Of a DNA stretch of 55,584 nt, positions 1 to 55,584 are shown piece after piece. The stretch lies in the IMG/VR virus record IMGVR_UViG_3300042673_000573; one strand, 5' to 3'. This DNA comes from an uncultured virus (IMG/VR IMGVR_UViG_3300042673_000573) (taxonomy: Duplodnaviria; Heunggongvirae; Uroviricota; Caudoviricetes). How positions within the stretch are numbered: position 1 is the first letter of the stretch; each line of letters starts with the position of its first letter. Made by a program: the position numbers and the translations under genes. Under the pieces are notes generated by a model that saw only the letters and a program-made list of their open reading frames with translations, searched no databases and was not told the origin of the DNA.

Positions 1-555
1 AGAGCCTTGCTTTAATAATTGATTAAGAAGTTGCTGTCTCTGTGCTGCGTATTGTATGCGTGTACCAAGTTCTGTAAACTTACCATTAGTCATTGCAAGG
101 GTTCTTGGCATTACCCTGATCGCATCGACAAGCCCTCCGTTAGCCTTTGCCAACTGAATATACTGAGACTGAATTGCCTTTACTCTGTCACGTCTTGCAC
201 GGTTAAAGATTTCACGCTCTGCTGCAAAAGCACGACTAAAAACCTTAGTGTTGGCAGTTGCAGCAGCAGCGGAATATCTGAAGTATTGCTTAAGGCTTAA
301 CTGGTTTTTTTCTAGTGCAGAGGTGAAAGCATGTGTACTAGTTTGCGCCCTAATCTGACTTGCAGAAAACTGCCCAGTCGCATTTATAGACTGAAGCATT
401 GCAGCATTTAAACCCTTTTGGGCATTTGCTGCTGCAACGTTACCTTGTGCTAGGGATTGATGAAATTTACTAAGTGCTCCTTGGAGTCTACGCAACTCTG
501 CCAGCGCACCAGCGGTGTCAAAATGTATACCTATGTTAGCATTTACATCAGACAC
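1..555 (-). CDS. Tape measure protein, N-terminal part (runs off window)
   Basis: Open frame from GTG at 555 (MSDVNANIGIHFDTAGALAELRRLQGALSKF...) to the window edge; Ala/Gln-rich helical sequence; follows tail tube and chaperone genes. Confidence 0.8.
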   Translation of the reverse strand, partial: MSDVNANIGIHFDTAGALAELRRLQGALSKFHQSLAQGNVAAANAQKGLNAAMLQSINATGQFSASQIRAQTSTHAFTSALEKNQLSLKQYFRYSAAAATANTKVFSRAFAAEREIFNRARRDRVKAIQSQYIQLAKANGGLVDAIRVMPRTLAMTNGKFTELGTRIQYAAQRQQLLNQLLKQGS

Positions 556-584
556 TATTCATAACACCCCTTTTCATTTTTTGT

Positions 585-908
585 CTATCGAATTGAATTT
601 ACAATATTTGCTGTATCACCAAGATTGATTCCTGCTGCTACTTCAATAATTTTATATACCGTTGGAAGATCTAAGATTTCTTCTAGGTTTTCTCTATCTT
701 CTGCGATATCTGCCTTGTACTGCTTTAGGGCAATCTGTACGCAATCAACTAATACATCCATTGACTTTTCGTTATCATCTGCCACTGTCGCCAATTCTCC
801 AAAGCGCTTCATGAAAGGCTTAAGAAGAGACAGTTTAAGTGGTCTTACTTCAATCGTTGTTCCATCAAGAAATGATATTTCATTTTTCTCTTGAGTCTTT
901 GCTGCCAT
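585..908 (-). CDS. Tail assembly chaperone (short paralog)
   Basis: Between tail tube and tape measure; similar to the N-terminal half of 965..1645 (PLK..L..FM, LD.PTVY.I...AAGI). Confidence 0.65.
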   Translation of the reverse strand: MAAKTQEKNEISFLDGTTIEVRPLKLSLLKPFMKRFGELATVADDNEKSMDVLVDCVQIALKQYKADIAEDRENLEEILDLPTVYKIIEVAAGINLGDTANIVNSIR

Positions 909-964
909 TGTATTTCCCCCTTGTGGTAGTAATTAATTATACCACGCTGAGAGCCTATTTTTAA

Positions 965-1645
965 CTAAATTGTTTCGTACTCTAGACCCATATTTATACC
1001 AAAACCAGCCTGCTTTGCCTTTATTCCTTGATAAGAAAGGATATCATTTGCATCTCTTGCTTCGCCTTTACCGAATACTCTTGACTTCATTTCTTCCCAT
1101 TCATCTTTTTTGCCAAGACTCTTATCTAAATCTACCCCTTGCATTGCTGCTAAAAACTTATTATGTCGATATTCCTGGTCTCTTTTTGCTGCCAAGGTAG
1201 CAGACAGTTCTGGCATTGACAAAGATAGTTCTAGTTCTTCGTAGTCTTTCCATATACCAAGAAGAAACACTTCTGATTCTAATGCTGCAAGATCTAAGCC
1301 TTCCCAAGATGTACCGCTTTCTTTTGCCTGCTCTACAACTGGCTCTTCTTCTTTTTCGTTTATTTTGATTCCAGCAGCAATCGCTAGTATTTCGTATACC
1401 GTTGGCATATCTAAATTATCTTGGATATCTTCTACACTATTAGATATTTGAGGATAGTATTGTTTCATAGATATTCTTACACACTCTGATAATGCTTCCA
1501 TACCTTCTTCATCATTTTTAGATTCCTTGACAACTTCAAAAGCAATCATAAACTCTCTTAAGTATTTTATTTTTAATGGAGAAACCTCAACAGGAGTATC
1601 ATCAATTAAATGAATAGTCAAAGAGTCGTATATTTTTGTTGTCAT
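965..1645 (-). CDS. Tail assembly chaperone (long paralog, GT-like)
   Basis: Start reassigned to ATG 1645 (MTTKIY), 6 nt after TGGTATACT; position and paralogy with 585..908. Confidence 0.6.
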   Translation of the reverse strand: MTTKIYDSLTIHLIDDTPVEVSPLKIKYLREFMIAFEVVKESKNDEEGMEALSECVRISMKQYYPQISNSVEDIQDNLDMPTVYEILAIAAGIKINEKEEEPVVEQAKESGTSWEGLDLAALESEVFLLGIWKDYEELELSLSMPELSATLAAKRDQEYRHNKFLAAMQGVDLDKSLGKKDEWEEMKSRVFGKGEARDANDILSYQGIKAKQAGFGINMGLEYETI

Positions 1646-1663
1646 AAAACAAGTATACCAAAC

Positions 1664-1693
1664 AGAAAAGCCCAATCTCGAAAGACTGGGCTA
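1664..1693 (-). terminator. Intrinsic terminator after tail tube gene
   Basis: Minus strand AGCCCAGTC-TTTCGA-GATTGGGCT followed by TTTCT. Confidence 0.7.
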
Positions 1694-1712
1694 TCTGCTT
1701 TATTAAGTTGTA

Positions 1713-2336
1713 TTATGCTAGATCTGTACGGTCTACGATCTTGCCGTATGAACCGTCATTGTTTGGTAGCAAACGGAATGAAACTTCAAACATTGAAGCC
1801 TCGTCACGCTTTGATGATACAGAAACATTCTCAATTGAGATTGCACGGTATGCTGAGTAAATACGCTCAACAGCCTTGTCTGCTCCACCATAACCTGAAC
1901 CTACTGCAATAAGACCACGCTCAACTGGGACATCGCCCAAGTCTCCTGCAGAAATATCAAGTGTAACCTTATCAAGATCTGAGTCATCTAGATCTGCGTC
2001 TGGACGAGCAATTGCAATTAGCAAGTTTTCTAGAGTTGCCTCTGCGAAAGATGTTGCCATTGTTACCTGCATGCCCTGCTTAAATAGTTTTGCTACGTCA
2101 AGAACCTGATCCACGTTAACTTCACCGAAGTCTGGTTGGAACTGTAGTTCTAGTCCGTTGCTTGTATAACCAACATTTGTAAAACCTGTTGGACCTGAAG
2201 TTGCTGATAGTGTATCAACATACTTTGTCCCAGGTACGAATGCTGGTGTTGTTGCCATAGTTCCAGTTGCGTTCTTTACGAACAGTGCTGCTGCACCAAC
2301 AATAATGTTGCTGGAATTACCTTTTTGATATGCCAT
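1713..2336 (-). CDS. Major tail tube protein
   Basis: NIIVGAA..F, VGYTSNGLELQFQPDF..VDQ, SFAEATLENL motifs typical of siphovirus tubes; position upstream of chaperones. Confidence 0.8.
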   Translation of the reverse strand: MAYQKGNSSNIIVGAAALFVKNATGTMATTPAFVPGTKYVDTLSATSGPTGFTNVGYTSNGLELQFQPDFGEVNVDQVLDVAKLFKQGMQVTMATSFAEATLENLLIAIARPDADLDDSDLDKVTLDISAGDLGDVPVERGLIAVGSGYGGADKAVERIYSAYRAISIENVSVSSKRDEASMFEVSFRLLPNNDGSYGKIVDRTDLA

Positions 2337-2407
2337 GCTTCCACCTCTTTTTCCTTGTTAGAATTTGAAGCGCTTGTTTCCTCGTTCTTATTATATCACC
2401 ATTTTTA

Positions 2408-2929
2408 CTAGTCTGATTTGTGCCAGTCGTAGTCGATGATCATCTTATTCCCCGCATATGTTCGGGCTGTTCCGAAATCAATGATATCTCTTACTTCTTC
2501 TAGTTGATAGATCTTAAAATGATGGAAGAATACAGGCTTAGATTCTGCTGACCATAGTCCTACATTTTCTCTTGCCCAGTTGTTAATTTCTTCTGCAGAC
2601 TCATCTCCAGAGTCTAGTAGGTCGCTGACATACTGCTGGATGTGAACCATTTGCTCCTGTGGAAGCATTGTTGCATTACCTGTAGCATAAAAGTAGTATA
2701 AGACCTGCTCACACTTTATATGTGGAAATGGGCCTCTACGCATTCTAAACATTCTGTCATATACCGCAAAAAGTCCATTGCTGTTTGGAAAAGTCTGTGT
2801 CAAAGAGTCAATGTCTGTTGGAAGAGTTGGAAAGAAATATGTTGCCTCTCCAGTTCCAAATCTTTCATCTATCTTTGCTGCAAGATACTTATTGATTATA
2901 CTTGGTGGATGATGTATTAGTGCTGACAT
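2408..2929 (-). CDS. Tail terminator/completion protein (putative)
   Basis: Size and position directly upstream of tail tube. Confidence 0.5.
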   Translation of the reverse strand: MSALIHHPPSIINKYLAAKIDERFGTGEATYFFPTLPTDIDSLTQTFPNSNGLFAVYDRMFRMRRGPFPHIKCEQVLYYFYATGNATMLPQEQMVHIQQYVSDLLDSGDESAEEINNWARENVGLWSAESKPVFFHHFKIYQLEEVRDIIDFGTARTYAGNKMIIDYDWHKSD

Positions 2930-3606
2930 TATTTAACTCCTATCAAACTTGCATTAGCAATCCAGCGATACCCTGTTTTTATCCCTTGAGATCTTCCAGA
3001 CTTGCTTCCTGCTGGCAGATCTTTTTTGTATGCTTTTGGATATTTAAACTGTTTAGATAAACCACTTGTTTTTAAAAATGATTGACGGAAATATACTCCA
3101 AAGAATTCATTGATTACTTTTTCAAACTGACCCTTTGTTTCTCCTCCAGGATTAGTAACTACAACGGGGTTTGATGTAAATATTTGCTCTCCGTCAATAT
3201 CAAAAGACAGAACGTTTGCTTTCTTTGGCTTAATTGTTACGGGAAGACCTGCTTCCATAATCTTTGCTTTGTCAGAAAATGGAACGTTAGAACCTTCTTT
3301 TATAGATGTTGATTGGCGTAGATTTGATTTAAAAGAAATTCCAAGAGGACTAATTGTATAGTCTATGTCAAACAATCTTGCTTTTGGACTACCAGTCAGT
3401 GTCCATTCATAAACGTGGTGTAAAAGTTCTGGCGTAACTCTAGCATTTGAATCAATATACTGTGAAGCAAGTTCAACAATCTGTGGGGCTAAGTCATTAA
3501 ATAATTGCGTCTTTCCTTTTTGAACTCCATCTAGAAATCCAAAAGAATAAGACATAATGTTGTCCATTTCTTTTTTAAATCTTTTACTTTCTGTAGTAAC
3601 TCTCAT
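2929..3606 (-). CDS. Neck/tail completion protein (putative)
   Basis: Synteny in head-tail module; coupled stop/start. Confidence 0.45.
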   Translation of the reverse strand: MRVTTESKRFKKEMDNIMSYSFGFLDGVQKGKTQLFNDLAPQIVELASQYIDSNARVTPELLHHVYEWTLTGSPKARLFDIDYTISPLGISFKSNLRQSTSIKEGSNVPFSDKAKIMEAGLPVTIKPKKANVLSFDIDGEQIFTSNPVVVTNPGGETKGQFEKVINEFFGVYFRQSFLKTSGLSKQFKYPKAYKKDLPAGSKSGRSQGIKTGYRWIANASLIGVK

Positions 3607-4052
3607 AGGTCACCTGTTTGATTTTCTGATCTACGAATAATTATTCTATAGTATTCAATACTGCCAAAGGCTCCAGTTACAGGTTCAAATGTTGCAATTT
3701 CAAATAGTGTTGGCTTTCCAACTCTCGGTCCAGATGTTTCAAGAAATATCCTGTTTCCAGTTTGATCAGAAATATCTGTAAGCAATATATTTGTCATTGC
3801 CTGAGCATCTTCTCTGCTTGAAAAACGAATATCGCTTTTTGTTCTTCCAACCAAAATTGAGTTTGTTGTTATATTTACATTAGGCTTAACTTCTTCTTTA
3901 AATGCTGATCCGCCAGATGTGAAGTTGCAGGCTACTGTTCTGTCTAATATCCATTGCTTTTTAATTGCTCCATAATTTCCTTGCTCAACTATTGGGTAGT
4001 ATAAAGACGCTTGCATTGGAAACATAAAGTCTGGATCTTCGCACACGGCCAT
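3603..4052 (-). CDS. Head closure/stopper protein (putative)
   Basis: 149 aa beta-rich protein downstream of adaptor. Confidence 0.5.
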   Translation of the reverse strand: MAVCEDPDFMFPMQASLYYPIVEQGNYGAIKKQWILDRTVACNFTSGGSAFKEEVKPNVNITTNSILVGRTKSDIRFSSREDAQAMTNILLTDISDQTGNRIFLETSGPRVGKPTLFEIATFEPVTGAFGSIEYYRIIIRRSENQTGDL

Positions 4053-4945
4053 TATAAAACCCCAATTTTTTTAATAGACTTTGCATACTTTGAAAGTATT
4101 TTGTCTACAATTATATTTCCTGTTCCCTCAAAAAGACCTTTATCAAATTGTATTTTAAATTGGTCTGTATTATATGATGAAATATATCTCTTATAGTAGT
4201 CTAATTTTCCACAATCAATATCATGAATTAACATCTCTGTAGCACGTCTTATATCTGATGGAACAGTTTCGTATCCGTGCTCAACAACAAATCGATAATC
4301 CCAGCCTCTTGCAAAACCACGATAAATAAATGTTGTATCAATTGTATCTGATTGTCCAGCAGGAATAATAATTGGAGCGCCTTCCATTCTGTCAATTAAG
4401 TCTGAAGAAGACTCAACAATTGCAGATTTGTCTGGAGTCACAGAATAAGATCTGTCTTCAACAAGAACATTGTTTTCATATACTGCTAATATTTTCTTTA
4501 CATTATCCCAAACTGGAACATAGTCAGAACCATTTCCTGATACCTCTAAAACCTTTTTTTCATAGTAAAATCCTTCTGGGATTACTGAATCAATCACTGC
4601 TCTTGCAATTTCTTCTTTAAGTGCATACTCCGCAATTTCGGATGCAGTTGTTCCGTTGTCTTCTGGGTTTGAGTATGGTCTAATTATTTCATAAAACTCT
4701 TCGTAAACTAAATTTGTAGCATCAGAACTATCATTAGCAAAAACTTCTATTTTATAGTCATTATCATGTCTTCCTGAAACTGATGAGGATAGTCTTGCCC
4801 CTGTTTGAGGATTTGCATATGTTGTCTCTGTTACTGAAAGATCCGCCATATCTATTACTTTTACAACAAAGTCGTCAGACCCAATTGGCACCAAATAGTG
4901 CTCTATAAAAATAACATCATATGGCGGAACTCTCAATATTTCCAT
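4052..4945 (-). CDS. Head-to-tail adaptor
   Basis: HGYETVPSDIRRATEMLI and terminal VDKILSKY motifs typical of adaptors. Confidence 0.65.
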   Translation of the reverse strand: MEILRVPPYDVIFIEHYLVPIGSDDFVVKVIDMADLSVTETTYANPQTGARLSSSVSGRHDNDYKIEVFANDSSDATNLVYEEFYEIIRPYSNPEDNGTTASEIAEYALKEEIARAVIDSVIPEGFYYEKKVLEVSGNGSDYVPVWDNVKKILAVYENNVLVEDRSYSVTPDKSAIVESSSDLIDRMEGAPIIIPAGQSDTIDTTFIYRGFARGWDYRFVVEHGYETVPSDIRRATEMLIHDIDCGKLDYYKRYISSYNTDQFKIQFDKGLFEGTGNIIVDKILSKYAKSIKKIGVL

Positions 4946-4946
4946 A

Positions 4947-5384
4947 TTAGTTTTCCAATGCTGCTTTTAGTTCATCTGGTGTTGCAAGTCTAATATGATC
5001 ACGAGACAACCACTTATCAGCAGCAGCCTTAGTAACAATATTAAATCCACGATAAACCTTGCCAGCCTCTGGCCATGAAACATTTCTTGTAGAATGAATT
5101 GCGACCTTGTCAGAATTATCAGCCTTTGGAGCGTCTGATGGCTTTGGACCATCTGCTGCCATTGAACCAATAGCACCACTCTTTAGAAAGCCTAGAGCCT
5201 GATCAGGAGCCTTTGGGGCCTCTGCTACAACTGGTGTTGGATCTTCAACAGGAAGAGTTCTTGGCTCTACCGCAATTTCTACAACTGGTGTTTCTACAAC
5301 CTCTGGTGCTGGAGTTTCTACAACTTCTTCTACTGGAAGAACTGTTGAATCTTCTGTTACGTTTTCATTAAAATTATTTTCCAT
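4947..5384 (-). CDS. Hypothetical protein, acidic E/P/V-rich N-terminus
   Basis: ORF with AAGGAGG RBS and its own TGATATAAT promoter. Confidence 0.7.
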   Translation of the reverse strand: MENNFNENVTEDSTVLPVEEVVETPAPEVVETPVVEIAVEPRTLPVEDPTPVVAEAPKAPDQALGFLKSGAIGSMAADGPKPSDAPKADNSDKVAIHSTRNVSWPEAGKVYRGFNIVTKAAADKWLSRDHIRLATPDELKAALEN

Positions 5385-5419
5385 TATATCCTCCTTGTTT
5401 GTATTATATCATTAAAGTA

Positions 5420-5458
5420 TTAAGGGGGACAGGAGAGTGAACTCCCGCCCCCCATTAA
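5420..5458 (-). terminator. Hairpin/terminator after capsid gene
   Basis: Imperfect GC-rich inverted repeat GGGGGACAGGAG...CTCCCGCCCCCC. Confidence 0.5.
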
Positions 5459-5474
5459 AGGTACTGTTTACAGA

Positions 5475-6608
5475 TTATGCATCTGCAGCAGCGTCAGCGA
5501 ATGCAATTGCATCCTCTTCTTCCCACTGAATACCAAAGCGGACGAATACTGTGTACTCAATTGTGTCCTTCTTTGCTACGTATTCACGGTTTACAGTGAT
5601 GTCACGCTGGAATCCCCATACACGGTTTGCAGGGAATGTCAAGTCGATATAGCCTGCTGGGTAGTAAGGAACTTCCTGAACTTCAATTCCGAGAACACGA
5701 GTTGTACGTGCTCCACCGAATGTCTGTCCAATACCATCAAGGTATGATTGGCGGTTTGCCTGGGTTGATCCTGGCATCTGGCCTGCAAATGCTTCTGCTA
5801 CTGCATCAGCAAGTGTACCGTTGTTCTTAACGATTCCACCGAATGCATCTGTACCTGCGTAGAACTTAAGATTGTTCTTAAGTGCACGGTACTTGCGTGG
5901 CATTGCATTGATGATGCCCTGCATTACATCAGGTGTCCAAGCATTATCTGCTACGGTTACTACTGACTCATGTGCATCTCCGTTTGTCTTTACCTTCTTG
6001 ATAAAGCCTGGCATGATTGACAAGAATGCTCCTGTTGCACCATCACCATTGATAGCGAGATCTTCGATATCATTTGCGAATGCGTTGGTCATCAAGCGTA
6101 CTAAGTGATCTTCTAGAGCGTCACCTTCTACACCATCTTCCAATGATTCTGCTGTTACTTCCCAATCAAGACGAATCTTCTTGGTAGTAAGTTCGACCTT
6201 AGAGAATGTTGCGCCTGTGTTTGTGTATGTACCAATTGCTTGCGCTGCTGCACGAATTACACGCTCACCGACATTTACCTTCTCAAGTTCCATTGAATTA
6301 GCCTTCATTGTTACACGACGGCCATCCTTTGCTAATACTGTAGCGTCCCAAACATAGTCGATAAAACGACGTGCCTGCTCGGGGCGCAAAATTCCAGAAG
6401 CCGCTGAACCACTAGGGTTAACAGCATTTGCTCCGCTTGTTGATCCAAGAGTTGCTGTTGGAATATTACCAAGTGTCGATGCACCTGGATCTGTTACTCC
6501 ACCAACACCACCTGATGCGAAAGCACCTTGGCCTTGGTACAGACCTGGATTTGTTCCTCCTAGATTTGCACTCTCGCCTGGCTGGTTTTTGATTATTTCT
6601 TCTGACAT
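5475..6608 (-). CDS. Major capsid protein (HK97 fold)
   Basis: GILRPEQARRFID, AFANDIEDLAINGD, NAMPRKY motifs; AGGAGG RBS before ATG 6608; downstream of protease. Confidence 0.9.
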   Translation of the reverse strand: MSEEIIKNQPGESANLGGTNPGLYQGQGAFASGGVGGVTDPGASTLGNIPTATLGSTSGANAVNPSGSAASGILRPEQARRFIDYVWDATVLAKDGRRVTMKANSMELEKVNVGERVIRAAAQAIGTYTNTGATFSKVELTTKKIRLDWEVTAESLEDGVEGDALEDHLVRLMTNAFANDIEDLAINGDGATGAFLSIMPGFIKKVKTNGDAHESVVTVADNAWTPDVMQGIINAMPRKYRALKNNLKFYAGTDAFGGIVKNNGTLADAVAEAFAGQMPGSTQANRQSYLDGIGQTFGGARTTRVLGIEVQEVPYYPAGYIDLTFPANRVWGFQRDITVNREYVAKKDTIEYTVFVRFGIQWEEEDAIAFADAAADA

Positions 6609-6631
6609 ATTGTCACCTCCTAGTGATTTGT

Positions 6632-7972
6632 TCATTTGAATAGATCGGCTGTTTTGAGGAAACTACCGCCCCATAGGGATTTTTCAACCATTTCAGGTTG
6701 AGACTGTAAGATATCGCCGATATCTCCAGACTTTCGGAATGCGGTTTCTGCTTCCACAGCGTCTACTCGTTTTCCAAATTCATTAAATTCACCTGAAACT
6801 GCTGCAATATCTTTTGCAACTGCTTCGAATGAACTCTTTACTGTATCAACATCTACCTTTGAAGACTTAAGAAGTTCTACTTCTGCTTGCAAAGACTTAA
6901 CTGTTGACAATAGATCGCTAAAGGCTGATGTTAGATTATTCTTGATTTCGGTAATTGCTTCAGCAACTACGTCATCTGACTTAGATACATCTGCGTCTGC
7001 GTCTGCTACTTCTTCAACTGTTTCTGCAACTGGTGCTTCTTCAGTCTCTGCTGCTGGTGCTTCATCTGATTTAACAACATCTGTTGTTTCAATCTCTTCT
7101 GCCTTTGCAACCTCTTCTGTAACTTCTTCAACCACGGCATCTGCCTCTGGAGCGACCACAACATCTTCAACTACATCAGTCTTTTCAACTTTTGCTTTTG
7201 CTTTTGTCATAGGACTTACCTCCTTGTTAATCTTAGAAGTATTAATGCCTTTAGCACTATCAACTAAGAATTTTATCATTTCTATTTTTTCATTATCCGT
7301 TTTTTCAACGAACCCTATATTTTCCATTGCTTCTCCAGAAGTTGGGCTGACTTCGGATTCATTTTCTGAAACCATAACGATACCAGATTCTTTATCATAA
7401 AAAACATTTTCTAATACTGTTTCATCTGCTTTAATAACATCTACGCCATCAACTTTTTCAACAGAAACAATATTTGCAAATTGATTTGCTGGTGAATCTA
7501 CAAGACTTAACTCTACCAAATCATATTGCTTAATAATTCTAATTTGTGTGTCTGACTTTTCATCATATCCGTCATCCCACTTATTCATTCTTCCGCCAAT
7601 AGAAAAACCAGCAAGAGTTCCATCTAGAACTTTTTCCCAAGTATCTTGTGCACCCTTTGAAACATATGCAGATACAAATACTCCATTATAGAATTTCTTT
7701 GTTTCTGGATCAAAGTACTTTTCTGCTTTGAAGTCTACCATCTTGCCTACTGCTAATGGCTGATGCATTTCTCTAATGTTCCCACGGAATTTTGCAAATG
7801 CTTCCATGGATGCTTCTGCTGTTACAATATCATTTTGCTTATCAATGTTATCAAGGGACGCAAAACCAGATACGGTACGTCGCTCTTTGTCTACCTTGCT
7901 AAAAGGCATTGAAAGACGCAGATTGTCCCCATCTGAATTCCAATGGGCCTTGGATATATTGCTCACCATCAT
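6632..7972 (-). CDS. Prohead protease with acidic scaffold C-terminus
   Basis: VSGFAS..DKQND, REMH, GFSIGG, ELSLVDSPAN motifs; long E/A/V-rich tail; start may be 7972, 7969 or 7966. Confidence 0.85.
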   Translation of the reverse strand: MMVSNISKAHWNSDGDNLRLSMPFSKVDKERRTVSGFASLDNIDKQNDIVTAEASMEAFAKFRGNIREMHQPLAVGKMVDFKAEKYFDPETKKFYNGVFVSAYVSKGAQDTWEKVLDGTLAGFSIGGRMNKWDDGYDEKSDTQIRIIKQYDLVELSLVDSPANQFANIVSVEKVDGVDVIKADETVLENVFYDKESGIVMVSENESEVSPTSGEAMENIGFVEKTDNEKIEMIKFLVDSAKGINTSKINKEVSPMTKAKAKVEKTDVVEDVVVAPEADAVVEEVTEEVAKAEEIETTDVVKSDEAPAAETEEAPVAETVEEVADADADVSKSDDVVAEAITEIKNNLTSAFSDLLSTVKSLQAEVELLKSSKVDVDTVKSSFEAVAKDIAAVSGEFNEFGKRVDAVEAETAFRKSGDIGDILQSQPEMVEKSLWGGSFLKTADLFK

Positions 7973-8021
7973 ATTATAAACCCCTTTTAACAATTATATC
8001 ACAATGTGGACAAATCGGGCA

Positions 8022-9617
8022 TTAGGGAGTTTTTCTTCCCTCTCCCTTTGGGCCTCTTCCAGCAACTGTTGATGTGCTGTCTGAATTATTATTTGTTCGT
8101 TCCGAATCTCTTGCTCTTGTTGTATTTGCCTCTGCTGCTGCAGCAGGCTTGAGTTCAAGAACTTCATCTCCACCCTCACGCTGTGGCATATCAAGAACAA
8201 CACGTGCCTCATTTGGAGTCATGATTTGATTTTTGACATAGCGTTCAAGAATTTGAGACTGAGCAATTTCATCTGTAAGGGTGAGTTCATTAAATGTAAA
8301 CTCAAGAATATCTGTCTTTTCTCTAATGACTTTATTGATCATTTTCTCAAGTTGTCGCTGGGCTGGTCTTGCTACCTGCTCCTTAAAGGTGCGATCCTGT
8401 GCAAGTGCTGCTGCAATAGATCCAGAATCGCCACCTCCAAGTTTAGATAGTGGCACTTGATGTGCTACCAGGATATCATCACGGTTTTGTTTACGATACT
8501 CTTTAAATGAGCCGTCTTGTATACCGTCTTCGATGGGATCCATCTTGAATTCAACTTTATTTGTATCGCTATCTCCTGGTAGTGGAATATATAGCGTTCT
8601 GTGTGATTGACCTTTTAGACTTGTCTGTAAGAATCTAAACATCTTATCTTCTGCGTCACTTGATAGTTTAGCACCCTTTAAAGTAATAACATATCTTGGC
8701 ACTGCCTTGTTAGCAAAATAATCAATATTGTACTGAGACGCAAGAGAATCTCCATGTAGAGAATTTATTGCAGACATAATATCTGGCACACCATAAAATG
8801 TATTTAATGGTGAGTATTGTTTAAAATGAATAATCTCATTTGGTCTTGCATCGGTAGTTAATGGATTCTGATTCTTTGCACCAAAGTTACGGAAGTAAAC
8901 AATCTTATTTCCAATAATCTGAACATATCCATCTTTAATTCTTCTAACTCTCATAGTTGTGGAAGGAATATGTCCTACATATCCAATCTCTCCACGAGTA
9001 GTTCTGCCAATTTCTAGATATCCGTTACCTGTAGACTGTAGGTCTGTGTAAACTTTTTCCATTGTTGCAGTAAAAGAATCGTCATCATTTAATGACTCTA
9101 GCCAGTCTCTTACTTCAATCTTTGCTCTTTCAATTCTCTTACGTGCTTTTTGTGTAGCACTGTTATCTTCTGAAGATTCAAGCCTTAACATTGTTCTTGG
9201 AGAAACCTTGAACTCATATCCAAGTCCAACAATGTTTTCTACCTTGGCATCGATTGCTGCGTGGTTTGCAAATGATGTGTCATAGTAGTTTGCCAATTCA
9301 TAAAGGTTCCATGGTGGTGTGATAACATCAAACATTCCATAGCCGTTTACATATACTAGGCCTGGGTTTATTTCTTTTGACTGTGCTCCGTCAATACCGC
9401 TTTTTCCAGCAAGTGCTGCTGTCGTGTATTGGGTTGTTGGCTCAACCATTTTTGTTGAAGTTCTACTTATACGTCTTTTAAAATTTGCTTCTAGTCCATC
9501 AAGGCCTTTTAGAGTATCCCAGTTTCCGTTAAAAGGATCTGATTTTGAAAACAAGTCTTCTGCTCTATTTGATTCATCAATACTTGCTCCGATGATGTAT
9601 TCGTTATCTTCTGACAT
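8022..9617 (-). CDS. Portal protein (PBSX-like)
   Basis: TGNGYLEI, EIIHFKQYSP..FYGVP, ILVAHQVP, MTPNEAR motifs. Confidence 0.9.
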   Translation of the reverse strand: MSEDNEYIIGASIDESNRAEDLFSKSDPFNGNWDTLKGLDGLEANFKRRISRTSTKMVEPTTQYTTAALAGKSGIDGAQSKEINPGLVYVNGYGMFDVITPPWNLYELANYYDTSFANHAAIDAKVENIVGLGYEFKVSPRTMLRLESSEDNSATQKARKRIERAKIEVRDWLESLNDDDSFTATMEKVYTDLQSTGNGYLEIGRTTRGEIGYVGHIPSTTMRVRRIKDGYVQIIGNKIVYFRNFGAKNQNPLTTDARPNEIIHFKQYSPLNTFYGVPDIMSAINSLHGDSLASQYNIDYFANKAVPRYVITLKGAKLSSDAEDKMFRFLQTSLKGQSHRTLYIPLPGDSDTNKVEFKMDPIEDGIQDGSFKEYRKQNRDDILVAHQVPLSKLGGGDSGSIAAALAQDRTFKEQVARPAQRQLEKMINKVIREKTDILEFTFNELTLTDEIAQSQILERYVKNQIMTPNEARVVLDMPQREGGDEVLELKPAAAAEANTTRARDSERTNNNSDSTSTVAGRGPKGEGRKTP

Positions 9618-10009
9618 TAGTCTTCCTCTCCATAAAGAGCGATTGTGTCTTTGGCTGCTTGAACAGCACCAAGATCGTTTAGGTTTGGAAGAAGTCCAGA
9701 CTTCATACGATCTACTTGTTCAGAATATTCTTCTTCTGAAACCCTTGTTAACCCTGGAACAAATACGCAAGTTCCGTCTCCTGGATCTCCATAATACATT
9801 GCAGTCTTTTTTAATTCTGCCATTCTAGAAATATCATTTTTGTCTGAGGGAATGTTTAGAACAGAGCCATTTCCGTCTGTAAACCACTTGCCATTTGCCT
9901 TTTTGTATACATATAAACCCCAGTCATAGTTCTTTTCAATGACTTGGCGTCTTACATTCTTTACAATTGGTTGACCAGTTTTTGGGTCTATTAGTGAATC
10001 CATAACCAC
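9617..10009 (-). CDS. Hypothetical protein
   Basis: ORF coupled to portal start; TGGTATACT upstream. Confidence 0.7.
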   Translation of the reverse strand: MVMDSLIDPKTGQPIVKNVRRQVIEKNYDWGLYVYKKANGKWFTDGNGSVLNIPSDKNDISRMAELKKTAMYYGDPGDGTCVFVPGLTRVSEEEYSEQVDRMKSGLLPNLNDLGAVQAAKDTIALYGEED

Positions 10010-10021
10010 AAGTATACCATA

Positions 10022-13000
10022 CTAGATTGCACTTAGGGTTTGCGCTGACCAGCCTACATCCGTAGCAATTAAATAATCATAATCTTTTAACGTAAACATG
10101 GAATCTGAATCAATAATAACCTTATTTGTTCCAACATAACTCTTATAAATATCAGAAGGGTCTACTCCGTAGTAAGATTTTGAAGAAAGAACAAGAACTC
10201 CGTTCCATAATGCTGGGTACCAAAAAGTCCATGGGTACTCTCCTTGGGGAGAATATCTAACTCTAAACCAAAGTCTTTTATTTGTTTTTTGAACTTCTTG
10301 TAGGTTTGTTGATTGATAATAAGAAATTGTGTTCATCATCAATGGACCGTTTATGTGAAGATATCCAGGAGTCCCATAGAAGTAAAGTAGTTCTGGGAAA
10401 GATATTCCAAGAAATGCCCACTCATCTATAGAAATAACTGGATTTGAGACAAGGGTTCCATTTAGATAAAATCCAACCCCATCCTCAAGTGCTCCAGTCT
10501 TTGCATTTATAGCATAGATCTTTGCACGACTACCATCTGGATTATTTGCAACTAGATAAAATTTAATGTGCTTGTTTGAAGCCTTAATCTCAAACACTTC
10601 AACTTCTGAAAAAGGAAATGTATCATCTGAATATTTAATGCATGCCTGAAGAACCATAAGGTTATAGTCTGCAGATTTTGTTTTATTAAGTGGTATGGAA
10701 ATACCACGATTAATATTTGGGTTGTTTTGCCCTCTTAGTTCGATACCGCTTCTTTTTGTTAGGTATAGATATGGAGAACTTCCTTTGTATATGGAGAATG
10801 GGTTATTAGATTTGTAGTCATAATAACTTCCAGTCTTTGTATAAGGATACATTGGTATTCCAAATCTTGTTCCTACGGCATTTGGAGATGTATCGTTTAA
10901 TGCCTGAGAAGAGTATTGCAAAAATTTAAGCATAGGCTTTTTTATTTTAGAATCTTTAATAAAAAAGTCAAGATGTGTAACGATAGATATGTCATTTACG
11001 CTTGATGATTTTGGAGGATAGATGATTGAGTTATTAACAACTTCATACTTTGTATTTATCCAGTCTGTGTCTGGATAGATAATTCCATCTTTAGCAATAG
11101 ACTGAGTATTTTCAAAAAACAGATCAGGCTGATTATAAGAGGATGAGGAAAATTTAAAAGATATATATGACTTTAGTATTGAGTCTGTTGTGTCATAGGT
11201 ATAAGTTTTAACTGCGTTATTTTTTAAATCATCATAATCATCATATCCAGTATAAAGATGATTATCTAATGAAGAATATTTCTGTGATATTGGAATTGAA
11301 TATGTTTCGTATAAAGAAGCAATTGTTTCTGTTGTTCCTTCTACTGACACTCTTTCTCCATATTTCCAAAAACCCAAAGAAGTCTCACTCTGTTTTAACT
11401 TGCCTGGTGAATCGTAGTCTATATTAAACTGAATAAAATCAAGATTATAATATTCATCTCCTCTTGCATCTTTAACATATGTTGCTAAATTTGATAACGG
11501 TATTGAGTCTTCCCAATATCCATTAATATCTATACCTAGCCTAAAGGAATCAAAATCTTGTTTTGGAAGAATTGTGCAACTTGCCATGTGGCTTAAAAGC
11601 CTATTGCCTGTAAGCGATGAATAGTTTATGGGTAAGCCAGTTTCATTAAAAAGATCTTTTATCTTTAATGCATTTCTTGCATTACAAAATCCAAAAGCAT
11701 ATATATTTCCAGTAAAAGTGTTAACAAATGTTTTTGTTCCTCCAACATAAAGAGAAAGAGACCCAATATTACCAAAAAAAGAAGAAACGTTCTGTGCATA
11801 GTAGTTAGATAAAACCCTGATGTCTATTCCTACAGAAAAAATATCATTAACTGAAATATTGTTTGTAGACGTATACAGAATTTCTTCTTGTCCACCATAG
11901 TTAAGGCTGTACCTAACTCTACTGCCAACAAAATCTATTGAAAAATAATTACCAGAAATATCATCACTAATTTTAATTAAGCATTGAGTTCCTTCTGCTG
12001 TCTTTGCTTTAAATACTCCGTAAAGAATGTTAACTTCATCATTTAAAAAACTCAAAGAGTTATATCTTAAATATCCATTTTCTAAAGCCCAATCATTTGT
12101 TGGTCTAAACGTAATAAAGTTTTTAGACTCATTCTGTTCTGGTAAACATGAGGAAAAAAGACTTGATTCTGTTTTACTAGATAAAAATATTTCAGGAAGA
12201 GGATATTCTGGAACTGTCAACTTATTGTTATTAACAGAAAGATTATTTGAAATTCCTTGCGACCAAGTTCCAAGAGATGGGTATGAATAATTGTTTGCAT
12301 AATTAGCAAAAGCATAGTCTACATAAACTGAAGAACCGCTATAAGCAGTATTAATATTTTCTGGAAACTCAACTCCTTGTCCATAGACAAATCTTATCTT
12401 TCCAAGTTGATCGGATATCTCGTATGGATAAAGCCCAACACAGTCAATAGAAATATTTGGAATATCCTCATATGCGTAAAAACCAATCCAGTCTTGGTCT
12501 TTACCATTTAAATCAAGTTTATTTTGTGGAACATAAGATTCTTCTGTCAATAACACATCTATAACCTTTTCTCCATTTAGAGATAGTGTTGCTCTGTTCT
12601 TGCTAACAAAAAAATGAAACAGCATTGGTCTTCCCCACTCTGCAACATAGTGAGTTTGATAGTTAGATCCAATCTTAATGCCAACAAAATTTCCATCAAC
12701 ATAGATTCCATCTTCAGAGTTTAATGGTCCAACAATTCTTTTTCTATCGTATGTTTTAGAATTAATATTTGCCCAAAACTCTAGAGTATACTGATTGTTT
12801 TTACCAGACTGGTTTAAAAATCCGTTTGCAGGCAAGATTAAGGATGGGCTGCCATTATTATAATAAATTTGAGTTGAGTTTTGTGAACCATAAACAATAG
12901 GAACTCCAAAGTTTTTTGCTTTTAAATTCATTGAGCCATTAAGCAAATAGTATCCTTTTTGATCTGATCTAGAATACGCAAAAGCCTCAATACCTTTTGT

Positions 13001-13663
13001 AATGGTTGTAGATATTGTTGTAGGTACTGTTACTACAGAACTACCTAAAGATTCTGAACTAAACTCTTCACACCATTGTCCGAAACTAAAACCATTAATT
13101 AAAACCTCTATATTGCTGTTACCTCCATCACCAAAATAATCAATTTCAAAGACAAGTCTTACTGTCACGGCGTCATCTGGAATTCTAAAGGTTTCTCCGA
13201 TAAAAAGCCAAGAGTCAGTTATAGAGGTCTCAAAAGATTTTAATTTTTTAACAACTGTTCCAGAAGCCTCATCATTATATTCATAACCAATTGAGAATGT
13301 AGAAGCATTTTGGCTTAATGATTTAAAGTATGTTCCTACAGCAAAAGTCTTTAAAGATTGATCAAGTTCTTTAAAGTTTTTTAAATCCTTGCTAACATAT
13401 CTTGTTATTCCTTTAGCGTTTATGGCTAGTGGTCTTGCTTTTATTTTTGTTACAATACTTGAAGGGAATGGAGCATCTTCTGTTACAAACAAGGTTTTTT
13501 GACTAGAGTCTATATTTTGGTCAGGATCTACATCCCAAAAGTTTAAACCTCTTTGTATTTCTGAAATTTGAGAAACGTAATCTGCTTTGTCATCTAAAGA
13601 CCATAGGACAGTCGGTTGCTGTGCAAACACTTTTTCTGCATATAAATTTGAAGCAATAGACAT
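10022..13663 (-). CDS. Large virion structural protein (possible LamG-like domains)
   Basis: 1213 aa; N-terminal P.VLWSLDD; YTLEFW..LSLNGE segment; GGAGG RBS. Confidence 0.55.
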   Translation of the reverse strand: MSIASNLYAEKVFAQQPTVLWSLDDKADYVSQISEIQRGLNFWDVDPDQNIDSSQKTLFVTEDAPFPSSIVTKIKARPLAINAKGITRYVSKDLKNFKELDQSLKTFAVGTYFKSLSQNASTFSIGYEYNDEASGTVVKKLKSFETSITDSWLFIGETFRIPDDAVTVRLVFEIDYFGDGGNSNIEVLINGFSFGQWCEEFSSESLGSSVVTVPTTISTTITKGIEAFAYSRSDQKGYYLLNGSMNLKAKNFGVPIVYGSQNSTQIYYNNGSPSLILPANGFLNQSGKNNQYTLEFWANINSKTYDRKRIVGPLNSEDGIYVDGNFVGIKIGSNYQTHYVAEWGRPMLFHFFVSKNRATLSLNGEKVIDVLLTEESYVPQNKLDLNGKDQDWIGFYAYEDIPNISIDCVGLYPYEISDQLGKIRFVYGQGVEFPENINTAYSGSSVYVDYAFANYANNYSYPSLGTWSQGISNNLSVNNNKLTVPEYPLPEIFLSSKTESSLFSSCLPEQNESKNFITFRPTNDWALENGYLRYNSLSFLNDEVNILYGVFKAKTAEGTQCLIKISDDISGNYFSIDFVGSRVRYSLNYGGQEEILYTSTNNISVNDIFSVGIDIRVLSNYYAQNVSSFFGNIGSLSLYVGGTKTFVNTFTGNIYAFGFCNARNALKIKDLFNETGLPINYSSLTGNRLLSHMASCTILPKQDFDSFRLGIDINGYWEDSIPLSNLATYVKDARGDEYYNLDFIQFNIDYDSPGKLKQSETSLGFWKYGERVSVEGTTETIASLYETYSIPISQKYSSLDNHLYTGYDDYDDLKNNAVKTYTYDTTDSILKSYISFKFSSSSYNQPDLFFENTQSIAKDGIIYPDTDWINTKYEVVNNSIIYPPKSSSVNDISIVTHLDFFIKDSKIKKPMLKFLQYSSQALNDTSPNAVGTRFGIPMYPYTKTGSYYDYKSNNPFSIYKGSSPYLYLTKRSGIELRGQNNPNINRGISIPLNKTKSADYNLMVLQACIKYSDDTFPFSEVEVFEIKASNKHIKFYLVANNPDGSRAKIYAINAKTGALEDGVGFYLNGTLVSNPVISIDEWAFLGISFPELLYFYGTPGYLHINGPLMMNTISYYQSTNLQEVQKTNKRLWFRVRYSPQGEYPWTFWYPALWNGVLVLSSKSYYGVDPSDIYKSYVGTNKVIIDSDSMFTLKDYDYLIATDVGWSAQTLSAI

Positions 13664-13684
13664 AGGTCCTCCTAGTCTATTTTA

Positions 13685-14215
13685 TCATACAATGCGGGTA
13701 AACCAACGTGGTGTTGTGTATCGTATTCCATCTTGAATTCCCCGAACTCCGTGCACATAGTCTGGATTGTCTGGGAAGCAAAGAAGATCTCCTGGCTCAG
13801 GCTTATGAGATATACCTAATGCTGGGAAATATATATCTCCACCAGTATAGTCGTCATTAAGATAAAGAATTGTTGCAATATCATTTGGTCTATTCATATC
13901 ATAATGCTCGTGCATGCCCTCACCTGGAGTAAACTTTGCAATATGTGTTTTTTCATCTAAGAAAGGCTGAAATGGCCCTTCATAATTTTCAAGAACAAAA
14001 TCATAAACCTTTTTAGCATACTCTTGCAAAACATCTAAAGAAGACTGATCATTTCTTTGTATTTCGTGATATGTATGTACTGTAAACTCTTTTTCGCCAT
14101 TTCCATACTCAGTAAAAAGAAGTGTATGTGCTTTTGAGTATTCTGTAATAGACATTGCCAAATTCTTTGGCATAAACTCTTTTACATATATTACTTTTGA
14201 TTTTAAATCTTCCAT
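13685..14215 (-). CDS. 2OG-Fe(II) oxygenase, prolyl-4-hydroxylase-like
   Basis: HYD...ILYLNDDYTGGDIYFP...HGV...RY: HxD..H triad and 2OG-binding Arg. Confidence 0.9.
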   Translation of the reverse strand: MEDLKSKVIYVKEFMPKNLAMSITEYSKAHTLLFTEYGNGEKEFTVHTYHEIQRNDQSSLDVLQEYAKKVYDFVLENYEGPFQPFLDEKTHIAKFTPGEGMHEHYDMNRPNDIATILYLNDDYTGGDIYFPALGISHKPEPGDLLCFPDNPDYVHGVRGIQDGIRYTTPRWFTRIV

Positions 14216-16245
14216 TATTTCACCTTAATTTCGCAATAGTCTGTTGTGCAATATGCTTCACCCTGAGCCTCAAGATTATCTACACCGTCGTAAATTGCTC
14301 CAAAGTCAATGTGCTTCAATTTGCCAATATAACCATTATACTCCTCTTCAGTAATCTGAGTATATGGTTGCTGAGGATATGTATGATTTCCCATTGGTAG
14401 GAACGAAACAGCCTTCAATTGCCCTTCGTACATATGTAGTGCTGGAGCAACGTGCTTTGATTCTGTTTCCTTGTCAAAAGATAGTGTTACAGAAACTCCA
14501 TTGTCTGACCAGTACTTCTGAGCAGTTGCAGCAAGGGCAATCTTTTCAAATAATGTTACATCCTTTTCAGAACGTTTTTGTCCTGACTTAATTGGGAAAT
14601 AAACTACAGATGTATTTGCTGAGACTACGTCTTTTTCAACGTTATAATTTGCTGCCTTGAATAAATGCAGCATTGGATCTGTATCACCAAAACGGACTGC
14701 ACGTAAGAAGAATTCTCCTCCAGGACCCCAGTGAACTCCAGGAGTTGCACCAGAAAGAATTGATACTGATCCTGATGGCTTAACTGTTGTTACACGAATT
14801 GATTCACGAACACATAGCCATTCTGAATACTGGTGATCATAGTGACGGATCTTGTTATACCCTTCATCCATCCATTCACGAACTGCTGGCAAACCTTTTT
14901 GATCTGCAAATGATGCAATACCAGTAAGGGATGTACCAATACGACGATTACGTTGCATGATACCGTTTGTTTGTGGCCAGTGTGTTGGAAGAAGAGTGAC
15001 AGTCTTGCCATATAGGTAAGCAAACTTTAATGTCTTGAGGAAGTCCTCCTTAGATTCATGACGATTCAAGTGCACTTCTACAAGTGTACATAATTCATAT
15101 GACTCTAATGGCTGCTCCGCACAAGGATTAAAGCCCATAACACGATAGTCTTTTCCATCTGCGGGATCTGCAAGACGACCATAATTACGAGCAACATCAA
15201 GCCAAATAAATCCTGGCTCTCCATTGTTAACAATTAGATCAGTATATTTTTCATATTCCATTCCAACTGTTGCAGAAATTGAGTTATTTGACATCCAAGC
15301 CCAACCTGGATTTTCTGGATCAAAAGAGTTACGCTCTGGAAAAACTTCAGCATTTTTAAGATTAATAAAATCTTCGTCTCCTGCTGCTCCTAAAGCAAGA
15401 GTTGCAGAACGACGAACATTGCCAGAAACAACACATGTACCAATAAGGTTAATTATGTCTGTGATAGCACGAGAATCTAAGGTTTCTCCTACTCTACCGC
15501 CAATTACACGATCTACCTGTGTATGTAGTTGAATAAGGGGTGCTGGACCGCTGGCGACCCCTCCAAAGCCTTTAATGGGTGCTCCTAGAGGTCTGATAAG
15601 GTCGTAGTTAAACTTTTGAATAGACTGATTTGGTCTTAGGTAAGAATTAAGAAGAAGTCTTACTGATTCAACCCAGCCTTCACGAGTGTCTGGAATTTCG
15701 AACACCTGTTCTGGTTCTGTTGGAGCAGAGATTAAGAAATTCTTTTCCTGTCCTACTGTATCAAACCCTACTCCGATACCAAGCATCAAAGCATCCATTA
15801 CCCAAGCAAACAAGGCTCCTGGATCATTCTTATCAAGGTCCTTTGTAGAAACCATTGCACAGTTTTGGAGTGCTGCTGAGTTCTTCTTCTCCATTGTCAT
15901 TGGTGTACCAAAAGTCCACATACCTCTTCCTGGTGGTGTCCACTTTAGTTCAAACATTCTTTGGAATGCTTCTTGTGCAGACTTCTGAGCCTTGTAGTCA
16001 TTCCATGGTAGACGGTTTTCTTTAGCATGGTTCTTTTGAACTGAATACATACCCTCGATTACACGACGACAAACTTCGTGCCATCTTTCCTTAGTTCCAT
16101 CTTCTTTCATGCGAGAATACGTACGAATAAAAGTAATTTCTCCAAGTGAATTTTCTGCTGCATCCTTAAACCCGAATGGGCTTTCTTGGCTCTTGTACTT
16201 TTCTACGAAGTCCTCTGGAAGTTTAAAACTAAAAAAATCTGACAT
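14215..16245 (-). CDS. nrdJ: Class II (adenosylcobalamin) ribonucleotide reductase, monomeric RTPR type
   Basis: PPGRGMW, NCAMVST, GNVRRSA, NPCAEQPL, TTVKPSGSVS and C-terminal CTTDYC. Confidence 0.95.
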   Translation of the reverse strand: MSDFFSFKLPEDFVEKYKSQESPFGFKDAAENSLGEITFIRTYSRMKEDGTKERWHEVCRRVIEGMYSVQKNHAKENRLPWNDYKAQKSAQEAFQRMFELKWTPPGRGMWTFGTPMTMEKKNSAALQNCAMVSTKDLDKNDPGALFAWVMDALMLGIGVGFDTVGQEKNFLISAPTEPEQVFEIPDTREGWVESVRLLLNSYLRPNQSIQKFNYDLIRPLGAPIKGFGGVASGPAPLIQLHTQVDRVIGGRVGETLDSRAITDIINLIGTCVVSGNVRRSATLALGAAGDEDFINLKNAEVFPERNSFDPENPGWAWMSNNSISATVGMEYEKYTDLIVNNGEPGFIWLDVARNYGRLADPADGKDYRVMGFNPCAEQPLESYELCTLVEVHLNRHESKEDFLKTLKFAYLYGKTVTLLPTHWPQTNGIMQRNRRIGTSLTGIASFADQKGLPAVREWMDEGYNKIRHYDHQYSEWLCVRESIRVTTVKPSGSVSILSGATPGVHWGPGGEFFLRAVRFGDTDPMLHLFKAANYNVEKDVVSANTSVVYFPIKSGQKRSEKDVTLFEKIALAATAQKYWSDNGVSVTLSFDKETESKHVAPALHMYEGQLKAVSFLPMGNHTYPQQPYTQITEEEYNGYIGKLKHIDFGAIYDGVDNLEAQGEAYCTTDYCEIKVK

Positions 16246-16333
16246 TTGTATCGTCCTTTCAAAAACGGATTAAGGTTTAAGTATACCAGAGTTTTATAAA
16301 AAGCAAAACTCTACCTTAATGTGTAGTTGAGAG

Positions 16334-16483
16334 TTAAGAAAAACTCATACCTCTATCATGAGAAATAGGAAAACATCTTTCACAATAAGACTTTGATGCA
16401 CTTGTAACTGGACAAGATTTAGTAACAACCTTGTGACCAAAAACAAAACATAAAATCTTTTTAGATATTAAAGTTCTACCCAT
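16334..16483 (-). CDS. Small Cys/His protein (C.xFGH...CxRC)
   Basis: 49 aa MGRTLISKKILCFVFGHK...YCERC..., not in the ORF track; overlaps upstream stop. Confidence 0.5.
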   Translation of the reverse strand: MGRTLISKKILCFVFGHKVVTKSCPVTSASKSYCERCFPISHDRGMSFS

Positions 16484-17139
16484 AGTGAATCTACGCCAAG
16501 ACTTTTTGGACAAATATCATATGCAATAGTGATTCTGCTTTTTTCACTCCACCATAAATCTCTTGTATGAGGGTGACCAGTTTCTGAAACAATTGCTCTA
16601 TTGTTAATATTAACATTGTCAAAATCTTTAACTCTATCAATTTGATAAAAAGTTACAGATGGTTCTGCATTGACACAGTAGTAACCATGAAAAACTGGAG
16701 CGCCTTGTCCACCCATATGGTCATGAAGATTCATCTTTACAGAAGACTTATCTGGATTAGCAGCAAGCCATTGCTCTTTAGTTCCAGGAAGCATTTTCTT
16801 GTCAAGGTTGTACCAACCCTTAATCGCATAGTTCTGCTCATTAAAATCAATACCGTAGTAAGCAGATGCCTCAAAGACCAAGTCTCTCAGGGTGTCTTTT
16901 AGTTTATCTAATCCTGGGTGACTATATGTGTTTTTATCAAATATATTATAGTGATGAGCCAGTTGTGTCGAAGGCCCATGATCTTCATCTACTCCAACTA
17001 GTTCTTCTTTTGGAATAAAATCTCTTTGTCCTGCAACCATCTTTTTTTGATCATCAGCAAGGTAATCAAATAAAGAATCTAAATCATTATCAATAATCTT
17101 ATCAAAAAACTTATGTGGTGGTTTAGACATTGCTATCAT
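16468..17139 (-). CDS. Putative Fe(II)/2OG oxygenase (cupin fold)
   Basis: GWYN, HDH, FHGYYCV, GHPH, RITIAYD; ATGA overlap with upstream paralog. Confidence 0.65.
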   Translation of the reverse strand: MIAMSKPPHKFFDKIIDNDLDSLFDYLADDQKKMVAGQRDFIPKEELVGVDEDHGPSTQLAHHYNIFDKNTYSHPGLDKLKDTLRDLVFEASAYYGIDFNEQNYAIKGWYNLDKKMLPGTKEQWLAANPDKSSVKMNLHDHMGGQGAPVFHGYYCVNAEPSVTFYQIDRVKDFDNVNINNRAIVSETGHPHTRDLWWSEKSRITIAYDICPKSLGVDSLWVEL

Positions 17140-17798
17140 GATAATGGGATCCAATGCTGCTCTTGGCCCATACCGTGAGTAATTAGGTCTCTTAGTGGAA
17201 TAACATCATATGCAACAGTAATTCTTGGACCTTCCCAGTCCCAGTCAGCCATAGCATGTGGGTGACCCATTTCAGAAAGAATTGCCCTATTGTCAATGTT
17301 AACATTTTCAACATTCTTATCAAATACACGATAGTGTGTTGTAGATGGAGCAGCCTTTACACAATAGTATCCATGGAAGTTTGGGGCACCTTCTGGACCA
17401 TGATCGTGCCAGTCTAGTTTTCCTTTACCTTTGTTGGTAATGTTAAACCATCCTTGAAGCATATATTGGTTTGCATTAAAATCAACACCATAATAGTCAC
17501 ATGCTTCTTTTGTCATATCGCCAATTGCCTTGTATAGGCTATAAAGTTCTTTACTGTGAAATTGGAAAACATTATATTGTCTCCACTTCATTGTTGAAAC
17601 ACTGTTTGACTGCTTCCATATTTCATTTTCTCCAACTGGAGTTACGCCAATAATTTCTGCTTTTTGAATTTTAGTATATCGATCTTGAAGATCTGCTGAC
17701 AACTTGTTTAAATCATTACCAAGAAATCTCTCAAAAAACCTATGAGGTTGTGGAGACCTGCTTGTACTTTCCACCATCGGTGGGTAGTTTGAATTCAT
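17136..17798 (-). CDS. Putative Fe(II)/2OG oxygenase (cupin fold), paralog of 16468..17139
   Basis: GWFN, WHDH, FHGYYCV, GHPH, RITVAYD. Confidence 0.65.
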   Translation of the reverse strand: MNSNYPPMVESTSRSPQPHRFFERFLGNDLNKLSADLQDRYTKIQKAEIIGVTPVGENEIWKQSNSVSTMKWRQYNVFQFHSKELYSLYKAIGDMTKEACDYYGVDFNANQYMLQGWFNITNKGKGKLDWHDHGPEGAPNFHGYYCVKAAPSTTHYRVFDKNVENVNIDNRAILSEMGHPHAMADWDWEGPRITVAYDVIPLRDLITHGMGQEQHWIPLS

Positions 17799-17839
17799 AT
17801 TTTTCCCCTATTCAACTAGTAAATAAAGTATATCACATG

Positions 17840-19408
17840 CTACGCTTGTGGTGTTTGAGTCTGGTCGTACCAGTCTTTACCATCATGTGTAAGCGAGTGC
17901 TCGGTGAAGAATATGTCATAAGGCTCACAGTTAACTGTAATAACATTTACTGGGAACTCAAGAGTTTCAAGTTCAGTAACAGGTGCCCATGCTCCTAGAG
18001 AGTAATCCCAAACCATATCTGTTTGAACTATATTTTTAGCCCATTCAAATGTTGAAACTCCTTCTCTTTGTACAAGAATTAAGTGGCTTGGAGAGAATGC
18101 ATCTCCATTTAGTCTAATTGTTGTATCTGTAGCATGTGTATCTATCTTGTTAATTGTTGTTACAACTTCTTCTGCTGAAGACAGATCAAACTCACTAGAC
18201 CAATCGTAGATTGTTGCTGTCTGTGTATCTGAAAGTCCTGGAAGAGATATAGACTTTAGTTGATCGCCAACATTAAGGTCTTGTGCTTCTTTAAGAGTTC
18301 CGTCAGACATTCTGACCTTAGTCTTAGGTCCAAGAGAGTAGTATCCTGGGCCACGTGCTGGTGAGAATCCAAAGACACCGAATGGTGAGAATCCAAAGAC
18401 ACCGAATGGTGAGAATCCAAAGACACCGAATGGTGAGAATCCAAATACTGAGAATGGTGAGAATGGTGAGAATCCGAAGACACCGAATGGTGAGAATCCA
18501 AATACGTAGAAAGGAGTAAATGTAAACACTGAAAATGGTGCTACAGGTGCAAACGTAAATACGCTAAATGGAATAAATGAGAATACTCCGAATGGGGCAA
18601 ACGAAAACACTCCGAATGGAGTAAACGAGAACACTGGAGCAAATGAGAATACGCCAAACGGTGTAAACGAGAATACTCCGAATGGAGCAAATGAGAATAC
18701 GCCAAACGGTGTAAACGAGAATACTGGTGTAAACGAGAACACTCCAAATGGAGTAAACGAGAATACTCCGAATGGAGTAAACGAGAATGTCTGAACAGAA
18801 GCAGAAGCGGTAGAAAGTTCTGACCATCCCTTTGAGTTATAGGCACGAACACGATATGTCTGTGATGTTCCTGCTTCTTGGTTTACGTTTATTGATGTTC
18901 CAGAAGTATAAACTGTCTTTCCATCTGATGATGTAATTTCATAGTTTGTTATTGCTGCTCCGCCATTATCTGCAGGGGCTAACCAAGATACGCTATCATA
19001 GGCTGCTCCAGTTGGTGAAGATGCTGTTACTGCTGTTGGAGCATCTGGAACTGTAATAGACTCAAATGATCCACCAACAAGTTCAGAAGAGTCTCCATAA
19101 GATGCGTGAACTGCTTTTATTTTCCAAGTGTAGTTTGTACCACCACGAAGTCCAGTTGCTATAAATGGTGAAGATGTTACCCCAGCAAATGTTTTAGTTC
19201 CATAAGATGCACTGGTTGCTGTAATGGTGTAAGATGTTGGGGTTGCACCGTAGGTTGGGGGTGTAAATGTAATTGTAAACTGACCACTAAAATATGTAAA
19301 ACCAGAGTTAACTACAGAAACAATTGTTGGTTCTGTTGGGCTAATCGACTGATATCTTGGAACAGCCTTTGACTGCTTTCCTGCTTTACCACCTTTACGA
19401 ATTGGCAT
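17840..19408 (-). CDS. Two FN3 domains, 18 FxF[TSA]P repeats and C-terminal Hint domain
   Basis: FN3 signatures (VPDAPT..VSWLAPADNGGAAITNY..YRVRAYN); repeat block; Hint blocks SLGPKTKVRMSDG...VGD, FSPSH, LTHD. Confidence 0.8.
   Translation of the reverse strand: MPIRKGGKAGKQSKAVPRYQSISPTEPTIVSVVNSGFTYFSGQFTITFTPPTYGATPTSYTITATSASYGTKTFAGVTSSPFIATGLRGGTNYTWKIKAVHASYGDSSELVGGSFESITVPDAPTAVTASSPTGAAYDSVSWLAPADNGGAAITNYEITSSDGKTVYTSGTSINVNQEAGTSQTYRVRAYNSKGWSELSTASASVQTFSFTPFGVFSFTPFGVFSFTPVFSFTPFGVFSFAPFGVFSFTPFGVFSFAPVFSFTPFGVFSFAPFGVFSFIPFSVFTFAPVAPFSVFTFTPFYVFGFSPFGVFGFSPFSPFSVFGFSPFGVFGFSPFGVFGFSPFGVFGFSPARGPGYYSLGPKTKVRMSDGTLKEAQDLNVGDQLKSISLPGLSDTQTATIYDWSSEFDLSSAEEVVTTINKIDTHATDTTIRLNGDAFSPSHLILVQREGVSTFEWAKNIVQTDMVWDYSLGAWAPVTELETLEFPVNVITVNCEPYDIFFTEHSLTHDGKDWYDQTQTPQA
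18358..18787 (-). repeat. Coding tandem repeat, mostly 24-nt units (FGVFSFTP/FGVFGFSP)
   Basis: e.g. TGGTGAGAATCCAAAGACACCGAA repeated exactly three times from 18359. Confidence 0.95.
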
Positions 19409-19438
19409 TTATTTCCCCTTTTCCTATTTGTATTTTAA

Positions 19439-21388
19439 TTATGCTGTTAGATCGCCTGAAAGAATCCAGATATTAGTATCACGCTTTGTTAGCGTTCCAC
19501 CTGAGTACTGAGCACGAAGTTTTAGTCCTGGTGTACGATAAATTGTTACTCCTGCTCCCTCTGCAATTGTTGTCTGGCCTGTTCCCTTTTGGAAAACGTC
19601 AACAGATGTTCCTATTGGAAAGGCCACTGAAGAGTTTGGTGGAACAGTTATGCTTGTTGGGCTTGAACTGTTTGTTTCAACAACATTTGTTGCATCAGAT
19701 AGAGCAAGTGTATAACTTGTTGTCTGTGTATTAAATGATGACAGTGTTGCTGAATCAAGTTCAGTCTTACTTGCCTTAAGAGCAAGAGCATTTGTAATTG
19801 TAGTTGAGAAGTTTGCATCGCTACCCAGCGCTGTTGCTAACTCGTTTAATGTATTGAGAGTTCCAGGTGCTGAAGCGACTAATGCTGCAATTGCTGAGTC
19901 AGCATATGCTGTTGTTGCTATCTGAGTATTATTTGTTCCTGCTGCTGCTGTTGGGGCAGTTGGTACACCAGTAAGTGCTGGTGATGCAACTGATGCCTTC
20001 AAAGCATCTGCAGTATCTACATATGTTTTAGTAGCCAAGGCTGCTGTATCAGCAATTCCGTGGATATCTGTAGTGTCTGTAGCATGTGATGACAATGCTG
20101 AATCAGAGTATGTTTTAGTAGCAAGTGCTGATGTATCAGCAATTCCATGAACGTTTGTTGTATCATCGTTGTGCGCTGTTAGTGCTGTTCCTGCTGCAGT
20201 TGCTGCTGCAGCAATAGCGTCTGCTTCTGCTGTATCAGCGTATGACTTTGTAGCAAGAAGTGAAGTATCTGCAATTCCATGAACATCAGTTGTACTTGTG
20301 TTATGAGATCCTACTGCTGAATCAGCGTATGTCTTTGTAGCAAGGGCTGTTGTATCAGCAATACCATGAACATCAGTTGTATCTGATCCGTGAGCAAGAA
20401 CTGCTGCATCTGCCTTAGCCTGTGCTCCAGAAGATGTTTCAAGAACTGAGGTATCAGCAATTCCATGAACATTTGTTGTATCTGCTGAGTGTGTTCCAAG
20501 AGCAGTAGTTGCAGCGGTATCTGCTGCTGAAATAGCCTCTGACTTTGCAGTTGCTACATTTGCTGTAGTTGCAAGAAGTGCTGTGTCAGCAATTCCATGA
20601 ACATTTGTTGTATCTGTAGCATGTGTTCCAATTGCTGTATCTGTATAAGATGCTGCTGTAGTTGTTGCTGCTGTCTCTGCAGCATCTGCTGCTGAATCGG
20701 CATAAGCCTTTGTAGAAAGAAGTGCTGTGTCAGCAATTCCATGAACATTTGTTGTGTCTGCTGAGTGTAAACCAATAGATGTCTCTATTTCAGTTGCAAC
20801 ATAAGCGTTTCTAGAAGTTGTCATGCTTGTTTCTGATGCTGTAATTGCATCATTTACTGACGTATTTGTTGCAAGAACGGTTGTGTCTGCAATTCCATGA
20901 ATGTTAGTTGTATCTGCGCTATAAGTTGTAAGTGCTGCTGAGATTGCATCGTTTACTGATGAATTTGTTGCAAGTACAGTGGTATCTGCAATACCATGAA
21001 CGTTTGTTGTATCTCCATTGTGTGTAGTGATTGCATCAGAGACTACATCTCCGATCATTTCTACTGCAGAAGCGAGTTCTCCAAGAGTATCCAATGCTGC
21101 TGGAGCATTTGTGATAAGGGAGCCTAGTTGGGAGATAGGAATTTGTCCTGAGCCATTAAGTGTGGCAACACCACCAGGCTGTGCCTTTTCTGAGTCTAGT
21201 ATGAAACCTGAAGTGTCGAGGTCTCCAAAATCTTTAAAATATGATAGGGCAGACCATGAGTTGGTTCCGTCGCCCATCTTGAACATGCCTGAATCGGTTT
21301 CAAAACCAATTTCACCTGCTGCTAATACTGGGTTTGCTGCAGTCCATTGTGACGCAGTACCTCTACGCTGTTGCATTCTAGTTGCCAT
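19439..21388 (-). CDS. Fibre protein: Mtd/hyaluronidase-type N-terminus, 9 HGIADT repeats, C-terminal 'GDLTA' domain
   Basis: MATRMQQRRGTASQWTAANPVLAAGEIGFETD..KMGDG; SPALTGVPTAPT; LDTLxELA motifs. Confidence 0.8.
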   Translation of the reverse strand: MATRMQQRRGTASQWTAANPVLAAGEIGFETDSGMFKMGDGTNSWSALSYFKDFGDLDTSGFILDSEKAQPGGVATLNGSGQIPISQLGSLITNAPAALDTLGELASAVEMIGDVVSDAITTHNGDTTNVHGIADTTVLATNSSVNDAISAALTTYSADTTNIHGIADTTVLATNTSVNDAITASETSMTTSRNAYVATEIETSIGLHSADTTNVHGIADTALLSTKAYADSAADAAETAATTTAASYTDTAIGTHATDTTNVHGIADTALLATTANVATAKSEAISAADTAATTALGTHSADTTNVHGIADTSVLETSSGAQAKADAAVLAHGSDTTDVHGIADTTALATKTYADSAVGSHNTSTTDVHGIADTSLLATKSYADTAEADAIAAAATAAGTALTAHNDDTTNVHGIADTSALATKTYSDSALSSHATDTTDIHGIADTAALATKTYVDTADALKASVASPALTGVPTAPTAAAGTNNTQIATTAYADSAIAALVASAPGTLNTLNELATALGSDANFSTTITNALALKASKTELDSATLSSFNTQTTSYTLALSDATNVVETNSSSPTSITVPPNSSVAFPIGTSVDVFQKGTGQTTIAEGAGVTIYRTPGLKLRAQYSGGTLTKRDTNIWILSGDLTA

Positions 21389-21441
21389 TTATATCTCCTT
21401 ATGGGTGCTGCCCATTATTCTCTTATTATAACATCAATTTA

Positions 21442-21891
21442 TTAGTTGAAGTTATCTACTGCACTACCGCCATCGAATACTACTGTCCAAGTTGTATCAC
21501 TTGGTCCACCAGCATCCAAACCTACACCCAATGGGCTATTAAAAGTTCCAGCATTATAGAACTGCGAAACAATGAAACCTGTTCCATCAATTGCAGTATC
21601 GTGAATGTGCTCTGGAAGTGTGTTTGTATCATCAATAGTTGCTTGGGTATACCAAGAACCGTTGTAATAAAAATTAATTCTACTTGTTAAAGTGTCTAAC
21701 CACTGTGTTCCATTAGTTGGTGAAGAAGGAGGAGTTGGGCCTACTGCCATTGAATGACTATCAACATACTCCTTAGTTGCTGCATGTGACGCTGTTGTAG
21801 GTGTTCCTACTGTCACTGCATCTCCAAATGTACCGCCGTTTGCTACGACTAATCCATTTTTGACTCTAAAGTCTTTGTCAACTGTTGTCAT
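21442..21891 (-). CDS. Fibre-associated structural protein
   Basis: DKDFRVKNGL N-terminus, AATKEYVD motif. Confidence 0.6.
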   Translation of the reverse strand: MTTVDKDFRVKNGLVVANGGTFGDAVTVGTPTTASHAATKEYVDSHSMAVGPTPPSSPTNGTQWLDTLTSRINFYYNGSWYTQATIDDTNTLPEHIHDTAIDGTGFIVSQFYNAGTFNSPLGVGLDAGGPSDTTWTVVFDGGSAVDNFN

Positions 21892-21926
21892 TTACTGCTC
21901 CCTCTTCCAACTATTTTTATTTTTTA

Positions 21927-23738
21927 TTACGCTACTAATGTTCCGACAACAGTTACTACTGAAGTGTTGTTGGCGGTTGTTACTAGAAGTTGTACATTTG
22001 CTCCTGAGATACCTGCAGAAATTGCTGATGCTGAACCGTTAGTTCCAACAATTCCATACTCTGTGATTGCAACGTTATCGTTGGCATCAAGTGTTAAAAG
22101 TACCTTTGAGATTTCTGTGTGATCTCCATAGGCAACCTTTACAAGATATTCTGCTGAGCGATAATCAGCCTTTGCAAAGGCATGTGCTACCTGAACTCCT
22201 GCTGTTGCTGCTTCAAGAGTTGCTGCAACCTGCTTAGCAACTGAGTTTAACTCAACTGCTGTAAAGTTTGGAACAACTGCTTCAAGAGCATCTACTGCTC
22301 TTTGTGCTGTGAAGTACTTATTTGTTGAACCTTCTGTCAGATCATTAGTTGTAGAATCTGCTACACCATTTTCTGCTGAAATTGTAAGACCATTTTCGTC
22401 ACCAGTAATAGTGATGTTTGTCTTTGTAGCACCAACAATGAGTGCTGCTGCTGCAGTCTTAGCACGAGTATCTGTGAAGTAGAGACTTCCTGATTCTGCT
22501 ACATCAGAAGTAACAAGTGCGTCTGCGTGATCGATTGCTGCTTGCTGTGCAAGACCAATTTCTGTGCTTGTCTTGTATGCTGACCAAACTTCTGTTGAAG
22601 AAGATGATGCATCATTGATCAAGTCATCTGCATAGTCCTTAGCATCTTGCTCTGCTGTATCAGCATATGACTGGTAAGCAGTTGTGATTGCTGTCTCACG
22701 GTCATTTGTGTAAGAATTTGCTGATGTTACTGCATCTGATTCGGCTGTATCAACATACTGCTTTGTTGCTGCGTCTGTATTTGCTGTAGGTGTTCCAAGA
22801 CCAGTAATCTTGTTTGATCCCATTGCAATTTCGCCAGTCATTGATCCGCCAGCAAGTGGAAGTTTGTTTCCAATTGATACTGCAAGGCCTGCAGCATCTA
22901 CGTTATCGCCAAGTGCTTCAGCAAGTTCGTTAAGTGTATCTAATGCTGCTGGTGCTGAATCTACAAGATCAGCAACTGCTTGAGAGATTCTTGCTGCAAC
23001 TGTGTTTCCACCAGTTCCATCAATTGTTGCATCTCCAATAAGAAGATCTGTGTATGCTTCGTAAGCAGTTGTAATTAACCCTTCACGAGTATCTGTATAA
23101 GCCTTAGCATCTACTTCTGCTTGGTCTGCATAGCCTTGTGTTGCAAGAACATCTGCACCCCACTTGACAGAAGAACCTGCTGCTGGAGTAAGAACGATAT
23201 GAGAATCAGAGTTGATTGTCATTGCTCCTGCGCCAGTGAAGTTAAGTGTATCTCCAATAGTCTTATTTGTTAATGTTTGTGTGTTGGTTGTTCCAACTAC
23301 CGCACCAGTTGCACCGTGTGCTTCTGTTAGGTTAGAGTGTGCTGTAAGGGCTGCTGCTGCATCAGTTGCGGCTTGTGCTGCTGCACCAATCGTGTCCCAA
23401 AGACCAGTGTTAGCAGTTACTGCTCTCTGATCAGTAAAGTACTTGTTTGTACCTTCTGTAAGATCACCTGTAGTATGATTTGAAATATCTGATACTTGAC
23501 CAGTTACATCACCAGTTAAATCTGCTGTAATTGTTCCTGCAGCAAAGTTACCATTAGCATCACGCTTTACAACCTTGTTTGCTTCGTTAGCAGATGTTGC
23601 TGTACCACCGATAAGATCAATAATATAATTTTGATCTGCTGTTTTCTTTGTAAGAACGTCAAAATTGTTAACTGTCGCTGTTGTACCTTCAACAATGAGA
23701 CCACTCTTAATTTTAAAATCTTTATTTACTGTTGCCAT
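21927..23738 (-). CDS. Long fibre protein
   Basis: KDFKIKSGL N-terminus, LTEGTNKYFT repeats, LDTLNELA, DAATKQYVD; C-terminal YRSAEY..EYG domain. Confidence 0.75.
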   Translation of the reverse strand: MATVNKDFKIKSGLIVEGTTATVNNFDVLTKKTADQNYIIDLIGGTATSANEANKVVKRDANGNFAAGTITADLTGDVTGQVSDISNHTTGDLTEGTNKYFTDQRAVTANTGLWDTIGAAAQAATDAAAALTAHSNLTEAHGATGAVVGTTNTQTLTNKTIGDTLNFTGAGAMTINSDSHIVLTPAAGSSVKWGADVLATQGYADQAEVDAKAYTDTREGLITTAYEAYTDLLIGDATIDGTGGNTVAARISQAVADLVDSAPAALDTLNELAEALGDNVDAAGLAVSIGNKLPLAGGSMTGEIAMGSNKITGLGTPTANTDAATKQYVDTAESDAVTSANSYTNDRETAITTAYQSYADTAEQDAKDYADDLINDASSSSTEVWSAYKTSTEIGLAQQAAIDHADALVTSDVAESGSLYFTDTRAKTAAAALIVGATKTNITITGDENGLTISAENGVADSTTNDLTEGSTNKYFTAQRAVDALEAVVPNFTAVELNSVAKQVAATLEAATAGVQVAHAFAKADYRSAEYLVKVAYGDHTEISKVLLTLDANDNVAITEYGIVGTNGSASAISAGISGANVQLLVTTANNTSVVTVVGTLVA

Positions 23739-23756
23739 TTTTTATATCTCCTTTTA

Positions 23757-24203
23757 TTATGCCTTAAGTCCCATACGAGCATATCGTACAGTGACTGGCT
23801 TGATCGCAGGATCTGGAGTGACTGTTAAGGCCACGGTATTTCCAGTGCGAGAGACATTAATGGTGCCAATATTCCCATCATTGTCGATTGTTCCATACTC
23901 ACTGACAGAAACACCGTCTCCGTCAACAAGAATTGTCATTTCAGTTGCGTAGAACTTGTTGTCCCCTGCTGTGGTCTTTGATATTGAAACAATATACTTA
24001 ACCATACGCCAAACTGTAGCATCAAAGTTATCAATAACAGTTACGTTCTCAATTCCATTGACTGTGTTTTCATTGTTACCTGCTGATCCTAAATCTGTTG
24101 ATTGAGAAACAAGGGTATCGATTAAATCTTCATAGTTTTCTTGAGTAGGTCTATCACCTGTTTGAAATAGACTTTTAACTCCTGGGACTGATATCTTTGC
24201 CAT
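23757..24203 (-). CDS. Structural protein sharing the C-terminal fibre domain type
   Basis: FQTGDRPTQENY.DLID; WRMVKY..SEYGTI resembles C-terminus of 21927..23738. Confidence 0.6.
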   Translation of the reverse strand: MAKISVPGVKSLFQTGDRPTQENYEDLIDTLVSQSTDLGSAGNNENTVNGIENVTVIDNFDATVWRMVKYIVSISKTTAGDNKFYATEMTILVDGDGVSVSEYGTIDNDGNIGTINVSRTGNTVALTVTPDPAIKPVTVRYARMGLKA

Positions 24204-24224
24204 ACTGAGATTATATCATGGATT

Positions 24225-24449
24225 TTAAAGTATATAGTTATTCAGACCAATGACAGCGATGCCAATTGGCGCAGGAGAGGCTGCTGAGTAGCCTGGAATC
24301 TGAATGTTTGTTATCCGTATCCTAAATGGTAACACTTCGTTAATCTTAACTATTGGATAAGGTTTTGAGATCTTTATAGCCCCGTAAGTTACAGCATTAA
24401 TTGCTGAAACTTTTCTCTTAGTATTATTATTGATTATTGATGTGGCCAT
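24225..24449 (-). CDS. Hypothetical protein
   Basis: ORF coupled to upstream gene (TAATG). Confidence 0.6.
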   Translation of the reverse strand: MATSIINNNTKRKVSAINAVTYGAIKISKPYPIVKINEVLPFRIRITNIQIPGYSAASPAPIGIAVIGLNNYIL

Positions 24450-24856
24450 TAATCAGTTACATCTTCAATAACAATTACGCTACCCTGGCAAACTGTCCAA
24501 ACAGTTTCATTTCCTGGGGCAGACAACTGAATATCAAATATGTCTCCAGTCTGTAATGTTAAAGATTGTGTTGCTGATAAAAATACTGTAAATTCTCCTG
24601 GAAGGTCATCTGGATCTGCAGCGGGACTTAAAGTCATAACAACTGAAGCATCATCACTAATAATGCCTGGAATCGTATTTGGTCTTTTGATTTTCATGGC
24701 TATTGACCAATCTGGCACATTGAGAGGTGCCTCTAAATCATCAGTAACGTAAACCTTAAATGATGCAGTATCTCCACGGACAAATGTCCAAGTAACTTGT
24801 GGTGGCTTTGAGCCAACATCATACTGAGATTTTTGAGAATTCCTATTTGTTGCCAT
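24449..24856 (-). CDS. Baseplate upper (BppU-like) Ig-domain protein, putative
   Basis: VRGDT motif, FDIQL, WTVCQG; paralogous to 32289 and 33568 ORFs. Confidence 0.5.
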   Translation of the reverse strand: MATNRNSQKSQYDVGSKPPQVTWTFVRGDTASFKVYVTDDLEAPLNVPDWSIAMKIKRPNTIPGIISDDASVVMTLSPAADPDDLPGEFTVFLSATQSLTLQTGDIFDIQLSAPGNETVWTVCQGSVIVIEDVTD

Positions 24857-24883
24857 TTTTAAATTATACCACGAATCTTTGGT

Positions 24884-25834
24884 TTATACCCAGTCTTTTG
24901 GGAACTCCGCAAAGTCATCATATCCTATAAAACTAAAAACATCTGACTTTTTAGAGGAAATCATATCTCTTTGAATATAAGCAGTAAAAGTACTTCTAGG
25001 GGTTCCGATAAACTCCTTTGACTGACACATTACCAATAATCCAATTAGACCAAAGACGATCTCTGACTGGCTAGGTAAAGCCAAAAACTCATCTGAAAAA
25101 TTATCTACAATATAGTCATCTAAAAACGTAATATCTTTATTTTTAAATATTTCATTGTTTACATCATCTGTTAATACTACGGTTTTTAAATCATTATTTT
25201 TAAGCGCTTTGTCAAAATCTTTCTCTGAAAAACTGAATGTTCTTTCTGCATGATCTGTAAGCCTTACGTGCATGCCACGAAATTCTCCAAGACTGTTGGC
25301 AATTTTGTTTGCTAAATTTATATAATCTTCTTTAAAAGTTACTTTTATTTTATTTAAAAATTCATTATCTTGATTAGCAAAAAAGGTTTCACGGTTGGCC
25401 AGGTTTGGACCAGACATATTATAAGACTTGTTTTCTTCAAAGATTAATTCTTTTTTATTAAAATATTCAGCACCTACCTGAATTTCTTTAGAAACATTTA
25501 CATAATCTGAAAACAGATTGTCAGATATTTTAATTTCATCTTTAGAAAATTGATCTATTTTACCAAAAGCAATATACTCCCAAACCAAAGACTTATTAAA
25601 ATCTATTAACTCAAAAAAGTTTACCATCTCTCTTTTAACAATTGAATCTCTTTTTCCAAAAACAACATTGTCACTAATTGGAAAACTATCAAGCCAGTTC
25701 TGTTGACTATCAAGTAAATTATAGATAACAAGTTTTTTATTTGTTATATAAGAAAGACCCAGACCTACTTCTAAACTAAACAGCCTGTTTGTAAGTCCTG
25801 CATGGTGTAATCTGTAAAATAAAAAGTTATCCAT
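24884..25834 (-). CDS. O-fucosyltransferase-like glycosyltransferase (GT-B)
   Basis: GLTNR, GMHVRLTD, VLTDD, EFIGTPRSTFTAYI match POFUT-family GDP-sugar motifs. Confidence 0.75.
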   Translation of the reverse strand: MDNFLFYRLHHAGLTNRLFSLEVGLGLSYITNKKLVIYNLLDSQQNWLDSFPISDNVVFGKRDSIVKREMVNFFELIDFNKSLVWEYIAFGKIDQFSKDEIKISDNLFSDYVNVSKEIQVGAEYFNKKELIFEENKSYNMSGPNLANRETFFANQDNEFLNKIKVTFKEDYINLANKIANSLGEFRGMHVRLTDHAERTFSFSEKDFDKALKNNDLKTVVLTDDVNNEIFKNKDITFLDDYIVDNFSDEFLALPSQSEIVFGLIGLLVMCQSKEFIGTPRSTFTAYIQRDMISSKKSDVFSFIGYDDFAEFPKDWV

Positions 25835-26852
25835 TTTGTTTTTTTATCCATTCATATGTTTGTTTGATTCCATCTTTAAGAGACATTGAGTAATCCCAGT
25901 CTAATTTTTCTCTAACTAAATCATTATTAGAGTTTCTGCCTCTAACTCCAAGTGGGCCAGGAATGTGCATTTTGCTAAGAGTTTTGTCTTCAATGCTACA
26001 AGCAATATCTACCAACTGATTAATAGTAACCATTTCTTCAGACCCAATATTGACTGGTCCAGTAAAGTCTGACTCCATAAGCCTTCTTGTTGCTTCTATG
26101 CATTCATCTATATATAGGAATGAACGAGTCTGTTCTCCATCCCCCCAAATTTCTATAAATCCATCTGACTGAATAACTTTTCTACATATTGCTGCTGGTG
26201 CTTTTTCTTTTCCACCATCCCAAGTTCCTTCTGGTCCATAAATATTATGATATCTGGCAATGGCTACAGGGATCTTGTTGTTTCTATTAAAGGCTAAGAA
26301 CATTCTCTCACTAAACAGTTTCTCCCAGCCGTACTCGCTGTCAGGATCTGCAGGGTATGCATCAGACTCCTTAAGTCCAGGATTATTAACATCCAACTGC
26401 TTATAGTCAGGATACATACAGGCAGAACTTGAATAAAATATTTTGGTTTTATTAATATCATACTTTTCATTAAGTCTAGACTGCGCTCTTAATAGGTTAA
26501 GGTTTATTAGAGCAGAGTTTTCCATAATCTGAGAATCGTTTAAACCAGTAAAGATATATCCTGCTCCACCCATGTCTGCTGCAAATTGGTATATCTCATC
26601 AAATGAATCTATAGAACGATATGGAACTTCGTGGTAAAAGTTTCCTTGATATCCTTTAAACTGAATAACTTTTTCAACATTCTCATATACCGAAAGATCT
26701 CTTTCAACAAACTCGTCTGCTTGTGTTTCTGAAAAGTCTGGATGTTTTAAATCAACACCACGAACCCAGTATCCTTCTGATTTTAATCTTTTAACCATGT
26801 GGCTTCCAATAAAACCACCTGCACCAAAAACTAATGCCGTTTTCTGTTTCAT
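25827..26852 (-). CDS. GDP-mannose 3,5-epimerase-like NAD-dependent epimerase
   Basis: GAGGFIG, AADMGGAGYI, SSACMYP, YGWEK, EKAPAA.CRK, HIPGP.GVRGRNS. Confidence 0.85.
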   Translation of the reverse strand: MKQKTALVFGAGGFIGSHMVKRLKSEGYWVRGVDLKHPDFSETQADEFVERDLSVYENVEKVIQFKGYQGNFYHEVPYRSIDSFDEIYQFAADMGGAGYIFTGLNDSQIMENSALINLNLLRAQSRLNEKYDINKTKIFYSSSACMYPDYKQLDVNNPGLKESDAYPADPDSEYGWEKLFSERMFLAFNRNNKIPVAIARYHNIYGPEGTWDGGKEKAPAAICRKVIQSDGFIEIWGDGEQTRSFLYIDECIEATRRLMESDFTGPVNIGSEEMVTINQLVDIACSIEDKTLSKMHIPGPLGVRGRNSNNDLVREKLDWDYSMSLKDGIKQTYEWIKKQNG

Positions 26853-27394
26853 TAGGCTAAACCGTTTTTCAATGCTCCCCAAGTTCCATTTCCTTTTGCT
26901 TGAACAATGAGTATTCCAGGATTTCCAGAATGAGCAACAATTCCTACTGCAACACCAGAGTTTTCTGGTTTTGCTCCTGACGAATCGTTTGCTCCTGAAA
27001 TAAGCCCTCCAGTTTGACCAACATAAAGAATTGAGCCACTTGCAAATGTTGAAGTATTTAAACCTTCAAGAACTCCTCCTACTACAACTACACCATTAGC
27101 ATTATTTGCTATATTAGTTTTTGCTAAACCTAATAATGTTTGTGTAGAAGAACCAGTGAGTTTTGTTATTAGAGTTCTTTCTGATACTGAACTATATCCA
27201 GAAGCATAAACAGGGTCTCCTGCTGATATTGATGATCCAGTTTCATTTCTTACACTAATTTGAAAATATGAAAGGCCTAAAGGTGGAAGAATCTCTTCTA
27301 GTTTAGTTACTAAATCTTTAATATCTCCGTGTACATTCACGTTATCGCTTGCTAAGGGATACGGTAAGCCTAGCCCGTTTAATTTTGTTGCCAT
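26852..27394 (-). CDS. Virion structural protein
   Basis: LPYP..SD N-terminus, GLNTSTF.SG.ILYV beta-rich domain. Confidence 0.55.
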   Translation of the reverse strand: MATKLNGLGLPYPLASDNVNVHGDIKDLVTKLEEILPPLGLSYFQISVRNETGSSISAGDPVYASGYSSVSERTLITKLTGSSTQTLLGLAKTNIANNANGVVVVGGVLEGLNTSTFASGSILYVGQTGGLISGANDSSGAKPENSGVAVGIVAHSGNPGILIVQAKGNGTWGALKNGLA

Positions 27395-27499
27395 AGTACT
27401 TTTATTATACCATTGTTCAGAGTTGACTTTTGAAGAAATATCATGCTATACTAGGTAGTAACACCTACCAAGGTGTTATTGTTTTCTAAGGAGGAAACT

Positions 27500-28063
27500 A
27501 TGATTAAATTTATCGAAAGAAACAAAGAGATCATTAGCACACTCAGTATATTGACTTTAGTAGTGTCTTTGTCAAACACTGCTAATGCTGAAACACGAAC
27601 AAGTGACAAAAACAATTTGAGTATAGAACAGGCTCAGGAGCAAGGAAACGCCTCGAAAGAGGTTTTTTTGGTTTCTAAAGCAAAAAGGCTAGAGAGTTTT
27701 GAGAATAAGACATCTCTGACCGATATTGAACTAAAGGAACTGCTTTCTCTAGTAGGATTTAAGGGTAAAGACCTTGTGGTTGCTTGGGCGGTTGCTAAAA
27801 AAGAATCTAATGGACGACCATTGGCTTTTAATGGCAATCACAAGACTGGTGACTCGTCTTATGGAATGTTCCAAATTAATATGATTGACAACCTTGGTCC
27901 TGACCGTAGAGAAAAGTTCGATCTTGACTCTAATGCTGAACTGTTCAATCCCGTTAAAAATGCTGAAATTGCATACTACATGACAAACGGTGGAGACGAT
28001 TGGTCTTCTTGGAAGGGCATTACGCCTAAGACCAGAATGTGGATGAGCAAGTTTCCTAAGTAG
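27500..28063 (+). CDS. Lytic transglycosylase/lysozyme-like protein with N-terminal hydrophobic segment
   Basis: AVAKKES...SYGMFQIN...NA.IAY...WSSW; AAGGAGG RBS before ATG 27500; TTGACT/TATACT promoter upstream. Confidence 0.8.
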   Translation: MIKFIERNKEIISTLSILTLVVSLSNTANAETRTSDKNNLSIEQAQEQGNASKEVFLVSKAKRLESFENKTSLTDIELKELLSLVGFKGKDLVVAWAVAKKESNGRPLAFNGNHKTGDSSYGMFQINMIDNLGPDRREKFDLDSNAELFNPVKNAEIAYYMTNGGDDWSSWKGITPKTRMWMSKFPK

Positions 28064-28289
28064 GCCATTTGTTTGCTGGGCAAGTTGCATGCAAAAGTCT
28101 TGACTTAGCAACCATAAAACAGCCACACAAACTACATTGCTTAGTTGCTAAAAGGTTTGGGCATGATTTACATATGTCATATCTTTGGTCTGCAACATTC
28201 TTATGAGCATATTCAGTATTTGGATTAATAAAATCCCAAGGCCTTGTGTCTCCAAGGTTTTCTATCCATTGATCAAACTTATTTTTCAT
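28056..28289 (-). CDS. Small Cys-rich protein (DUF6171-like)
   Basis: R..ICKSC...QCSLCGCFM..K......CP..KW. Confidence 0.7.
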   Translation of the reverse strand: MKNKFDQWIENLGDTRPWDFINPNTEYAHKNVADQRYDICKSCPNLLATKQCSLCGCFMVAKSRLLHATCPANKWPT

Positions 28290-28297
28290 TTTTTCTC

Positions 28298-30601
28298 CTA
28301 ATCTGTATTAGAAATATCATACCACTGCTTGCCATCATGTGTCAAGGCGTGTTCTGTAAAGTATATGTCGTATGGCTCACAGTTTATAGATATTACTTCA
28401 ACTGGGAACTCAAGCATTTCTAGTTCGGTTATTGATTCCCAGTTTCCAAGGTAGTCTCTAATTAAATCTGTTGAAATAACATCTCTTGACCATACAAACA
28501 ATATTTCTTCATTACGCTTAACCATTATTACGTGGTTAGGGCTAAATGCATCTCCGTTAATTCTGTATGTCTTGTCTGTTGTGTGTCTAGTCACACTATT
28601 AACAGTTGTTATAACATTTTCAAATATGACATCGTCAATTGTTGACCAAGTCAATAGTGAAGATGTTGTTGCATCTGTTTGAGAGATTTCACCTGAATTT
28701 ACAGATAATAGTTCATCTCCTACAACAATATCTTGTGCTTCCTTTAGGCTGCCATCAGCCATTCTAATTTTAGTCTTAGGTCCAAGAGAGTAGTATCCTG
28801 GGCCACGTGCTGGTGAGAATCCGAAGACAGAGAATGTTGGAGTAAAGGTAAAGGCTGCTGTTGGAGTAAAGGTAAAGGCTGCTGTTGGAGTAAATGAGAA
28901 TGCTGGTGCGGTTGGAGTAAATGAGAAGGCATTTGGATCTGTACAAGAAGCACCTGATGCTCCTCCATCTACACACTTAACGCCAACATCTGCTTGGTAG
29001 CATGGGCTTGCTGGGTTTGGAACATCCCCCTGTGCACATAAATGGAATCCAGAAAGAAGCGCTGGATATGTTGGGGCAACTGGAGTAAATGAGAATGTTG
29101 GAGTAAATGTGAATACAGGAGTAAATGAGAACGTATTTATAAGTTCTCCACAACATGAATATCCTACGCCTATTTGATATTCGTTTGGTCCTCCAAGATA
29201 GGTCCTTCCTAAATCTGCACATGTAGCGGTAGTATTTTTAGTTTGAACATTTGGAGACTGACAATTTGGCTTTGCAAGTGGTGTAAATGAAAAGACACTA
29301 AATGGCGTAAATGTAAATACTGAAAATGGCGTAAATGTAAATGCTACGGTACAAGCCTCGCTTTCTTCCCAAGGACTTGACCTTCCTGCTTGATAAAATG
29401 GTTCAAGGTAATCATTTACAGAACAATCTGAATAAATAATATTTACAGTTCTATTTTGAGCATATCTTTTTCTTATTGATCCAACACAGGTTCCCCAGTC
29501 GTCCCAATTATAAACATATGAGGTTCCAGCAGTACAAGTTACTACACAATCTCTTTGCTGTCTCCAAGGACTTGAATTTCCTACTACATAAAATTGTTGA
29601 GTTCCAGTGCTGATAGAACAGTCTGCATTAACTGTAGAATAATCTCTATCTGTTGCCCATCTAGACTGTGTTCCATTAGAGCATGTATCCCATTCTCCCC
29701 AATTATAAGTGTATGTTGTTGCTACCGTACATGTTGCAGCAACGTAATTCCACATAGTTAAATTTACATTTGTTCCTGAAGCAACTGCAGTTCCTGATGC
29801 TGGAGATTGACTTTCTACTTTGCCACTATTAGCAGCAGTGCTTGTAGTTGTTCCTGTTGTAACACTTCCAGAAACTAGTCCTGCTGTTTGAAGTGCAGTT
29901 TGTGCTGCAGCAGAAGTCATTCCTACAACATTTGGAACTGTTTTATCTAATACTACGGCTGGTGGGGCATTTGTTTTAACTGTACCCTGTCCTAATTGAG
30001 AAGATCCAGTTTGATTTGCTCCAGAATATACAAAAACAGTTATGTCGTGCATATTATCTGGAGTAAGACCAGTTGCGGTAACACTTGTTGCTGTTGTTCC
30101 ATATAAACTAAAACCTGGCTCGTTATCTGTAAATCTTGGAACAACCATTAAATGGAATGATACTTGTCCTGAAGATGTCCAACTAATTGTTGCAGTTGTT
30201 GTGCCAGTTGCAGTGCCCGATACGTTTGAAATACTTAGTGCTGGTGTGTATGGAGTAAAAGTAAACACACCAAATGGTACAAATGAAAACACTGAAAATG
30301 TAACTGGCGTGAATGAAAATGGTGTAACTGGTGTAAATGTAAATACACTAAACGGAGTAAAAGAAAATAGTCTATATGTAAAATCTATTGGGCTTTCATA
30401 ATCAACCAATGTTCCTGCTGGCGCTGCTTGGGTTATAACAGTGTTTGTCTTTGTATTATCTTCTTGAGTTACTGTAGATGCAGTTCCTACTATTAGACCA
30501 TTGCTTTGGATTAATTCTTCGGCTTCTGTTTTTGATATTTCAAGGATATTTGGTACTGAAACCATTCCTTTAGAAGCAGACCATTTGCTAATCCAACCCA
30601 T
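28298..30601 (-). CDS. PASTA, FN3, TSP1-like and Cys-rich modules with 16 FxFxP repeats and C-terminal Hint domain
   Basis: VPNVVGMT..AQTALQTAGL..VESQSPASG (PASTA x2); WGEWDTC and WDDWGTC; SLGPKTKIRMADG...FSPNH...LTHD. Confidence 0.8.
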   Translation of the reverse strand: MGWISKWSASKGMVSVPNILEISKTEAEELIQSNGLIVGTASTVTQEDNTKTNTVITQAAPAGTLVDYESPIDFTYRLFSFTPFSVFTFTPVTPFSFTPVTFSVFSFVPFGVFTFTPYTPALSISNVSGTATGTTTATISWTSSGQVSFHLMVVPRFTDNEPGFSLYGTTATSVTATGLTPDNMHDITVFVYSGANQTGSSQLGQGTVKTNAPPAVVLDKTVPNVVGMTSAAAQTALQTAGLVSGSVTTGTTTSTAANSGKVESQSPASGTAVASGTNVNLTMWNYVAATCTVATTYTYNWGEWDTCSNGTQSRWATDRDYSTVNADCSISTGTQQFYVVGNSSPWRQQRDCVVTCTAGTSYVYNWDDWGTCVGSIRKRYAQNRTVNIIYSDCSVNDYLEPFYQAGRSSPWEESEACTVAFTFTPFSVFTFTPFSVFSFTPLAKPNCQSPNVQTKNTTATCADLGRTYLGGPNEYQIGVGYSCCGELINTFSFTPVFTFTPTFSFTPVAPTYPALLSGFHLCAQGDVPNPASPCYQADVGVKCVDGGASGASCTDPNAFSFTPTAPAFSFTPTAAFTFTPTAAFTFTPTFSVFGFSPARGPGYYSLGPKTKIRMADGSLKEAQDIVVGDELLSVNSGEISQTDATTSSLLTWSTIDDVIFENVITTVNSVTRHTTDKTYRINGDAFSPNHVIMVKRNEEILFVWSRDVISTDLIRDYLGNWESITELEMLEFPVEVISINCEPYDIYFTEHALTHDGKQWYDISNTD

Positions 30602-30609
30602 GATTAGCC

Positions 30610-31239
30610 CTACGCTGTCAAATCGCCAATAAGGATCCAGGTATCGGTATCAGTTTTTACTAGTGACCCACCAGAATATCTTGCAGCAATTTTCTTGTTT
30701 AAATTTTTACTTAAAACAGTTACACCGCTAGACTCACTAATAAATACACCACCAGTACCGTACCTAATCAAGTCAACACGCTGGCCAATAACAAATGGCA
30801 CTGTTGCGTTTGTTGGAACTGTGATAATAACATTGTCATTTGAGGTAATTTTTAAAGTTTTGCCTACATCAGACAAACTAAGTGTTTTGCTTGCAGTAAT
30901 AGATGTTAAATAAACAGAATCAGAGTACTCTCTCCAAGAACCATTATAATAATATTGAATTTGGTTTATAATGTCTCCATTATCTGTTTGCTGAATAAAA
31001 CAAACAAGACCATTAATTGGGTTTACTATAACATCATTACGAGAAGACGGATTTAAAAAATTATTTACTCCACCTTTTGCACGTAGAACTGATTCATAGG
31101 TTGCTGAGTTTAAAAACTTATGAGTACCGCTCCAAATATAGTTTGCAGTTGTATTTGTGCTTCCAGTAACTGGATACCAAGCATCATCTTCTGAATCATA
31201 TAAGTAGGCTAATTTCCCCTCATCGCTAATTGTTGACAT
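30610..31239 (-). CDS. Fibre-type protein with C-terminal 'GDLTA' domain
   Basis: C-terminus homologous to that of 19439..21388 (ITVP.N..V.F.IG, YSGG.L.K.DT..WIL.GDLTA). Confidence 0.7.
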   Translation of the reverse strand: MSTISDEGKLAYLYDSEDDAWYPVTGSTNTTANYIWSGTHKFLNSATYESVLRAKGGVNNFLNPSSRNDVIVNPINGLVCFIQQTDNGDIINQIQYYYNGSWREYSDSVYLTSITASKTLSLSDVGKTLKITSNDNVIITVPTNATVPFVIGQRVDLIRYGTGGVFISESSGVTVLSKNLNKKIAARYSGGSLVKTDTDTWILIGDLTA

Positions 31240-31685
31240 TATACTCCTATCGGCTTCCATGCATTTGTTAATGAATCAAAAATATACATAGTTAATGGAA
31301 CAGAGTCTCTATCTACCCAAAGCGCTCCGTCTGTTACTGTATTTGTTGCTGGTGGGGTGTTAGTAAAAATTGCACTTGGAAAAACAACAGAGTTAGATGC
31401 GGAAGAATTTTTGTTCATCCATACATAGCCTTCTAGTGGAGAAGTTGGAGCAGTAGCAGTTACTGAAGAACCAATTCCTCTATTATTTATTGTTGTTATA
31501 TCATTTTTCATTTGTTGTAAATGATAGGCAATAGAATTTGATTGAATTTCTGCTGTTGAGGCTGGTGGGGTTGTTGTTCCATAAAGAAAAAGTCTTAATG
31601 CTGCGACAATGTCTGCAGCGTCACCATATGCTGGGATCTGGGTATTAAAGGGTCCGTTTAAGTTCGGATTTATATCTTGAGCCAT
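31239..31685 (-). CDS. Virion structural protein
   Basis: TAPTSPLEGYVW / TPP..GALWVD fibre-type motifs. Confidence 0.55.
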   Translation of the reverse strand: MAQDINPNLNGPFNTQIPAYGDAADIVAALRLFLYGTTTPPASTAEIQSNSIAYHLQQMKNDITTINNRGIGSSVTATAPTSPLEGYVWMNKNSSASNSVVFPSAIFTNTPPATNTVTDGALWVDRDSVPLTMYIFDSLTNAWKPIGV

Positions 31686-31706
31686 TTGTTAACCACCTCT
31701 AAAAAA

Positions 31707-32288
31707 TTATACCATACTAATAAACAAATGAACGGACAAATTGCCAACCAAATCGGACCATGCTCCATCCTGAAGGGATGCTCCATGAATAGTTATTGGT
31801 AATCCACGGGACGATCCGTTAGTAATTATATCTCCTACTAGCATAGAACTTGCTATTGGGGTTTGGCTGCCAGAAATATTATGCATTACGGCAAAATCTG
31901 AAGCCTGGACTGTAGTTATCATATCTTCTGGAACCACATCTATTAAATTTATTACAATTTCAACTTCTCCATCAACAAAAGTTCTTGACTCAACCTCTGA
32001 GTATTGATTTGTTGTCATTTTAAATATTTTTTCCCAAGTTTCATCTCCAGAGTCATTTATTCTCTGGTATAAAAATTGATAGTCTTCATGTGAAGGATTA
32101 ACATTTATACACAAATCAAAAACCTTAAAAGTTTGATTGCCACCTATAGAAACTAGATTTGGATCCCCTACAGAAGTAAATATTCTGCTTCCTCGTTCTC
32201 CATTTGGACCGACATCTAAATCTACGCTTATTGATTCTGGTCCGCCAAGAACTGTGATATCCTCTGTGTCAATCAATACATCTACCAT
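31707..32288 (-). CDS. Virion structural protein
   Basis: ORF in structural operon; GPNGERGS motif. Confidence 0.55.
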   Translation of the reverse strand: MVDVLIDTEDITVLGGPESISVDLDVGPNGERGSRIFTSVGDPNLVSIGGNQTFKVFDLCINVNPSHEDYQFLYQRINDSGDETWEKIFKMTTNQYSEVESRTFVDGEVEIVINLIDVVPEDMITTVQASDFAVMHNISGSQTPIASSMLVGDIITNGSSRGLPITIHGASLQDGAWSDLVGNLSVHLFISMV

Positions 32289-32708
32289 TTAAGACTCCAG
32301 ACTTGGGTTTGTTACATCTTCAACAACAGTTATAATACCAGTTAAAACTGTGATTACCTTATCGTATGGTTGAGGATCTGTGTTACCAGAACGTCCATCA
32401 ACTATTTGTATGTCGTAGACATACTGAACTGTAGAGTTTAGAAGATTTCCATCTCCTGGCCTAATTGCACATGTTAAATATGTGTTATCTGCAGATATTG
32501 AAGCATATGCTTTAACTACAGCAGGGTTTGACGCATAGTCAAGACCTCTGGTTGGCGCAATTGTAAATTTTGGTCCTTTTAATGTACCTGCATTATGTTC
32601 AAATTCAGAAAGGTTATAGGGTGTACCGTCAGACTTTTTTGGGTATACCCGAAATTCATAGGTATCACCTTTATAGTATGTAATGTTCATTGTGCCTGGG
32701 AATGCCAT
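32289..32708 (-). CDS. BppU-like Ig-domain protein, putative
   Basis: YKGDT..YVYDIQI..TVLTG.ITV.EDVT. Confidence 0.5.
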   Translation of the reverse strand: MAFPGTMNITYYKGDTYEFRVYPKKSDGTPYNLSEFEHNAGTLKGPKFTIAPTRGLDYASNPAVVKAYASISADNTYLTCAIRPGDGNLLNSTVQYVYDIQIVDGRSGNTDPQPYDKVITVLTGIITVVEDVTNPSLES

Positions 32709-32725
32709 GATTTTATTATACCATG

Positions 32726-33451
32726 TTACCTGACTGAAACTGCTATACTTTTTAACAATACTATTGCGTCCATATCGGTTCTAACCTGTGGACTAATTCC
32801 AGAAATCTTATCAGCATCTGAATTTAAAAATAGGGTTTGAGTGACAGAGAGGTCATACGAATATTGATATTTTAAAGATGCTACAAAAGATATAACTTCA
32901 GACTTGCTTTCAGGGAAAAATGATCTAACCCATACTTCTGTATTTGAAGAATATGTAGTGATTTCAAAATCATAAGTTATTTGTAGTTGGGTGCCAAGTT
33001 CTAATCCTTTAAGGTTAATTCTTTTTGTTTCTTTTCCATATAGACCCTGAGAATTTGATGGAAGATATTTTTCAACTGTTTCACGTGAAACATTTCCAAG
33101 AGTTAAGGATACCCAACCATCTTCTCCCTGAGACGCTCCAGTTTTTGTTGGTATCAGGTTATCAGATACGTACTTTGCCCAACCTGCTGGCTGATTGTAA
33201 TTTGGTAAAGAACTTTTTCCATCTTGTCCTTTTTGTCCAGTATCTCCCTTTTGTCCTTTTTGTCCATCTTGTCCAGGTTCACCTTTAGGGCCTTGAGGTC
33301 CAGTTTCTCCTTGAAGACCTCTTGGTCCTTGAGGGCCAGGAACTGGAATATATCCGACTGAGTTGTCCGTAACTATACTTTGCTGGTTTTCAACTTGAGA
33401 TGCGTATGCCGCTTTCTTGCTTATTGGAAAATCCATATTTTTAGAAACCAC
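32726..33451 (-). CDS. Collagen-like repeat protein
   Basis: 14 consecutive G-X-Y triplets (GPQGPRGLQGET...GQDGKS). Confidence 0.85.
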   Translation of the reverse strand: MVSKNMDFPISKKAAYASQVENQQSIVTDNSVGYIPVPGPQGPRGLQGETGPQGPKGEPGQDGQKGQKGDTGQKGQDGKSSLPNYNQPAGWAKYVSDNLIPTKTGASQGEDGWVSLTLGNVSRETVEKYLPSNSQGLYGKETKRINLKGLELGTQLQITYDFEITTYSSNTEVWVRSFFPESKSEVISFVASLKYQYSYDLSVTQTLFLNSDADKISGISPQVRTDMDAIVLLKSIAVSVR

Positions 33452-33466
33452 AAATCCTCCAGTAAA

Positions 33467-33568
33467 TTATTTTTTAACTTTAAAAACTTTTACATTTCCA
33501 TTTGTTGAAATTTTTATTGCTGACGGTAATTGAATGGGAGTTATATGGGATACTTTTATAATTGGCAT
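33467..33568 (-). CDS. Small protein (33 aa)
   Basis: MPIIKVSHITPIQLPSAIKISTNGNVKVFKVKK; TAATG coupling. Confidence 0.5.
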   Translation of the reverse strand: MPIIKVSHITPIQLPSAIKISTNGNVKVFKVKK

Positions 33569-33945
33569 TAGATGGTACCTGTAATATCGCCAATCACATT
33601 TATTGTTCCAATAACTGGAGTCCATACAGTATCGTCAATTTTAACTTGAAGATCAAAAATTAATTCAGAAACTATACTTTTATAGGTTGTTCCCCAATAA
33701 GATGTTATATCTGGAGAAGCGGTAACAACTACATATCCAGGATGTGAAGAAACTACTAAATCATCAATTATCTGAGTTTTTGGATCATAGGAACTTGCTT
33801 TAAAAATCCAGCCAGTAGTATCAAATAATGAGACTTCATCATTTTCTAAAAAGTCGATTCTTATAGTTGCAGTATCACCACGAACTACAGACCACTTGAT
33901 ATTTATCGGGTCATAGCCAAAAACTTCAGGTCCACAGATAGTCAT
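33568..33945 (-). CDS. BppU-like Ig-domain protein, putative
   Basis: WSVVRGDT, FDLQV, WTPVIGTI; paralog of 24449..24856. Confidence 0.5.
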   Translation of the reverse strand: MTICGPEVFGYDPINIKWSVVRGDTATIRIDFLENDEVSLFDTTGWIFKASSYDPKTQIIDDLVVSSHPGYVVVTASPDITSYWGTTYKSIVSELIFDLQVKIDDTVWTPVIGTINVIGDITGTI

Positions 33946-34210
33946 AATACTAGATTATACCATGAAAAATGACTAATACCATGATCGGTGGGTATAGGAC
34001 AAACCATGGTATTAGACTATAAAATTGTACCACAAAAAGGGACAATCTGGACATGATATTAAAGTTTACCAAACTGTTACAATTGGATATGTCCGTTTTG
34101 TTACTATAAGTCTATTTTAGCCATGTATTGGATAGTGTATACTAAATATATATAAGAAAAAAGAACTATCTTTATAGTTTTAAAAGATATCTTATATATA
34201 GTATATATAG

Positions 34211-34462
34211 TTACTTGGATTTTGCAATATACTCAATAAGAATATCATACATGTGATCTAATTTTCGATCCATATCTTTTCTTTTGGTATCTGCTTCGTT
34301 TAGACGACTCTCTAATCTTGAAACTTGATCTTTGATACTTGATCCTGAATTTGGTTTAAGTTCGCTTAAGTAATGTCTCACCAGCCACTTGATTGCAAAG
34401 GCTATAGATGATACAATTGTTAGAATGGCTACTATAAGGGAAGCCCAGTCTTGTACTGTCAT
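34211..34462 (-). CDS. Single-TM membrane protein (holin-like, putative)
   Basis: N-terminal TM then ELKPNSGSSIKD and a coiled coil. Confidence 0.55.
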   Translation of the reverse strand: MTVQDWASLIVAILTIVSSIAFAIKWLVRHYLSELKPNSGSSIKDQVSRLESRLNEADTKRKDMDRKLDHMYDILIEYIAKSK

Positions 34463-34494
34463 AATAAGATTATTATAAGGGGTGTATTTTAAAA

Positions 34495-35265
34495 ATGAAA
34501 ACACAGATACTTAAAACACTTGAGCATTCTAAGAATTTAATTATATCCCCTGACATGGATGGTTTTATGACCGCAAAATTATTGGAGCGTTTTAACGGTT
34601 CGAAAATAGTGGGTTCGTACGATAAAAATCTTTTATGTCTCGCCGACGGGATCTCCCCAGAGGAATGCTTATTTGTAGACTGTGACATGAATCGAGAAGG
34701 TTTTGTTTCACTCGGAAATCATATGCGTTTAATAGAGGATGCTATGTCTTCTAAGTCGTTCAATCCGAATGTACACTTCGGCGTGACGACATATAGCGAC
34801 AAGTTTCCTTACGCAACTGCGTTTTTAATTTCGTTCGCAACAGAGGTTCAAACCTCCGAATCTGACCTTATACGCATGGCCTTTGCTGATTCAACTCTAC
34901 GCAATATGGAAAAGTACAGCAACAACATGCGAAACTGGTCAACACGGATGGAACATCCTGCAATAAAGTACATAATAGACAATTCGGACATTGCACGGGA
35001 TAACGATAAGCAAGCAAGATTTGAATATGTTGATCAATCATTTACATCTAAGAGATACGGCAAGGAACGTTACCTCAATACCCTTAATACGGCCCTAGAA
35101 GCCCAGCAGATGAGTTTTGAGCCATTAGTCCAGGGTGTTAAGTATATGGCTGACAAAGTAGGCCGAAACACCTTGGTACGATATCAAAAAGATATAATCT
35201 CATATGCTGAAATATTTACAGATGAATATAGCGTGACATATGACCAGGAAATAGAGTGGAAATAA
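34495..35265 (+). CDS. DHH-superfamily-like phosphoesterase (putative)
   Basis: ISPDMDG (DxDG), FVDCD, LGNH motifs. Confidence 0.5.
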   Translation: MKTQILKTLEHSKNLIISPDMDGFMTAKLLERFNGSKIVGSYDKNLLCLADGISPEECLFVDCDMNREGFVSLGNHMRLIEDAMSSKSFNPNVHFGVTTYSDKFPYATAFLISFATEVQTSESDLIRMAFADSTLRNMEKYSNNMRNWSTRMEHPAIKYIIDNSDIARDNDKQARFEYVDQSFTSKRYGKERYLNTLNTALEAQQMSFEPLVQGVKYMADKVGRNTLVRYQKDIISYAEIFTDEYSVTYDQEIEWK

Positions 35266-35347
35266 GGTTTGACGGATATTTGCCAATACGCTATAATAGT
35301 TATACAACCGTTTTCGGTTTAACATGTTAACACCAGAGGAGAATACA

Positions 35348-35533
35348 ATGAAGGATACAGCAGTAGAAATTATGTCTGAGACTGTTGAACAGTTTAATAG
35401 ACAAATGGCAGCACAGCAAAATATGGATCCCGCCGAAATTGAAAAAATCATTAACGAGCAGTCTTATCAACTTCGTTATATGAATGGCATTATTTACGAT
35501 GCATTAAAAGATAACGGTCATATTACAGAATAA
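35348..35533 (+). CDS. Hypothetical protein
   Basis: GAGGAG RBS before ATG 35348. Confidence 0.65.
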   Translation: MKDTAVEIMSETVEQFNRQMAAQQNMDPAEIEKIINEQSYQLRYMNGIIYDALKDNGHITE

Positions 35534-36039
35534 TGACTGATGCCAAAAGTGAAGAAGACTTTTGTTTTCTATGCCCCGAAAATTCTAAAGAATGTAAAAT
35601 TTGGAACCACGTAGGGGTCACTTTTGGACAAAACGATACCAGATATCTATCTGTGTATATAGATCATGATTTTGAACAATACCAAACCTTAAACCTTGAC
35701 AATGAACATAATCCCATATACCAAAATGAAAAATACTATGTGCATGAAGAGTTGTTTCCAAATACACCTTTTGAATTAGTTTTTATTCCAAATAAACATT
35801 ATCGACAAACCAACGATATGTTAAATAGCCAAGAAGGACTTAGTACCTTTGCAGATATAGTGCAAACTATAAATGATCTTAGAGTGTATTTGGATATAGA
35901 TGAGATATCTATTCATTTTAATGATCGATCCCCGAATTTTATTGGACTTATGGAGCATCCTCATATACATATAGCCACTCATAGCAAATCTGAAAATTTA
36001 TATCAGAGAGCGAGAGACTTTTTTAATGAAAAACCATGA
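35533..36039 (+). CDS. HIT (histidine triad) family protein
   Basis: CFLC at N-terminus, IPNKH, HPHIHI triad. Confidence 0.7.
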   Translation: MTDAKSEEDFCFLCPENSKECKIWNHVGVTFGQNDTRYLSVYIDHDFEQYQTLNLDNEHNPIYQNEKYYVHEELFPNTPFELVFIPNKHYRQTNDMLNSQEGLSTFADIVQTINDLRVYLDIDEISIHFNDRSPNFIGLMEHPHIHIATHSKSENLYQRARDFFNEKP

Positions 36040-36199
36040 AAATAAAGAGTGGTTAGAAATCCAATATGTAGACCAGGAAAAATCTATTGATACATTAGCC
36101 AAGATGTGTAATGTAGATAGAAAAGTTATTATAAATGCTTTAAATGACTTCCAGATCTATAGAAAGTATAATACGGATAAACATCCTAAGCGTTGGTAG
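36026..36199 (+). CDS. Small helix-turn-helix protein
   Basis: 57 aa MKNHENKEWLEIQYVDQEKSIDTLAKMCNVDRKVIINAL...; not in the ORF track. Confidence 0.55.
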   Translation: MKNHENKEWLEIQYVDQEKSIDTLAKMCNVDRKVIINALNDFQIYRKYNTDKHPKRW

Positions 36200-36392
36200 G
36201 TCTTCCTAAGTCTTCCCAGAAAATTTCTCTACCCATGTTATCTGTTACTGGCATAGACTTAGATTCACATTCTGCACAGACAGTTTCTGAAAATATTTTT
36301 ACAGCAAGACTATCCATTTCTGGCTTATATAATGAACTTTCAAAATTAAATTCATCATCTAAGGCATTCTCCAAATTGTCTAAAATTCCCAT
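36186..36392 (-). CDS. Hypothetical protein
   Basis: ORF with TGGTAAAAT 5 nt upstream of ATG. Confidence 0.55.
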   Translation of the reverse strand: MGILDNLENALDDEFNFESSLYKPEMDSLAVKIFSETVCAECESKSMPVTDNMGREIFWEDLGRPTNA

Positions 36393-36461
36393 AGTTCATT
36401 TTACCATAAATCTGAAAATATTGTTCAGATGTATGATACGTGTTTATAAAAATAAAATGAC

Positions 36462-36494
36462 AAAAAAATAGTGCGCCCATAACAGACGCACTAA
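36462..36494 (-). terminator. Intrinsic terminator
   Basis: TAGTGCG...CGCACTA stem followed by a T run on the minus strand. Confidence 0.6.
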
Positions 36495-36508
36495 GATTTA
36501 TTTATTTG

Positions 36509-36697
36509 TCAAACCTTTTTAGCCTTACCTTGTATCCAACCTGAGTGGATACCAGCAAGTGGTGCGTCTATATTGATAGCCGTACCTATTGGTAGCACTT
36601 CCGCATAGCGGTCAATGAAGGATAGTACATTCTCCTTGTTAGGAAATTCCATCTTCTTAGTAGTACCTGTAACGCTTGTTAGTGTTGCTGTTATCAT
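36509..36697 (-). CDS. Small hypothetical protein (paralog of 37414..37590)
   Basis: AGGAGG RBS; MITATLTS..G.TKKM.F. Confidence 0.7.
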   Translation of the reverse strand: MITATLTSVTGTTKKMEFPNKENVLSFIDRYAEVLPIGTAINIDAPLAGIHSGWIQGKAKKV

Positions 36698-37234
36698 TTA
36701 TTTACCTCCTAATATAAAACATAGTGCTATTGCTATAACTACTCCGATAAACGCTCCTATTGGTGCGTAATCAGCGTTCTCATCTAACCAATCAATCATA
36801 TATGTAAATGGGTTCATCTTAGTATGTATCCTCTACGCCTAATTCATAGGCTTTGTTTAGTAGTTCAATAAGGGCTGGTGTTACATCAAATCCGTTAGCA
36901 GTAATCATCTCTGCGAGAGTGTCCTTTGGGTACATCATTTGTTTATCCTTTGTTTGTTGTTATATGGCAAGTATAGCAGGATAGACTGACAAAAGCAACT
37001 CGACACGCCGTATATAGGGCCTATGTCTATGTGATATACACCACATCGATCCCCTAGAAAAAGTTATCCACAGGGTGATGTGTATAAGTAATGTGATGTA
37101 CCTCATATGTGACTAATCTCACAATGTCCGATTTACCCTATTTATACCCCTCAAAATGTCAGACCCCCCTGCTACAATTACAGTATAAAGAAAAACAAGA
37201 GGTAAAGAAATCCTCTAAAGAAAGGTGGTCTAAA

Positions 37235-37414
37235 ATGACTACACTAACAATAACAAAATGCGTTGAGCATAACCCTATGAAATCTGCTATCTCCGAAATT
37301 GGTGATGAGCAATTTACTTTCTGCCAAGATTGTGAAAATAACATTGAGCGTTGGTATAACGATACCGACCCTGAGCGTCTGCCTATGTGGACAGATTGGA
37401 AGGTGTCTAAGTAA
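37235..37414 (+). CDS. Small Cys-containing hypothetical protein
   Basis: AGAAAGGTGG RBS; C.EH..FCQDC. Confidence 0.65.
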   Translation: MTTLTITKCVEHNPMKSAISEIGDEQFTFCQDCENNIERWYNDTDPERLPMWTDWKVSK

Positions 37415-37590
37415 TGATTACTCTTACACTTACATCTTACAATGGTAACACTAAGAAAATGCCTTTCGTTACCGAACAAAAATTGCGTGAGTTTATCTCT
37501 GCGCTACCTTCACAATTAAATAAATCAACAACTCTAAAAGTAGAGTGCGACCTGTTAGCAATTAACGGAATTATTAGAGGGGAAAAATAA
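37414..37590 (+). CDS. Small hypothetical protein (paralog of 36509..36697)
   Basis: MITLTLTSYNGNTKKMPF...; TAATG coupling. Confidence 0.65.
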   Translation: MITLTLTSYNGNTKKMPFVTEQKLREFISALPSQLNKSTTLKVECDLLAINGIIRGEK

Positions 37591-38629
37591 ATGAGTATTT
37601 GGACTAAGTTCGCTACTGTAAGCGATTACCCTAAAGGCTTAATGAACCTATGCCCTTGCGGTCAGGTTGTATTAGCCCCCGCCCTGTATCACGAAGGGCA
37701 ACCTTATTGGGAAAATCCTAATAAGTGTAAAGAATTATTCGAAGGAGTAAAATAATGAGTACCTATGTAAGCCTCGCCTCTGTATGTGGCGCAACATCAG
37801 CAAGCGTTGATGTCTATGACTTAGACCTTAACCCTCACGGCGTTATCTGTTGCGATAACTGTGAGTCAATTATTCTATGCCGTAAGGCTTGGGACTTTCT
37901 CTATAAGGTAGGTAAGTAATGATAAAAGATGAATTGCGTGATGAAGCAGTTAAATTAGCAAAAGAAAAATACGGTGATAACTGGTTAGCAGGTCTATGGG
38001 GTTGCGCTGGTGTATTGCTAACAGAAAAAGATTTTAAAGTTATAATTAGCGTAATGGAGAAATAAAATGAAAACACTTCAAGAAAAACTTGACGCAGTAG
38101 CGTTAGAATTAGAGCCAGTACTTTGGGATTTACTAAATGAAATTGAGGAAAAATAAATGAGTAACTTTTTTATTAGCGGTAACGCATTGTTTTGGTTTTC
38201 TTTTATTTGCTTATTCTATGGATCTTATTTATTCGTGAAGGGCGAATAAAAAAACCTAGCAAAAAGTTATCCACAGGGGTGTGTATAACTAATGTGAGAT
38301 TAATCACATACGACACGCCGTGTTTAGATTTGACTTTTTGACATTTCTTTGCTATACTTACATAGTAAGAACAATTAAATAAAGACATTAGCCAATGAGC
38401 CTAAGCAAATAAGTGTGAGATAAATCACAATGAGCCTTAGCAAATAAGTGGCAAAAATGTCAGCCCCCCCTGATAGGATAGTATTATCACTTAAAGAAAG
38501 GTCAGAATAAATGACACTTGAAGAATACAAGCAAATGGTAGAGGCTCAACGCCTTGCCTCATTAGGTAAAGGCTTAGAAGCCCTACTGAAATCAAAAGCA
38601 ATACAAGAACAAATGAAAGAAGGCAAATA

Positions 38630-38839
38630 ATGTCAGCAAATGTTTATACAATCGAAAACCTACTTGTAGGAAAAACTTATCACTCAAAAACTCTAAAGGG
38701 TGAAATTATCTCAGCAGAAAAGTCTGATGTCTGGTACGCAGATTGCGAGTCTTATCGTGTTAAGGTACGCCCTCACTATCCCTCAGTATTTAATCTAAAA
38801 GATACATACCGAATACTTGCCGTAAAGGTTGGTGACTAA
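38630..38839 (+). CDS. Hypothetical protein
   Basis: ORF with RBS, coupled to upstream ORF. Confidence 0.65.
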   Translation: MSANVYTIENLLVGKTYHSKTLKGEIISAEKSDVWYADCESYRVKVRPHYPSVFNLKDTYRILAVKVGD

Positions 38840-39001
38840 ATGATAAACTCAGTTATGTCGATACCCTGCGAGGAATGCCACTCAACAGGTTTAATCTTTT
38901 TTGGCGATAATGATAATTTTGATGTCGAAACTTGTGAATGCGATTTTGGCATTGAGCAAGACCTAAACCAATTTAACAACTAAAGAATAGGAAATAAATA
39001 A

Positions 39002-39208
39002 ATGATAAAAGTAGAACACAAACTCCGTTTCGTTACCGAATTTGATGAGACTCATCCAATAGCACAAGAATTCTTGCGCCTTGATGAAGTTTCTCAAATT
39101 CATCTTTTAGAATCAATGCTAAAAGATTTACTAACTCCAAAACTAAAACCAGTGCTTGATGAAATCAATGCTAACGGGTCCTACGCAATTCTAAAGGTGG
39201 CCGAATAA
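39002..39208 (+). CDS. Hypothetical protein
   Basis: ORF in operon. Confidence 0.65.
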   Translation: MIKVEHKLRFVTEFDETHPIAQEFLRLDEVSQIHLLESMLKDLLTPKLKPVLDEINANGSYAILKVAE

Positions 39209-39296
39209 TGAGCGACTATTTAGACTACATTGATGAAATCTATGAAGAATTGGTAGATGAATTTGGACACGAATCAGAAAGCGAGTGTACTCACAA

Positions 39297-39488
39297 ATGA
39301 TGACACGAAAAGACTATGTCGCAACTGCTGAAATTCTAAAAAGTTATTCAGATTTAATTGACCAATTTACTTTTGAAGATTTAATCTATGACTTTTCAGA
39401 TATGTTTTTATCAGATAACCCACGCTTTAACCCAATGACTTTTAAAATTGCGTGTGGTGTAAATGATTTAGCAAATAGTAATTCATAA
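39297..39488 (+). CDS. Hypothetical protein
   Basis: MTRKDY...DNPRFN...F..ACG pattern. Confidence 0.65.
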   Translation: MMTRKDYVATAEILKSYSDLIDQFTFEDLIYDFSDMFLSDNPRFNPMTFKIACGVNDLANSNS

Positions 39489-40041
39489 TAAATAAAAATC
39501 CTGAGCAAGATCTAAAACTGCTCAAATTTTTTCTAGGCAATTTACCTAGCGTGTCGTCCACAGGTTATCCACAAGTCATTTAAGAAGTTATTTACGACAC
39601 GCCCGAAATTTTGTGAGTTTTATCACATAGGTTGAGCGTCTTACTATTTGGAATTACTCGCCAGTAGGTAGATAAATGTCAGCCGAAGATGATAGGATTA
39701 CATAGTAATAAGATAAAGAAAGAAGGCAGAAATGACCTCAGTAATAATAGACCAAAATGAGTTTTATCTCATTAAAGATGAAATGCGTTTTTGTTGTGAT
39801 GAGTCACAATTTAAATACATTTGTAAAGCACACGGCGAAAGTATGGGTTGCTACTTTTGCGAATTTGATTACTCTAATGATTGCGAGGAACAACACTAAT
39901 GGGATACATTGAGATTTTTAGAATTGACAACGAAGGCGCAGGTTGGGTAGACTTGGAGCAAGCCACGCCAGATGAGTTATTTAAGTTAGAGGTTGGATTA
40001 CTTAATGAAGGCGCACTATTTACAACTAAGGAGAACGACTA

Positions 40042-40263
40042 ATGGAAAATGAATACCTATACGCAGTAACAGTATCGTATGACAGTAAGCCCGTACATTG
40101 GACAGGGCGTTACTCAGACGCAGTATCCGCAGTTAGCGTGTTTAATAGTTTTGAGGATTGGGGATTTGCTGATGAATACTCAACAGTTAATTTCTCAGAG
40201 CCTTCAGGAAAATTACACACTAAGACTTTCTATCGTGAAGGCAGAAGGGTAGTGAGTAAGTAA
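40042..40263 (+). CDS. Hypothetical protein
   Basis: AAGGAG RBS. Confidence 0.65.
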   Translation: MENEYLYAVTVSYDSKPVHWTGRYSDAVSAVSVFNSFEDWGFADEYSTVNFSEPSGKLHTKTFYREGRRVVSK

Positions 40264-40430
40264 TGGAAATTTTTGAGTTTAATACTTTCATAAATGTCGA
40301 GGCTGAATCCTACGATGAGGCTATTGATACATTTCAATTCCAATTAAAGTATGGAATAAATAAAGATAATGTCTATGTCGCAGACATAAATCAATTAACT
40401 AACAACAACGAAAGCGTAGAGGTATAAATA

Positions 40431-40718
40431 ATGGGAAGCGTAACAGCAATTGGATTAGCAGATAGCGTTTTAGATTTAGAAACACAATTAGCCTATCACT
40501 TACAGGGTAATCACTACCCACCCGTACCACTTTCTATGGTACAACCTTGTATTGATGCTATTGACGCATACTATGATGAGGACTATGATAGATTTATTGC
40601 TATGCCCGAAGGCGTATTCTATAAGGGTATGAGCCACGCACCTGCCCACGCTATTGTAGACCAACACCACCTATCTTGGTTTATTGACCCAGTAGACGAA
40701 TACGAGGATGAAGACTAA
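40431..40718 (+). CDS. Hypothetical protein (HLQGNHYPP motif)
   Basis: ORF with GAGG RBS. Confidence 0.7.
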   Translation: MGSVTAIGLADSVLDLETQLAYHLQGNHYPPVPLSMVQPCIDAIDAYYDEDYDRFIAMPEGVFYKGMSHAPAHAIVDQHHLSWFIDPVDEYEDED

Positions 40719-40847
40719 TGATGACTTTAGCCCCCATAGATAAATGCCCTTGCGTTAAACACGATTGTAAGAATCAAGATGATTACACAAAAATGGAAGA
40801 CACTTGCGAAGAGTGTTTTATGGATTGCGTAGAGATGGATGGATAAA

Positions 40848-41093
40848 ATGTCTGATACAATGAAAACTATGGAATTGATCAAAGCCGATAACTTAACACC
40901 AGACCAACTAATGCTTGGTGATTTAATTAAAATTGGTGATGACATCGTTGAAGTTATTTTTATTGAAAGTGATTCTACTGGAGATAACTATGACATTGAA
41001 ATAGAAAATGAGTTTGGCGAAAGAGAAGTTAATCAGTATAGTTACACTGATACAATTCCTCTCTATGTTTTTGTAGATGAGTCTGACGAGTAA
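40848..41093 (+). CDS. Hypothetical SH3-like small protein
   Basis: QLMLGDLIKIGD beta-rich; start uncertain. Confidence 0.55.
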   Translation: MSDTMKTMELIKADNLTPDQLMLGDLIKIGDDIVEVIFIESDSTGDNYDIEIENEFGEREVNQYSYTDTIPLYVFVDESDE

Positions 41094-41525
41094 TAAGAAT
41101 TAATTTTGTGTGCTTCCCCGCACAAAATTTTCTAGCGTGTCGATGTGAGATTGATCACAGATTTAAGATTTGACATTTTAAGATGATGTATGCTAAGATT
41201 AGTTTATGACAACAAAGAAAAACGCTGAGGAATTACGCAGACTTATGGAACTCCGTAGGTCTAACGCTGCTTCTGCCGTACCTTCTAAAAAGGCTTACAA
41301 CCGTAAGAAATGTCAGTCCGAACTGCTACAATTAAAATATAACAACTAAGAAAGGTCGCCCCACTATGACATTCGAAAACGATGAAATCTATGATGAATA
41401 CTACGCAACAACCTGCCCTGAATGTAAAGAAAATGCCGTTGACGCATATGAAGAAAAGTGTACACACTGCTTACTTGAAGAAATGTCTTATACCTATAAT
41501 GAAGACATTGCCTTAGAGATGAGCC

Positions 41526-42266
41526 TTGGCCTTGACTACTAATACCCTTAAACTAAAAAGATCTAACGATAGAAAGGTGGCTAACCTTGTCACAAAAAAT
41601 GGAAAGCAAGCCGCAATTGCCAACACTTTTGGATTACCTGCTGGAAAGGCTTACTCGTGCCCTGGTGCTACCAGTGTTTGTGAAAGTGTTTGCTACGCAG
41701 GAAAACTTGAAAAAGTCTTCCCTTCAGTAAAGGTTAATCTATTACACAATTGGTCCCTGCTAAAAGACGCAGACTATTTAACTATGCTTAATTTAATTAG
41801 TGAGATGATTGCTGATTTTAAGGCTGATTGTATAAAGAAAGACGCCCCTATGCTATTTCGCATTCATTGGGACGGTGACTTCTTTAACGATACTTATACC
41901 ACTGCCTGGTCCGATGTAATCAAACTTAATCCTGATATTCAATTCTGGGTTTACACTCGTGTTAAGTCTGCTGCTCTCATCCTTAAGGATATTGAAAACC
42001 TGTCTCTTTACTTTAGCACTGATAGTGAGAATGTAAAAACTGGTGTTGATCTAAAAATTAATCAAGGTGTTCGTTTAGCATACCTTGCTAAGAATTTTGC
42101 TATTGGCCAAACAGATATGAAAGAAATGATTGGTAAGCCTGGTGCTAAGTGTCCTGAAAATCTAAAATCAATTCCACTTATCTCAACTAATGGAAGCGCT
42201 TGCGTTTCTTGCGGATTGTGTGTATACTCTAAAGCAGACATAGTTTTTTCTGCTACTAAGAAATGA
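41526..42266 (+). CDS. Gp88-like Fe-S (radical-SAM-related) protein
   Basis: CPGATSVCESVCYA, FRIHWDGDF, FWVYTR, C-terminal CxxCxxC. Confidence 0.75.
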   Translation: MALTTNTLKLKRSNDRKVANLVTKNGKQAAIANTFGLPAGKAYSCPGATSVCESVCYAGKLEKVFPSVKVNLLHNWSLLKDADYLTMLNLISEMIADFKADCIKKDAPMLFRIHWDGDFFNDTYTTAWSDVIKLNPDIQFWVYTRVKSAALILKDIENLSLYFSTDSENVKTGVDLKINQGVRLAYLAKNFAIGQTDMKEMIGKPGAKCPENLKSIPLISTNGSACVSCGLCVYSKADIVFSATKK

Positions 42267-42595
42267 GATAAATGAAAATTGCATTTGTAATGATACTAAC
42301 ATATATAATCATAATTACTTTTTTTTCAAGTCCCCGCTGAAAAGTGGAGGGCCTAGAAAAATCCTAGCGCAAAACTTTTGGTTTGTCAAGCATTTAAGAT
42401 GTGTTTAAGATCACACCCAAAACCCCTCCCGATTTGACATTTATGACATTTTTGTGCTACACTTATACTATAAACAAAACAAGGTAAAACTAAATAAACA
42501 GTTTCACATAGTGAGATTATCAGATAATAATTTGATAAATGTCAGTAGGAAATGTTATACTTAGGTATTACCCAAACAGAAAAGGAAAAACAAAA

Positions 42596-42763
42596 ATGGC
42601 AGTAACAAACGCAACTTACAAGGTAGGCGACCTATACACTTCACAGAAGTCAAAGGTAACAGGCACTATCCAAGAAATCTCACCAAGCAAGGACGGACAA
42701 TCAGTTCGTATCAAGTTAGATGTCAATGGCGCAACACGCTACACAACTTGGACAGCCAAGTAA
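42596..42763 (+). CDS. Small hypothetical protein
   Basis: AAAGGA RBS before ATG 42596. Confidence 0.7.
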   Translation: MAVTNATYKVGDLYTSQKSKVTGTIQEISPSKDGQSVRIKLDVNGATRYTTWTAK

Positions 42764-42866
42764 TCTAATTACTTATTCCTGAGCAAGAATTAAAAAGGCT
42801 CACTTAAATGTCAGACCCCCACGCTATAATAGATAAATACCCCACAAACAGAAAAGAGATAAAAAG

Positions 42867-43289
42867 ATGGCAAGAGCAAAAGCAATAAATGTAAAAATCC
42901 CAACAGTTCGTGTAATCGCAGGATTAGAGGAAGCACTAACTAAGTTAGAGGCAGACTACGCAACACAAGAACAAAAAGAAGCAGAGTTCCAAACTGCTTA
43001 CAAGGCTTGGCAGACAGAATTGGGAAATTGGGCTATTGCTCATTTCTCAAATGCTGAAAACCTCCGCACCAACTATCGTTCTTGGTCAGAAACACTAAAT
43101 GTTGATTTTGACATCAAGACAAAGGAAACAGACTTTCCAACAGAACCTGAAAAGGATTTTGAGGTTATTCACGGAAGCACCTACCGAGAGTCTAAGAAAG
43201 AAATTGCTAACGCAATTCGTATTCTAAAGATGACAGATGAGGAAACAGTAAATACCTCAACCTACAACGCAATCGCTCAGTATCTATAA
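42867..43289 (+). CDS. Hypothetical protein
   Basis: ORF behind a TGTCAG promoter. Confidence 0.75.
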   Translation: MARAKAINVKIPTVRVIAGLEEALTKLEADYATQEQKEAEFQTAYKAWQTELGNWAIAHFSNAENLRTNYRSWSETLNVDFDIKTKETDFPTEPEKDFEVIHGSTYRESKKEIANAIRILKMTDEETVNTSTYNAIAQYL

Positions 43290-43571
43290 TTAGATACAAC
43301 TCCTGAGTATGAGTCTAAACTGCTCAACCACGACCACAGAAATGCGTGGCTAAATAAATAGAGTGGAGAATTCGCCAGGCTGATTAGGGCGATCATAGAA
43401 ATACTATAGAGCGTCTACCCCTTAGACTGGATGGGGGACCAGTTCACACCAACTGTCAAATGAGGTGTAACTACCTGAGTAAGTATCAAAACTGCTCCCC
43501 GCAAGGGTCCTTGACAATTGTCAGTGGCCAGTAGTATAATTAAATTAACCAACTAACAGAAAGAGGCCCCC

Positions 43572-43991
43572 GTGGACCAACCAGTAATAGATAATCACTA
43601 TATGACACGAGAGTTTTTAGAAACAACTCTTGTACAAAACAAAGAACGCATTCAACAACTTGAGGAGCACATCCAAAAAGTAACTCAGCGCTCATATCAA
43701 GATTCTGCAGATAAGAATCGTATGGTTGAATCAATGCAAGAGTGGACCCTTGGAGAATTAGAAAACCAAGACATCACAGAAGAGCAAGCCGAAGCAATTG
43801 CAGAAATTATGGGCTTTGAATTAACAAAAGAATTCGAAGTTGAAGTTACTGTTATGTACTCAGTGACTGTTAATGCTCGTACAGAAGAAGACGCAACAAA
43901 TGCAATTCACGATATTGATTTTGATACTGTTGATTACAATTCAGATTCAATTGCTTATTTGTCATCATCAATTGACAGAGTGGATATTTAG
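43572..43991 (+). CDS. Hypothetical acidic protein
   Basis: AGAGG RBS, GTG start. Confidence 0.7.
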   Translation: MDQPVIDNHYMTREFLETTLVQNKERIQQLEEHIQKVTQRSYQDSADKNRMVESMQEWTLGELENQDITEEQAEAIAEIMGFELTKEFEVEVTVMYSVTVNARTEEDATNAIHDIDFDTVDYNSDSIAYLSSSIDRVDI

Positions 43992-44203
43992 TAGGGGGCT
44001 ACTAATAAACCTGAGCACGTTTAAAAACTGCTCACCTTTTAATTCCCTCAAAATTTTCCTAGCGTGTCGGTGTGATATTTATCACATATGTTTAAGATCA
44101 CATTTAAAAAATGTCCGAATTGCCCTATGTCTGGCTATACGATTTGACTTTTGTCAGCCTATGGGTGTATGATTAGATTATCAACAACAGAAAGAAGGAA
44201 ATC

Positions 44204-45226
44204 GTGGCTCACGATATTGAAACTCAAAACGGCAAGGCATCATTCGCATCATTCCGTGAACCTGCTTGGCACGGATTAGGTACAGTCTTTACAGAAGAAA
44301 AGACAACCGCAGAAATGTTGGAAGCAGCAAATCTAAATGGTTGGAATGTTCGTCTTGAAGATTTAGAAGCACCTACACACTTAACAAGCGATAAGCAATA
44401 CCAATATGTATTGCGTACAAATCCTACAGATAACGCTCAGACCGACATTCTTGGAATTGTTGGCGAACGCTATCACCCACTACAGAATGAAGATTTATTC
44501 TCATTCGGTGACAATATTCTTGACGGCGGGGGTCGTTGGGAAACGGCTGGCTCAATCAAGGGTGGTCGTGTTGTATTCGGTGCTTTAGCATTAGAGCGTG
44601 AAACAATTCTTGACCCTAACGGCGTGAGCGATAAGGTAAAAACTTATTTGCTCATCAACACATCACACGACGGCTCGATTGCTATTCAAGCAAGTATCAC
44701 ACCAGTTCGTGTTGTATGCGCTAACACTCTTAACCTTGCTCTTGGTGGCGTAGGTCGTAAGAAGAATAAGGGCATCAAGCAATCTTTCAAGATTCGCCAC
44801 ACACAGACCGCTAACGGCAAGGTACAAATTGCTCGTGAAACTCTTGGTCTTGCTAATGCTTATATGGACGAATTTGATATTATGGCTAAGGCTATGATTG
44901 AAAAAGAAGTTTCTGCTAAGCAATTCAATGACATCATTCTTGCTGCTTATGCTAAGCCAGAAAAAGATTCTAAGGGTTCAATGAAAAAGTGGGAAAATAA
45001 AGTTGATGTCATCAACGATATTTACACTGGTGAATTTAACGGAATGATTGCTGGTAATGCGTGGGGTGCTTTCAATGCGCTAACTGAACGCCTTGACTGG
45101 TATCGTTCTGCTCGTGGTGGTTCTAACGAATCCATTCTCGCATCAGCATCAGGATTTGACCCTGCTATTAACGCAGAAAAAAATCGTTTGCTAAAAGTTG
45201 TACAAAATGTTATGTCCTTAGCATAA
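44204..45226 (+). CDS. DUF932-family phage/plasmid protein
   Basis: MAH...PAWHGLG, WETAGSIKGG, NTSHDGS, TPVRVVCANTL, IRHT, WGAFNALTE. Confidence 0.85.
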   Translation: MAHDIETQNGKASFASFREPAWHGLGTVFTEEKTTAEMLEAANLNGWNVRLEDLEAPTHLTSDKQYQYVLRTNPTDNAQTDILGIVGERYHPLQNEDLFSFGDNILDGGGRWETAGSIKGGRVVFGALALERETILDPNGVSDKVKTYLLINTSHDGSIAIQASITPVRVVCANTLNLALGGVGRKKNKGIKQSFKIRHTQTANGKVQIARETLGLANAYMDEFDIMAKAMIEKEVSAKQFNDIILAAYAKPEKDSKGSMKKWENKVDVINDIYTGEFNGMIAGNAWGAFNALTERLDWYRSARGGSNESILASASGFDPAINAEKNRLLKVVQNVMSLA

Positions 45227-45268
45227 CAAAAAATTCCTGAGCAAGAATTAAAACTGCTCTCCATAACT

Positions 45269-45342
45269 GGAGTGTTAGCATAGTTGGTTAATGCGCTACC
45301 CTGTCACGGTAGAGATCACGGGTTCAAGTCCCGTACACTTCG
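45269..45342 (+). tRNA. tRNA-Asp (GTC)
   Basis: Acceptor GGAGTGT/ACACTTC, anticodon arm CTACC-CTGTCAC-GGTAG, T arm ACGGG-TTCAAGT-CCCGT. Confidence 0.9.
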
Positions 45343-45495
45343 CAAAATTTCCTAGTAAAAATATTTCTAGCGGTGTGACATTTATCACATTCTTTATTAA
45401 GATGATCAATAATATTTCCCTGATTTAGGATTAAGATGGACTTGACATTTCCCCCAAACCTTCCATTTGTCAGTCCCCTACGCTACAATTAAGAT

Positions 45496-45714
45496 ATGAC
45501 CAAACAAGTGGCAATATATGAAATGAACTACTCCTGCTCTCCTGGTGGCGTTGACTGCTGGGAAGCAACCATTCAAGGTTATGGGGAGAGCACTACCGCC
45601 TCTGACTTTAAGACTGCTGGACAGGCCCTTAATTGGGTGCTTGACAGATACCCTGACGAAATGTTAGAATTAGTAGTAACCTCACTTCCAGCCTACGAAA
45701 AGGAATATGTATGA
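45496..45714 (+). CDS. Hypothetical protein (leaderless)
   Basis: ATG 6 nt after TACAAT. Confidence 0.65.
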   Translation: MTKQVAIYEMNYSCSPGGVDCWEATIQGYGESTTASDFKTAGQALNWVLDRYPDEMLELVVTSLPAYEKEYV

Positions 45715-45941
45715 CCCAAACAGTATTAGACCCAATGCTACAAGACTACTACTCTTGCGACCTTGCTATCTCTATTACAAATATCAAGGCTAAGAATAGA
45801 CACCACGCAGAAGCCGTTATGCAAACCTTCATAGATGAGATTGCTAAAGTAATGAATGATGAACTTAGTTGGGATGACGCCCAATGGGATATACAAGAAA
45901 ATGTTTTCCTACCTGAGTTAGGTGAGTGGCATACAAAGTGA
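45711..45941 (+). CDS. Hypothetical protein
   Basis: AAGGA RBS, ATGA overlap. Confidence 0.65.
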   Translation: MTQTVLDPMLQDYYSCDLAISITNIKAKNRHHAEAVMQTFIDEIAKVMNDELSWDDAQWDIQENVFLPELGEWHTK

Positions 45942-46241
45942 ATACCATTGACGACCTAATCAATGAAATATATGAAAGCAATTACTCTCACTTAGAGTTT
46001 GAGGAAAATATGGGTGGAGAGGCTTGCGACTGCCATATCCACACTACACTTAATACTATCGCACATTACGCAGGAATAGAGGTAGGCTAATGTTAGGATA
46101 TACTGAAACTGATATTGCAGTAATGACAGATGCTATGGAAGATGCTATCAAATCAGGTAGACTCTCAGATGAGATAACAGATGGTTTGGAGAAGGCTATG
46201 TCCTTCTTTGATGGCCTATGGTCAGAAGGGTACTTTGACTA

Positions 46242-46448
46242 ATGAAAGTTAGAATCAGTCTTGAACAAACCATAGATATAGATGATGCTATGTCTAATGA
46301 TATAGGGTTTGAACTATACGGTCCACCTGATATGAGCACGGAAGATAAAGTAGATTATCTAATGGCTCGATTTGCTGAGGACATAGATACTATGGTAAAG
46401 TATGATGAAGTCTTGGGCAACATCTCAGTAGAATACATAGAGGACTAA
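46242..46448 (+). CDS. Hypothetical acidic protein
   Basis: TAATG coupled ORF. Confidence 0.6.
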   Translation: MKVRISLEQTIDIDDAMSNDIGFELYGPPDMSTEDKVDYLMARFAEDIDTMVKYDEVLGNISVEYIED

Positions 46449-46636
46449 TGAACATTGAATCCCGTGAAATTACATACCGCACCATTGTTGAGCAAATCTT
46501 CTTTGAGGACGGCACAGAGTTAGTAGTAACAACTGGCTGGCCTGAAGGTGGCGGTGGAGACTTTGATGTTAAATTAGACTGGGTAGAAGGCGAAGCGCCT
46601 GAATGGGCAAAGGAGTATGTTCACAATGTGGAGTAA
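46448..46636 (+). CDS. Hypothetical protein
   Basis: TAATG coupled ORF. Confidence 0.6.
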   Translation: MNIESREITYRTIVEQIFFEDGTELVVTTGWPEGGGGDFDVKLDWVEGEAPEWAKEYVHNVE

Positions 46637-46856
46637 GTATACATTTGTTTGCGATCCTGATGAGTGTGATGCTCTCATTCAATTTACCGCCAGGGATGGC
46701 TATGGATTCCCTAATGGATCTGTAGAGATGAGATGCCCTTGTGGTAGGAAGATGGCTTATATTAGTATTGAAGATGCTTGGGAGCCTATCATTACAGATG
46801 TGAGCAAGGTCACACCCCGTGAAGTTGTAAAAATAAACACGAACCCGTATAATTAA
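46617..46856 (+). CDS. Small zinc-ribbon-like protein
   Basis: CDPDEC...CPCG. Confidence 0.55.
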   Translation: MFTMWSKYTFVCDPDECDALIQFTARDGYGFPNGSVEMRCPCGRKMAYISIEDAWEPIITDVSKVTPREVVKINTNPYN

Positions 46857-46860
46857 TACT

Positions 46861-47070
46861 ATGGACGACTTAAAAACATTTGAGCAATATGTAAGACTAC
46901 ACCTGCTATCCTTGGAGCAAGACTCTGAGGAACTACAAACCAAAATGGATAACTATTCTAACTATGAAGACGATGAGTATCGTGAGTTAGAGATAGAAGA
47001 TATCTCCACCAATGGACAGATTCTTGCCTGCTACCACTTTTTGTCAGTGTTAGAGGCTACAATAGACTAA
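46861..47070 (+). CDS. Hypothetical protein
   Basis: ATG 7 nt after TATAAT. Confidence 0.6.
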   Translation: MDDLKTFEQYVRLHLLSLEQDSEELQTKMDNYSNYEDDEYRELEIEDISTNGQILACYHFLSVLEATID

Positions 47071-47348
47071 TGATGAATACAAAACTGGACCCACGACTAC
47101 AGAAATTAATTGATATGGGAGAGTCAGGTACTGACATCCTACACGGTGAACTTAAGAACCTAATGCTGGAAGCCGAGAATGATTACATTGAGATTGAGAA
47201 AGAGGAGCGTGAGGGTGGATACTCTGACGCAATGCTTTCTATGGACCGCACACGAGCAGAAGGACGAATGGACGCTCTTGTAGAAGTCTATGCCCTTACA
47301 TATCAATTAGCATTTGCTATCAGTGATAGGATGAAGAACAATGAATAA
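47070..47348 (+). CDS. Hypothetical protein
   Basis: Leaderless start behind TGTCAG promoter. Confidence 0.65.
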   Translation: MMNTKLDPRLQKLIDMGESGTDILHGELKNLMLEAENDYIEIEKEEREGGYSDAMLSMDRTRAEGRMDALVEVYALTYQLAFAISDRMKNNE

Positions 47349-47790
47349 CTTTATTGAAATGGACTTTGATGAGTGGTGTGATACATACAAGCCAATAGTT
47401 AATCATATAGATAACAATGCTTCATTTGATAATGGCTATGGTGGCATTATGTTTGAGACATATGGTGATGAGGTAGAGTTTGTTAAATCTCAATCCCCTG
47501 ACAAAATCTGGATGTATGGTGACGGAGACGACGGCGGGTCCTATGTCTGGAATGGCTGGGGATTTGTAAATAGATTAGGATACTTTATCACTGAAGTTCC
47601 TTGCCCTCCTGATACTGATATTCAGATACGAGTTAGTTATAACTGGTTCTACTGTGAGAACTGCAGCGCTGAGTTTGAGGACCCTGATAATACAATCAGA
47701 GATAAGTTTGATGAGGCCGATTTGGAAAAATGTCCTAATTGTGCTACAATTGAAGAACTACTACTAATAGAAACGGATACCCCACAATGA
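47341..47790 (+). CDS. Hypothetical protein with C-terminal Zn ribbon
   Basis: YKPI.NH, FETYG, VNRLGYFITE; CENC..CPNC. Confidence 0.7.
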   Translation: MNNFIEMDFDEWCDTYKPIVNHIDNNASFDNGYGGIMFETYGDEVEFVKSQSPDKIWMYGDGDDGGSYVWNGWGFVNRLGYFITEVPCPPDTDIQIRVSYNWFYCENCSAEFEDPDNTIRDKFDEADLEKCPNCATIEELLLIETDTPQ

Positions 47791-48107
47791 AACAACTAAT
47801 AGGTTATTTTGCTGTTGACTCAGGGCAGGCTTTAATTGGCGACCCTTGCTACTTAGAAGAATGGAAGCCTTGGGAGTCAGACAAGATTGCTTTTGATGAG
47901 CACCATAACAAGGCAGGCGAGTACGGTTATCTTGGTGCTTGTAACGCTACCTTGACAAAAGGATACGGGGAACTAAACAAAGGTTCTGCCGTTGTATTTA
48001 ACACAGGGTACGGTGACGGAATGTATCCTGTATACGCTGAAATAGAAGACGGCAGAGTACATAGTGTAACTGTTAACTTTGTTAATGATGAGGATGACGA
48101 CAACTAA
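47787..48107 (+). CDS. DUF4241-like protein
   Basis: VDSGQ..IGDPCY...TGYGDG.YPV. Confidence 0.65.
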   Translation: MKQLIGYFAVDSGQALIGDPCYLEEWKPWESDKIAFDEHHNKAGEYGYLGACNATLTKGYGELNKGSAVVFNTGYGDGMYPVYAEIEDGRVHSVTVNFVNDEDDDN

Positions 48108-48469
48108 TGGGAGCAAGAATCAACTATGTCTTTAAAGACTCACTAACAAAGCCTTCAGTGGTCCTCTATAGCCACTGGGGTGAGACCGAATGGCAGCGGG
48201 ACCTTGCTATGGCCCTGCAGCATTCAAAACCACGGTGGATTGATCAATCCTATGCCACGAGGATGATGATTAGTTATTTTATGCAAGACTCAGTCTTAGA
48301 TGAGACAGGGTTTGGAATCTATGCTATTAATAACGATGAGTATGAATTTTGGGATACTACTGTAATCATCGACTTCAATACTAAAACTATCTATGAACTT
48401 GGCTCAGACATAAATGTCAATTGGGACGCTTTCATTAATGCATACGCCCCACAAAATGTAAGCGCTTAG
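48107..48469 (+). CDS. Hypothetical protein (MGAR...LYSHWG family)
   Basis: Conserved-looking N-terminal motifs; coupled start. Confidence 0.65.
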   Translation: MGARINYVFKDSLTKPSVVLYSHWGETEWQRDLAMALQHSKPRWIDQSYATRMMISYFMQDSVLDETGFGIYAINNDEYEFWDTTVIIDFNTKTIYELGSDINVNWDAFINAYAPQNVSA

Positions 48470-48589
48470 GCGCCTTCAAATCAGGGGTTTGGTCACTTCC
48501 TGATTAACTAAATAAAGATAGGGTTGGCGTGACTGTGGGGGTTGCGCCACCCTGTCCTTTAGGGTATAATGAATTGAGAGGAGTATGCT

Positions 48590-48832
48590 ATGGCTTACAG
48601 TGTTAGGAGAGCGGAACATACCCCTGCCTCACGCTTAGCGCAGAGGTTGGCAAAGTTATTGACAGAAGATTTTTCTATTGACTTAGAGCAGGTGGGAATG
48701 TATTTAGTACAAAACCACCCAGCCATTGTCTTTAATAGATTTGATGTCCTTGCCTTGACGGCACAAGAGGAGTATGATAGAATGATGACAGACCAATTTG
48801 GAGAGGATTACAATGATAGATTTCGCAAATAA
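48590..48832 (+). CDS. Hypothetical protein
   Basis: GAGGAG RBS. Confidence 0.65.
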   Translation: MAYSVRRAEHTPASRLAQRLAKLLTEDFSIDLEQVGMYLVQNHPAIVFNRFDVLALTAQEEYDRMMTDQFGEDYNDRFRK

Positions 48833-49097
48833 GGCAGGTATCTTGGGACAGTTTTGGATTGAGTTCCGAGATGATGAGGATATGAAAAACTTTATCGAGT
48901 TCAACGATGTTGGGCTACCTCTTGGATATTTTATTGCTGAGGGGTTAGTAAAAGAAACACCAATGGCAGAAACATTTATTGAAGAGACATTTGATCTGTT
49001 GCTAAAGGCATTAGAGGTTACAGAAGAGGAACTTGAAGGAGTTACTAATATGAACGAACTAATGGCGTATGTAGAAGAGAACCGACCAGAAGAATAG
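48813..49097 (+). CDS. Hypothetical acidic protein
   Basis: GGAGAGG RBS before ATG 48813. Confidence 0.65.
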   Translation: MIDFANKAGILGQFWIEFRDDEDMKNFIEFNDVGLPLGYFIAEGLVKETPMAETFIEETFDLLLKALEVTEEELEGVTNMNELMAYVEENRPEE

Positions 49098-49105
49098 TTT
49101 GCAGA

Positions 49106-49136
49106 TAGGGAGCGCTCTTAATTGGGTGCTCCCTTT
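49106..49136 (+). terminator. Intrinsic terminator
   Basis: AGGGAGCGCTC-TTAATT-GGGTGCTCCCT then TT. Confidence 0.6.
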
Positions 49137-49159
49137 GGCATGCAAAAAAGCGCTAGAAT

Positions 49160-49960
49160 TTTGATATGATACCATGGACAAACCATTTTGTCAAACCTTA
49201 TTACGATCCAATCCAAAAAAGTCCCTGAAGTTCCTAGCATATCAAACCACATTTGTCAAACCTTATTACGAACGACATCAGAATTTTCCCAAATCGTGAT
49301 ATAATGGTTTGTATGAGTCCAAGATACTTTGCAGAATATGCTAAAAGAGATCCAAAGGGTTATAAGGCTTTCTCTGATCAGGTTTGGAATTCCTTTGTTG
49401 GTGTTACTCACCTTATAGGTTTGTCTAAGTTCTTTTCTTTCACTCCCGCCCTAGAAATCATTAATGATCCTATCAAAGACGGCGAAGCCGTGGGCGTAGC
49501 CCTTGGAGAGATCTACCAATTTTCCCAGGGGATTGAAATAGATACACCAAACAAACCCCTATAGAATAACAAACCTTTTCTCCTGGTTTTCTATAAATTT
49601 CATATTGGTTTTATAAAATAAGATTACGATTATCGACAATTTCTCCCTGATTATGGGAGATTTTTTTTGCATGAAATGGGCTTGACAAACCTTACAAGAT
49701 AGGATACAATGCCCAAACCATGCACATGAAGGTTTGACAGATATGAAGGTTTGCGATATAATCCCGCTATGAAGGTTTGGGGATATGAAGGTTTGAGGTT
49801 TGGGATTACGAACGCCCTTCGTTAAAAGTGCGCCATCCTCCACTACTCTCCACTTCACTCCACTTCTACTCTGTCTAATAATATAATCAGTAAGATTTAT
49901 ATGTGGATAAACCTGTGGATAACTAACATTTTTATGCTATCAAACCTGTGGATAACTATA
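49160..49960. other. Candidate replication origin: CAAACC/GGTTTG repeats plus three DnaA boxes
   Basis: TTTGTCAAACCTTATTACGA twice; GAAGGTTTG four times at 49727-49796; TGTGGATAA at 49902, 49914, 49947. Confidence 0.5.
49313..49564 (+). CDS. Hypothetical protein (leaderless)
   Basis: ATG 7 nt after TGATATAAT. Confidence 0.45.
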   Translation: MSPRYFAEYAKRDPKGYKAFSDQVWNSFVGVTHLIGLSKFFSFTPALEIINDPIKDGEAVGVALGEIYQFSQGIEIDTPNKPL

Positions 49961-50400
49961 TGATAAAATACATCTATGAACAAATTAGACTCATCATATT
50001 CTAAGTTTATGGGCTATAGAGTAGCCTGTACCCAGTGTGATCAACTATATATCAAACCAGATGATGAGCCATTTGTCTGTTTGTCTTGCCTATCAGACAC
50101 ATAAAAACCACGGGATAAAGTTCTCGTATATGGGGCATATGGGGCTATAGGGTTTATATCTTATAATAGGGATTACGAACACTTCTTTAATTCCCCCGAA
50201 ATATTTCAATGTGTTATAATTAACCTATCATGATTACCAGAGATCCAGAGAAATGTCACTATTGCGACAAGGCTGCTATGTATAGCCAGTTAGTTGGCAA
50301 ACCTGGAAACTACACTGTCTCAGGTGTGTGTAAAGATCATCTCATCATGGATTTAAACTCATAACTTGACCAAACCCTCAATCTAAGGTATACTGAATAT

Positions 50401-50631
50401 ATGGAACTGTTCATGAACGACTATGCCTCCTGGGTGCTTGCTATTATTGGCGTTACAGGTATCTTCTTTGTTGGTCGAAAGACTATATGGGGATGGTTTG
50501 TACTGCTATTTAATGAATGCTTATGGATTGCCTATGCTTTATATACTGATCAATATGGATTCATTTTCAGTGCCCTGGCCTATGCAGCCGTCTATATCAA
50601 ATCATATTTACATTGGAAGCGTGAAGAATGA
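50401..50631 (+). CDS. Small PnuC-like membrane protein
   Basis: Three hydrophobic segments, WGW...LW..Y pattern. Confidence 0.55.
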   Translation: MELFMNDYASWVLAIIGVTGIFFVGRKTIWGWFVLLFNECLWIAYALYTDQYGFIFSALAYAAVYIKSYLHWKREE

Positions 50632-50727
50632 AACCTCAAGAATGTCTAAAGTGTGAGATGAGTGTTAAAGATCCCTTGTTCTGGGAACTACATCAAACCA
50701 TGACAGATGGTAGGATATGGTGTGCTT

Positions 50728-50940
50728 ATGCTAAGAAACCTTGAGATACCTGATCCATTTACTGAGTTTCGTATAGCCAAATATGCCAAACAAAAGTATG
50801 GTGCCAGATATGACTTCTTCACTGGTGAATGGGATGTTAACTGTGGTGCTTGTGGAGAACTTATTAATGCTAATACCCGCAAACTTTTAATGAAGATTCG
50901 TTTGTATCATACAAGAAATGAGTGCTTAGGTGGATATTGA
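50728..50940 (+). CDS. Small Zn-finger-like protein
   Basis: CGACG...HTRNEC. Confidence 0.55.
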   Translation: MLRNLEIPDPFTEFRIAKYAKQKYGARYDFFTGEWDVNCGACGELINANTRKLLMKIRLYHTRNECLGGY

Positions 50941-51095
50941 TGAGTTTATTAAGGACCCTTGGAAAAGGTTTAACGAGATGCGTAATACCCCTCATGAATG
51001 TGATTACGATTACAGGATAGATTCTTCTGGCACGATGTTCTTTGAGATATGCAAACTATGCCTTGACACTAAAGGTGTGATTGAGATGGATGATC

Positions 51096-51332
51096 ATGAC
51101 TAAATGTTATGCTAAAAAGAACAACGGTAAAACCTGCTTTGCAAATACAACTGGCTCAAATCATTTTTGCCATATCCACGATCCTAACGGAAAGTTCAGA
51201 CAACAACTAAAGCGTAAAGGAATGGGCAAGGATTACGTTGTTAGATGTGAACATAAATGGTATATGCGTGAAAAGGGCATTCAGTGTGATAGGTGTTTAG
51301 TCATCTGGCAAAACGAGAATGCTAACCAATAG
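51096..51332 (+). CDS. Small Cys/His-rich protein
   Basis: C.AK..NGK.C....FC.IH and CEHKW..CDRC. Confidence 0.55.
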   Translation: MTKCYAKKNNGKTCFANTTGSNHFCHIHDPNGKFRQQLKRKGMGKDYVVRCEHKWYMREKGIQCDRCLVIWQNENANQ

Positions 51333-51394
51333 TGCCCGTGTAGGGCAAAGGTGGGTTTAGTTACTCTCTATTTTCGCCGAACTTTAAAAACTAA

Positions 51395-51640
51395 TTAAGC
51401 GATTTCGCCCGAACCAGCAATTGATCCAGATCCAGTTACTGACTTAACACCGTATGGTGCCCAGTTGTCGTTACTTCCGCCACCTACTGCAGGTGGATAT
51501 CCTGGATTACCAGGGTTGCTAATTCTAATGAAGTATGCTCCGTCAATACCGTATGGGTCTCCATCAGTAATAACTGTGTCTCCAATAGCATAAAGTGCTC
51601 CATTGTTGTATAGTCCTTGATAATTTGGTGGTGTTGGCAT
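51395..51640 (-). CDS. Small protein with CBM5/12-like motif
   Basis: Y..G..YAIGDTV....G.YF....GYPP...W; leaderless promoter. Confidence 0.5.
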   Translation of the reverse strand: MPTPPNYQGLYNNGALYAIGDTVITDGDPYGIDGAYFIRISNPGNPGYPPAVGGGSNDNWAPYGVKSVTGSGSIAGSGEIA

Positions 51641-51787
51641 GAGATTATTATATCATTGTATTTGACATTAGAGCGTGGTGGGGGTATACTTAATATATGA
51701 AAGAACCTAAAATTTCTCAAATGGATTGGCGTAGCCTTGGTTATTGGCCTGTCTGGAAAAATGGAAAGAAAGTGTGGGTCCCTAAAG

Positions 51788-52084
51788 ATGAACAACTTGA
51801 CAACAATTCAGAAGACTAATATCCTTCCATTACGATGGATAGGAAATTTCCTTGGTGAGTACGCTGGGAATCATTTAGTTAAGGCTATTGATTTAGATGA
51901 AGATGACAACTTGGGATTTAAGTTTAAATACCACGCAAAAATGTGGAGGGTGCTCAACAAGCCTTACGAATGGTGGGGAACATACTATCAACTTGATATA
52001 AAGGGTATGATAAAAGATTTAGATGGTGCAGGTTGGGATGACTACGACGAGTTTGGAAAGGCTTATTGGGATAAAGATGAGTAG
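51788..52084 (+). CDS. Hypothetical protein
   Basis: ORF, ATG 51788. Confidence 0.55.
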   Translation: MNNLTTIQKTNILPLRWIGNFLGEYAGNHLVKAIDLDEDDNLGFKFKYHAKMWRVLNKPYEWWGTYYQLDIKGMIKDLDGAGWDDYDEFGKAYWDKDE

Positions 52085-52177
52085 ACTAATTATATGTCCA
52101 GTGTGTAAAAAAGAATGGGATTTACGATGGGGAATTATGGCAAACGAATCATTAGCAAAACATATGAAGGGTCATAA

Positions 52178-52627
52178 ATGAAACCAATAGCACACATATA
52201 CGATGTTGATGGAACACTTGCTAATGTTGATCCATTCCTACACCACGTTCGTGGTGAAAAAAGAGATTACGATGCATTTCACTCTGCCTCTATTGATGCC
52301 TTACCAAATATTGAAGTGTTAGAGATGTTAAATAATTCTGTTAGTGATGGCTATTCAATTTTAATTGTTACATCACGCAAAGAAAAGTATCGTGGACTAA
52401 CCTCTATGTGGCTTGCTAAAAACAACATTAGATCACACGGTCTATTTATGAGAGCAGATGATGACAATAGACCAGATTACGAAGTTAAGAAAGATATTCT
52501 TGATAAGGTATCAGAACTTTGGAATGTTGAACATGCAGTAGATGATAATCCAAATGTCATAAGACTTTGGGAAGATCATGGAATACCTACAACGAAGATA
52601 GGTACTTGGGATGGACAAAAGGGATAG
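52178..52627 (+). CDS. HAD-family phosphatase (polynucleotide kinase 3'-phosphatase-like)
   Basis: DVDGTLA, VTSR, LFMR..DDNRPD..VK, VDDNP. Confidence 0.85.
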   Translation: MKPIAHIYDVDGTLANVDPFLHHVRGEKRDYDAFHSASIDALPNIEVLEMLNNSVSDGYSILIVTSRKEKYRGLTSMWLAKNNIRSHGLFMRADDDNRPDYEVKKDILDKVSELWNVEHAVDDNPNVIRLWEDHGIPTTKIGTWDGQKG

Positions 52628-52756
52628 TGAAACAAACAAACGACAAAGACTCTTTACATAAACAAAACAGGGCTGAAAGAAATACTCAAAGAATTAAAGC
52701 AAAGCCTAAGATGTCTAAGGTAGAGAAAAGAGAGCAAAGGCTTCGTGAAGAAATAA

Positions 52757-53425
52757 TTAGGACATCTTTAAATGAGATGGTTGAAGAAATGAAGAAGAAC
52801 TCTTCTGATCAATAAAATAGTTATACTTTTTATATACATACTTTATATCTTTATGTGAGTATATATAGTCAACAACTGATTGATACGCATCTGTTTTTAC
52901 ATGTTCTTCAAGTTTATTGTGTATGTGGGAATATTTCATTTTATCACTGGACACTCCAGAATTTTTCAATATTCTCATTGCAACATCTAAAGGGTTTTCT
53001 TCCATTTCAGAGTAAAGAAGTAAAAGATTTTTATTATTTAAATCAAGACAGTTTAGGTATGACATATAAATCATTATCTGATTATCAATAAATTCTTTTT
53101 CACGAAGACTTAGTTCGCTATTTGTTTTAATTTGACCTTCTTTTACTATTGACTTTCCCTCAATCACTCTTCCAACATGACCAGAAAACCATCTATCTAC
53201 ATTGTGGGCTATTGACTCTATTGGATCTCTTAATATAAAGTACTGGGTAACTTCATTTCCAAAATCTGCTATTAACATTATTGCCTCATGCTTCCAGATT
53301 ATCCAATCAGAACCCTCTGGCATATGATGATAGTTGTTTGTTTGAGAATCTCTCGTAATCCTTACACACATATCTGCAAGAGTCCAGGCTCCACTATTGG
53401 GATATGAGTTAATAAGAATTTTCAT
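52757..53425 (-). CDS. Sulfotransferase-like P-loop protein (divergent)
   Basis: INSYPNSG, KH, ILRDPIESI, YSEM.ENP. Confidence 0.55.
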   Translation of the reverse strand: MKILINSYPNSGAWTLADMCVRITRDSQTNNYHHMPEGSDWIIWKHEAIMLIADFGNEVTQYFILRDPIESIAHNVDRWFSGHVGRVIEGKSIVKEGQIKTNSELSLREKEFIDNQIMIYMSYLNCLDLNNKNLLLLYSEMEENPLDVAMRILKNSGVSSDKMKYSHIHNKLEEHVKTDAYQSVVDYIYSHKDIKYVYKKYNYFIDQKSSSSFLQPSHLKMS

Positions 53426-53556
53426 ATATACATTATATCAGCAGTAGTGTATACTAATTACATGATAATAACAGCACTCTTAGCATTTGTAGTAGGCTAT
53501 GTTTCTTGCTACTTTGTTATGACTTTTGGAATAAATAATGAAAAGGAGAAAGATCA

Positions 53557-53742
53557 ATGAGCCTATGTACATGTGGATACTCCACTGACTACCCAGATTG
53601 TAATGGAACACACAGAGCAGTAAGAAGGCTAAGAGAAGAGATTGCCCAGGCTATTGAGGCTATAGACATAGAGTCTTCAGTAACAAACGCCGTGGGCACA
53701 AAAATCTTAGCAGCAAAGATAGCAAGAAATCAAAATGATTAA
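53557..53742 (+). CDS. CDGSH iron-sulfur domain protein
   Basis: CTCGYSTDYPDCNGTH matches CxCx2Sx3PxCDG[ST]H. Confidence 0.75.
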   Translation: MSLCTCGYSTDYPDCNGTHRAVRRLREEIAQAIEAIDIESSVTNAVGTKILAAKIARNQND

Positions 53743-53811
53743 TAGGATTATTTTTATAATAAAACAAAAGATTAAAAATAAAAAAATAAAAAAGGCAAAA
53801 AGAATATACTG

Positions 53812-54714
53812 ATGTCCTATGATGCTTTTAATATAGATCTTAATCCATCAAAATTAATAGATGGGCTTATGCAGCCACCTCATGATTATAAAAGTGATAA
53901 GTATAGTTATACTGTTAACAAAGATGGTTTTAGATCTGTAGACTTTTTAACTAAGCCCCCGATAATTACCCTGGGATGCTCTATTACGTTCGGCACAGGG
54001 CTACCAGAAGGCTTTAATTGGCCATCACAGTTGCAGTCTTTACTGGGCAAAGACAAGATGGTTGGTAATCTTGGTGATCATGGATCTTCAATAATGAAAA
54101 ATATATCTCAGTTCTTTTCATTTATAAAAAAATATAACTATCTTCCAGAATATCTTTTGTGTAACTTCCCAGACTTTCAAAGATTTTATTTTATTAATAA
54201 AAACTTAAACAATATGGAAAATCTTTTTTGGTTAAAAGAAAACATAAAGACTAAGGGCACAGCGCCATTTGAATGGGACAAGATAGTTCCTTCTCAGTGG
54301 ATTAATTGGTCTAACCTTGATCACATTAAAATGTTAGAGCAGTTTTGTTATTTTAATAATATAAAACTAATCTGGACAACATGGTCTGATAATATTCCTG
54401 ATGAACTTGAAGATTGTTTGGCTAAAGACTTTATGTTTTATAAAAAAGATCCAACCAGAGAACTGTTTCCAAATGATTTTGAGTTTAACTTTGCAGTTGA
54501 CAAGATAGATAATTTAAGAACTCATTACGCAATTATAGATTCTAAAATAGATTGTCATAGTCAGGTTAGGGACAACAATCAGGATGTATTTGATTTTGGA
54601 TACGATCATGGAAACATAAATCCTCCATTTCATCCTCATCCTGGATCACACAGACATGCACATTGGGCAGACTTTTTTTACAAAGAAATGGAGAATATAA
54701 AAAATGATAGTTAA
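53812..54714 (+). CDS. SGNH-hydrolase-like protein
   Basis: NKDGFRS, LGCSITFG.G, NLG..GSS, C-terminal HPG..H. Confidence 0.65.
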   Translation: MSYDAFNIDLNPSKLIDGLMQPPHDYKSDKYSYTVNKDGFRSVDFLTKPPIITLGCSITFGTGLPEGFNWPSQLQSLLGKDKMVGNLGDHGSSIMKNISQFFSFIKKYNYLPEYLLCNFPDFQRFYFINKNLNNMENLFWLKENIKTKGTAPFEWDKIVPSQWINWSNLDHIKMLEQFCYFNNIKLIWTTWSDNIPDELEDCLAKDFMFYKKDPTRELFPNDFEFNFAVDKIDNLRTHYAIIDSKIDCHSQVRDNNQDVFDFGYDHGNINPPFHPHPGSHRHAHWADFFYKEMENIKNDS

Positions 54715-55447
54715 AGAAGAATATATACCTGATGGAATTGGGGCACAGTTATATAGAAAAATTATTATAAAGTCATATGCTGAATCTACAGGTAATGAAT
54801 ATTACAATGAACCTATTAAAGACTTTTTGATACACGAATCTGATAATATAAATACAGAAGATGAAAAGAATAAAGTTATAGAACAGTTTAATAATCTTAT
54901 ATTACACACAAATCCTAAAGACGTAACCTCTAAGATTAAAGAGATTAGTACAAATGAAATAAACTGTTCACTGCTTACTGATTTTAATTTTTTAAATATT
55001 GAAACAGTTAAAGAGAACAGAGTTGTTATCCATATTAGAAGAGGAAATGTTATACCAACCAATCCTCGCTGGATAGATGAAGAAAGATATGTAGAACTTG
55101 TAGACAATATAGATAATATCTCAAAACTTTTTTCATTAGAAAACCCAGAGATATTTATATTGACTGATTCTCCAGTTAATGCAAATAAGTTTAAACCATA
55201 TGACAAACAAGATGATTACTGGAAACAAGAACATCTTGTTGCTGATAGCAATGGAGAATATCCCTTAACATCAATTAATCCTGATAACTTTCCTAATGTT
55301 AAGATAATAAATAACATGGGTACGTATGAGTCATTTCTTTTTATGCTTAACTCAGCAGTTATAGTTCCATCTTGGTCAGCATTTAGTAGATCAGCATCTT
55401 TGTTAACAAAGAATTATTATGTTGACATCTTTGGCGTATTAGGGTAA
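54704..55447 (+). CDS. Fucosyltransferase-like (GT11-like) glycosyltransferase
   Basis: DGIGAQ, IHIRRGN, ILTD, SAFS..ASLL. Confidence 0.65.
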   Translation: MIVKEEYIPDGIGAQLYRKIIIKSYAESTGNEYYNEPIKDFLIHESDNINTEDEKNKVIEQFNNLILHTNPKDVTSKIKEISTNEINCSLLTDFNFLNIETVKENRVVIHIRRGNVIPTNPRWIDEERYVELVDNIDNISKLFSLENPEIFILTDSPVNANKFKPYDKQDDYWKQEHLVADSNGEYPLTSINPDNFPNVKIINNMGTYESFLFMLNSAVIVPSWSAFSRSASLLTKNYYVDIFGVLG

Positions 55448-55460
55448 ACTTATAATATAA

Positions 55461-55535
55461 GCACCAGTAGCCAAGTTGGTTAAGGCACCGAACTCATAAT
55501 TCGGCTATTCGTAGGTTCAAGTCCTACCTGGTGTA
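55461..55535 (+). tRNA. tRNA with CAT anticodon (elongator Met or Ile2)
   Basis: GCACCAG/CTGGTGT acceptor; CCGAA-CTCATAA-TTCGG; GTAGG-TTCAAGT-CCTAC. Confidence 0.9.
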
Positions 55536-55539
55536 CTAC

Positions 55540-55584
55540 ACATCTGTAACTCAGTTGGTTAGAGTACCTGCCTTATATGCAGAG
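55540..55584 (+). tRNA. tRNA-Ile (TAT), truncated by window end
   Basis: D arm ACTC-AGTTGGTTA-GAGT; anticodon arm CTGC-CTTATAT-GCAG. Confidence 0.7.

What the first reader, a model, noticed from the sequence alone, without database searches (positions are those of the whole stretch)
17840..30601. Two paralogous FxF[TSA]P-repeat/Hint autoprocessing proteins with flanking modifying enzymes: candidate virion-decoration system
Seen: 17840..19408 has two FN3 domains, then about 143 aa with 18 near-tandem FxFxP units (FGVFSFTP, FGVFGFSP) and no charged residue, then a Hint domain. 28298..30601 has 16 of the same units in four clusters between PASTA, FN3, TSP1-like and Cys-rich modules, and the same FGFSPARGPGYY-Hint end. 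The first gene is followed directly by two paralogous Fe-oxygenases, the second by a DUF6171-like Cys protein. An O-fucosyltransferase-like gene and a GDP-sugar epimerase lie between them. Known: Hint domains self-cleave or ligate. Inference: the Hint releases or couples a Phe/Pro/Ser/Thr-rich polymer that is hydroxylated or glycosylated and assembles (beta-solenoid or FG-nucleoporin-like mesh) on the virion. A RiPP-like source of Pro-terminated octapeptides is a less likely alternative.
Basis: partly seen in the sequence, partly recalled or inferred. Interest (0 to 1): 0.85.

Follow-up and report, generated by a model that had tools for sequence, protein, structure and literature searches.

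The report
Self-cutting caps on phage fibre tips
An uncultured lake phage has two fibre-associated proteins that end in a greasy phenylalanine-rich tail followed by an intein-like domain that probably cuts itself off; related phages fill that end position with other caps or none, and only the neighbouring oxygenase genes, not the sugar genes, travel with the tail.

Summary
In detail: 18 and 16 FxFxP units, and both proteins end in a true Hint fold (Ser1, block-B His, terminal His-Asp; no splicing residues). The reading as one decoration system holds only in part. Each gene sits directly behind a tail-fibre gene of a probable freshwater actinophage. In relatives the position after the tail holds a Ser- or Cys-type Hint, a Cys-rich tip, an apparently split S74 chaperone, or a stop codon at about the place of the predicted cut; complete genomes lack Hint altogether. 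Hint is therefore best read as a removable maturation cap that leaves a Phe-rich C-terminus, not as an essential ligase. The two 2OG-fold oxygenases (HxH…H) track FxF-type tails (14 of 17 against 0 of 22 slots; not significant on independent pairs), also Pro-free ones. DUF6171 follows Cys-rich tips, not Hint or repeats. The fucosyltransferase-like/GDP-mannose 3,5-epimerase pair is a separate cassette (1 of 23). No chemistry is shown. This scan found the family before on other genomes; new here are the swappable cap, the split S74, the DUF6171 reassignment and a 53-nt conversion tract at the junction.

The parts
17840..19408 (-). Protein A, 522 aa: basic N-terminal peptide, FN3, FN3, Phe-rich tail, Hint
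18788..19345 (-). Two FN3 domains of A (residues about 22-207)
   Evidence: Pfam fn3 E 1.9e-8, two stretches; pLDDT about 90; coordinates
18359..18787 (-). 18 FxFxP units, 143 aa, 36% Phe, uncharged
   Evidence: purifying selection; low pLDDT as monomer
17882..18337 (-). Hint domain of A, Ser358 to Asp509; block B S-P-S-H; ends His-Asp-Gly plus 12 residues
18318..18370 (-). 53-nt tract across the predicted cut site, identical to 28770-28822
   Evidence: separate contig at about double depth in two runs
17136..17798 (-). Oxygenase 1, 220 aa, 2OG/Fe(II) DSBH fold, H131-x-H133...H181, R192-x-T194
16468..17154 (-). Oxygenase 2, 228 aa, paralogue (36%)
19439..21388 (-). Fibre gene, 649 aa (Mtd_N at the start, shared C-terminal domain), directly upstream of A
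28298..30601 (-). Protein B, 767 aa: PASTA, repeats, FN3-like, PASTA, two WxxWxxC modules, Cys-rich modules with repeats, Hint; 17 Cys
28334..28789 (-). Hint domain of B (Ser605 to Asp756), 86 of 153 residues identical to that of A
28770..28822 (-). Second copy of the 53-nt junction tract
28056..28289 (-). DUF6171 protein, 77 aa; in relatives tied to Cys-rich tips, not to Hint
30610..31260 (-). 216-aa gene with the same fibre C-terminal domain, directly upstream of B
24884..25834 (-). O-fucosyltransferase/NodZ-like protein; separate cassette with the epimerase
25827..26882 (-). GDP-mannose 3,5-epimerase-like protein

Best explanation
A and B are accessory fibre-associated (adhesin-like) virion proteins of a roughly 110-kb freshwater phage, probably of actinobacteria. 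Each is made as a precursor whose last domain, a Ser1-type Hint, performs an N-to-O acyl shift at the Tyr|Ser bond and is released by hydrolysis, leaving a mature protein that ends in the Phe-rich tail. The Hint acts as a removable maturation cap (keeping the greasy tail soluble, protected or in register until assembly), the same role that the unrelated S74 chaperone plays on other fibres; it is one of several exchangeable ends and can be absent. The tail is the conserved functional end: a hydrophobic sticker or oligomerising segment. Shown: fold, catalytic residues, gene order, exchangeable ends. Inferred: virion location, cleavage, cap function, role of the tail. The oxygenases travel with FxF tails and may modify them (about 1 in 3); DUF6171 serves Cys-rich tips; the sugar genes are a separate cassette.
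For: Hint fold, with Ser358 on hedgehog residue 258 and on intein residue 1, and Asp509 on the intein's last residue. Of 182 Hint domains dereplicated at 80%, 181 start with Ser (92) or Cys (89); in the Ser group block-B His is 92 of 92 and B7 Ser/Thr 90 of 92, while the last residue is Asp in 81 of 92 and the penultimate His only 55 of 92: the N-terminal step is conserved, the C-terminal one is not. These are the step-1 residues named in PMC4031507 (passages). Orthologues without Hint stop where the cut is predicted: last FxFxP to Hint residue 1, median 4 residues (48 of 51 within 12); last FxFxP to stop codon, median 7 (24 of 25 within 12). Two records rated 100% complete have only a 240-241-aa Hint-less form; a close relative (A 86% identical) has B without Hint. 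The same slot holds Cys-rich tips (15) or an S-x-x-R-F-K end followed by a separate gene matching Pfam S74 positions 18-52; S74-type domains are removed by autoproteolysis after helping fibres fold (PMC10579305, passages). 104 of 110 distinct genes that follow the fibre C-terminal domain carry Hint or an aromatic tail (counted by eye; loci were chosen through Hint or the oxygenase, so partly by construction). WhiB in 4 of 4 near-complete relatives.
Against: No cleavage, virion location or host is shown; no cultured phage among 50,697 records carries the tail-Hint protein. Ser esters are less reactive than thioesters and block F4 is Thr/Ser, not the usual Asp, so cleavage may be slow or need a partner nucleophile. 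If the cap were needed for folding, bare forms should not be common, yet 28 of 110 A-type genes scored are bare. The N-terminal piece of the split S74 is recognised by eye only; Pfam and BLAST do not score it. The window's own record (51% complete) has no WhiB match.
Confidence: 0.6

Rival explanations
1. Hedgehog-like ligase: the Tyr-Ser ester is attacked by a specific nucleophile (a lipid, a sugar hydroxyl, or an amine of another virion or host protein), so Hint couples the tail covalently to something.
For: N-terminal activation residues are invariant while C-terminal ones are lost, as expected for an acyl donor; fold equally close to hedgehog (Z 16.0) and BIL; E495, P496 and D498 are conserved in the Ser group (88, 92 and 86 of 92) and could activate a nucleophile.
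Against: Only about 6 residues follow the Hint (median), so there is no sterol-recognition-like region; the residue before the cut varies widely (G, Y, K, R, D, A); complete genomes do without Hint, and unrelated caps occupy the slot.
Confidence: 0.15
2. Hint is a harmless mobile passenger or an uncleaved binding domain; it spreads between fibre genes by recombination in the repeats and gives no maturation benefit.
For: Patchy presence on a tree of the neighbouring 149-aa gene (bare forms need 11 changes, Ser-Hint plus oxygenase forms 8); 53-nt identical tract across the junction of otherwise 56% identical paralogues, and 65-nt and 437-nt tracts in two other phages; Hint also ends many non-aromatic phage proteins.
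Against: Strict conservation of Ser/Cys1 and block-B His argues against an inert domain; no homing endonuclease; a self-removing passenger would still give the same mature protein as the best explanation.
Confidence: 0.13
3. One reading: Hint releases a polymer that is hydroxylated by the two oxygenases and glycosylated by the transferase/epimerase pair, with DUF6171 as partner.
For: All genes lie within 14 kb; oxygenases follow FxF tails in 14 of 17 loci not chosen through the oxygenase, against 0 of 22 others; virion glycosylation is known in mycobacteriophages (as cited in PMC12619734, passage).
Against: Transferase upstream in 1 of 23 FxFxP loci; it pairs with the epimerase (13 of 18 distinct copies) in phages with other tails. 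DUF6171 follows 0 of 62 A-type Hint genes and 0 of 28 bare ones, but 10 of 17 Cys-tipped ones. Release would free the Hint, not the tail, which stays on FN3.
Confidence: 0.08
4. RiPP-like precursor of Pro-terminated octapeptides.
For: Near-tandem F/P-rich units of mostly 8 residues; oxygenases next door.
Against: Units vary from 4 to 11 residues and in some relatives have no Pro; no leader and no protease in the slot; always fused to FN3/PASTA behind a fibre gene.
Confidence: 0.03

Closest known systems
Bacterial intein-like (BIL) domains, type A (C. thermocellum BIL, PDB 2lwy; Tetrahymena BUBL BIL2, 6tmm/6y75)
   Same: Hint fold (Z 16.3 and 17.9); no +1 nucleophile; placed in hypervariable, non-conserved proteins (PMC7765530, passage).
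   Different: Type A ends His-Asn and cleaves at its C-terminus; here the end is His-Asp-Gly and the N-terminal residues are the conserved ones; phage fibre proteins rather than bacterial surface proteins; only a short tail follows. The Cys-type relatives do end His-Asn (84 of 89 Asn).
Hedgehog C-terminal autoprocessing domain (Hog-Hint, PDB 1at0)
   Same: C-terminal Hint that activates the bond to the upstream functional part (Z 16.0; residue 1 aligned).
   Different: Ser, not Cys, at position 1; no sterol-recognition region; no known nucleophile.
Intramolecular chaperone / Peptidase_S74 caps of phage fibres (K1F tailspike, T5 fibre)
   Same: C-terminal domain of a receptor-binding protein removed by autoproteolysis (PMC10579305, passages); S74-like pieces occupy the same slot in relatives.
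   Different: Unrelated fold and chemistry; chaperone activity or trimer formation is not shown for these Hint domains.
Uncharacterised 2OG-Fe(II) oxygenases of the 2rg4/3bvc group; prolyl 4-hydroxylases next
   Same: DSBH fold (2rg4 Z 16.1; PHD and P4H Z 12-13), conserved Arg-x-Thr.
   Different: HxH...H in place of HxD...H; no Pfam or NCBIfam hit; phage-restricted (2 loci in 185,579 genomes, one read and found to be this phage cassette); substrate unknown.
Virion glycosylation in mycobacteriophages (Freeman et al. 2023; seen only as cited in PMC12619734)
   Same: Actinophage with a glycosyltransferase among structural genes.
   Different: GT-B fucosyltransferase-like enzyme plus GDP-mannose 3,5-epimerase; no link to the FxFxP tail found.

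Membership tests
Hint superfamily | Hint fold | tested here: met
   VIA Z 17.9, rmsd 2.3, 140 aligned; Foldseek E 1e-7, TM 0.73 to 6y75; profile hits to inteins
Hint superfamily | Cys/Ser at position 1 and block B Thr/Ser-x-x-His | tested here: met
   Ser358, S439-P-S-H442 in A; His 92 of 92 in the Ser group
Hint superfamily | Autocatalytic acyl shift or cleavage | not testable with these tools
   needs expression and MS
Class 1 intein | C-terminal Asn and Cys/Ser/Thr at +1, with a C-extein to ligate | tested here: not met
   His-Asp-Gly and 13 trailing residues in A; rule from PMC4031507
Type A BIL | Conserved C-terminal His-Asn | tested here: not met
   His-Asp in both window proteins; Asp in 81 of 92 Ser-type relatives; definition from PMC7765530
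Type A BIL | Location in hypervariable part of non-conserved proteins | tested here: met
   varied upstream sequences, though in phage proteins
Hog-Hint | Sterol-recognition region after Hint | tested here: not met
   median 6 residues after the last Hint residue
Peptidase_S74 intramolecular chaperone | S74 domain at the C-terminus of A or B | tested here: not met
   the domain is Hint; S74 occurs only in relatives
2OG-Fe(II) oxygenase superfamily | DSBH fold with Arg-x-Ser/Thr for 2-oxoglutarate | tested here: met
   pLDDT 91.6; all 50 listed VIA rows belong to this fold; R192 and T194 invariant in 31 sequences
2OG-Fe(II) oxygenase superfamily | HxD/E...H iron triad | tested here: inconclusive
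   H131-D-H133...H181: third position is His; that the 2rg4 group also has HxH is recalled, not checked
Prolyl 4-hydroxylase acting on the repeat | Pro-containing substrate always present; activity | tested here: inconclusive
   Pro-free tail directly before the oxygenase in L156, and four genes before it in L043; activity untested
Thrombospondin type 1 repeat (in B) | Profile or structure match | tested here: inconclusive
   WxxWxxC motif twice; no Pfam or PDB hit
GDP-mannose 3,5-epimerase | Sequence closest to GME | tested here: met
   E 1e-91 to 2c59 against 5e-22 for the next family; activity untested
O-fucosyltransferase / NodZ-like GT | Family match | tested here: inconclusive
   Atlas features 0.97, families on under half of the first cluster's members; no Pfam or NCBIfam hit
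RiPP precursor | Leader or follower plus dedicated protease | tested here: not met
   no protease gene in the slot; tail fused to FN3/PASTA
FG-nucleoporin-like mesh or beta-solenoid | Self-assembly or regular fold of the repeat | tested here: inconclusive
   monomer pLDDT under 50 and no secondary structure; oligomer not modelled

The most novel reading that the evidence does not exclude
Freshwater actinophages run a modular maturation kit for fibre tips: an exchangeable self-removing cap (Ser-Hint, Cys-Hint or a naturally split S74 chaperone supplied in trans) guards an aromatic low-complexity tail, and a phage-only three-His 2OG oxygenase hydroxylates that tail on its aromatic residues rather than on Pro, giving the virion a chemically modified sticky end. 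This would be the first protein substrate for this orphan oxygenase family and the first maturation role for Hint in virions.
Probability: 0.22. Interest if true: 0.85.

Novelty: new variant of a known kind. Interest (0 to 1): 0.55.

Why it matters
Hint domains outside inteins are known from hedgehog and bacterial BIL proteins; eight full-text searches listed no paper describing them as caps on phage fibre proteins, yet they are common here (575 proteins with E at most 0.001 among 8000 candidates scored). Natural Hint-less and S74-ended versions make the cap idea directly testable. The oxygenase family is large (976 clusters), unannotated and tied to a defined candidate substrate, which makes the open question of what phage 2OG oxygenases do testable with two recombinant proteins. 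DUF6171 gains a first functional hint (Cys-rich tips). A Ser/Asp Hint that only cleaves upstream could also serve as a self-removing tag.

Tried and rejected
Complex prediction of the fibre C-terminal domain (3 copies) with residues 1-121 of A gave no verdict (score 0.04, mark 0.32): no evidence either way. Single-sequence search of the Hint part against solved structures found nothing; the oxygenase profile found nothing by sequence. Pfam, PHROGs and NCBIfam give no name to the oxygenases or the transferase. The independent-pairs test of tail against oxygenase had only 5 pairs (2.8 same way, 0 opposite, p 0.25), so co-evolution is not shown. Oxygenase search in 27 chosen records without FxFxP slot: 3 matched; G012 holds two copies in enzyme islands away from its adhesin, G036 one directly behind a bare FxFxP adhesin, G029 a degenerate one; most of these records are incomplete, so blanks are weak. 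Link of the transferase to WxxWxxC modules: none of the 18 distinct transferase loci showed the motif, but flanks were short and the window-like loci were cut before B. TSP1 identity of B 290-418 not confirmed. Cultured phages: no tail-Hint relative; a borderline oxygenase hit in Synechococcus phage ACG-2014b (E 0.01) among unannotated genes upstream of fibre genes. RNA-library contigs of relatives cover parts of the region but do not show transcription. A fused FN3-tail-S74 protein was not found among 12 hits of 146-466 residues. The scan of bacterial genomes with the adhesin alignment could not be run, so whether the adhesin occurs in cell genomes is open. PMC5259590 (passages) had nothing relevant. 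No supplements were read; gene tables in supplements of freshwater-phage papers may list these proteins.


Full report
Setting. The window is part of a 63.5-kb virus record with portal, head protease, capsid, fibre and B12-dependent RNR genes. Complete relatives are 100-125 kb. WhiB is present in 4 of 4 near-complete relatives and absent from the window's half-complete record; PMC10202952 (first of two parts of the text read) calls whiB a key indicator of actinophages. Of 24 runs listed, 12 hold half or more of the sampled words, nearly all lake metagenomes. The host is therefore inferred, not shown.

The observation. Counts, coordinates and domains are as described, with two reservations: the TSP1 label is a motif only, and Pfam does not call Hint on the window's proteins, though 17 of 100 aligned relatives hit Intein_splicing. 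The Hint call is secure from structure: an AlphaFold model from 100 sequences has confident FN3 and C-terminal domains and an unfolded repeat; the C-terminal domain matches BIL2, BIL, hedgehog and inteins at Z 15-18, with Ser358 on residue 1 and Asp509 on the last residue. The repeat is under protein-level selection and is covered by contigs of an independent run.

What the Hint can do. I pooled 352 distinct proteins; 309 had a near-complete Hint and at least 30 residues upstream, giving 182 at 80% identity. Position 1 is Ser in 92, Cys in 89, Gly in 1. The Ser group, to which both window proteins belong, keeps block-B His in all 92 but ends in Asp (81) rather than Asn (8); the Cys group ends His-Asn (82 and 84 of 89). 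A median of 5-6 residues follow. By the mechanism in PMC4031507 (passages) this is machinery for the first acyl shift without splicing. Hint is not tied to this repeat: 53 of 89 Cys-type and 25 of 92 Ser-type domains follow non-aromatic linkers.

The end of the protein is exchangeable. A search anchored on the oxygenase returned 80 loci (best of 472). In 79 an aromatic-tail gene lies within four genes upstream; L090 is cut off. Of 65 distinct upstream genes scored, 37 have Hint and 28 were scored as without, one of these being the miscounted L090. The Hint-less genes stop right after the tail: median 7 residues after the last FxFxP, against 4 residues to Hint residue 1 in capped forms. Two records rated 100% complete have only such a bare form. 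In a close relative, B ends in a Cys-rich tip without Hint. A fourth end appears in PPFF-tail relatives: the adhesin ends in YSSKRFKHSI-like residues and the next gene matches Pfam S74 positions 18-52, the part after the cleavage motif; this arrangement recurs in 11 of 13 loci found with that gene, the other two being cut off upstream, and 11 of 12 proteins found with the tail end carry the motif. The N-terminal piece is matched by eye only. S74-type domains are self-removing folding caps of fibres (PMC10579305, passages). Two unrelated self-cutting domains, a Cys tip or nothing in one slot is what a removable cap predicts and what an essential ligase does not.

Exchange between paralogues. 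A and B share 53 identical bases across the predicted cut while their Hints are 56% identical; the tract forms its own contig at about double depth in two runs, so it is real. Of 10 other paralogue pairs, 7 share the junction residues closely and 3 do not. This points to gene conversion through the repeat.

Upstream partner. Both genes directly follow a gene with the same fibre C-terminal domain, and 104 of 110 distinct genes behind that domain carry Hint or an aromatic tail (by eye; biased by how loci were chosen). In loci anchored on an unrelated neighbour the slot is often empty, the fibre gene being followed directly by RNR, so the adhesin is accessory. The reading of a fibre-tip plus adhesin module was prompted by earlier finding e1-5970426 and then checked here.

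Oxygenases. The model (pLDDT 91.6) is a 2OG-oxygenase fold, closest to uncharacterised 2rg4 (Z 16.1) and then prolyl hydroxylases, with invariant His131, His181, Arg192 and nearly invariant His133. To test linkage without circularity I left out oxygenase-anchored loci; of 142 loci with the whole slot visible, 67 remained after dereplication and 39 of these were not oxygenase-anchored. A catalytic copy is present in 14 of 17 slots with an FxF-type or His/Tyr aromatic tail and in 0 of 22 others (17 empty, 3 GAF-type, 2 PPFF-type); PPFF tails go with canonical P4H-like genes and DUF6065 instead. Against: three FxFxP loci lack it, one complete genome has two copies far from its adhesin, and independent pairs are too few for significance. 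A Pro-free Tyr/Phe/Asn tail sits directly before the oxygenase in L156, so if the tail is the substrate the common residue is aromatic. I put tail modification at about 1 in 3.

DUF6171 and sugar genes. Of 80 DUF6171-anchored loci (best of 564), 6 were not called by my gene finder (among them two identical to the window, which do have Hint), 2 were duplicates and 16 were cut off; of the 56 scored, 51 have a Cys-rich-ended protein upstream, 1 a Hint protein and none three or more FxF[STA]P units. From the other side it follows 0 of 62 A-type Hint genes, 0 of 28 bare, 10 of 17 Cys-tipped and 3 of 17 other Hint genes. B has 17 Cys, which accounts for its neighbour. The epimerase is GME-like and pairs with the fucosyltransferase-like gene in 13 of 18 distinct copies, but lies upstream of only 1 of 23 FxFxP slots: a separate cassette.

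Mechanism. Most likely (0.6): precursor, N-to-O shift at Tyr|Ser, hydrolysis, mature FN3 or PASTA adhesin ending in a Phe-rich tail on or beside a fibre. Fold, residues and gene patterns are shown; cleavage, location and the tail's target are inferred. Since S74 caps act on trimers, a three-stranded tail with Phe inward is a reasonable guess, not tested. Rivals: ligase 0.15, passenger or inert domain 0.13, integrated decoration system 0.08, RiPP 0.03.

Prior knowledge. It works like a BIL or hedgehog autoprocessing domain and like an S74 cap; it is a member of the Hint superfamily but not an intein, type A BIL or Hog-Hint by their defining ends. No cultured phage has it. Eight paper searches (listings only unless named) showed no description; PMC7765530, PMC4031507, PMC10579305, PMC12619734 and PMC5259590 were seen as passages; Freeman et al. 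2023 only as a citation; no supplements were read. This scan reported the family on at least six other genomes, as unchecked AI notes. Verdict: real, well conserved, a new variant of known autoprocessing caps; the grand system is not supported, the cap exchange and the oxygenase link are worth testing. Interest 0.55.

Noticed in passing
L245:10646-11753; L341-L352: Apparently split Peptidase_S74: PPFF-tail adhesins end in an S-x-x-R-F-K motif and a separate 93-95-aa gene encodes the rest of the domain; L245 has two adhesins with the motif and one such gene seen, suggesting action in trans.
   Followed up: partly
L259, L262, L273, L295, L339 and other DUF6171 loci: A small unnamed gene (63-150 aa) usually lies between a Cys-rich tip and DUF6171; possible chaperone pair for Cys-rich fibre tips.
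   Followed up: partly
L167, L165: B-slot proteins of two relatives carry Thr-x-Asn repeats (TVNTVD, TINTIN) instead of FxFxP; in L167 a Hint-like gene stands alone behind the adhesin.
   Followed up: no
L053:11989-12549, L068:7288-7878 and similar: Degenerate copies of the oxygenase without the His motifs, often next to tails that are not Phe-rich.
   Followed up: partly
L043, L057, L180, L156: Tails of His/Tyr/Gly (FGHYGG) or Tyr/Asn/Phe (YNFYNF) units in the same slot.
   Followed up: partly
L097, L107, L121; L048, L082-L109: AspH-like beta-hydroxylase and sulfotransferase genes inserted between Cys-type Hint adhesins and the oxygenases; the sulfotransferase was seen only behind Cys-type Hints.
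   Followed up: no
window 54704-55447 (+): A second NodZ-like glycosyltransferase candidate (Pfam E 7e-5, below cut-off) far from the structural genes.
   Followed up: no
window 13685-16245 (-): Class II RNR followed by a canonical 2OG-FeII_Oxy_3 gene sits inside the structural region and is lost in many relatives.
   Followed up: no
window 27473-28063 (+): SLT_3 lysozyme-like (transglycosylase) gene on the opposite strand inside the fibre cluster.
   Followed up: no
window 36000-40400: About 4 kb with few ORFs of 80 aa or more, where strand bias switches; possible regulatory or origin region.
   Followed up: no
L355 (titled Flavobacterium MAG) and L354: L355 holds this phage cassette on a contig filed in a bacterial MAG, probably a mis-binned phage; L354 was not read.
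   Followed up: partly

Follow-up and report, generated by a model that had tools for sequence, protein, structure and literature searches.

An array of PafBC-type promoters in a block of small genes of an uncultured lake phage

Which regulator reads a series of near-identical promoters that an uncultured phage places before its small genes, and is that regulator supplied by the host or by the phage? The window analysed here (the whole 55,584-nucleotide stretch of IMGVR_UViG_3300042673_000573) derives from an uncultured lake phage of actinobacteria, bearing WhiB, related to the Streptomyces BE/BK phages and probably lytic in lifestyle. An earlier note on this DNA had proposed that 11 DNA-damage promoters of the PafBC (RecA-NDp) type control an early gene array. 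The reading we favour, to which we assign a probability of roughly 0.65 from sequence comparison, is that host PafBC would boost phage takeover genes via these 11 promoters as one of several inputs.

Promoters and genes of the array

The pattern TGTCAG-N10-TAnnnT has 13 matches in the window against 0.94 expected, a number reached by none of 100 shuffles, and the spacing is specific (13 matches for N10, 0 for N9, 1 for N11 and 5 for N16). All 11 sites of the earlier note were recovered, one on the minus and ten on the plus strand, each directed into the genes downstream of it as had been described. They fit the PafBC consensus reported in PMC8635444, tGTCgg(N10)tA(N3)T, exactly in sequence and spacing, also as claimed, with the TGTCAG form of the -26 element (-28 to -23, with its invariant GTC) at 11/11 sites. 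Three further candidates were not taken as promoters: a match at 38631 that overlaps a start codon (ATG-TCA-G) and a minus-strand match at 34555 with a poor -10 (TAAATT), both considered incidental, and a variant at 40295 (TGTCGA) situated inside an ORF.

The minus-strand promoter (36970–36991, TGTCAG-N10-TATACT) has an extended -10 TG and a weak -35-like TTGCTT, and drives a series of small ORFs that extends leftward from 36938. On the plus strand, the promoters at 37157–37178, 38458–38479 and 39677–39698 have an extended -10 and no -35; the first has the top score against a PafBC matrix built from acI host sites only, while the others have a CRP-type centre 64.5 and 85.5 bp upstream of the predicted start, respectively. 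The promoter at 41311–41332 precedes a Zn-ribbon-like ORF and the gp88-like gene (PF17338; 41526–42266, plus strand), and that at 42540–42561 combines an extended -10 with a -35-like TTGATA at 18 bp. Neither -35 nor TG is found at 42809–42830, upstream of a 140-aa gene of no assigned function, and this promoter is a candidate for strict activator dependence. Two promoters are dual, one at 43511–43540 (TTGACA-18-TATAAT, with TGTCAG at 43519 in position -28) and one of the DUF932 gene at 44144–44173 (TTGACT-18-TATGAT plus TGTCAG at 44152), in which both boxes are kept in relatives. The promoters at 45468–45489 and 47042–47063 again lack both -35 and TG. Two sites, 41311 and 47042, fall within the 3'-terminal part of a small ORF upstream (of 46 aa and at 46861–47070, respectively). 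Overall, a -35-like hexamer at 17–18 bp accompanies 4/11 sites (36991 on the minus strand, 42540, 43519 and 44152) and is absent from the other 7/11.

Leaderless starts had been proposed at 45496 and 47070, and an ATG does lie 7 nt past the -10 at both; that at 47070 overlaps the upstream stop codon (TAATG), so it may instead be translationally coupled. Three ordinary sigma-A promoters were also found on the plus strand: TTGACT-17-TATACT (38330–38358) and TTGACA-18-TACACT (42434–42463), in tandem upstream of sites 38458 and 42540, and TTGACA-18-TAAGAT (41170–41199), which has a leaderless ATG at 41206 and lies upstream of site 41311. Assembled RNA-library contigs, which do not mark molecule ends, start ahead of sites 38458 and 42540, weakly suggesting read-through from the tandem sigma-A promoters. 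The proposal that the array is wired to 11 PafBC promoters therefore stands for the sites themselves but not for an exclusive control, as parallel sigma-A routes and CRP-type, WhiA and DnaA sites occur alongside.

The promoters lie in a block of about 40 genes (36509–48469), mostly of 40–150 aa and nearly all lacking a Pfam or PHROG family, in which promoter-gene cassettes are clearly repeated modules; the host-takeover module of SPO1 is a parallel to such a block. In Streptomyces BE phages, a homologue of the DUF932/TIGR03299 gene (44204–45226, plus strand) is situated within the terminal repeat. The DUF932 protein model of the window reached a pLDDT of 90.9 with a 134-sequence alignment (the single-sequence model was useless). 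Foldseek gave no match for it at E<=0.001, and the best Z of 5.9 fell on a helical part; a search for a solved homologue found none. The 140-aa and 139-aa proteins matched unnamed viral clusters only. A tRNA-Asp(GTC) (45269–45343, plus strand) inside the array was the sole match of an Rfam search, and six H-type pseudoknot elements occur at gene ends (39494–45260, plus strand; near 39494, 42772, 43296, 43468, 44004 and 45230), 5/6 of them a few bases past a stop codon. Contig depth in one DNA run was 22–24 at 33.7–40.6 and 47.6–50.3 kb, 11–16 between these segments and 6–8 outside, a second run being ambiguous. The array is the counterpart of the terminal-repeat gene block of BE/BK phages; the block probably lies in the phage's first-entering terminal repeat, and its genes are probably early and of takeover type.

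Conservation of the element and the search for a phage activator

The motif is present in 80/80 related loci, although these counts are non-independent because the relatives are close kin with 88–100% protein identity. Together with the window's own stretch, the 80 loci hold 650 sites with N10, 14 with N9, 4 with N11 and 188 with N16, and 10/10 near-complete relatives carry 6–15 sites each, mostly in one block, compared with 1–4 for the reversed pattern. The secondary N16 peak, and five window sites that score accordingly, would fit a reading of (T/A)TGTCA as a plain -35 box whose partner is a second TAnnnT 17 bp downstream. We rejected this very improbable arrangement, since anchoring on the hexamer alone placed TAnnnT at N10 in 354 of 464 distinct sites and at N16 alone in 5, the base preceding TGTCAG is more often A than T, and the ATG positions agree with N10, peaking at the predicted +1, 7 nt past the -10 (28 sites, against <=5 at other offsets).

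Comparison of the orthologous DUF932 promoter, anchored on gene start and -10 only, revealed TGTC at -28 in 55/56 distinct variants (36 TGTCAG, 15 TGTCGG), with spacer columns 36–71% conserved and TTG at -35 also conserved at 88–98%. These data bear on the quite unlikely alternative of constitutive sigma-A promoters relying on an extended -10 or a weak -35, with TGTCAG as an inherited repeat that recombination has spread among the cassettes and that no activator reads. Consistent with it, the -10 boxes are strong, the cassettes are modular, an extended -10 TG occurs in 187/321 distinct sites of relatives and 6/11 here, and 237/322 distinct promoters of relatives have a -35-like box (100/322) and/or an extended -10. 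However, TGTC is kept far better than TG (~61%) at the DUF932 promoter, the variation at -24 matches the A/G tolerance of the host box, and 85/322 promoters have neither -35 nor TG.

The earlier note had found no cognate activator in the window and proposed a search for WYL-domain genes; the 63.5-kb record, which is 51% complete, has no WYL gene, and neither do 22/22 relatives. No sigma factor (0/10) or tyrosine integrase (0/10) was detected in near-complete relatives, no recombinase family among the 81 proteins of the near-complete relative G002, and searches for a PafB/PafC-like HTH found none. With no integrase detected and no LexA box (CGAAC-N4-GTTCG, 0 in the window), the sequences give no sign of lysogeny and do not fit a temperate phage under SOS control. 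We consider it improbable that these are middle-type promoters served by a phage activator of unrecognised, MotA-like fold, one that either came to recognise the PafBC box by convergence or co-opts PafBC in the absence of damage. T4 MotA/AsiA is a precedent (PMC8635444), and candidates exist among dozens of genes without a family, WhiB and two small HTH-like proteins in G002, and one more HTH-like protein in the window. Against this, the box and its variants are identical to the host's own, the activator classes sought were not detected, and the position of the block suggests that it is transcribed first.

Candidate hosts and the sites of other host regulators

The case for an acI host is indirect and includes the lake habitat and WhiB, encoded in 5/5 relatives. 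Contigs of related phages were found in 3/401 Nanopelagicales-order bins, a survey with no control group in which mis-binning is possible, and the phage tRNA-Asp, only ~80% like host tRNAs, gave no direct host assignment. We infer acI as the host. The pafB-pafC pair, seen as two or more WYL matches, occurs in 40/41 candidate acI genomes, and the PafB motif RMFER, with its GTC-reading arginines, is kept in 14/14 sequences aligned to PafBC structures. The same TGTCAG box precedes recA at 30/30 candidate-host loci, and is also upstream of dinB, ssb, carD, a PHP polymerase operon and a LysM gene. Across three whole host genomes the strict pattern shows no enrichment (29 matches against 28 reversed), so the host support rests on site position, 10/29 matches preceding repair- or stress-type genes.

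These promoters are built like PafBC-activated promoters of the host, suggesting that the phage probably taps the host DNA-damage switch and that PafBC may bind and activate them. Host housekeeping RNA polymerase would read the 11 sites aided by host PafBC ('sigma adaptation'), with PafB contacting the GTC of the -26 box and sigma-A the -10. PafBC would then raise the output of a block of small genes of takeover type, some cassettes of which may run from plain sigma-A signals too. More speculatively, the activating ssDNA could come from host processing of the incoming linear phage DNA, or from UV damage in surface water, in which case the host's alarm would feed phage start-up.

Further inputs are suggested by sites next to the promoters. 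The CRP box is TGTGA-N6-TCACA, and eight perfect palindromes of this type (37108–46814; at 37108, 38293, 38414, 39612, 41144, 44071, 45374 and 46799) occur in the array against 0.09 expected. In 19 sequence clusters of relatives, the distances from CRP centre to start cluster at 64.5/74.5/84.5 bp (R 0.73; 0/20000 random draws), and 3/5 distances in the window are in phase (64.5, 85.5 and 114.5, with 69.5 and 101.5 out), indicating that across relatives the CRP-type sites are in helical phase with the PafBC-type promoters. Three plus-strand TTATCCACA boxes (37064–39573; at 37064, 38267 and 39565), two with a facing near-match, we take to be DnaA sites. Six WhiA-type boxes, GACACGC (37002–44068), compared with 1.6 expected, all lie in the array, the window otherwise having none; those at 37002, 38312 and 39596 (plus) are full GACACGCC and those at 39549, 41135 and 44062 (minus) are seven-base forms. 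The CRP and WhiA words of the phage are identical to known ones (for WhiA, GACAC or GACACGCC; PMC10243135, PMC13473873), and are packed far more densely in the phage spacers than on the host chromosome. The cognate factors are encoded by candidate hosts (WhiA in 4/4, CRP with the SRETVNK helix in 4/5), and a WhiA gene is absent from G002. Host CRP, WhiA and DnaA could act at these promoter-adjacent sites as further inputs.

Such density would also suit a decoy array whose main job is to soak up host PafBC, CRP, WhiA and DnaA and thereby dampen repair, division and replication, its genes being run from ordinary sigma-A signals. PafBC-pattern sites are about as numerous in one phage block (11–12) as in a whole candidate-host genome (7–12, half of them expected by chance), and the block also has up to 6 GACACGCC against 9–10 per host genome and eight perfect CRP palindromes against none in three host genomes, numbers that would double if the block lies in a terminal repeat. 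A decoy, however, needs neither a correctly spaced -10, a downstream gene, a leaderless ATG at +1 nor CRP phasing, and PafBC is described as staying on the promoter along with RNA polymerase (PMC8635444). We therefore regard the decoy as unlikely, and titration of host regulators may be a side effect.

Activation by host PafBC can be extended, tentatively and at less than even odds, to a lytic clade on the most abundant lake bacteria that uses an ssDNA alarm as ignition and a logic board of host regulators with no phage activator. Host attack on the entering DNA would activate PafBC and turn the takeover cassettes on, while phased CRP, WhiA and DnaA boxes would report energy, division and replication state to each cassette, perhaps deciding whether infection goes ahead in slow-growing cells.

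Comparison with known systems

Literature searches on the literal motif, BE-phage promoters and DUF932 gave nothing useful among the matches listed, and no paper was found on a PafBC-type promoter array in lake phages. Comparable cassettes are known from Streptomyces BE phages (Stanwilliamsviridae), which also have repeated promoter-gene cassettes around DUF932, located in a 10.7-kb terminal repeat. Unlike the array described here, BE/BK cassettes mostly have ordinary promoters, with few or no such sites in cultured relatives: counts of degenerate TGTC-N12 boxes are 5 for Samisti12, 3 for Riptide, 1 for Karimac and 0 for both Coruscant and Comrade, and a perfect CRP palindrome occurs once in Comrade and not at all in the four BE regions.

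PafBC-dependent (RecA-NDp, recA P1-type) promoters, the basis of 'sigma adaptation', are known in Mycobacterium and other actinobacteria (PMC8635444, PMC11804915, PMC5656591). The phage sites share the -26 box tGTCrg at -28 to -23, the 10-nt spacer and the sigma-A -10, a form that also precedes recA in candidate acI hosts. They differ in belonging to a phage with no detected integrase, in number (11 in 10 kb), in preceding small unassigned genes rather than repair genes, in the -35-like box of four sites and in their CRP-type, WhiA and DnaA neighbours, and their PafBC dependence is a prediction. This prediction would be cheap to test, as PafBC biochemistry and deletion strains are available for M. 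smegmatis and the cultured Samisti12 has a weaker version; acI strains are also now culturable (PMC10202952). It may bear on the link between pafBC and mycobacteriophage resistance, cited in PMC12848934 as reported and unexplained. WYL-domain ssDNA sensors are described as switches for repair and anti-phage defence (PMC12392091), a logic that a lytic phage using such a sensor as activator would reverse.

T4 middle promoters likewise have a factor-specific box in place of the -35 before a normal -10, although under 'sigma appropriation' by MotA/AsiA the activator is phage-encoded (PMC8635444). The only matching activator detected here is that of the host. Prophage promoters under host LexA/SOS control are known from coliphage 186, N15 and GIL01. 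Such prophages, whose link to LexA/SOS is stated in general terms in PMC7617703, also couple phage genes to the host DNA-damage signal, but exit lysogeny by release of a repressor, whereas the present case would involve activation by an ssDNA sensor, and the phage shows no sign of lysogeny. If correct, this would be a mode of early phage transcription distinct from both phage-encoded activators and LexA release.

The promoter motif in the window and its relatives

The earlier note had listed 11 sites of the form TGTCAG-N10-TAnnnT (N10 denoting 10 nt between the two elements), at 36970–36991 on the minus strand and at 37157, 38458, 39677, 41311, 42540, 42809, 43519, 44152, 45468 and 47042 on the plus strand, and every one was found in the window, with all 11 facing the genes downstream of them. 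The array is real and conserved. Matches in the window number 13 against 0.94 expected (≤3 in each of 100 shuffles), with counts by spacing of 13 at N10, 0 at N9, 1 at N11 and, as a lesser peak, 5 at N16. The matches at 38631, which sits over a start codon, and 34555, which has a poor −10, look incidental and were discounted as promoters. Leaderless starts had been proposed at 45496 and 47070; an ATG lies 7 nt past the −10 at both, but that at 47070 overlaps the preceding stop codon.

All 80 relatives analysed (the best 80 of 389 in IMG/VR) carry the motif, and together with the window's own stretch they hold 650 sites at N10, 14 at N9, 4 at N11 and 188 at N16, although these counts are not independent because DUF932 identity among the relatives is 88–100%. 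Sites cluster around the DUF932 start, from 8 kb upstream of it to 3 kb downstream. Each of the 10 near-complete genomes has 6–15 sites, versus 1–4 for the reversed pattern. Circularity was avoided by anchoring either on the DUF932 start and −10 only or on the hexamer only. With the first anchor, TGTC occurs at −28 in 55 of 56 distinct DUF932 promoters (36 TGTCAG, 15 TGTCGG, 2 TGTCTG and 2 TGTCAC), and the remaining promoter is, by eye, a mis-anchored TGTCGC; conservation is 36–71% in spacer columns, but TTG at −35 is, like TGTC, highly conserved (88–98%). With the second (464 distinct sites), TAnnnT lies at N10 in 354, at N16 in 112 and at N16 alone in only 5, and ATG peaks at the N10-predicted +1 (28 versus ≤5 elsewhere). 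These values rule out TTGTCA as a shifted −35, a reading we regard as extremely improbable.

Genome layout and the small-gene block

The virus record containing the window (63.5 kb, 51% complete) derives from lake metagenomes. Portal, protease, capsid and tail genes occupy 1–33 kb, all leftward, and from 37 kb there is a rightward run of small genes without known identity. The closest cultured phages by capsid (~40%) and DUF932 (~53%) proteins are Streptomyces BE/BK phages. The BE counterpart of the DUF932 gene sits amid one-gene cassettes within the terminal repeat, whose length in Samisti12 is 10.7 kb as judged from a duplicated site; the array is therefore presumed early from its position. 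In one DNA run, contig depth was 22–24 at 33.7–40.6 and 47.6–50.3 kb, 6–8 outside and 11–16 between; a terminal repeat in the lake phage is only hinted at because of this intermediate depth and an ambiguous second DNA run. The long, mostly non-coding stretch at 49100–50400 carries short repeats, three TTATCCACA boxes (49902–49955) and two near-consensus sigma-A promoters (49682 and 49734); it is possibly an origin or terminal-repeat end, with depth falling past 50.3 kb in one run.

A gene-end element, CTGAG(C/T)A...AAACTGCTC, occurs on the plus strand at 39494, 42772, 43296, 43468, 44004 and 45230. Among 174 distinct copies, the three preceding bases pair with the loop in 97–100%, through several pair types, and the element is therefore an H-type pseudoknot; copies in relatives number 312 on the plus strand versus 0 on the minus strand, and it has no match in Rfam. 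A single tRNA-Asp (45269–45343) directly follows one copy within the block, separate from the tRNA cluster that starts at 55461. The DUF932 protein (gene 44204–45226) has a confidently predicted fold (pLDDT 90.9) with no clear relative among solved structures, and its near-invariant residues H155, D156, R169, C172, H199 and E295 point to a conserved site.

Regulatory inputs to the array

The earlier description of the block as wired to 11 PafBC-type promoters holds for the motif sites themselves but is too narrow, as sigma-A routes and CRP-, WhiA- and DnaA-type words coexist with them. An extended −10 is present at 6 of the 11 sites and a −35-like hexamer at 17–18 bp in 4; only 42809, 45468 and 47042 have neither, as do 85 of 322 distinct sites in relatives. 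That the promoters are constitutive and the motif an inherited repeat seems rather improbable. Three motif sites are each preceded by a plain TTGAC promoter in tandem (38330, 41170 and 42434), and the one at 41170 would serve a leaderless basic 46-aa ORF (41206–41345, plus strand) whose 3′ end contains the PafBC-type site 41311. On the minus strand, a good sigma-A match (TTGACA-17-TAGGAT, 42361–42389) is aimed back into a gp88-like gene. RNA-library contigs from two lake studies overlap parts of the array, and four start upstream of 38458 or 42540, which fits read-through, although assembled contigs give no start, strand or level.

The spacers, putative multi-regulator cassettes, contain 8 perfect TGTGA-N6-TCACA palindromes, which we take to be CRP sites, against 0.09 expected, 6 copies of GACACGC against 1.6 expected (0 outside the block), and 3 copies of TTATCCACA, presumably a DnaA box, with another 3 at 49.9 kb. 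GACACGCC is given as a WhiA motif (PMC13473873), and GACAC (PMC10243135) is contained within it. CRP is encoded by 4 of 5 candidate hosts and WhiA by 4 of 4; three host genomes contain 0 perfect CRP palindromes, and host genomes contain 9–10 copies of GACACGCC each. Distances from CRP-type centre to predicted start cluster at 64.5, 74.5 and 84.5 bp, with frequent shifts of ~10 bp within sequence clusters. Phase concentration is 0.73 across 19 sequence clusters, which may share ancestry (0 of 20,000 uniform draws as high), and only 3 of the window's own 5 distances are in phase. Such phasing speaks more for co-activation than for a pure decoy; a decoy as the array's main role is unlikely.

No cognate activator encoded by the phage had been noticed earlier, and the searches agree: WYL domains occur in 0 of 22 phage records, a set that includes 11 near-complete metagenome records, a PafB search matched 0 of 5, and PafB and PafC HTH profiles gave a best E of 0.75 or worse. 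G002, a close relative with a near-complete genome, has genes for DnaE, primase, helicase, RecA, WhiB and two weak HTH proteins. Of its 110 called proteins 81 were scanned, and these include no polymerase, sigma or recombinase family; WhiB is present in 5 of 5 relatives, and tyrosine integrase and sigma-70 region 2 in 0 of 10 near-complete ones. A phage activator of unrecognised kind appears about as improbable as constitutive promoters. G002 is also rich in genes for modification and metabolism, among them those for APS kinase, carbamoyltransferase, sulfotransferases, GlcNAc transferases, several 2OG-Fe(II) oxygenases and Hsp20. We consider it probable (roughly 0.65), from sequence, that host RNA polymerase acts with PafBC to start or strengthen early transcription from the array promoters, beside sigma-A-only routes and CRP, WhiA and DnaA inputs. 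Single-stranded DNA is the activating signal of PafBC (PMC11804915); speculatively, it could come from processed ends of incoming DNA or from ambient UV damage.

Candidate hosts and known PafBC-type systems

The host set comprised 41 of 62 genomes matched by an acI 16S probe, with complete ones preferred. At least two WYL matches occur in 40 of the 41 (one in G051 has an internal stop), and in 14 opened loci they form a pafB–pafC pair, with RMFER in 14 of 14; the pair aligns to solved PafBC chains and the PafC checked matches Pfam HTH_PafC. All 30 acI recA loci have the N10 spacing (22 TGTCAG, 1 TGTCGG, 7 CGTC(A/G)G). Genome-wide, the strict pattern shows no excess in three acI genomes (29 matches versus 28 for the reversed control), and 10 of the 29 precede recA, dinB, ssb, carD, a DUF6504-PHP polymerase operon or a LysM gene. 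Searched with a matrix derived from 37 host sites, the window gave 9 matches, 8 of them among the 11 phage sites. Related phage contigs occur in 3 of 401 Nanopelagicales-order bins, which mis-binning could explain, and acI is a candidate host. In acI recA and LysM promoters (L164–L168, L174, L185, L214 and L215) a PafBC-type box is joined with a LexA-like box. In several recA regions GGCGTGT lies immediately upstream. Since acI promoters share the same words, the phage cassettes would reuse the host's combination, minus the LexA box.

Rafique et al. 2025 reportedly deals, at least in part, with pafBC and mycobacteriophage resistance. Phage use of PafBC-type promoters was not found in mostly open-access literature on PafBC with phage or prophage and on mycobacteriophage RecA-NDp, nor in that on actinobacteriophage early, Stanwilliamsviridae or BE promoters. 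The promoter itself is of a known type, an older form being tTGTCRgtg-8nt-TAnnnT, with ClgR formerly proposed as its reader (PMC5656591), and its deployment by a phage appears to be what is new. Using a relaxed TGTC-N12 form ahead of a strong −10, we found 5 sites in Samisti12 (≤1 at other spacings), 3 in Riptide, 1 in Karimac and 0 in Coruscant and Comrade. The terminal-repeat sites of Samisti12 and Riptide are degenerate TGTC-N12-TAGACT-type promoters and a possible bench model. The BE signal is only a lead, because relaxed sites are few and an initial search is reported not to have shown the M. smegmatis motif to be conserved in S. venezuelae (PMC9380542). The dense form of the motif is the lake clade's, whereas cultured BE/BK phages have few such sites or none.

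Follow-up and report, generated by a model that had tools for sequence, protein, structure and literature searches.

A conserved 28-nt RNA pseudoknot behind stop codons of phages and bacteria, a putative guard of mRNA ends

What role might be played by a short motif that recurs six times in the genome of an uncultured Caudoviricetes virus, mostly right behind genes? The window (the whole stretch of DNA analysed, 55,584 nt) contains all six copies listed by an earlier, sequence-only reading, every one on the + strand, and the 63.5-kb whole genome holds the same six and no others:

39498..39523, + strand: predicted pseudoknot copy 1, loop C at 39501; stem 1 of 3 bp, stem 2 of 5 bp; 8 nt past the TAA of an ORF ending at 39488, then a U-rich run.
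42775..42801, + strand: predicted pseudoknot copy 2, loop C at 42779; stem 1 of 4 bp, AG tail variant, stem 2 of 4 bp; 11 nt past the TAA at 42763.
43299..43325, + strand: predicted pseudoknot copy 3, loop C at 43303; stem 1 of 4 bp, stem 2 with a G-U pair; 9 nt past the TAA at 43289.
43472..43497, + strand: predicted pseudoknot copy 4, loop C at 43475; stem 1 of 3 bp, stem 2 with a G-U pair; not closely preceded by a long ORF; then a GCAA hairpin of 3 bp plus a promoter-like site.
44006..44033, + strand: predicted pseudoknot copy 5, loop C at 44011; stem 1 of 5 bp; 15 nt past the TAG at 43991.
45232..45259, + strand: predicted pseudoknot copy 6, loop C at 45237; stem 1 of 5 bp; between the DUF932 stop codon (6 nt upstream) and tRNA-Asp.

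Thus five copies do lie within 15 nt of a stop codon, as had been noticed, with distances measured to the first base of stem 1, taken as 4 bp long. When the 23-nt core was searched with up to two mismatches, seven matches were found in the window, compared with a mean of 0.085 (maximum 2) in 200 shuffles. The seventh match, at 19828 on the - strand, has a stem 1 of only 2 bp and was not picked up by the covariance model, which scored the six copies at 35–43 bits and the next best site at 13 bits. The arms of stem 1 always pair, with 3–5 Watson-Crick pairs in all six copies, and the loop reads C-U-G-A-G-Y-A-H throughout. The pairing proposed earlier between loop GAGY and a downstream GCTC is real, but stem 2 is longer than was claimed, since GAGYA pairs with UGCUC to give 5 pairs in five of the six copies; only copy 2, with AG for CU in its tail, has 4. 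The G-U wobbles described for copies 3 and 4 were found as well. Single-strand folding returned the stem-2 hairpin only, with a program that cannot form pseudoknots. Fourteen RNA sequencing runs were listed, with contigs of small shares, and four were examined; two contigs cross copy 2 by 39–53 nt and are possibly DNA.

Whether the motif acts as RNA was addressed by covariation in homologues, where both stems covary, in line with the H-type RNA pseudoknot suggested before. At the free positions of stem 1, 130, 131 and 88 of 132 distinct viral copies are paired, against 57, 37 and 41 after shuffling, and the stem is closed by C-G in 127 of the 132 viral copies where both positions were free. 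When stem 2 was left unconstrained, two-sided changes occurred at four pairs and mismatched cells numbered only 7 among 169 distinct copies. These 169 copies lie in the sense orientation, against a single one in the opposite orientation, and wobbles outnumber their mirror-image mismatches (T-G 34 versus C-A 3 at one stem pair). Another alignment had 94.7% of cells paired, a figure that is partly circular as its rows were picked for pairing, and the 169-copy set is preferred. The CU-to-AG tail swap recurs in 26 of the 169 copies, and the CUAC tail itself occurs in few variants. Taken together, the covariation indicates that each copy is an H-type pseudoknot of about 28 nt. In the mRNA, the knot would consist of a 3–5-bp stem 1 closed by the invariant C-G, a two-base loop CU, the 5-bp stem 2, a single bulged base and a strand, AAAC, whose probable place is the minor groove of stem 1, where it may form base triples.

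The motif was detected in at least 137 viral and at least 119 bacterial loci, including the cultured Mycobacterium phage Labelle and Synechococcus phage S-EIVl. A match in a Vibrio phage is not a copy of the motif, and Mycobacterium phage Patience gave no match over the knot of Labelle. No Rfam 15 family matched over the knot at the gathering threshold, either in the window or in 40 genome loci, and at E ≤10 the window gave only the tRNA and three chance matches. The motif was described nowhere in the literature that was found, although candidate-RNA catalogues in supplements may already list it, nor did the search yield any exoribonuclease-resistant RNA of phages or bacteria. The sequence-only reading was therefore right that the motif is unnamed in Rfam, but it missed both the wide spread and a likeness to the coremin RNAs of eukaryotic viruses (see below).

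The spacing from stop codons is strikingly constrained. Of 461 copies, 386 have an upstream ORF; 77 of these start exactly 5 nt past the stop, 6 at 4 nt and none at 0–3 nt, and 205 of the 386 start at 5–9 nt. Stop triplets that do not end an ORF are, in contrast, common at 0–4 nt (12–22 per position). None of 74 DUF932 copies is nearer than 5 nt to its stop, and the edge is sharpest when measured to the loop C, with 42 copies at 9 nt and 4 closer among 248. This hard 5-nt edge matches the front of the terminating ribosome, and a spacer of 5–9 nt places a pseudoknot at the ribosome's helicase (PMC8915115). For the remaining 75 of the 461 copies, copy 4 among them, no ORF of at least 45 codons ends within 80 nt. 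The UGA within the knot loop is the stop codon itself in about 20 chromosomal loci, so that ribosomes would melt the knot, an arrangement that speaks against protection of the upstream message there.

The surroundings of the knots in this phage include the following features:

39677..39705, + strand: weaker promoter-like site with TGTCAG, past copy 1 and ahead of the next genes; not an exact TGTCAG-N10-TATAAT match.
42809..42830, + strand: promoter-like TGTCAG-N10-TATAAT, predicted from sequence match; starts 7 nt past copy 2.
43511..43540, + strand: promoter-like site, 12/12 consensus, TGTCAG at 43519; 13 nt past copy 4.
44144..44173, + strand: promoter-like site, 10/12, TGTCAG at 44152; past copy 5 and ahead of the DUF932 gene.
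44204..45226, + strand: DUF932 gene (PF06067, phrog_1221), whose message ends in copy 6.
45269..45343, + strand: tRNA-Asp(GTC); its 5′ end, 9 nt past copy 6, is presumably the RNase P cut, as in general tRNA processing.

Downstream of the knots there are thus new promoter-like sites or, as already remarked for copy 6, the tRNA-Asp. TGTCAG-N10-TATAAT has seven matches in the window against 0.29 expected, and no promoter lies between copy 6 and the tRNA. Copy 6 is kept in all 79 relatives with enough sequence (74 by pattern, and five longer-tail forms by eye). Among 212 copies in relatives, 60 are followed first by a promoter-like site, 50 by a tRNA and 71 by an SD-led ORF, and none has a promoter of the same type within 70 nt upstream. 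When 250 diverse copies were scanned for sigma-70 promoters, no excess was seen downstream, so that the promoter argument is limited to this lineage.

In other phages a second kind of predicted cut follows the knot. A hammerhead core comes after the knot in 35 candidate loci, 30 of which fold as type III hammerheads, with a predicted cut 5–21 nt past the knot (at 5–8 nt in 18 of 25 distinct ones), whereas none of 37 candidate loci in the reverse order folds. Phage hammerhead ribozymes flanking single genes have been proposed to cut long transcripts into gene-sized messages (PMC3088659), and it is such cuts that the knot precedes. The knot is not itself a hammerhead, and none occurs in this window: its loop CUGAGYA recalls the CUGANGA core, but the other parts of the core, stem II, GAAA and NUH set are lacking and there is no Rfam match. 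A similar polarity is seen with tRNAs, which follow the knot in 19 of 250 diverse copies and precede it in one, an excess that comes largely from one lineage (76 of 94 are tRNA-Asp) and weighs correspondingly less in favour of 3′-end protection.

The hammerhead and tRNA polarity, the stop spacing and the promoters after knots make one predicted function the most likely, though we hold it with somewhat less than even confidence: the chief role here would be that of a structural guard on the 3′ end of the upstream mRNA against 3′→5′ exonucleases. A nuclease block or processing boundary was among the functions offered by the sequence-only reading, and is the best supported of them as a prediction. 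The knot would be a barrier at message ends by its shape alone. It appears to sit as near to the stop codon as the terminating ribosome permits, so that it could remain folded while the gene is translated. A free 3′ end would arise just downstream, at sites visible in the sequence, through RNase P at the tRNA, through hammerhead cleavage in other phages, or through termination or an endonuclease cut followed by trimming. REP hairpins are a 3′-protective comparison, and share with the knot a position behind the stop, the lack of a U run and a proposed stop to PNPase and RNase II. The same likeness holds for the U-less stem-loops that, according to PMC6061677, guard the 3′ ends of Rho-terminated RNAs against these two enzymes; both kinds are simple hairpins of varied sequence, whereas the knot is a sequence-conserved pseudoknot shared across phyla. 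A terminator already lies downstream in 10 of 250 copies, which counts against such a guard.

A compatible but rather unlikely explanation is that the knot shields RNA in the 5′→3′ direction, stopping RNase J or hindering RNase E scanning so that the downstream gene, pre-tRNA or small RNA outlives the upstream gene. Several contexts suit this explanation and count against a 3′ guard: the 71 of 212 relatives' copies followed by an SD-led ORF; the SD-led ATG found within 150 nt for 108 of a diverse set of 250; a -10 box, its end 7 nt ahead of stem 1, in four of the 250, which would thus head a transcript; a tRNA-like arm before the knot in 17 viral loci (14 distinct), several of them then followed by a gene and three lying between two tRNAs; and phages of Bacillota, in which the knot tracks the scaffold gene and not the upstream gene (8 genome loci), a place where a 5′ shield would suit high-copy head proteins.

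The closest tested relative of the knot also blocks 5′→3′ and not 3′→5′ degradation. This is coremin (xrRNA-C), known from beny-, cucumo- and other eukaryotic RNA viruses (PMC6546385, PMC10520033), which likewise often lies just past a stop codon. Both have a C-G-closed first stem of 3–4 bp, in agreement with the stem-1 counts given above, and a loop that begins with C and has A next to last. Also shared is the register, in which five bases separate the top G of stem 1 from AAACU, with AAA-CU at the published distance apart from the AG-for-CU copies, and a natural resistant coremin loop, CGAGUAA, is one base shorter than the 8-nt loop of the knot. However, the coremin loop rule YG(N)nAD is followed only at the first Y and the next-to-last A; the second base, which coremin needs as G, is U (fixed in our search patterns) and the last is C in 11%. 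The knot has in addition a 5-bp Watson-Crick stem 2, and it occurs in DNA phages and bacterial chromosomes. The second hairpin that coremin needs to stop Xrn1 (PMC6546385) is mostly absent: hairpins at ≤-3 kcal/mol were found in 29 of 254 copies, against 26 at a place 12 nt further on and 6.5% in shuffled sequence, a count leaving out the 2-bp hairpins that can suffice in coremin. A further relative on the coremin scaffold is xrRNA-WCC, for example in Sanxia picorna-like virus 5 (PMC10321173), with a loop-spacer pseudoknot and a natural example 8 nt past an ORF; unlike the knot, it has a tetraloop, a stem 2 of 3 bp, a loop 1 consisting of a single obligatory G, and a second hairpin.

The context of the knot, in contrast to that of coremin, often suggests 3′-end protection, and its nuclease resistance is a prediction. 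A 5′ shield would be useless if a hammerhead cuts 5–8 nt downstream, or if a promoter of its own, located past the knot, serves the next gene, and for many copies these context tests point to the 3′ guard. As to the enzymes, RNase J scored over the cut-off in 25 of 46 host genomes, many of them incomplete bins to which phage contigs can be mis-assigned, and is absent from two chromosome-level genomes, both of which encode a beta-CASP protein of shorter length. According to PMC9943677, RNase E scanning is impeded by H-type pseudoknots, although one of 11 pairs was only a modest obstacle.

Less likely again is a ribosome roadblock, in which the knot abuts the terminating ribosome and pauses it or stops its post-stop sliding, insulating a downstream tRNA, ribozyme or RBS. 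The hard 5-nt edge, sharpest to the loop C, would be expected, a ribosome is present in every host, and in lysates coremin causes scanning ribosomes to stall and favours frameshifting. Yet the edge is equally explained by avoidance of the ribosome, and the 75 copies without an upstream ORF, such as copy 4, speak against this scheme. The knot does resemble luteoviral frameshift pseudoknots of the BWYV type (PMC10321173) in its compact H-type fold, short loop 1 with C, A-rich strand over stem 1 and position 5–9 nt from the A-site codon; the BWYV knot does not resist Xrn1. Recoding by frameshifting or read-through was rejected, as no slippery heptamer occurred in 129 cases, the median open frames past the stop are 7 (in frame), 8 and 4 codons, and the stop is TAA in 190 of 265.

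That the knot is a protein- or ligand-binding RNA, a self-cleaving RNA or an antitoxin-like decoy appears improbable. Many unpaired bases are invariant, ribozymes and tRNAs are neighbours, and the CU-to-AG swap hints at a specific tertiary contact; the invariant bases, however, match the structural ones of coremin, self-cleavage would be redundant beside a hammerhead, and no ribozyme, riboswitch or antitoxin in Rfam matches. The aptamer and decoy suggestions of the sequence-only reading gained no support, because no neighbouring gene is constant across loci and the copies are dispersed. Type III antitoxins (ToxI-type) are tandem pseudoknot repeats ahead of a toxin gene; here the copies spread over 5.7 kb, with no toxin family among the scanned neighbours.

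A pseudoknot terminator or polymerase pause ending each early transcription unit is about as improbable. At least five U among the 8 nt past the knot were counted in 66 of 254 copies, compared with 9 of 254 at a control position, and this, like the promoter-like sites that follow knots in this phage, would agree with it; but the U run is missing from 188 copies, transcription has to proceed through the knot for the tRNA-Asp and the hammerheads to be made, and an intrinsic-terminator scan called none of the six copies. Finally, a double-stranded DNA operator for a dimeric protein, for which the inverted repeat GAGCA-N11-TGCTC, the fixed 23-nt spacing and the promoters near several copies might be cited, is largely refuted by the covarying interleaved second stem, the strand and wobble biases and the tie to stop codons.

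Returning to the guard of the 3′ end, some copies elsewhere probably protect a 5′ end instead, and the element may be a two-way guard. It is even conceivable, although doubtful, that the fold with which plant RNA viruses stop Xrn1 is an old, general punctuation mark of phage and bacterial RNA, lodged against the front of the terminating ribosome and capping whichever end RNase P, a hammerhead or decay sets free, so that one 28-nt structure would resist exonucleases from both directions. If so, the combination of a knot with a ribozyme or tRNA would form a cut-and-cap module that needs no protein and turns polycistronic phage RNA into separately stabilised messages. The clean Watson-Crick stems of the knot could also settle the structure of coremin, which papers of 2023 called unsolved, and the knot would be a very small portable RNA stabiliser. 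If its predicted role is real, this conserved 28-nt knot, carried by phages of many host phyla and by bacterial chromosomes, would represent a common but unannotated way of regulating mRNA stability.

The six copies of a compact pseudoknot (hereafter the knot, ~28 nt) that the sequence-only reading had described were all recovered by direct sequence check, at the following places:

39498..39523, + strand, copy 1
42775..42801, + strand, copy 2
43299..43325, + strand, copy 3
43472..43497, + strand, copy 4
44006..44033, + strand, copy 5
45232..45259, + strand, copy 6

Matches to the 23-nt core with at most two mismatches numbered seven in the window, against 0.085 expected from 200 shuffles. In the covariance-model search that the same reading had proposed, using a model built from 120 homologues, the six copies scored 35-43 bits and everything else in the window at most 13, and the whole genome record held the same six copies and no others. 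Two positional claims also stood: five of the six copies begin 6-15 nt past a stop codon, and the tRNA-Asp starts 9 nt past the end of copy 6. The window encodes portal, head and tail proteins and a ribonucleotide reductase, that is, a tailed phage, and its gene content suggests a freshwater actinobacterium as the probable host. The knot copies sit amid small early-type genes, GP88 and DUF932 included. Downstream of copy 1, at 39567-39575, lies a TTATCCACA box, which we take to be the DnaA-box consensus.

An exact pattern scan of viral contigs with stem 1 left free yielded at least 137 loci, and 142 of the 146 matches formed three or more Watson-Crick pairs in that stem. By position, pairing was seen in 130, 130, 131 and 88 of 132 distinct viral copies, compared with 123, 57, 37 and 41 after shuffling. 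When stem 2 was left free instead, 80 related loci gave 169 distinct sense-strand copies versus a single antisense one. Among these 169, G-C was swapped for A-U or U-A 16 times and A-U for G-C 14 times, with further swaps of G-C for A-U, C-G or U-A (10) and of C-G for U-A (2); the wobble pair was U-G 34 times versus C-A three times. In 26 of the 169, and likewise in copy 2, the terminal stem-2 A-U is replaced by A-G together with an adjacent C-to-A change. Two interleaved covarying stems, a wobble bias and a strand bias therefore identify an H-type RNA pseudoknot, as had been proposed, and rule against a DNA operator; any element acting at the DNA level is extremely improbable. A variant with a tail longer by three bases occurs after the DUF932 gene in five homologous loci (L184, L204, L205, L206 and L216), and since fixed-length patterns miss it, all knot counts are lower bounds.

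The pseudoknot is real, widespread and uncatalogued. At least 119 knot loci were found in bacterial genomes of many phyla (stem 1 intact in 114 of 121 matches), and cultured phages of Staphylococcus, Streptococcus, Mycobacterium and Synechococcus, as well as a crAss-like phage, carry it. An Rfam search of the window gave no match to the knot, in line with the earlier view of an unnamed family, and no description of the motif was found in the open-licence literature searched, supplements outside that search being places that could hold one. Among the homologous loci, DUF2800 RNA (RF02960) starts right after the knot at L281 (1526-1686) and similarly in L029, L119 and L315; in L320 the knot stands between CRISPR-like direct repeats, in a spacer-like position, and in L319 within a tandem repeat.

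Several other elements were noted in the window:

43329-43367, + strand, H-type pseudoknot larger than the knot, immediately 3' of copy 3
43371-43413, + strand, ~43-nt element, near-invariant in ~30 relatives with variable flanks
37030-46814, TGTGA-N6-TCACA palindromes, 15 matches with at most one mismatch (2.9 expected), 8 of them perfect

The larger pseudoknot, for which Rfam gave no match, has a CCACG/CGUGG stem and a CCAC loop that pairs with GUGG past an A-rich strand; its pairs change among relatives, where it often lies directly 5' of a main knot. In the ~43-nt element, a UCGCC/GGCGA hairpin looped by CUGAU precedes an A-rich tail that is conserved; the element was rejected as a hammerhead, having hammerhead-like letters without the fold. 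The palindromes, presumably resembling CRP-family sites, are mostly early intergenic and 5' of promoter-like sites.

The closest likeness is to coremin (xrRNA-C), the exoribonuclease-resistant RNA of eukaryotic RNA viruses. Set against coremin as described in PMC10520033, the knot has, in the same register, the C-G-closed stem, a loop that opens with C and carries A as its next-to-last base, and a G-N5-AAACU run; one natural resistant coremin loop, CGAGUAA, equals the knot loop without its U. However, coremin requires G as second loop base and a second hairpin directly after the spacer (parts consulted of PMC10520033, PMC10321173 and PMC6546385), whereas the knot has U, and of 254 copies 29 have such a hairpin behind them, against 26 at a shifted place, which is no enrichment. 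The knot thus looks like coremin without two of its defining features: a new relative of that kind, but not coremin itself. A word search of the accessible portions of PMC12397905, PMC10321173 and PMC6546385 found no mention of phages.

Downstream of the knot, a hammerhead core was present in 35 viral loci (type III fold in 30 by a strict rule, weak in one, none in four), with the predicted cut 5-21 nt past the knot, most often (18 of 25 distinct cases) at 5-8 nt. Upstream, three scans gave 0, 4 and 33 loci, none of which folds as a hammerhead; the pairing with ribozyme cut sites is one-sided. A tRNA lies 3' of the knot in at least 120 loci, at a gap of 3-14 nt, and in 78 of 79 DUF932 relatives. 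A cut by the hammerhead or at the tRNA end would leave the knot on the new 3' end of the upstream RNA, and our tentative preference is that it serves mainly as a 3' guard of the upstream mRNA.

Protection of downstream RNA by a 5' knot is possible, though rather unlikely. An SD-led ORF is the next feature in 71 of 212 copies from relatives; a -10 box ends 7 nt before stem 1 in 4 of 250 diverse copies; a tRNA-like arm precedes the knot in 17 viral loci, some then leading into a gene and three lying between tRNAs; and in Bacillota prophages and phages the gene 5' of the knot differs from case to case, but the scaffold gene always comes after it. Of the downstream tRNAs, 76 of 94 are the tRNA-Asp of the window's own lineage, a weakness of the 3'-guard reading. 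Pseudoknots hinder RNase E scanning, modestly at the knot's size (PMC9943677, in the part available). In 25 of the 46 host genomes RNase J scored above its cut-off; two chromosome-level host genomes without it both hold a shorter beta-CASP protein. In Bacillota phages the knot repeatedly stands immediately 5' of genes for head scaffolds, which belong to at least two families:

Loci with the knot before scaffold genes: L230, L253, L260, L270, L277, L282, L283, L286, L337, L338

Spacing was measured on 461 distinct copies, in 386 of which an upstream ORF ends nearby. The gap from stop codon to a 4-bp stem 1 was 5 nt in 77 of the 386, 4 nt in six and 0-3 nt in none, and 5-9 nt in 205. This edge persists without the related set (stop to the first loop base, C, 9 nt in 42 of 248 copies, less than 9 in four), and idle stop triplets, ending no ORF, are common nearer than the edge. 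In the DUF932 copies (n=74) the A-rich spacer varies in length, never falling below 5 nt. The distance from stop codons is ribosome-sized: with 5-9 nt between them, a pseudoknot lies at the helicase of the ribosome (PMC8915115, as far as its accessible text goes). Frames past the stop and slippery sites examined in homologues gave no sign of recoding. Read plainly, the spacing would mean that the knot must remain folded while ribosomes complete the upstream gene. That it instead acts on the ribosome, as a roadblock, is unlikely. Binding, catalysis or a decoy role is very improbable, and so is termination.

In bacterial chromosomes from several phyla, a conserved SD-led reading frame for a ~20-residue peptide with H-C-x-x-G-C ends at the UGA of the knot:

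Peptide loci, ~60-80 nt before the knot: L220, L221, L226, L231, L234, L238, L243, L244
Peptide loci, ~60-80 nt before the knot: L257, L259, L265, L269, L274, L280, L285
Peptide loci, ~60-80 nt before the knot: L287, L295, L298, L299, L317, L326, L335

Two carry an in-frame 4-codon insertion, and two tested had no NCBIfam match. Genes nearby encode, among others, ArsR, PerR, an arsenite methyltransferase and a glutamine amidotransferase. The peptide may be a small protein, or a leader, linked to metals or redox state, and translating it might melt the knot.

Returning to the 3' guard, a TGTCAG-led promoter-like motif has seven exact matches in the window against 0.29 expected. More broadly, eleven TGTCAG boxes are each followed ~10 nt later by a -10-like hexamer, and this arrangement probably marks early promoters of the phage:

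TGTCAG boxes in the window, + strand: 37157, 38458, 38631, 39677, 41311, 42540, 42809, 43519, 44152, 45468, 47042

Of 212 copies in relatives, 60 have a TGTCAG-type promoter-like site as the next feature after the knot and 50 have a tRNA, and no such site lies within 70 nt upstream. U-less structures that shield 3' ends from PNPase and RNase II are known in E. coli (PMC6061677), and a small pseudoknot has been used likewise after a cut in engineered RNA (PMC12311787), as stated in the portions of both sources at hand. We infer that the knot blocks nucleases, and likewise the direction of the block. Sites of the TGTCAG type follow copies 2 and 4, with weaker ones after copies 1 and 5, so that this part of the phage genome would be laid out as four short units, each begun by a promoter and ended by a knot.
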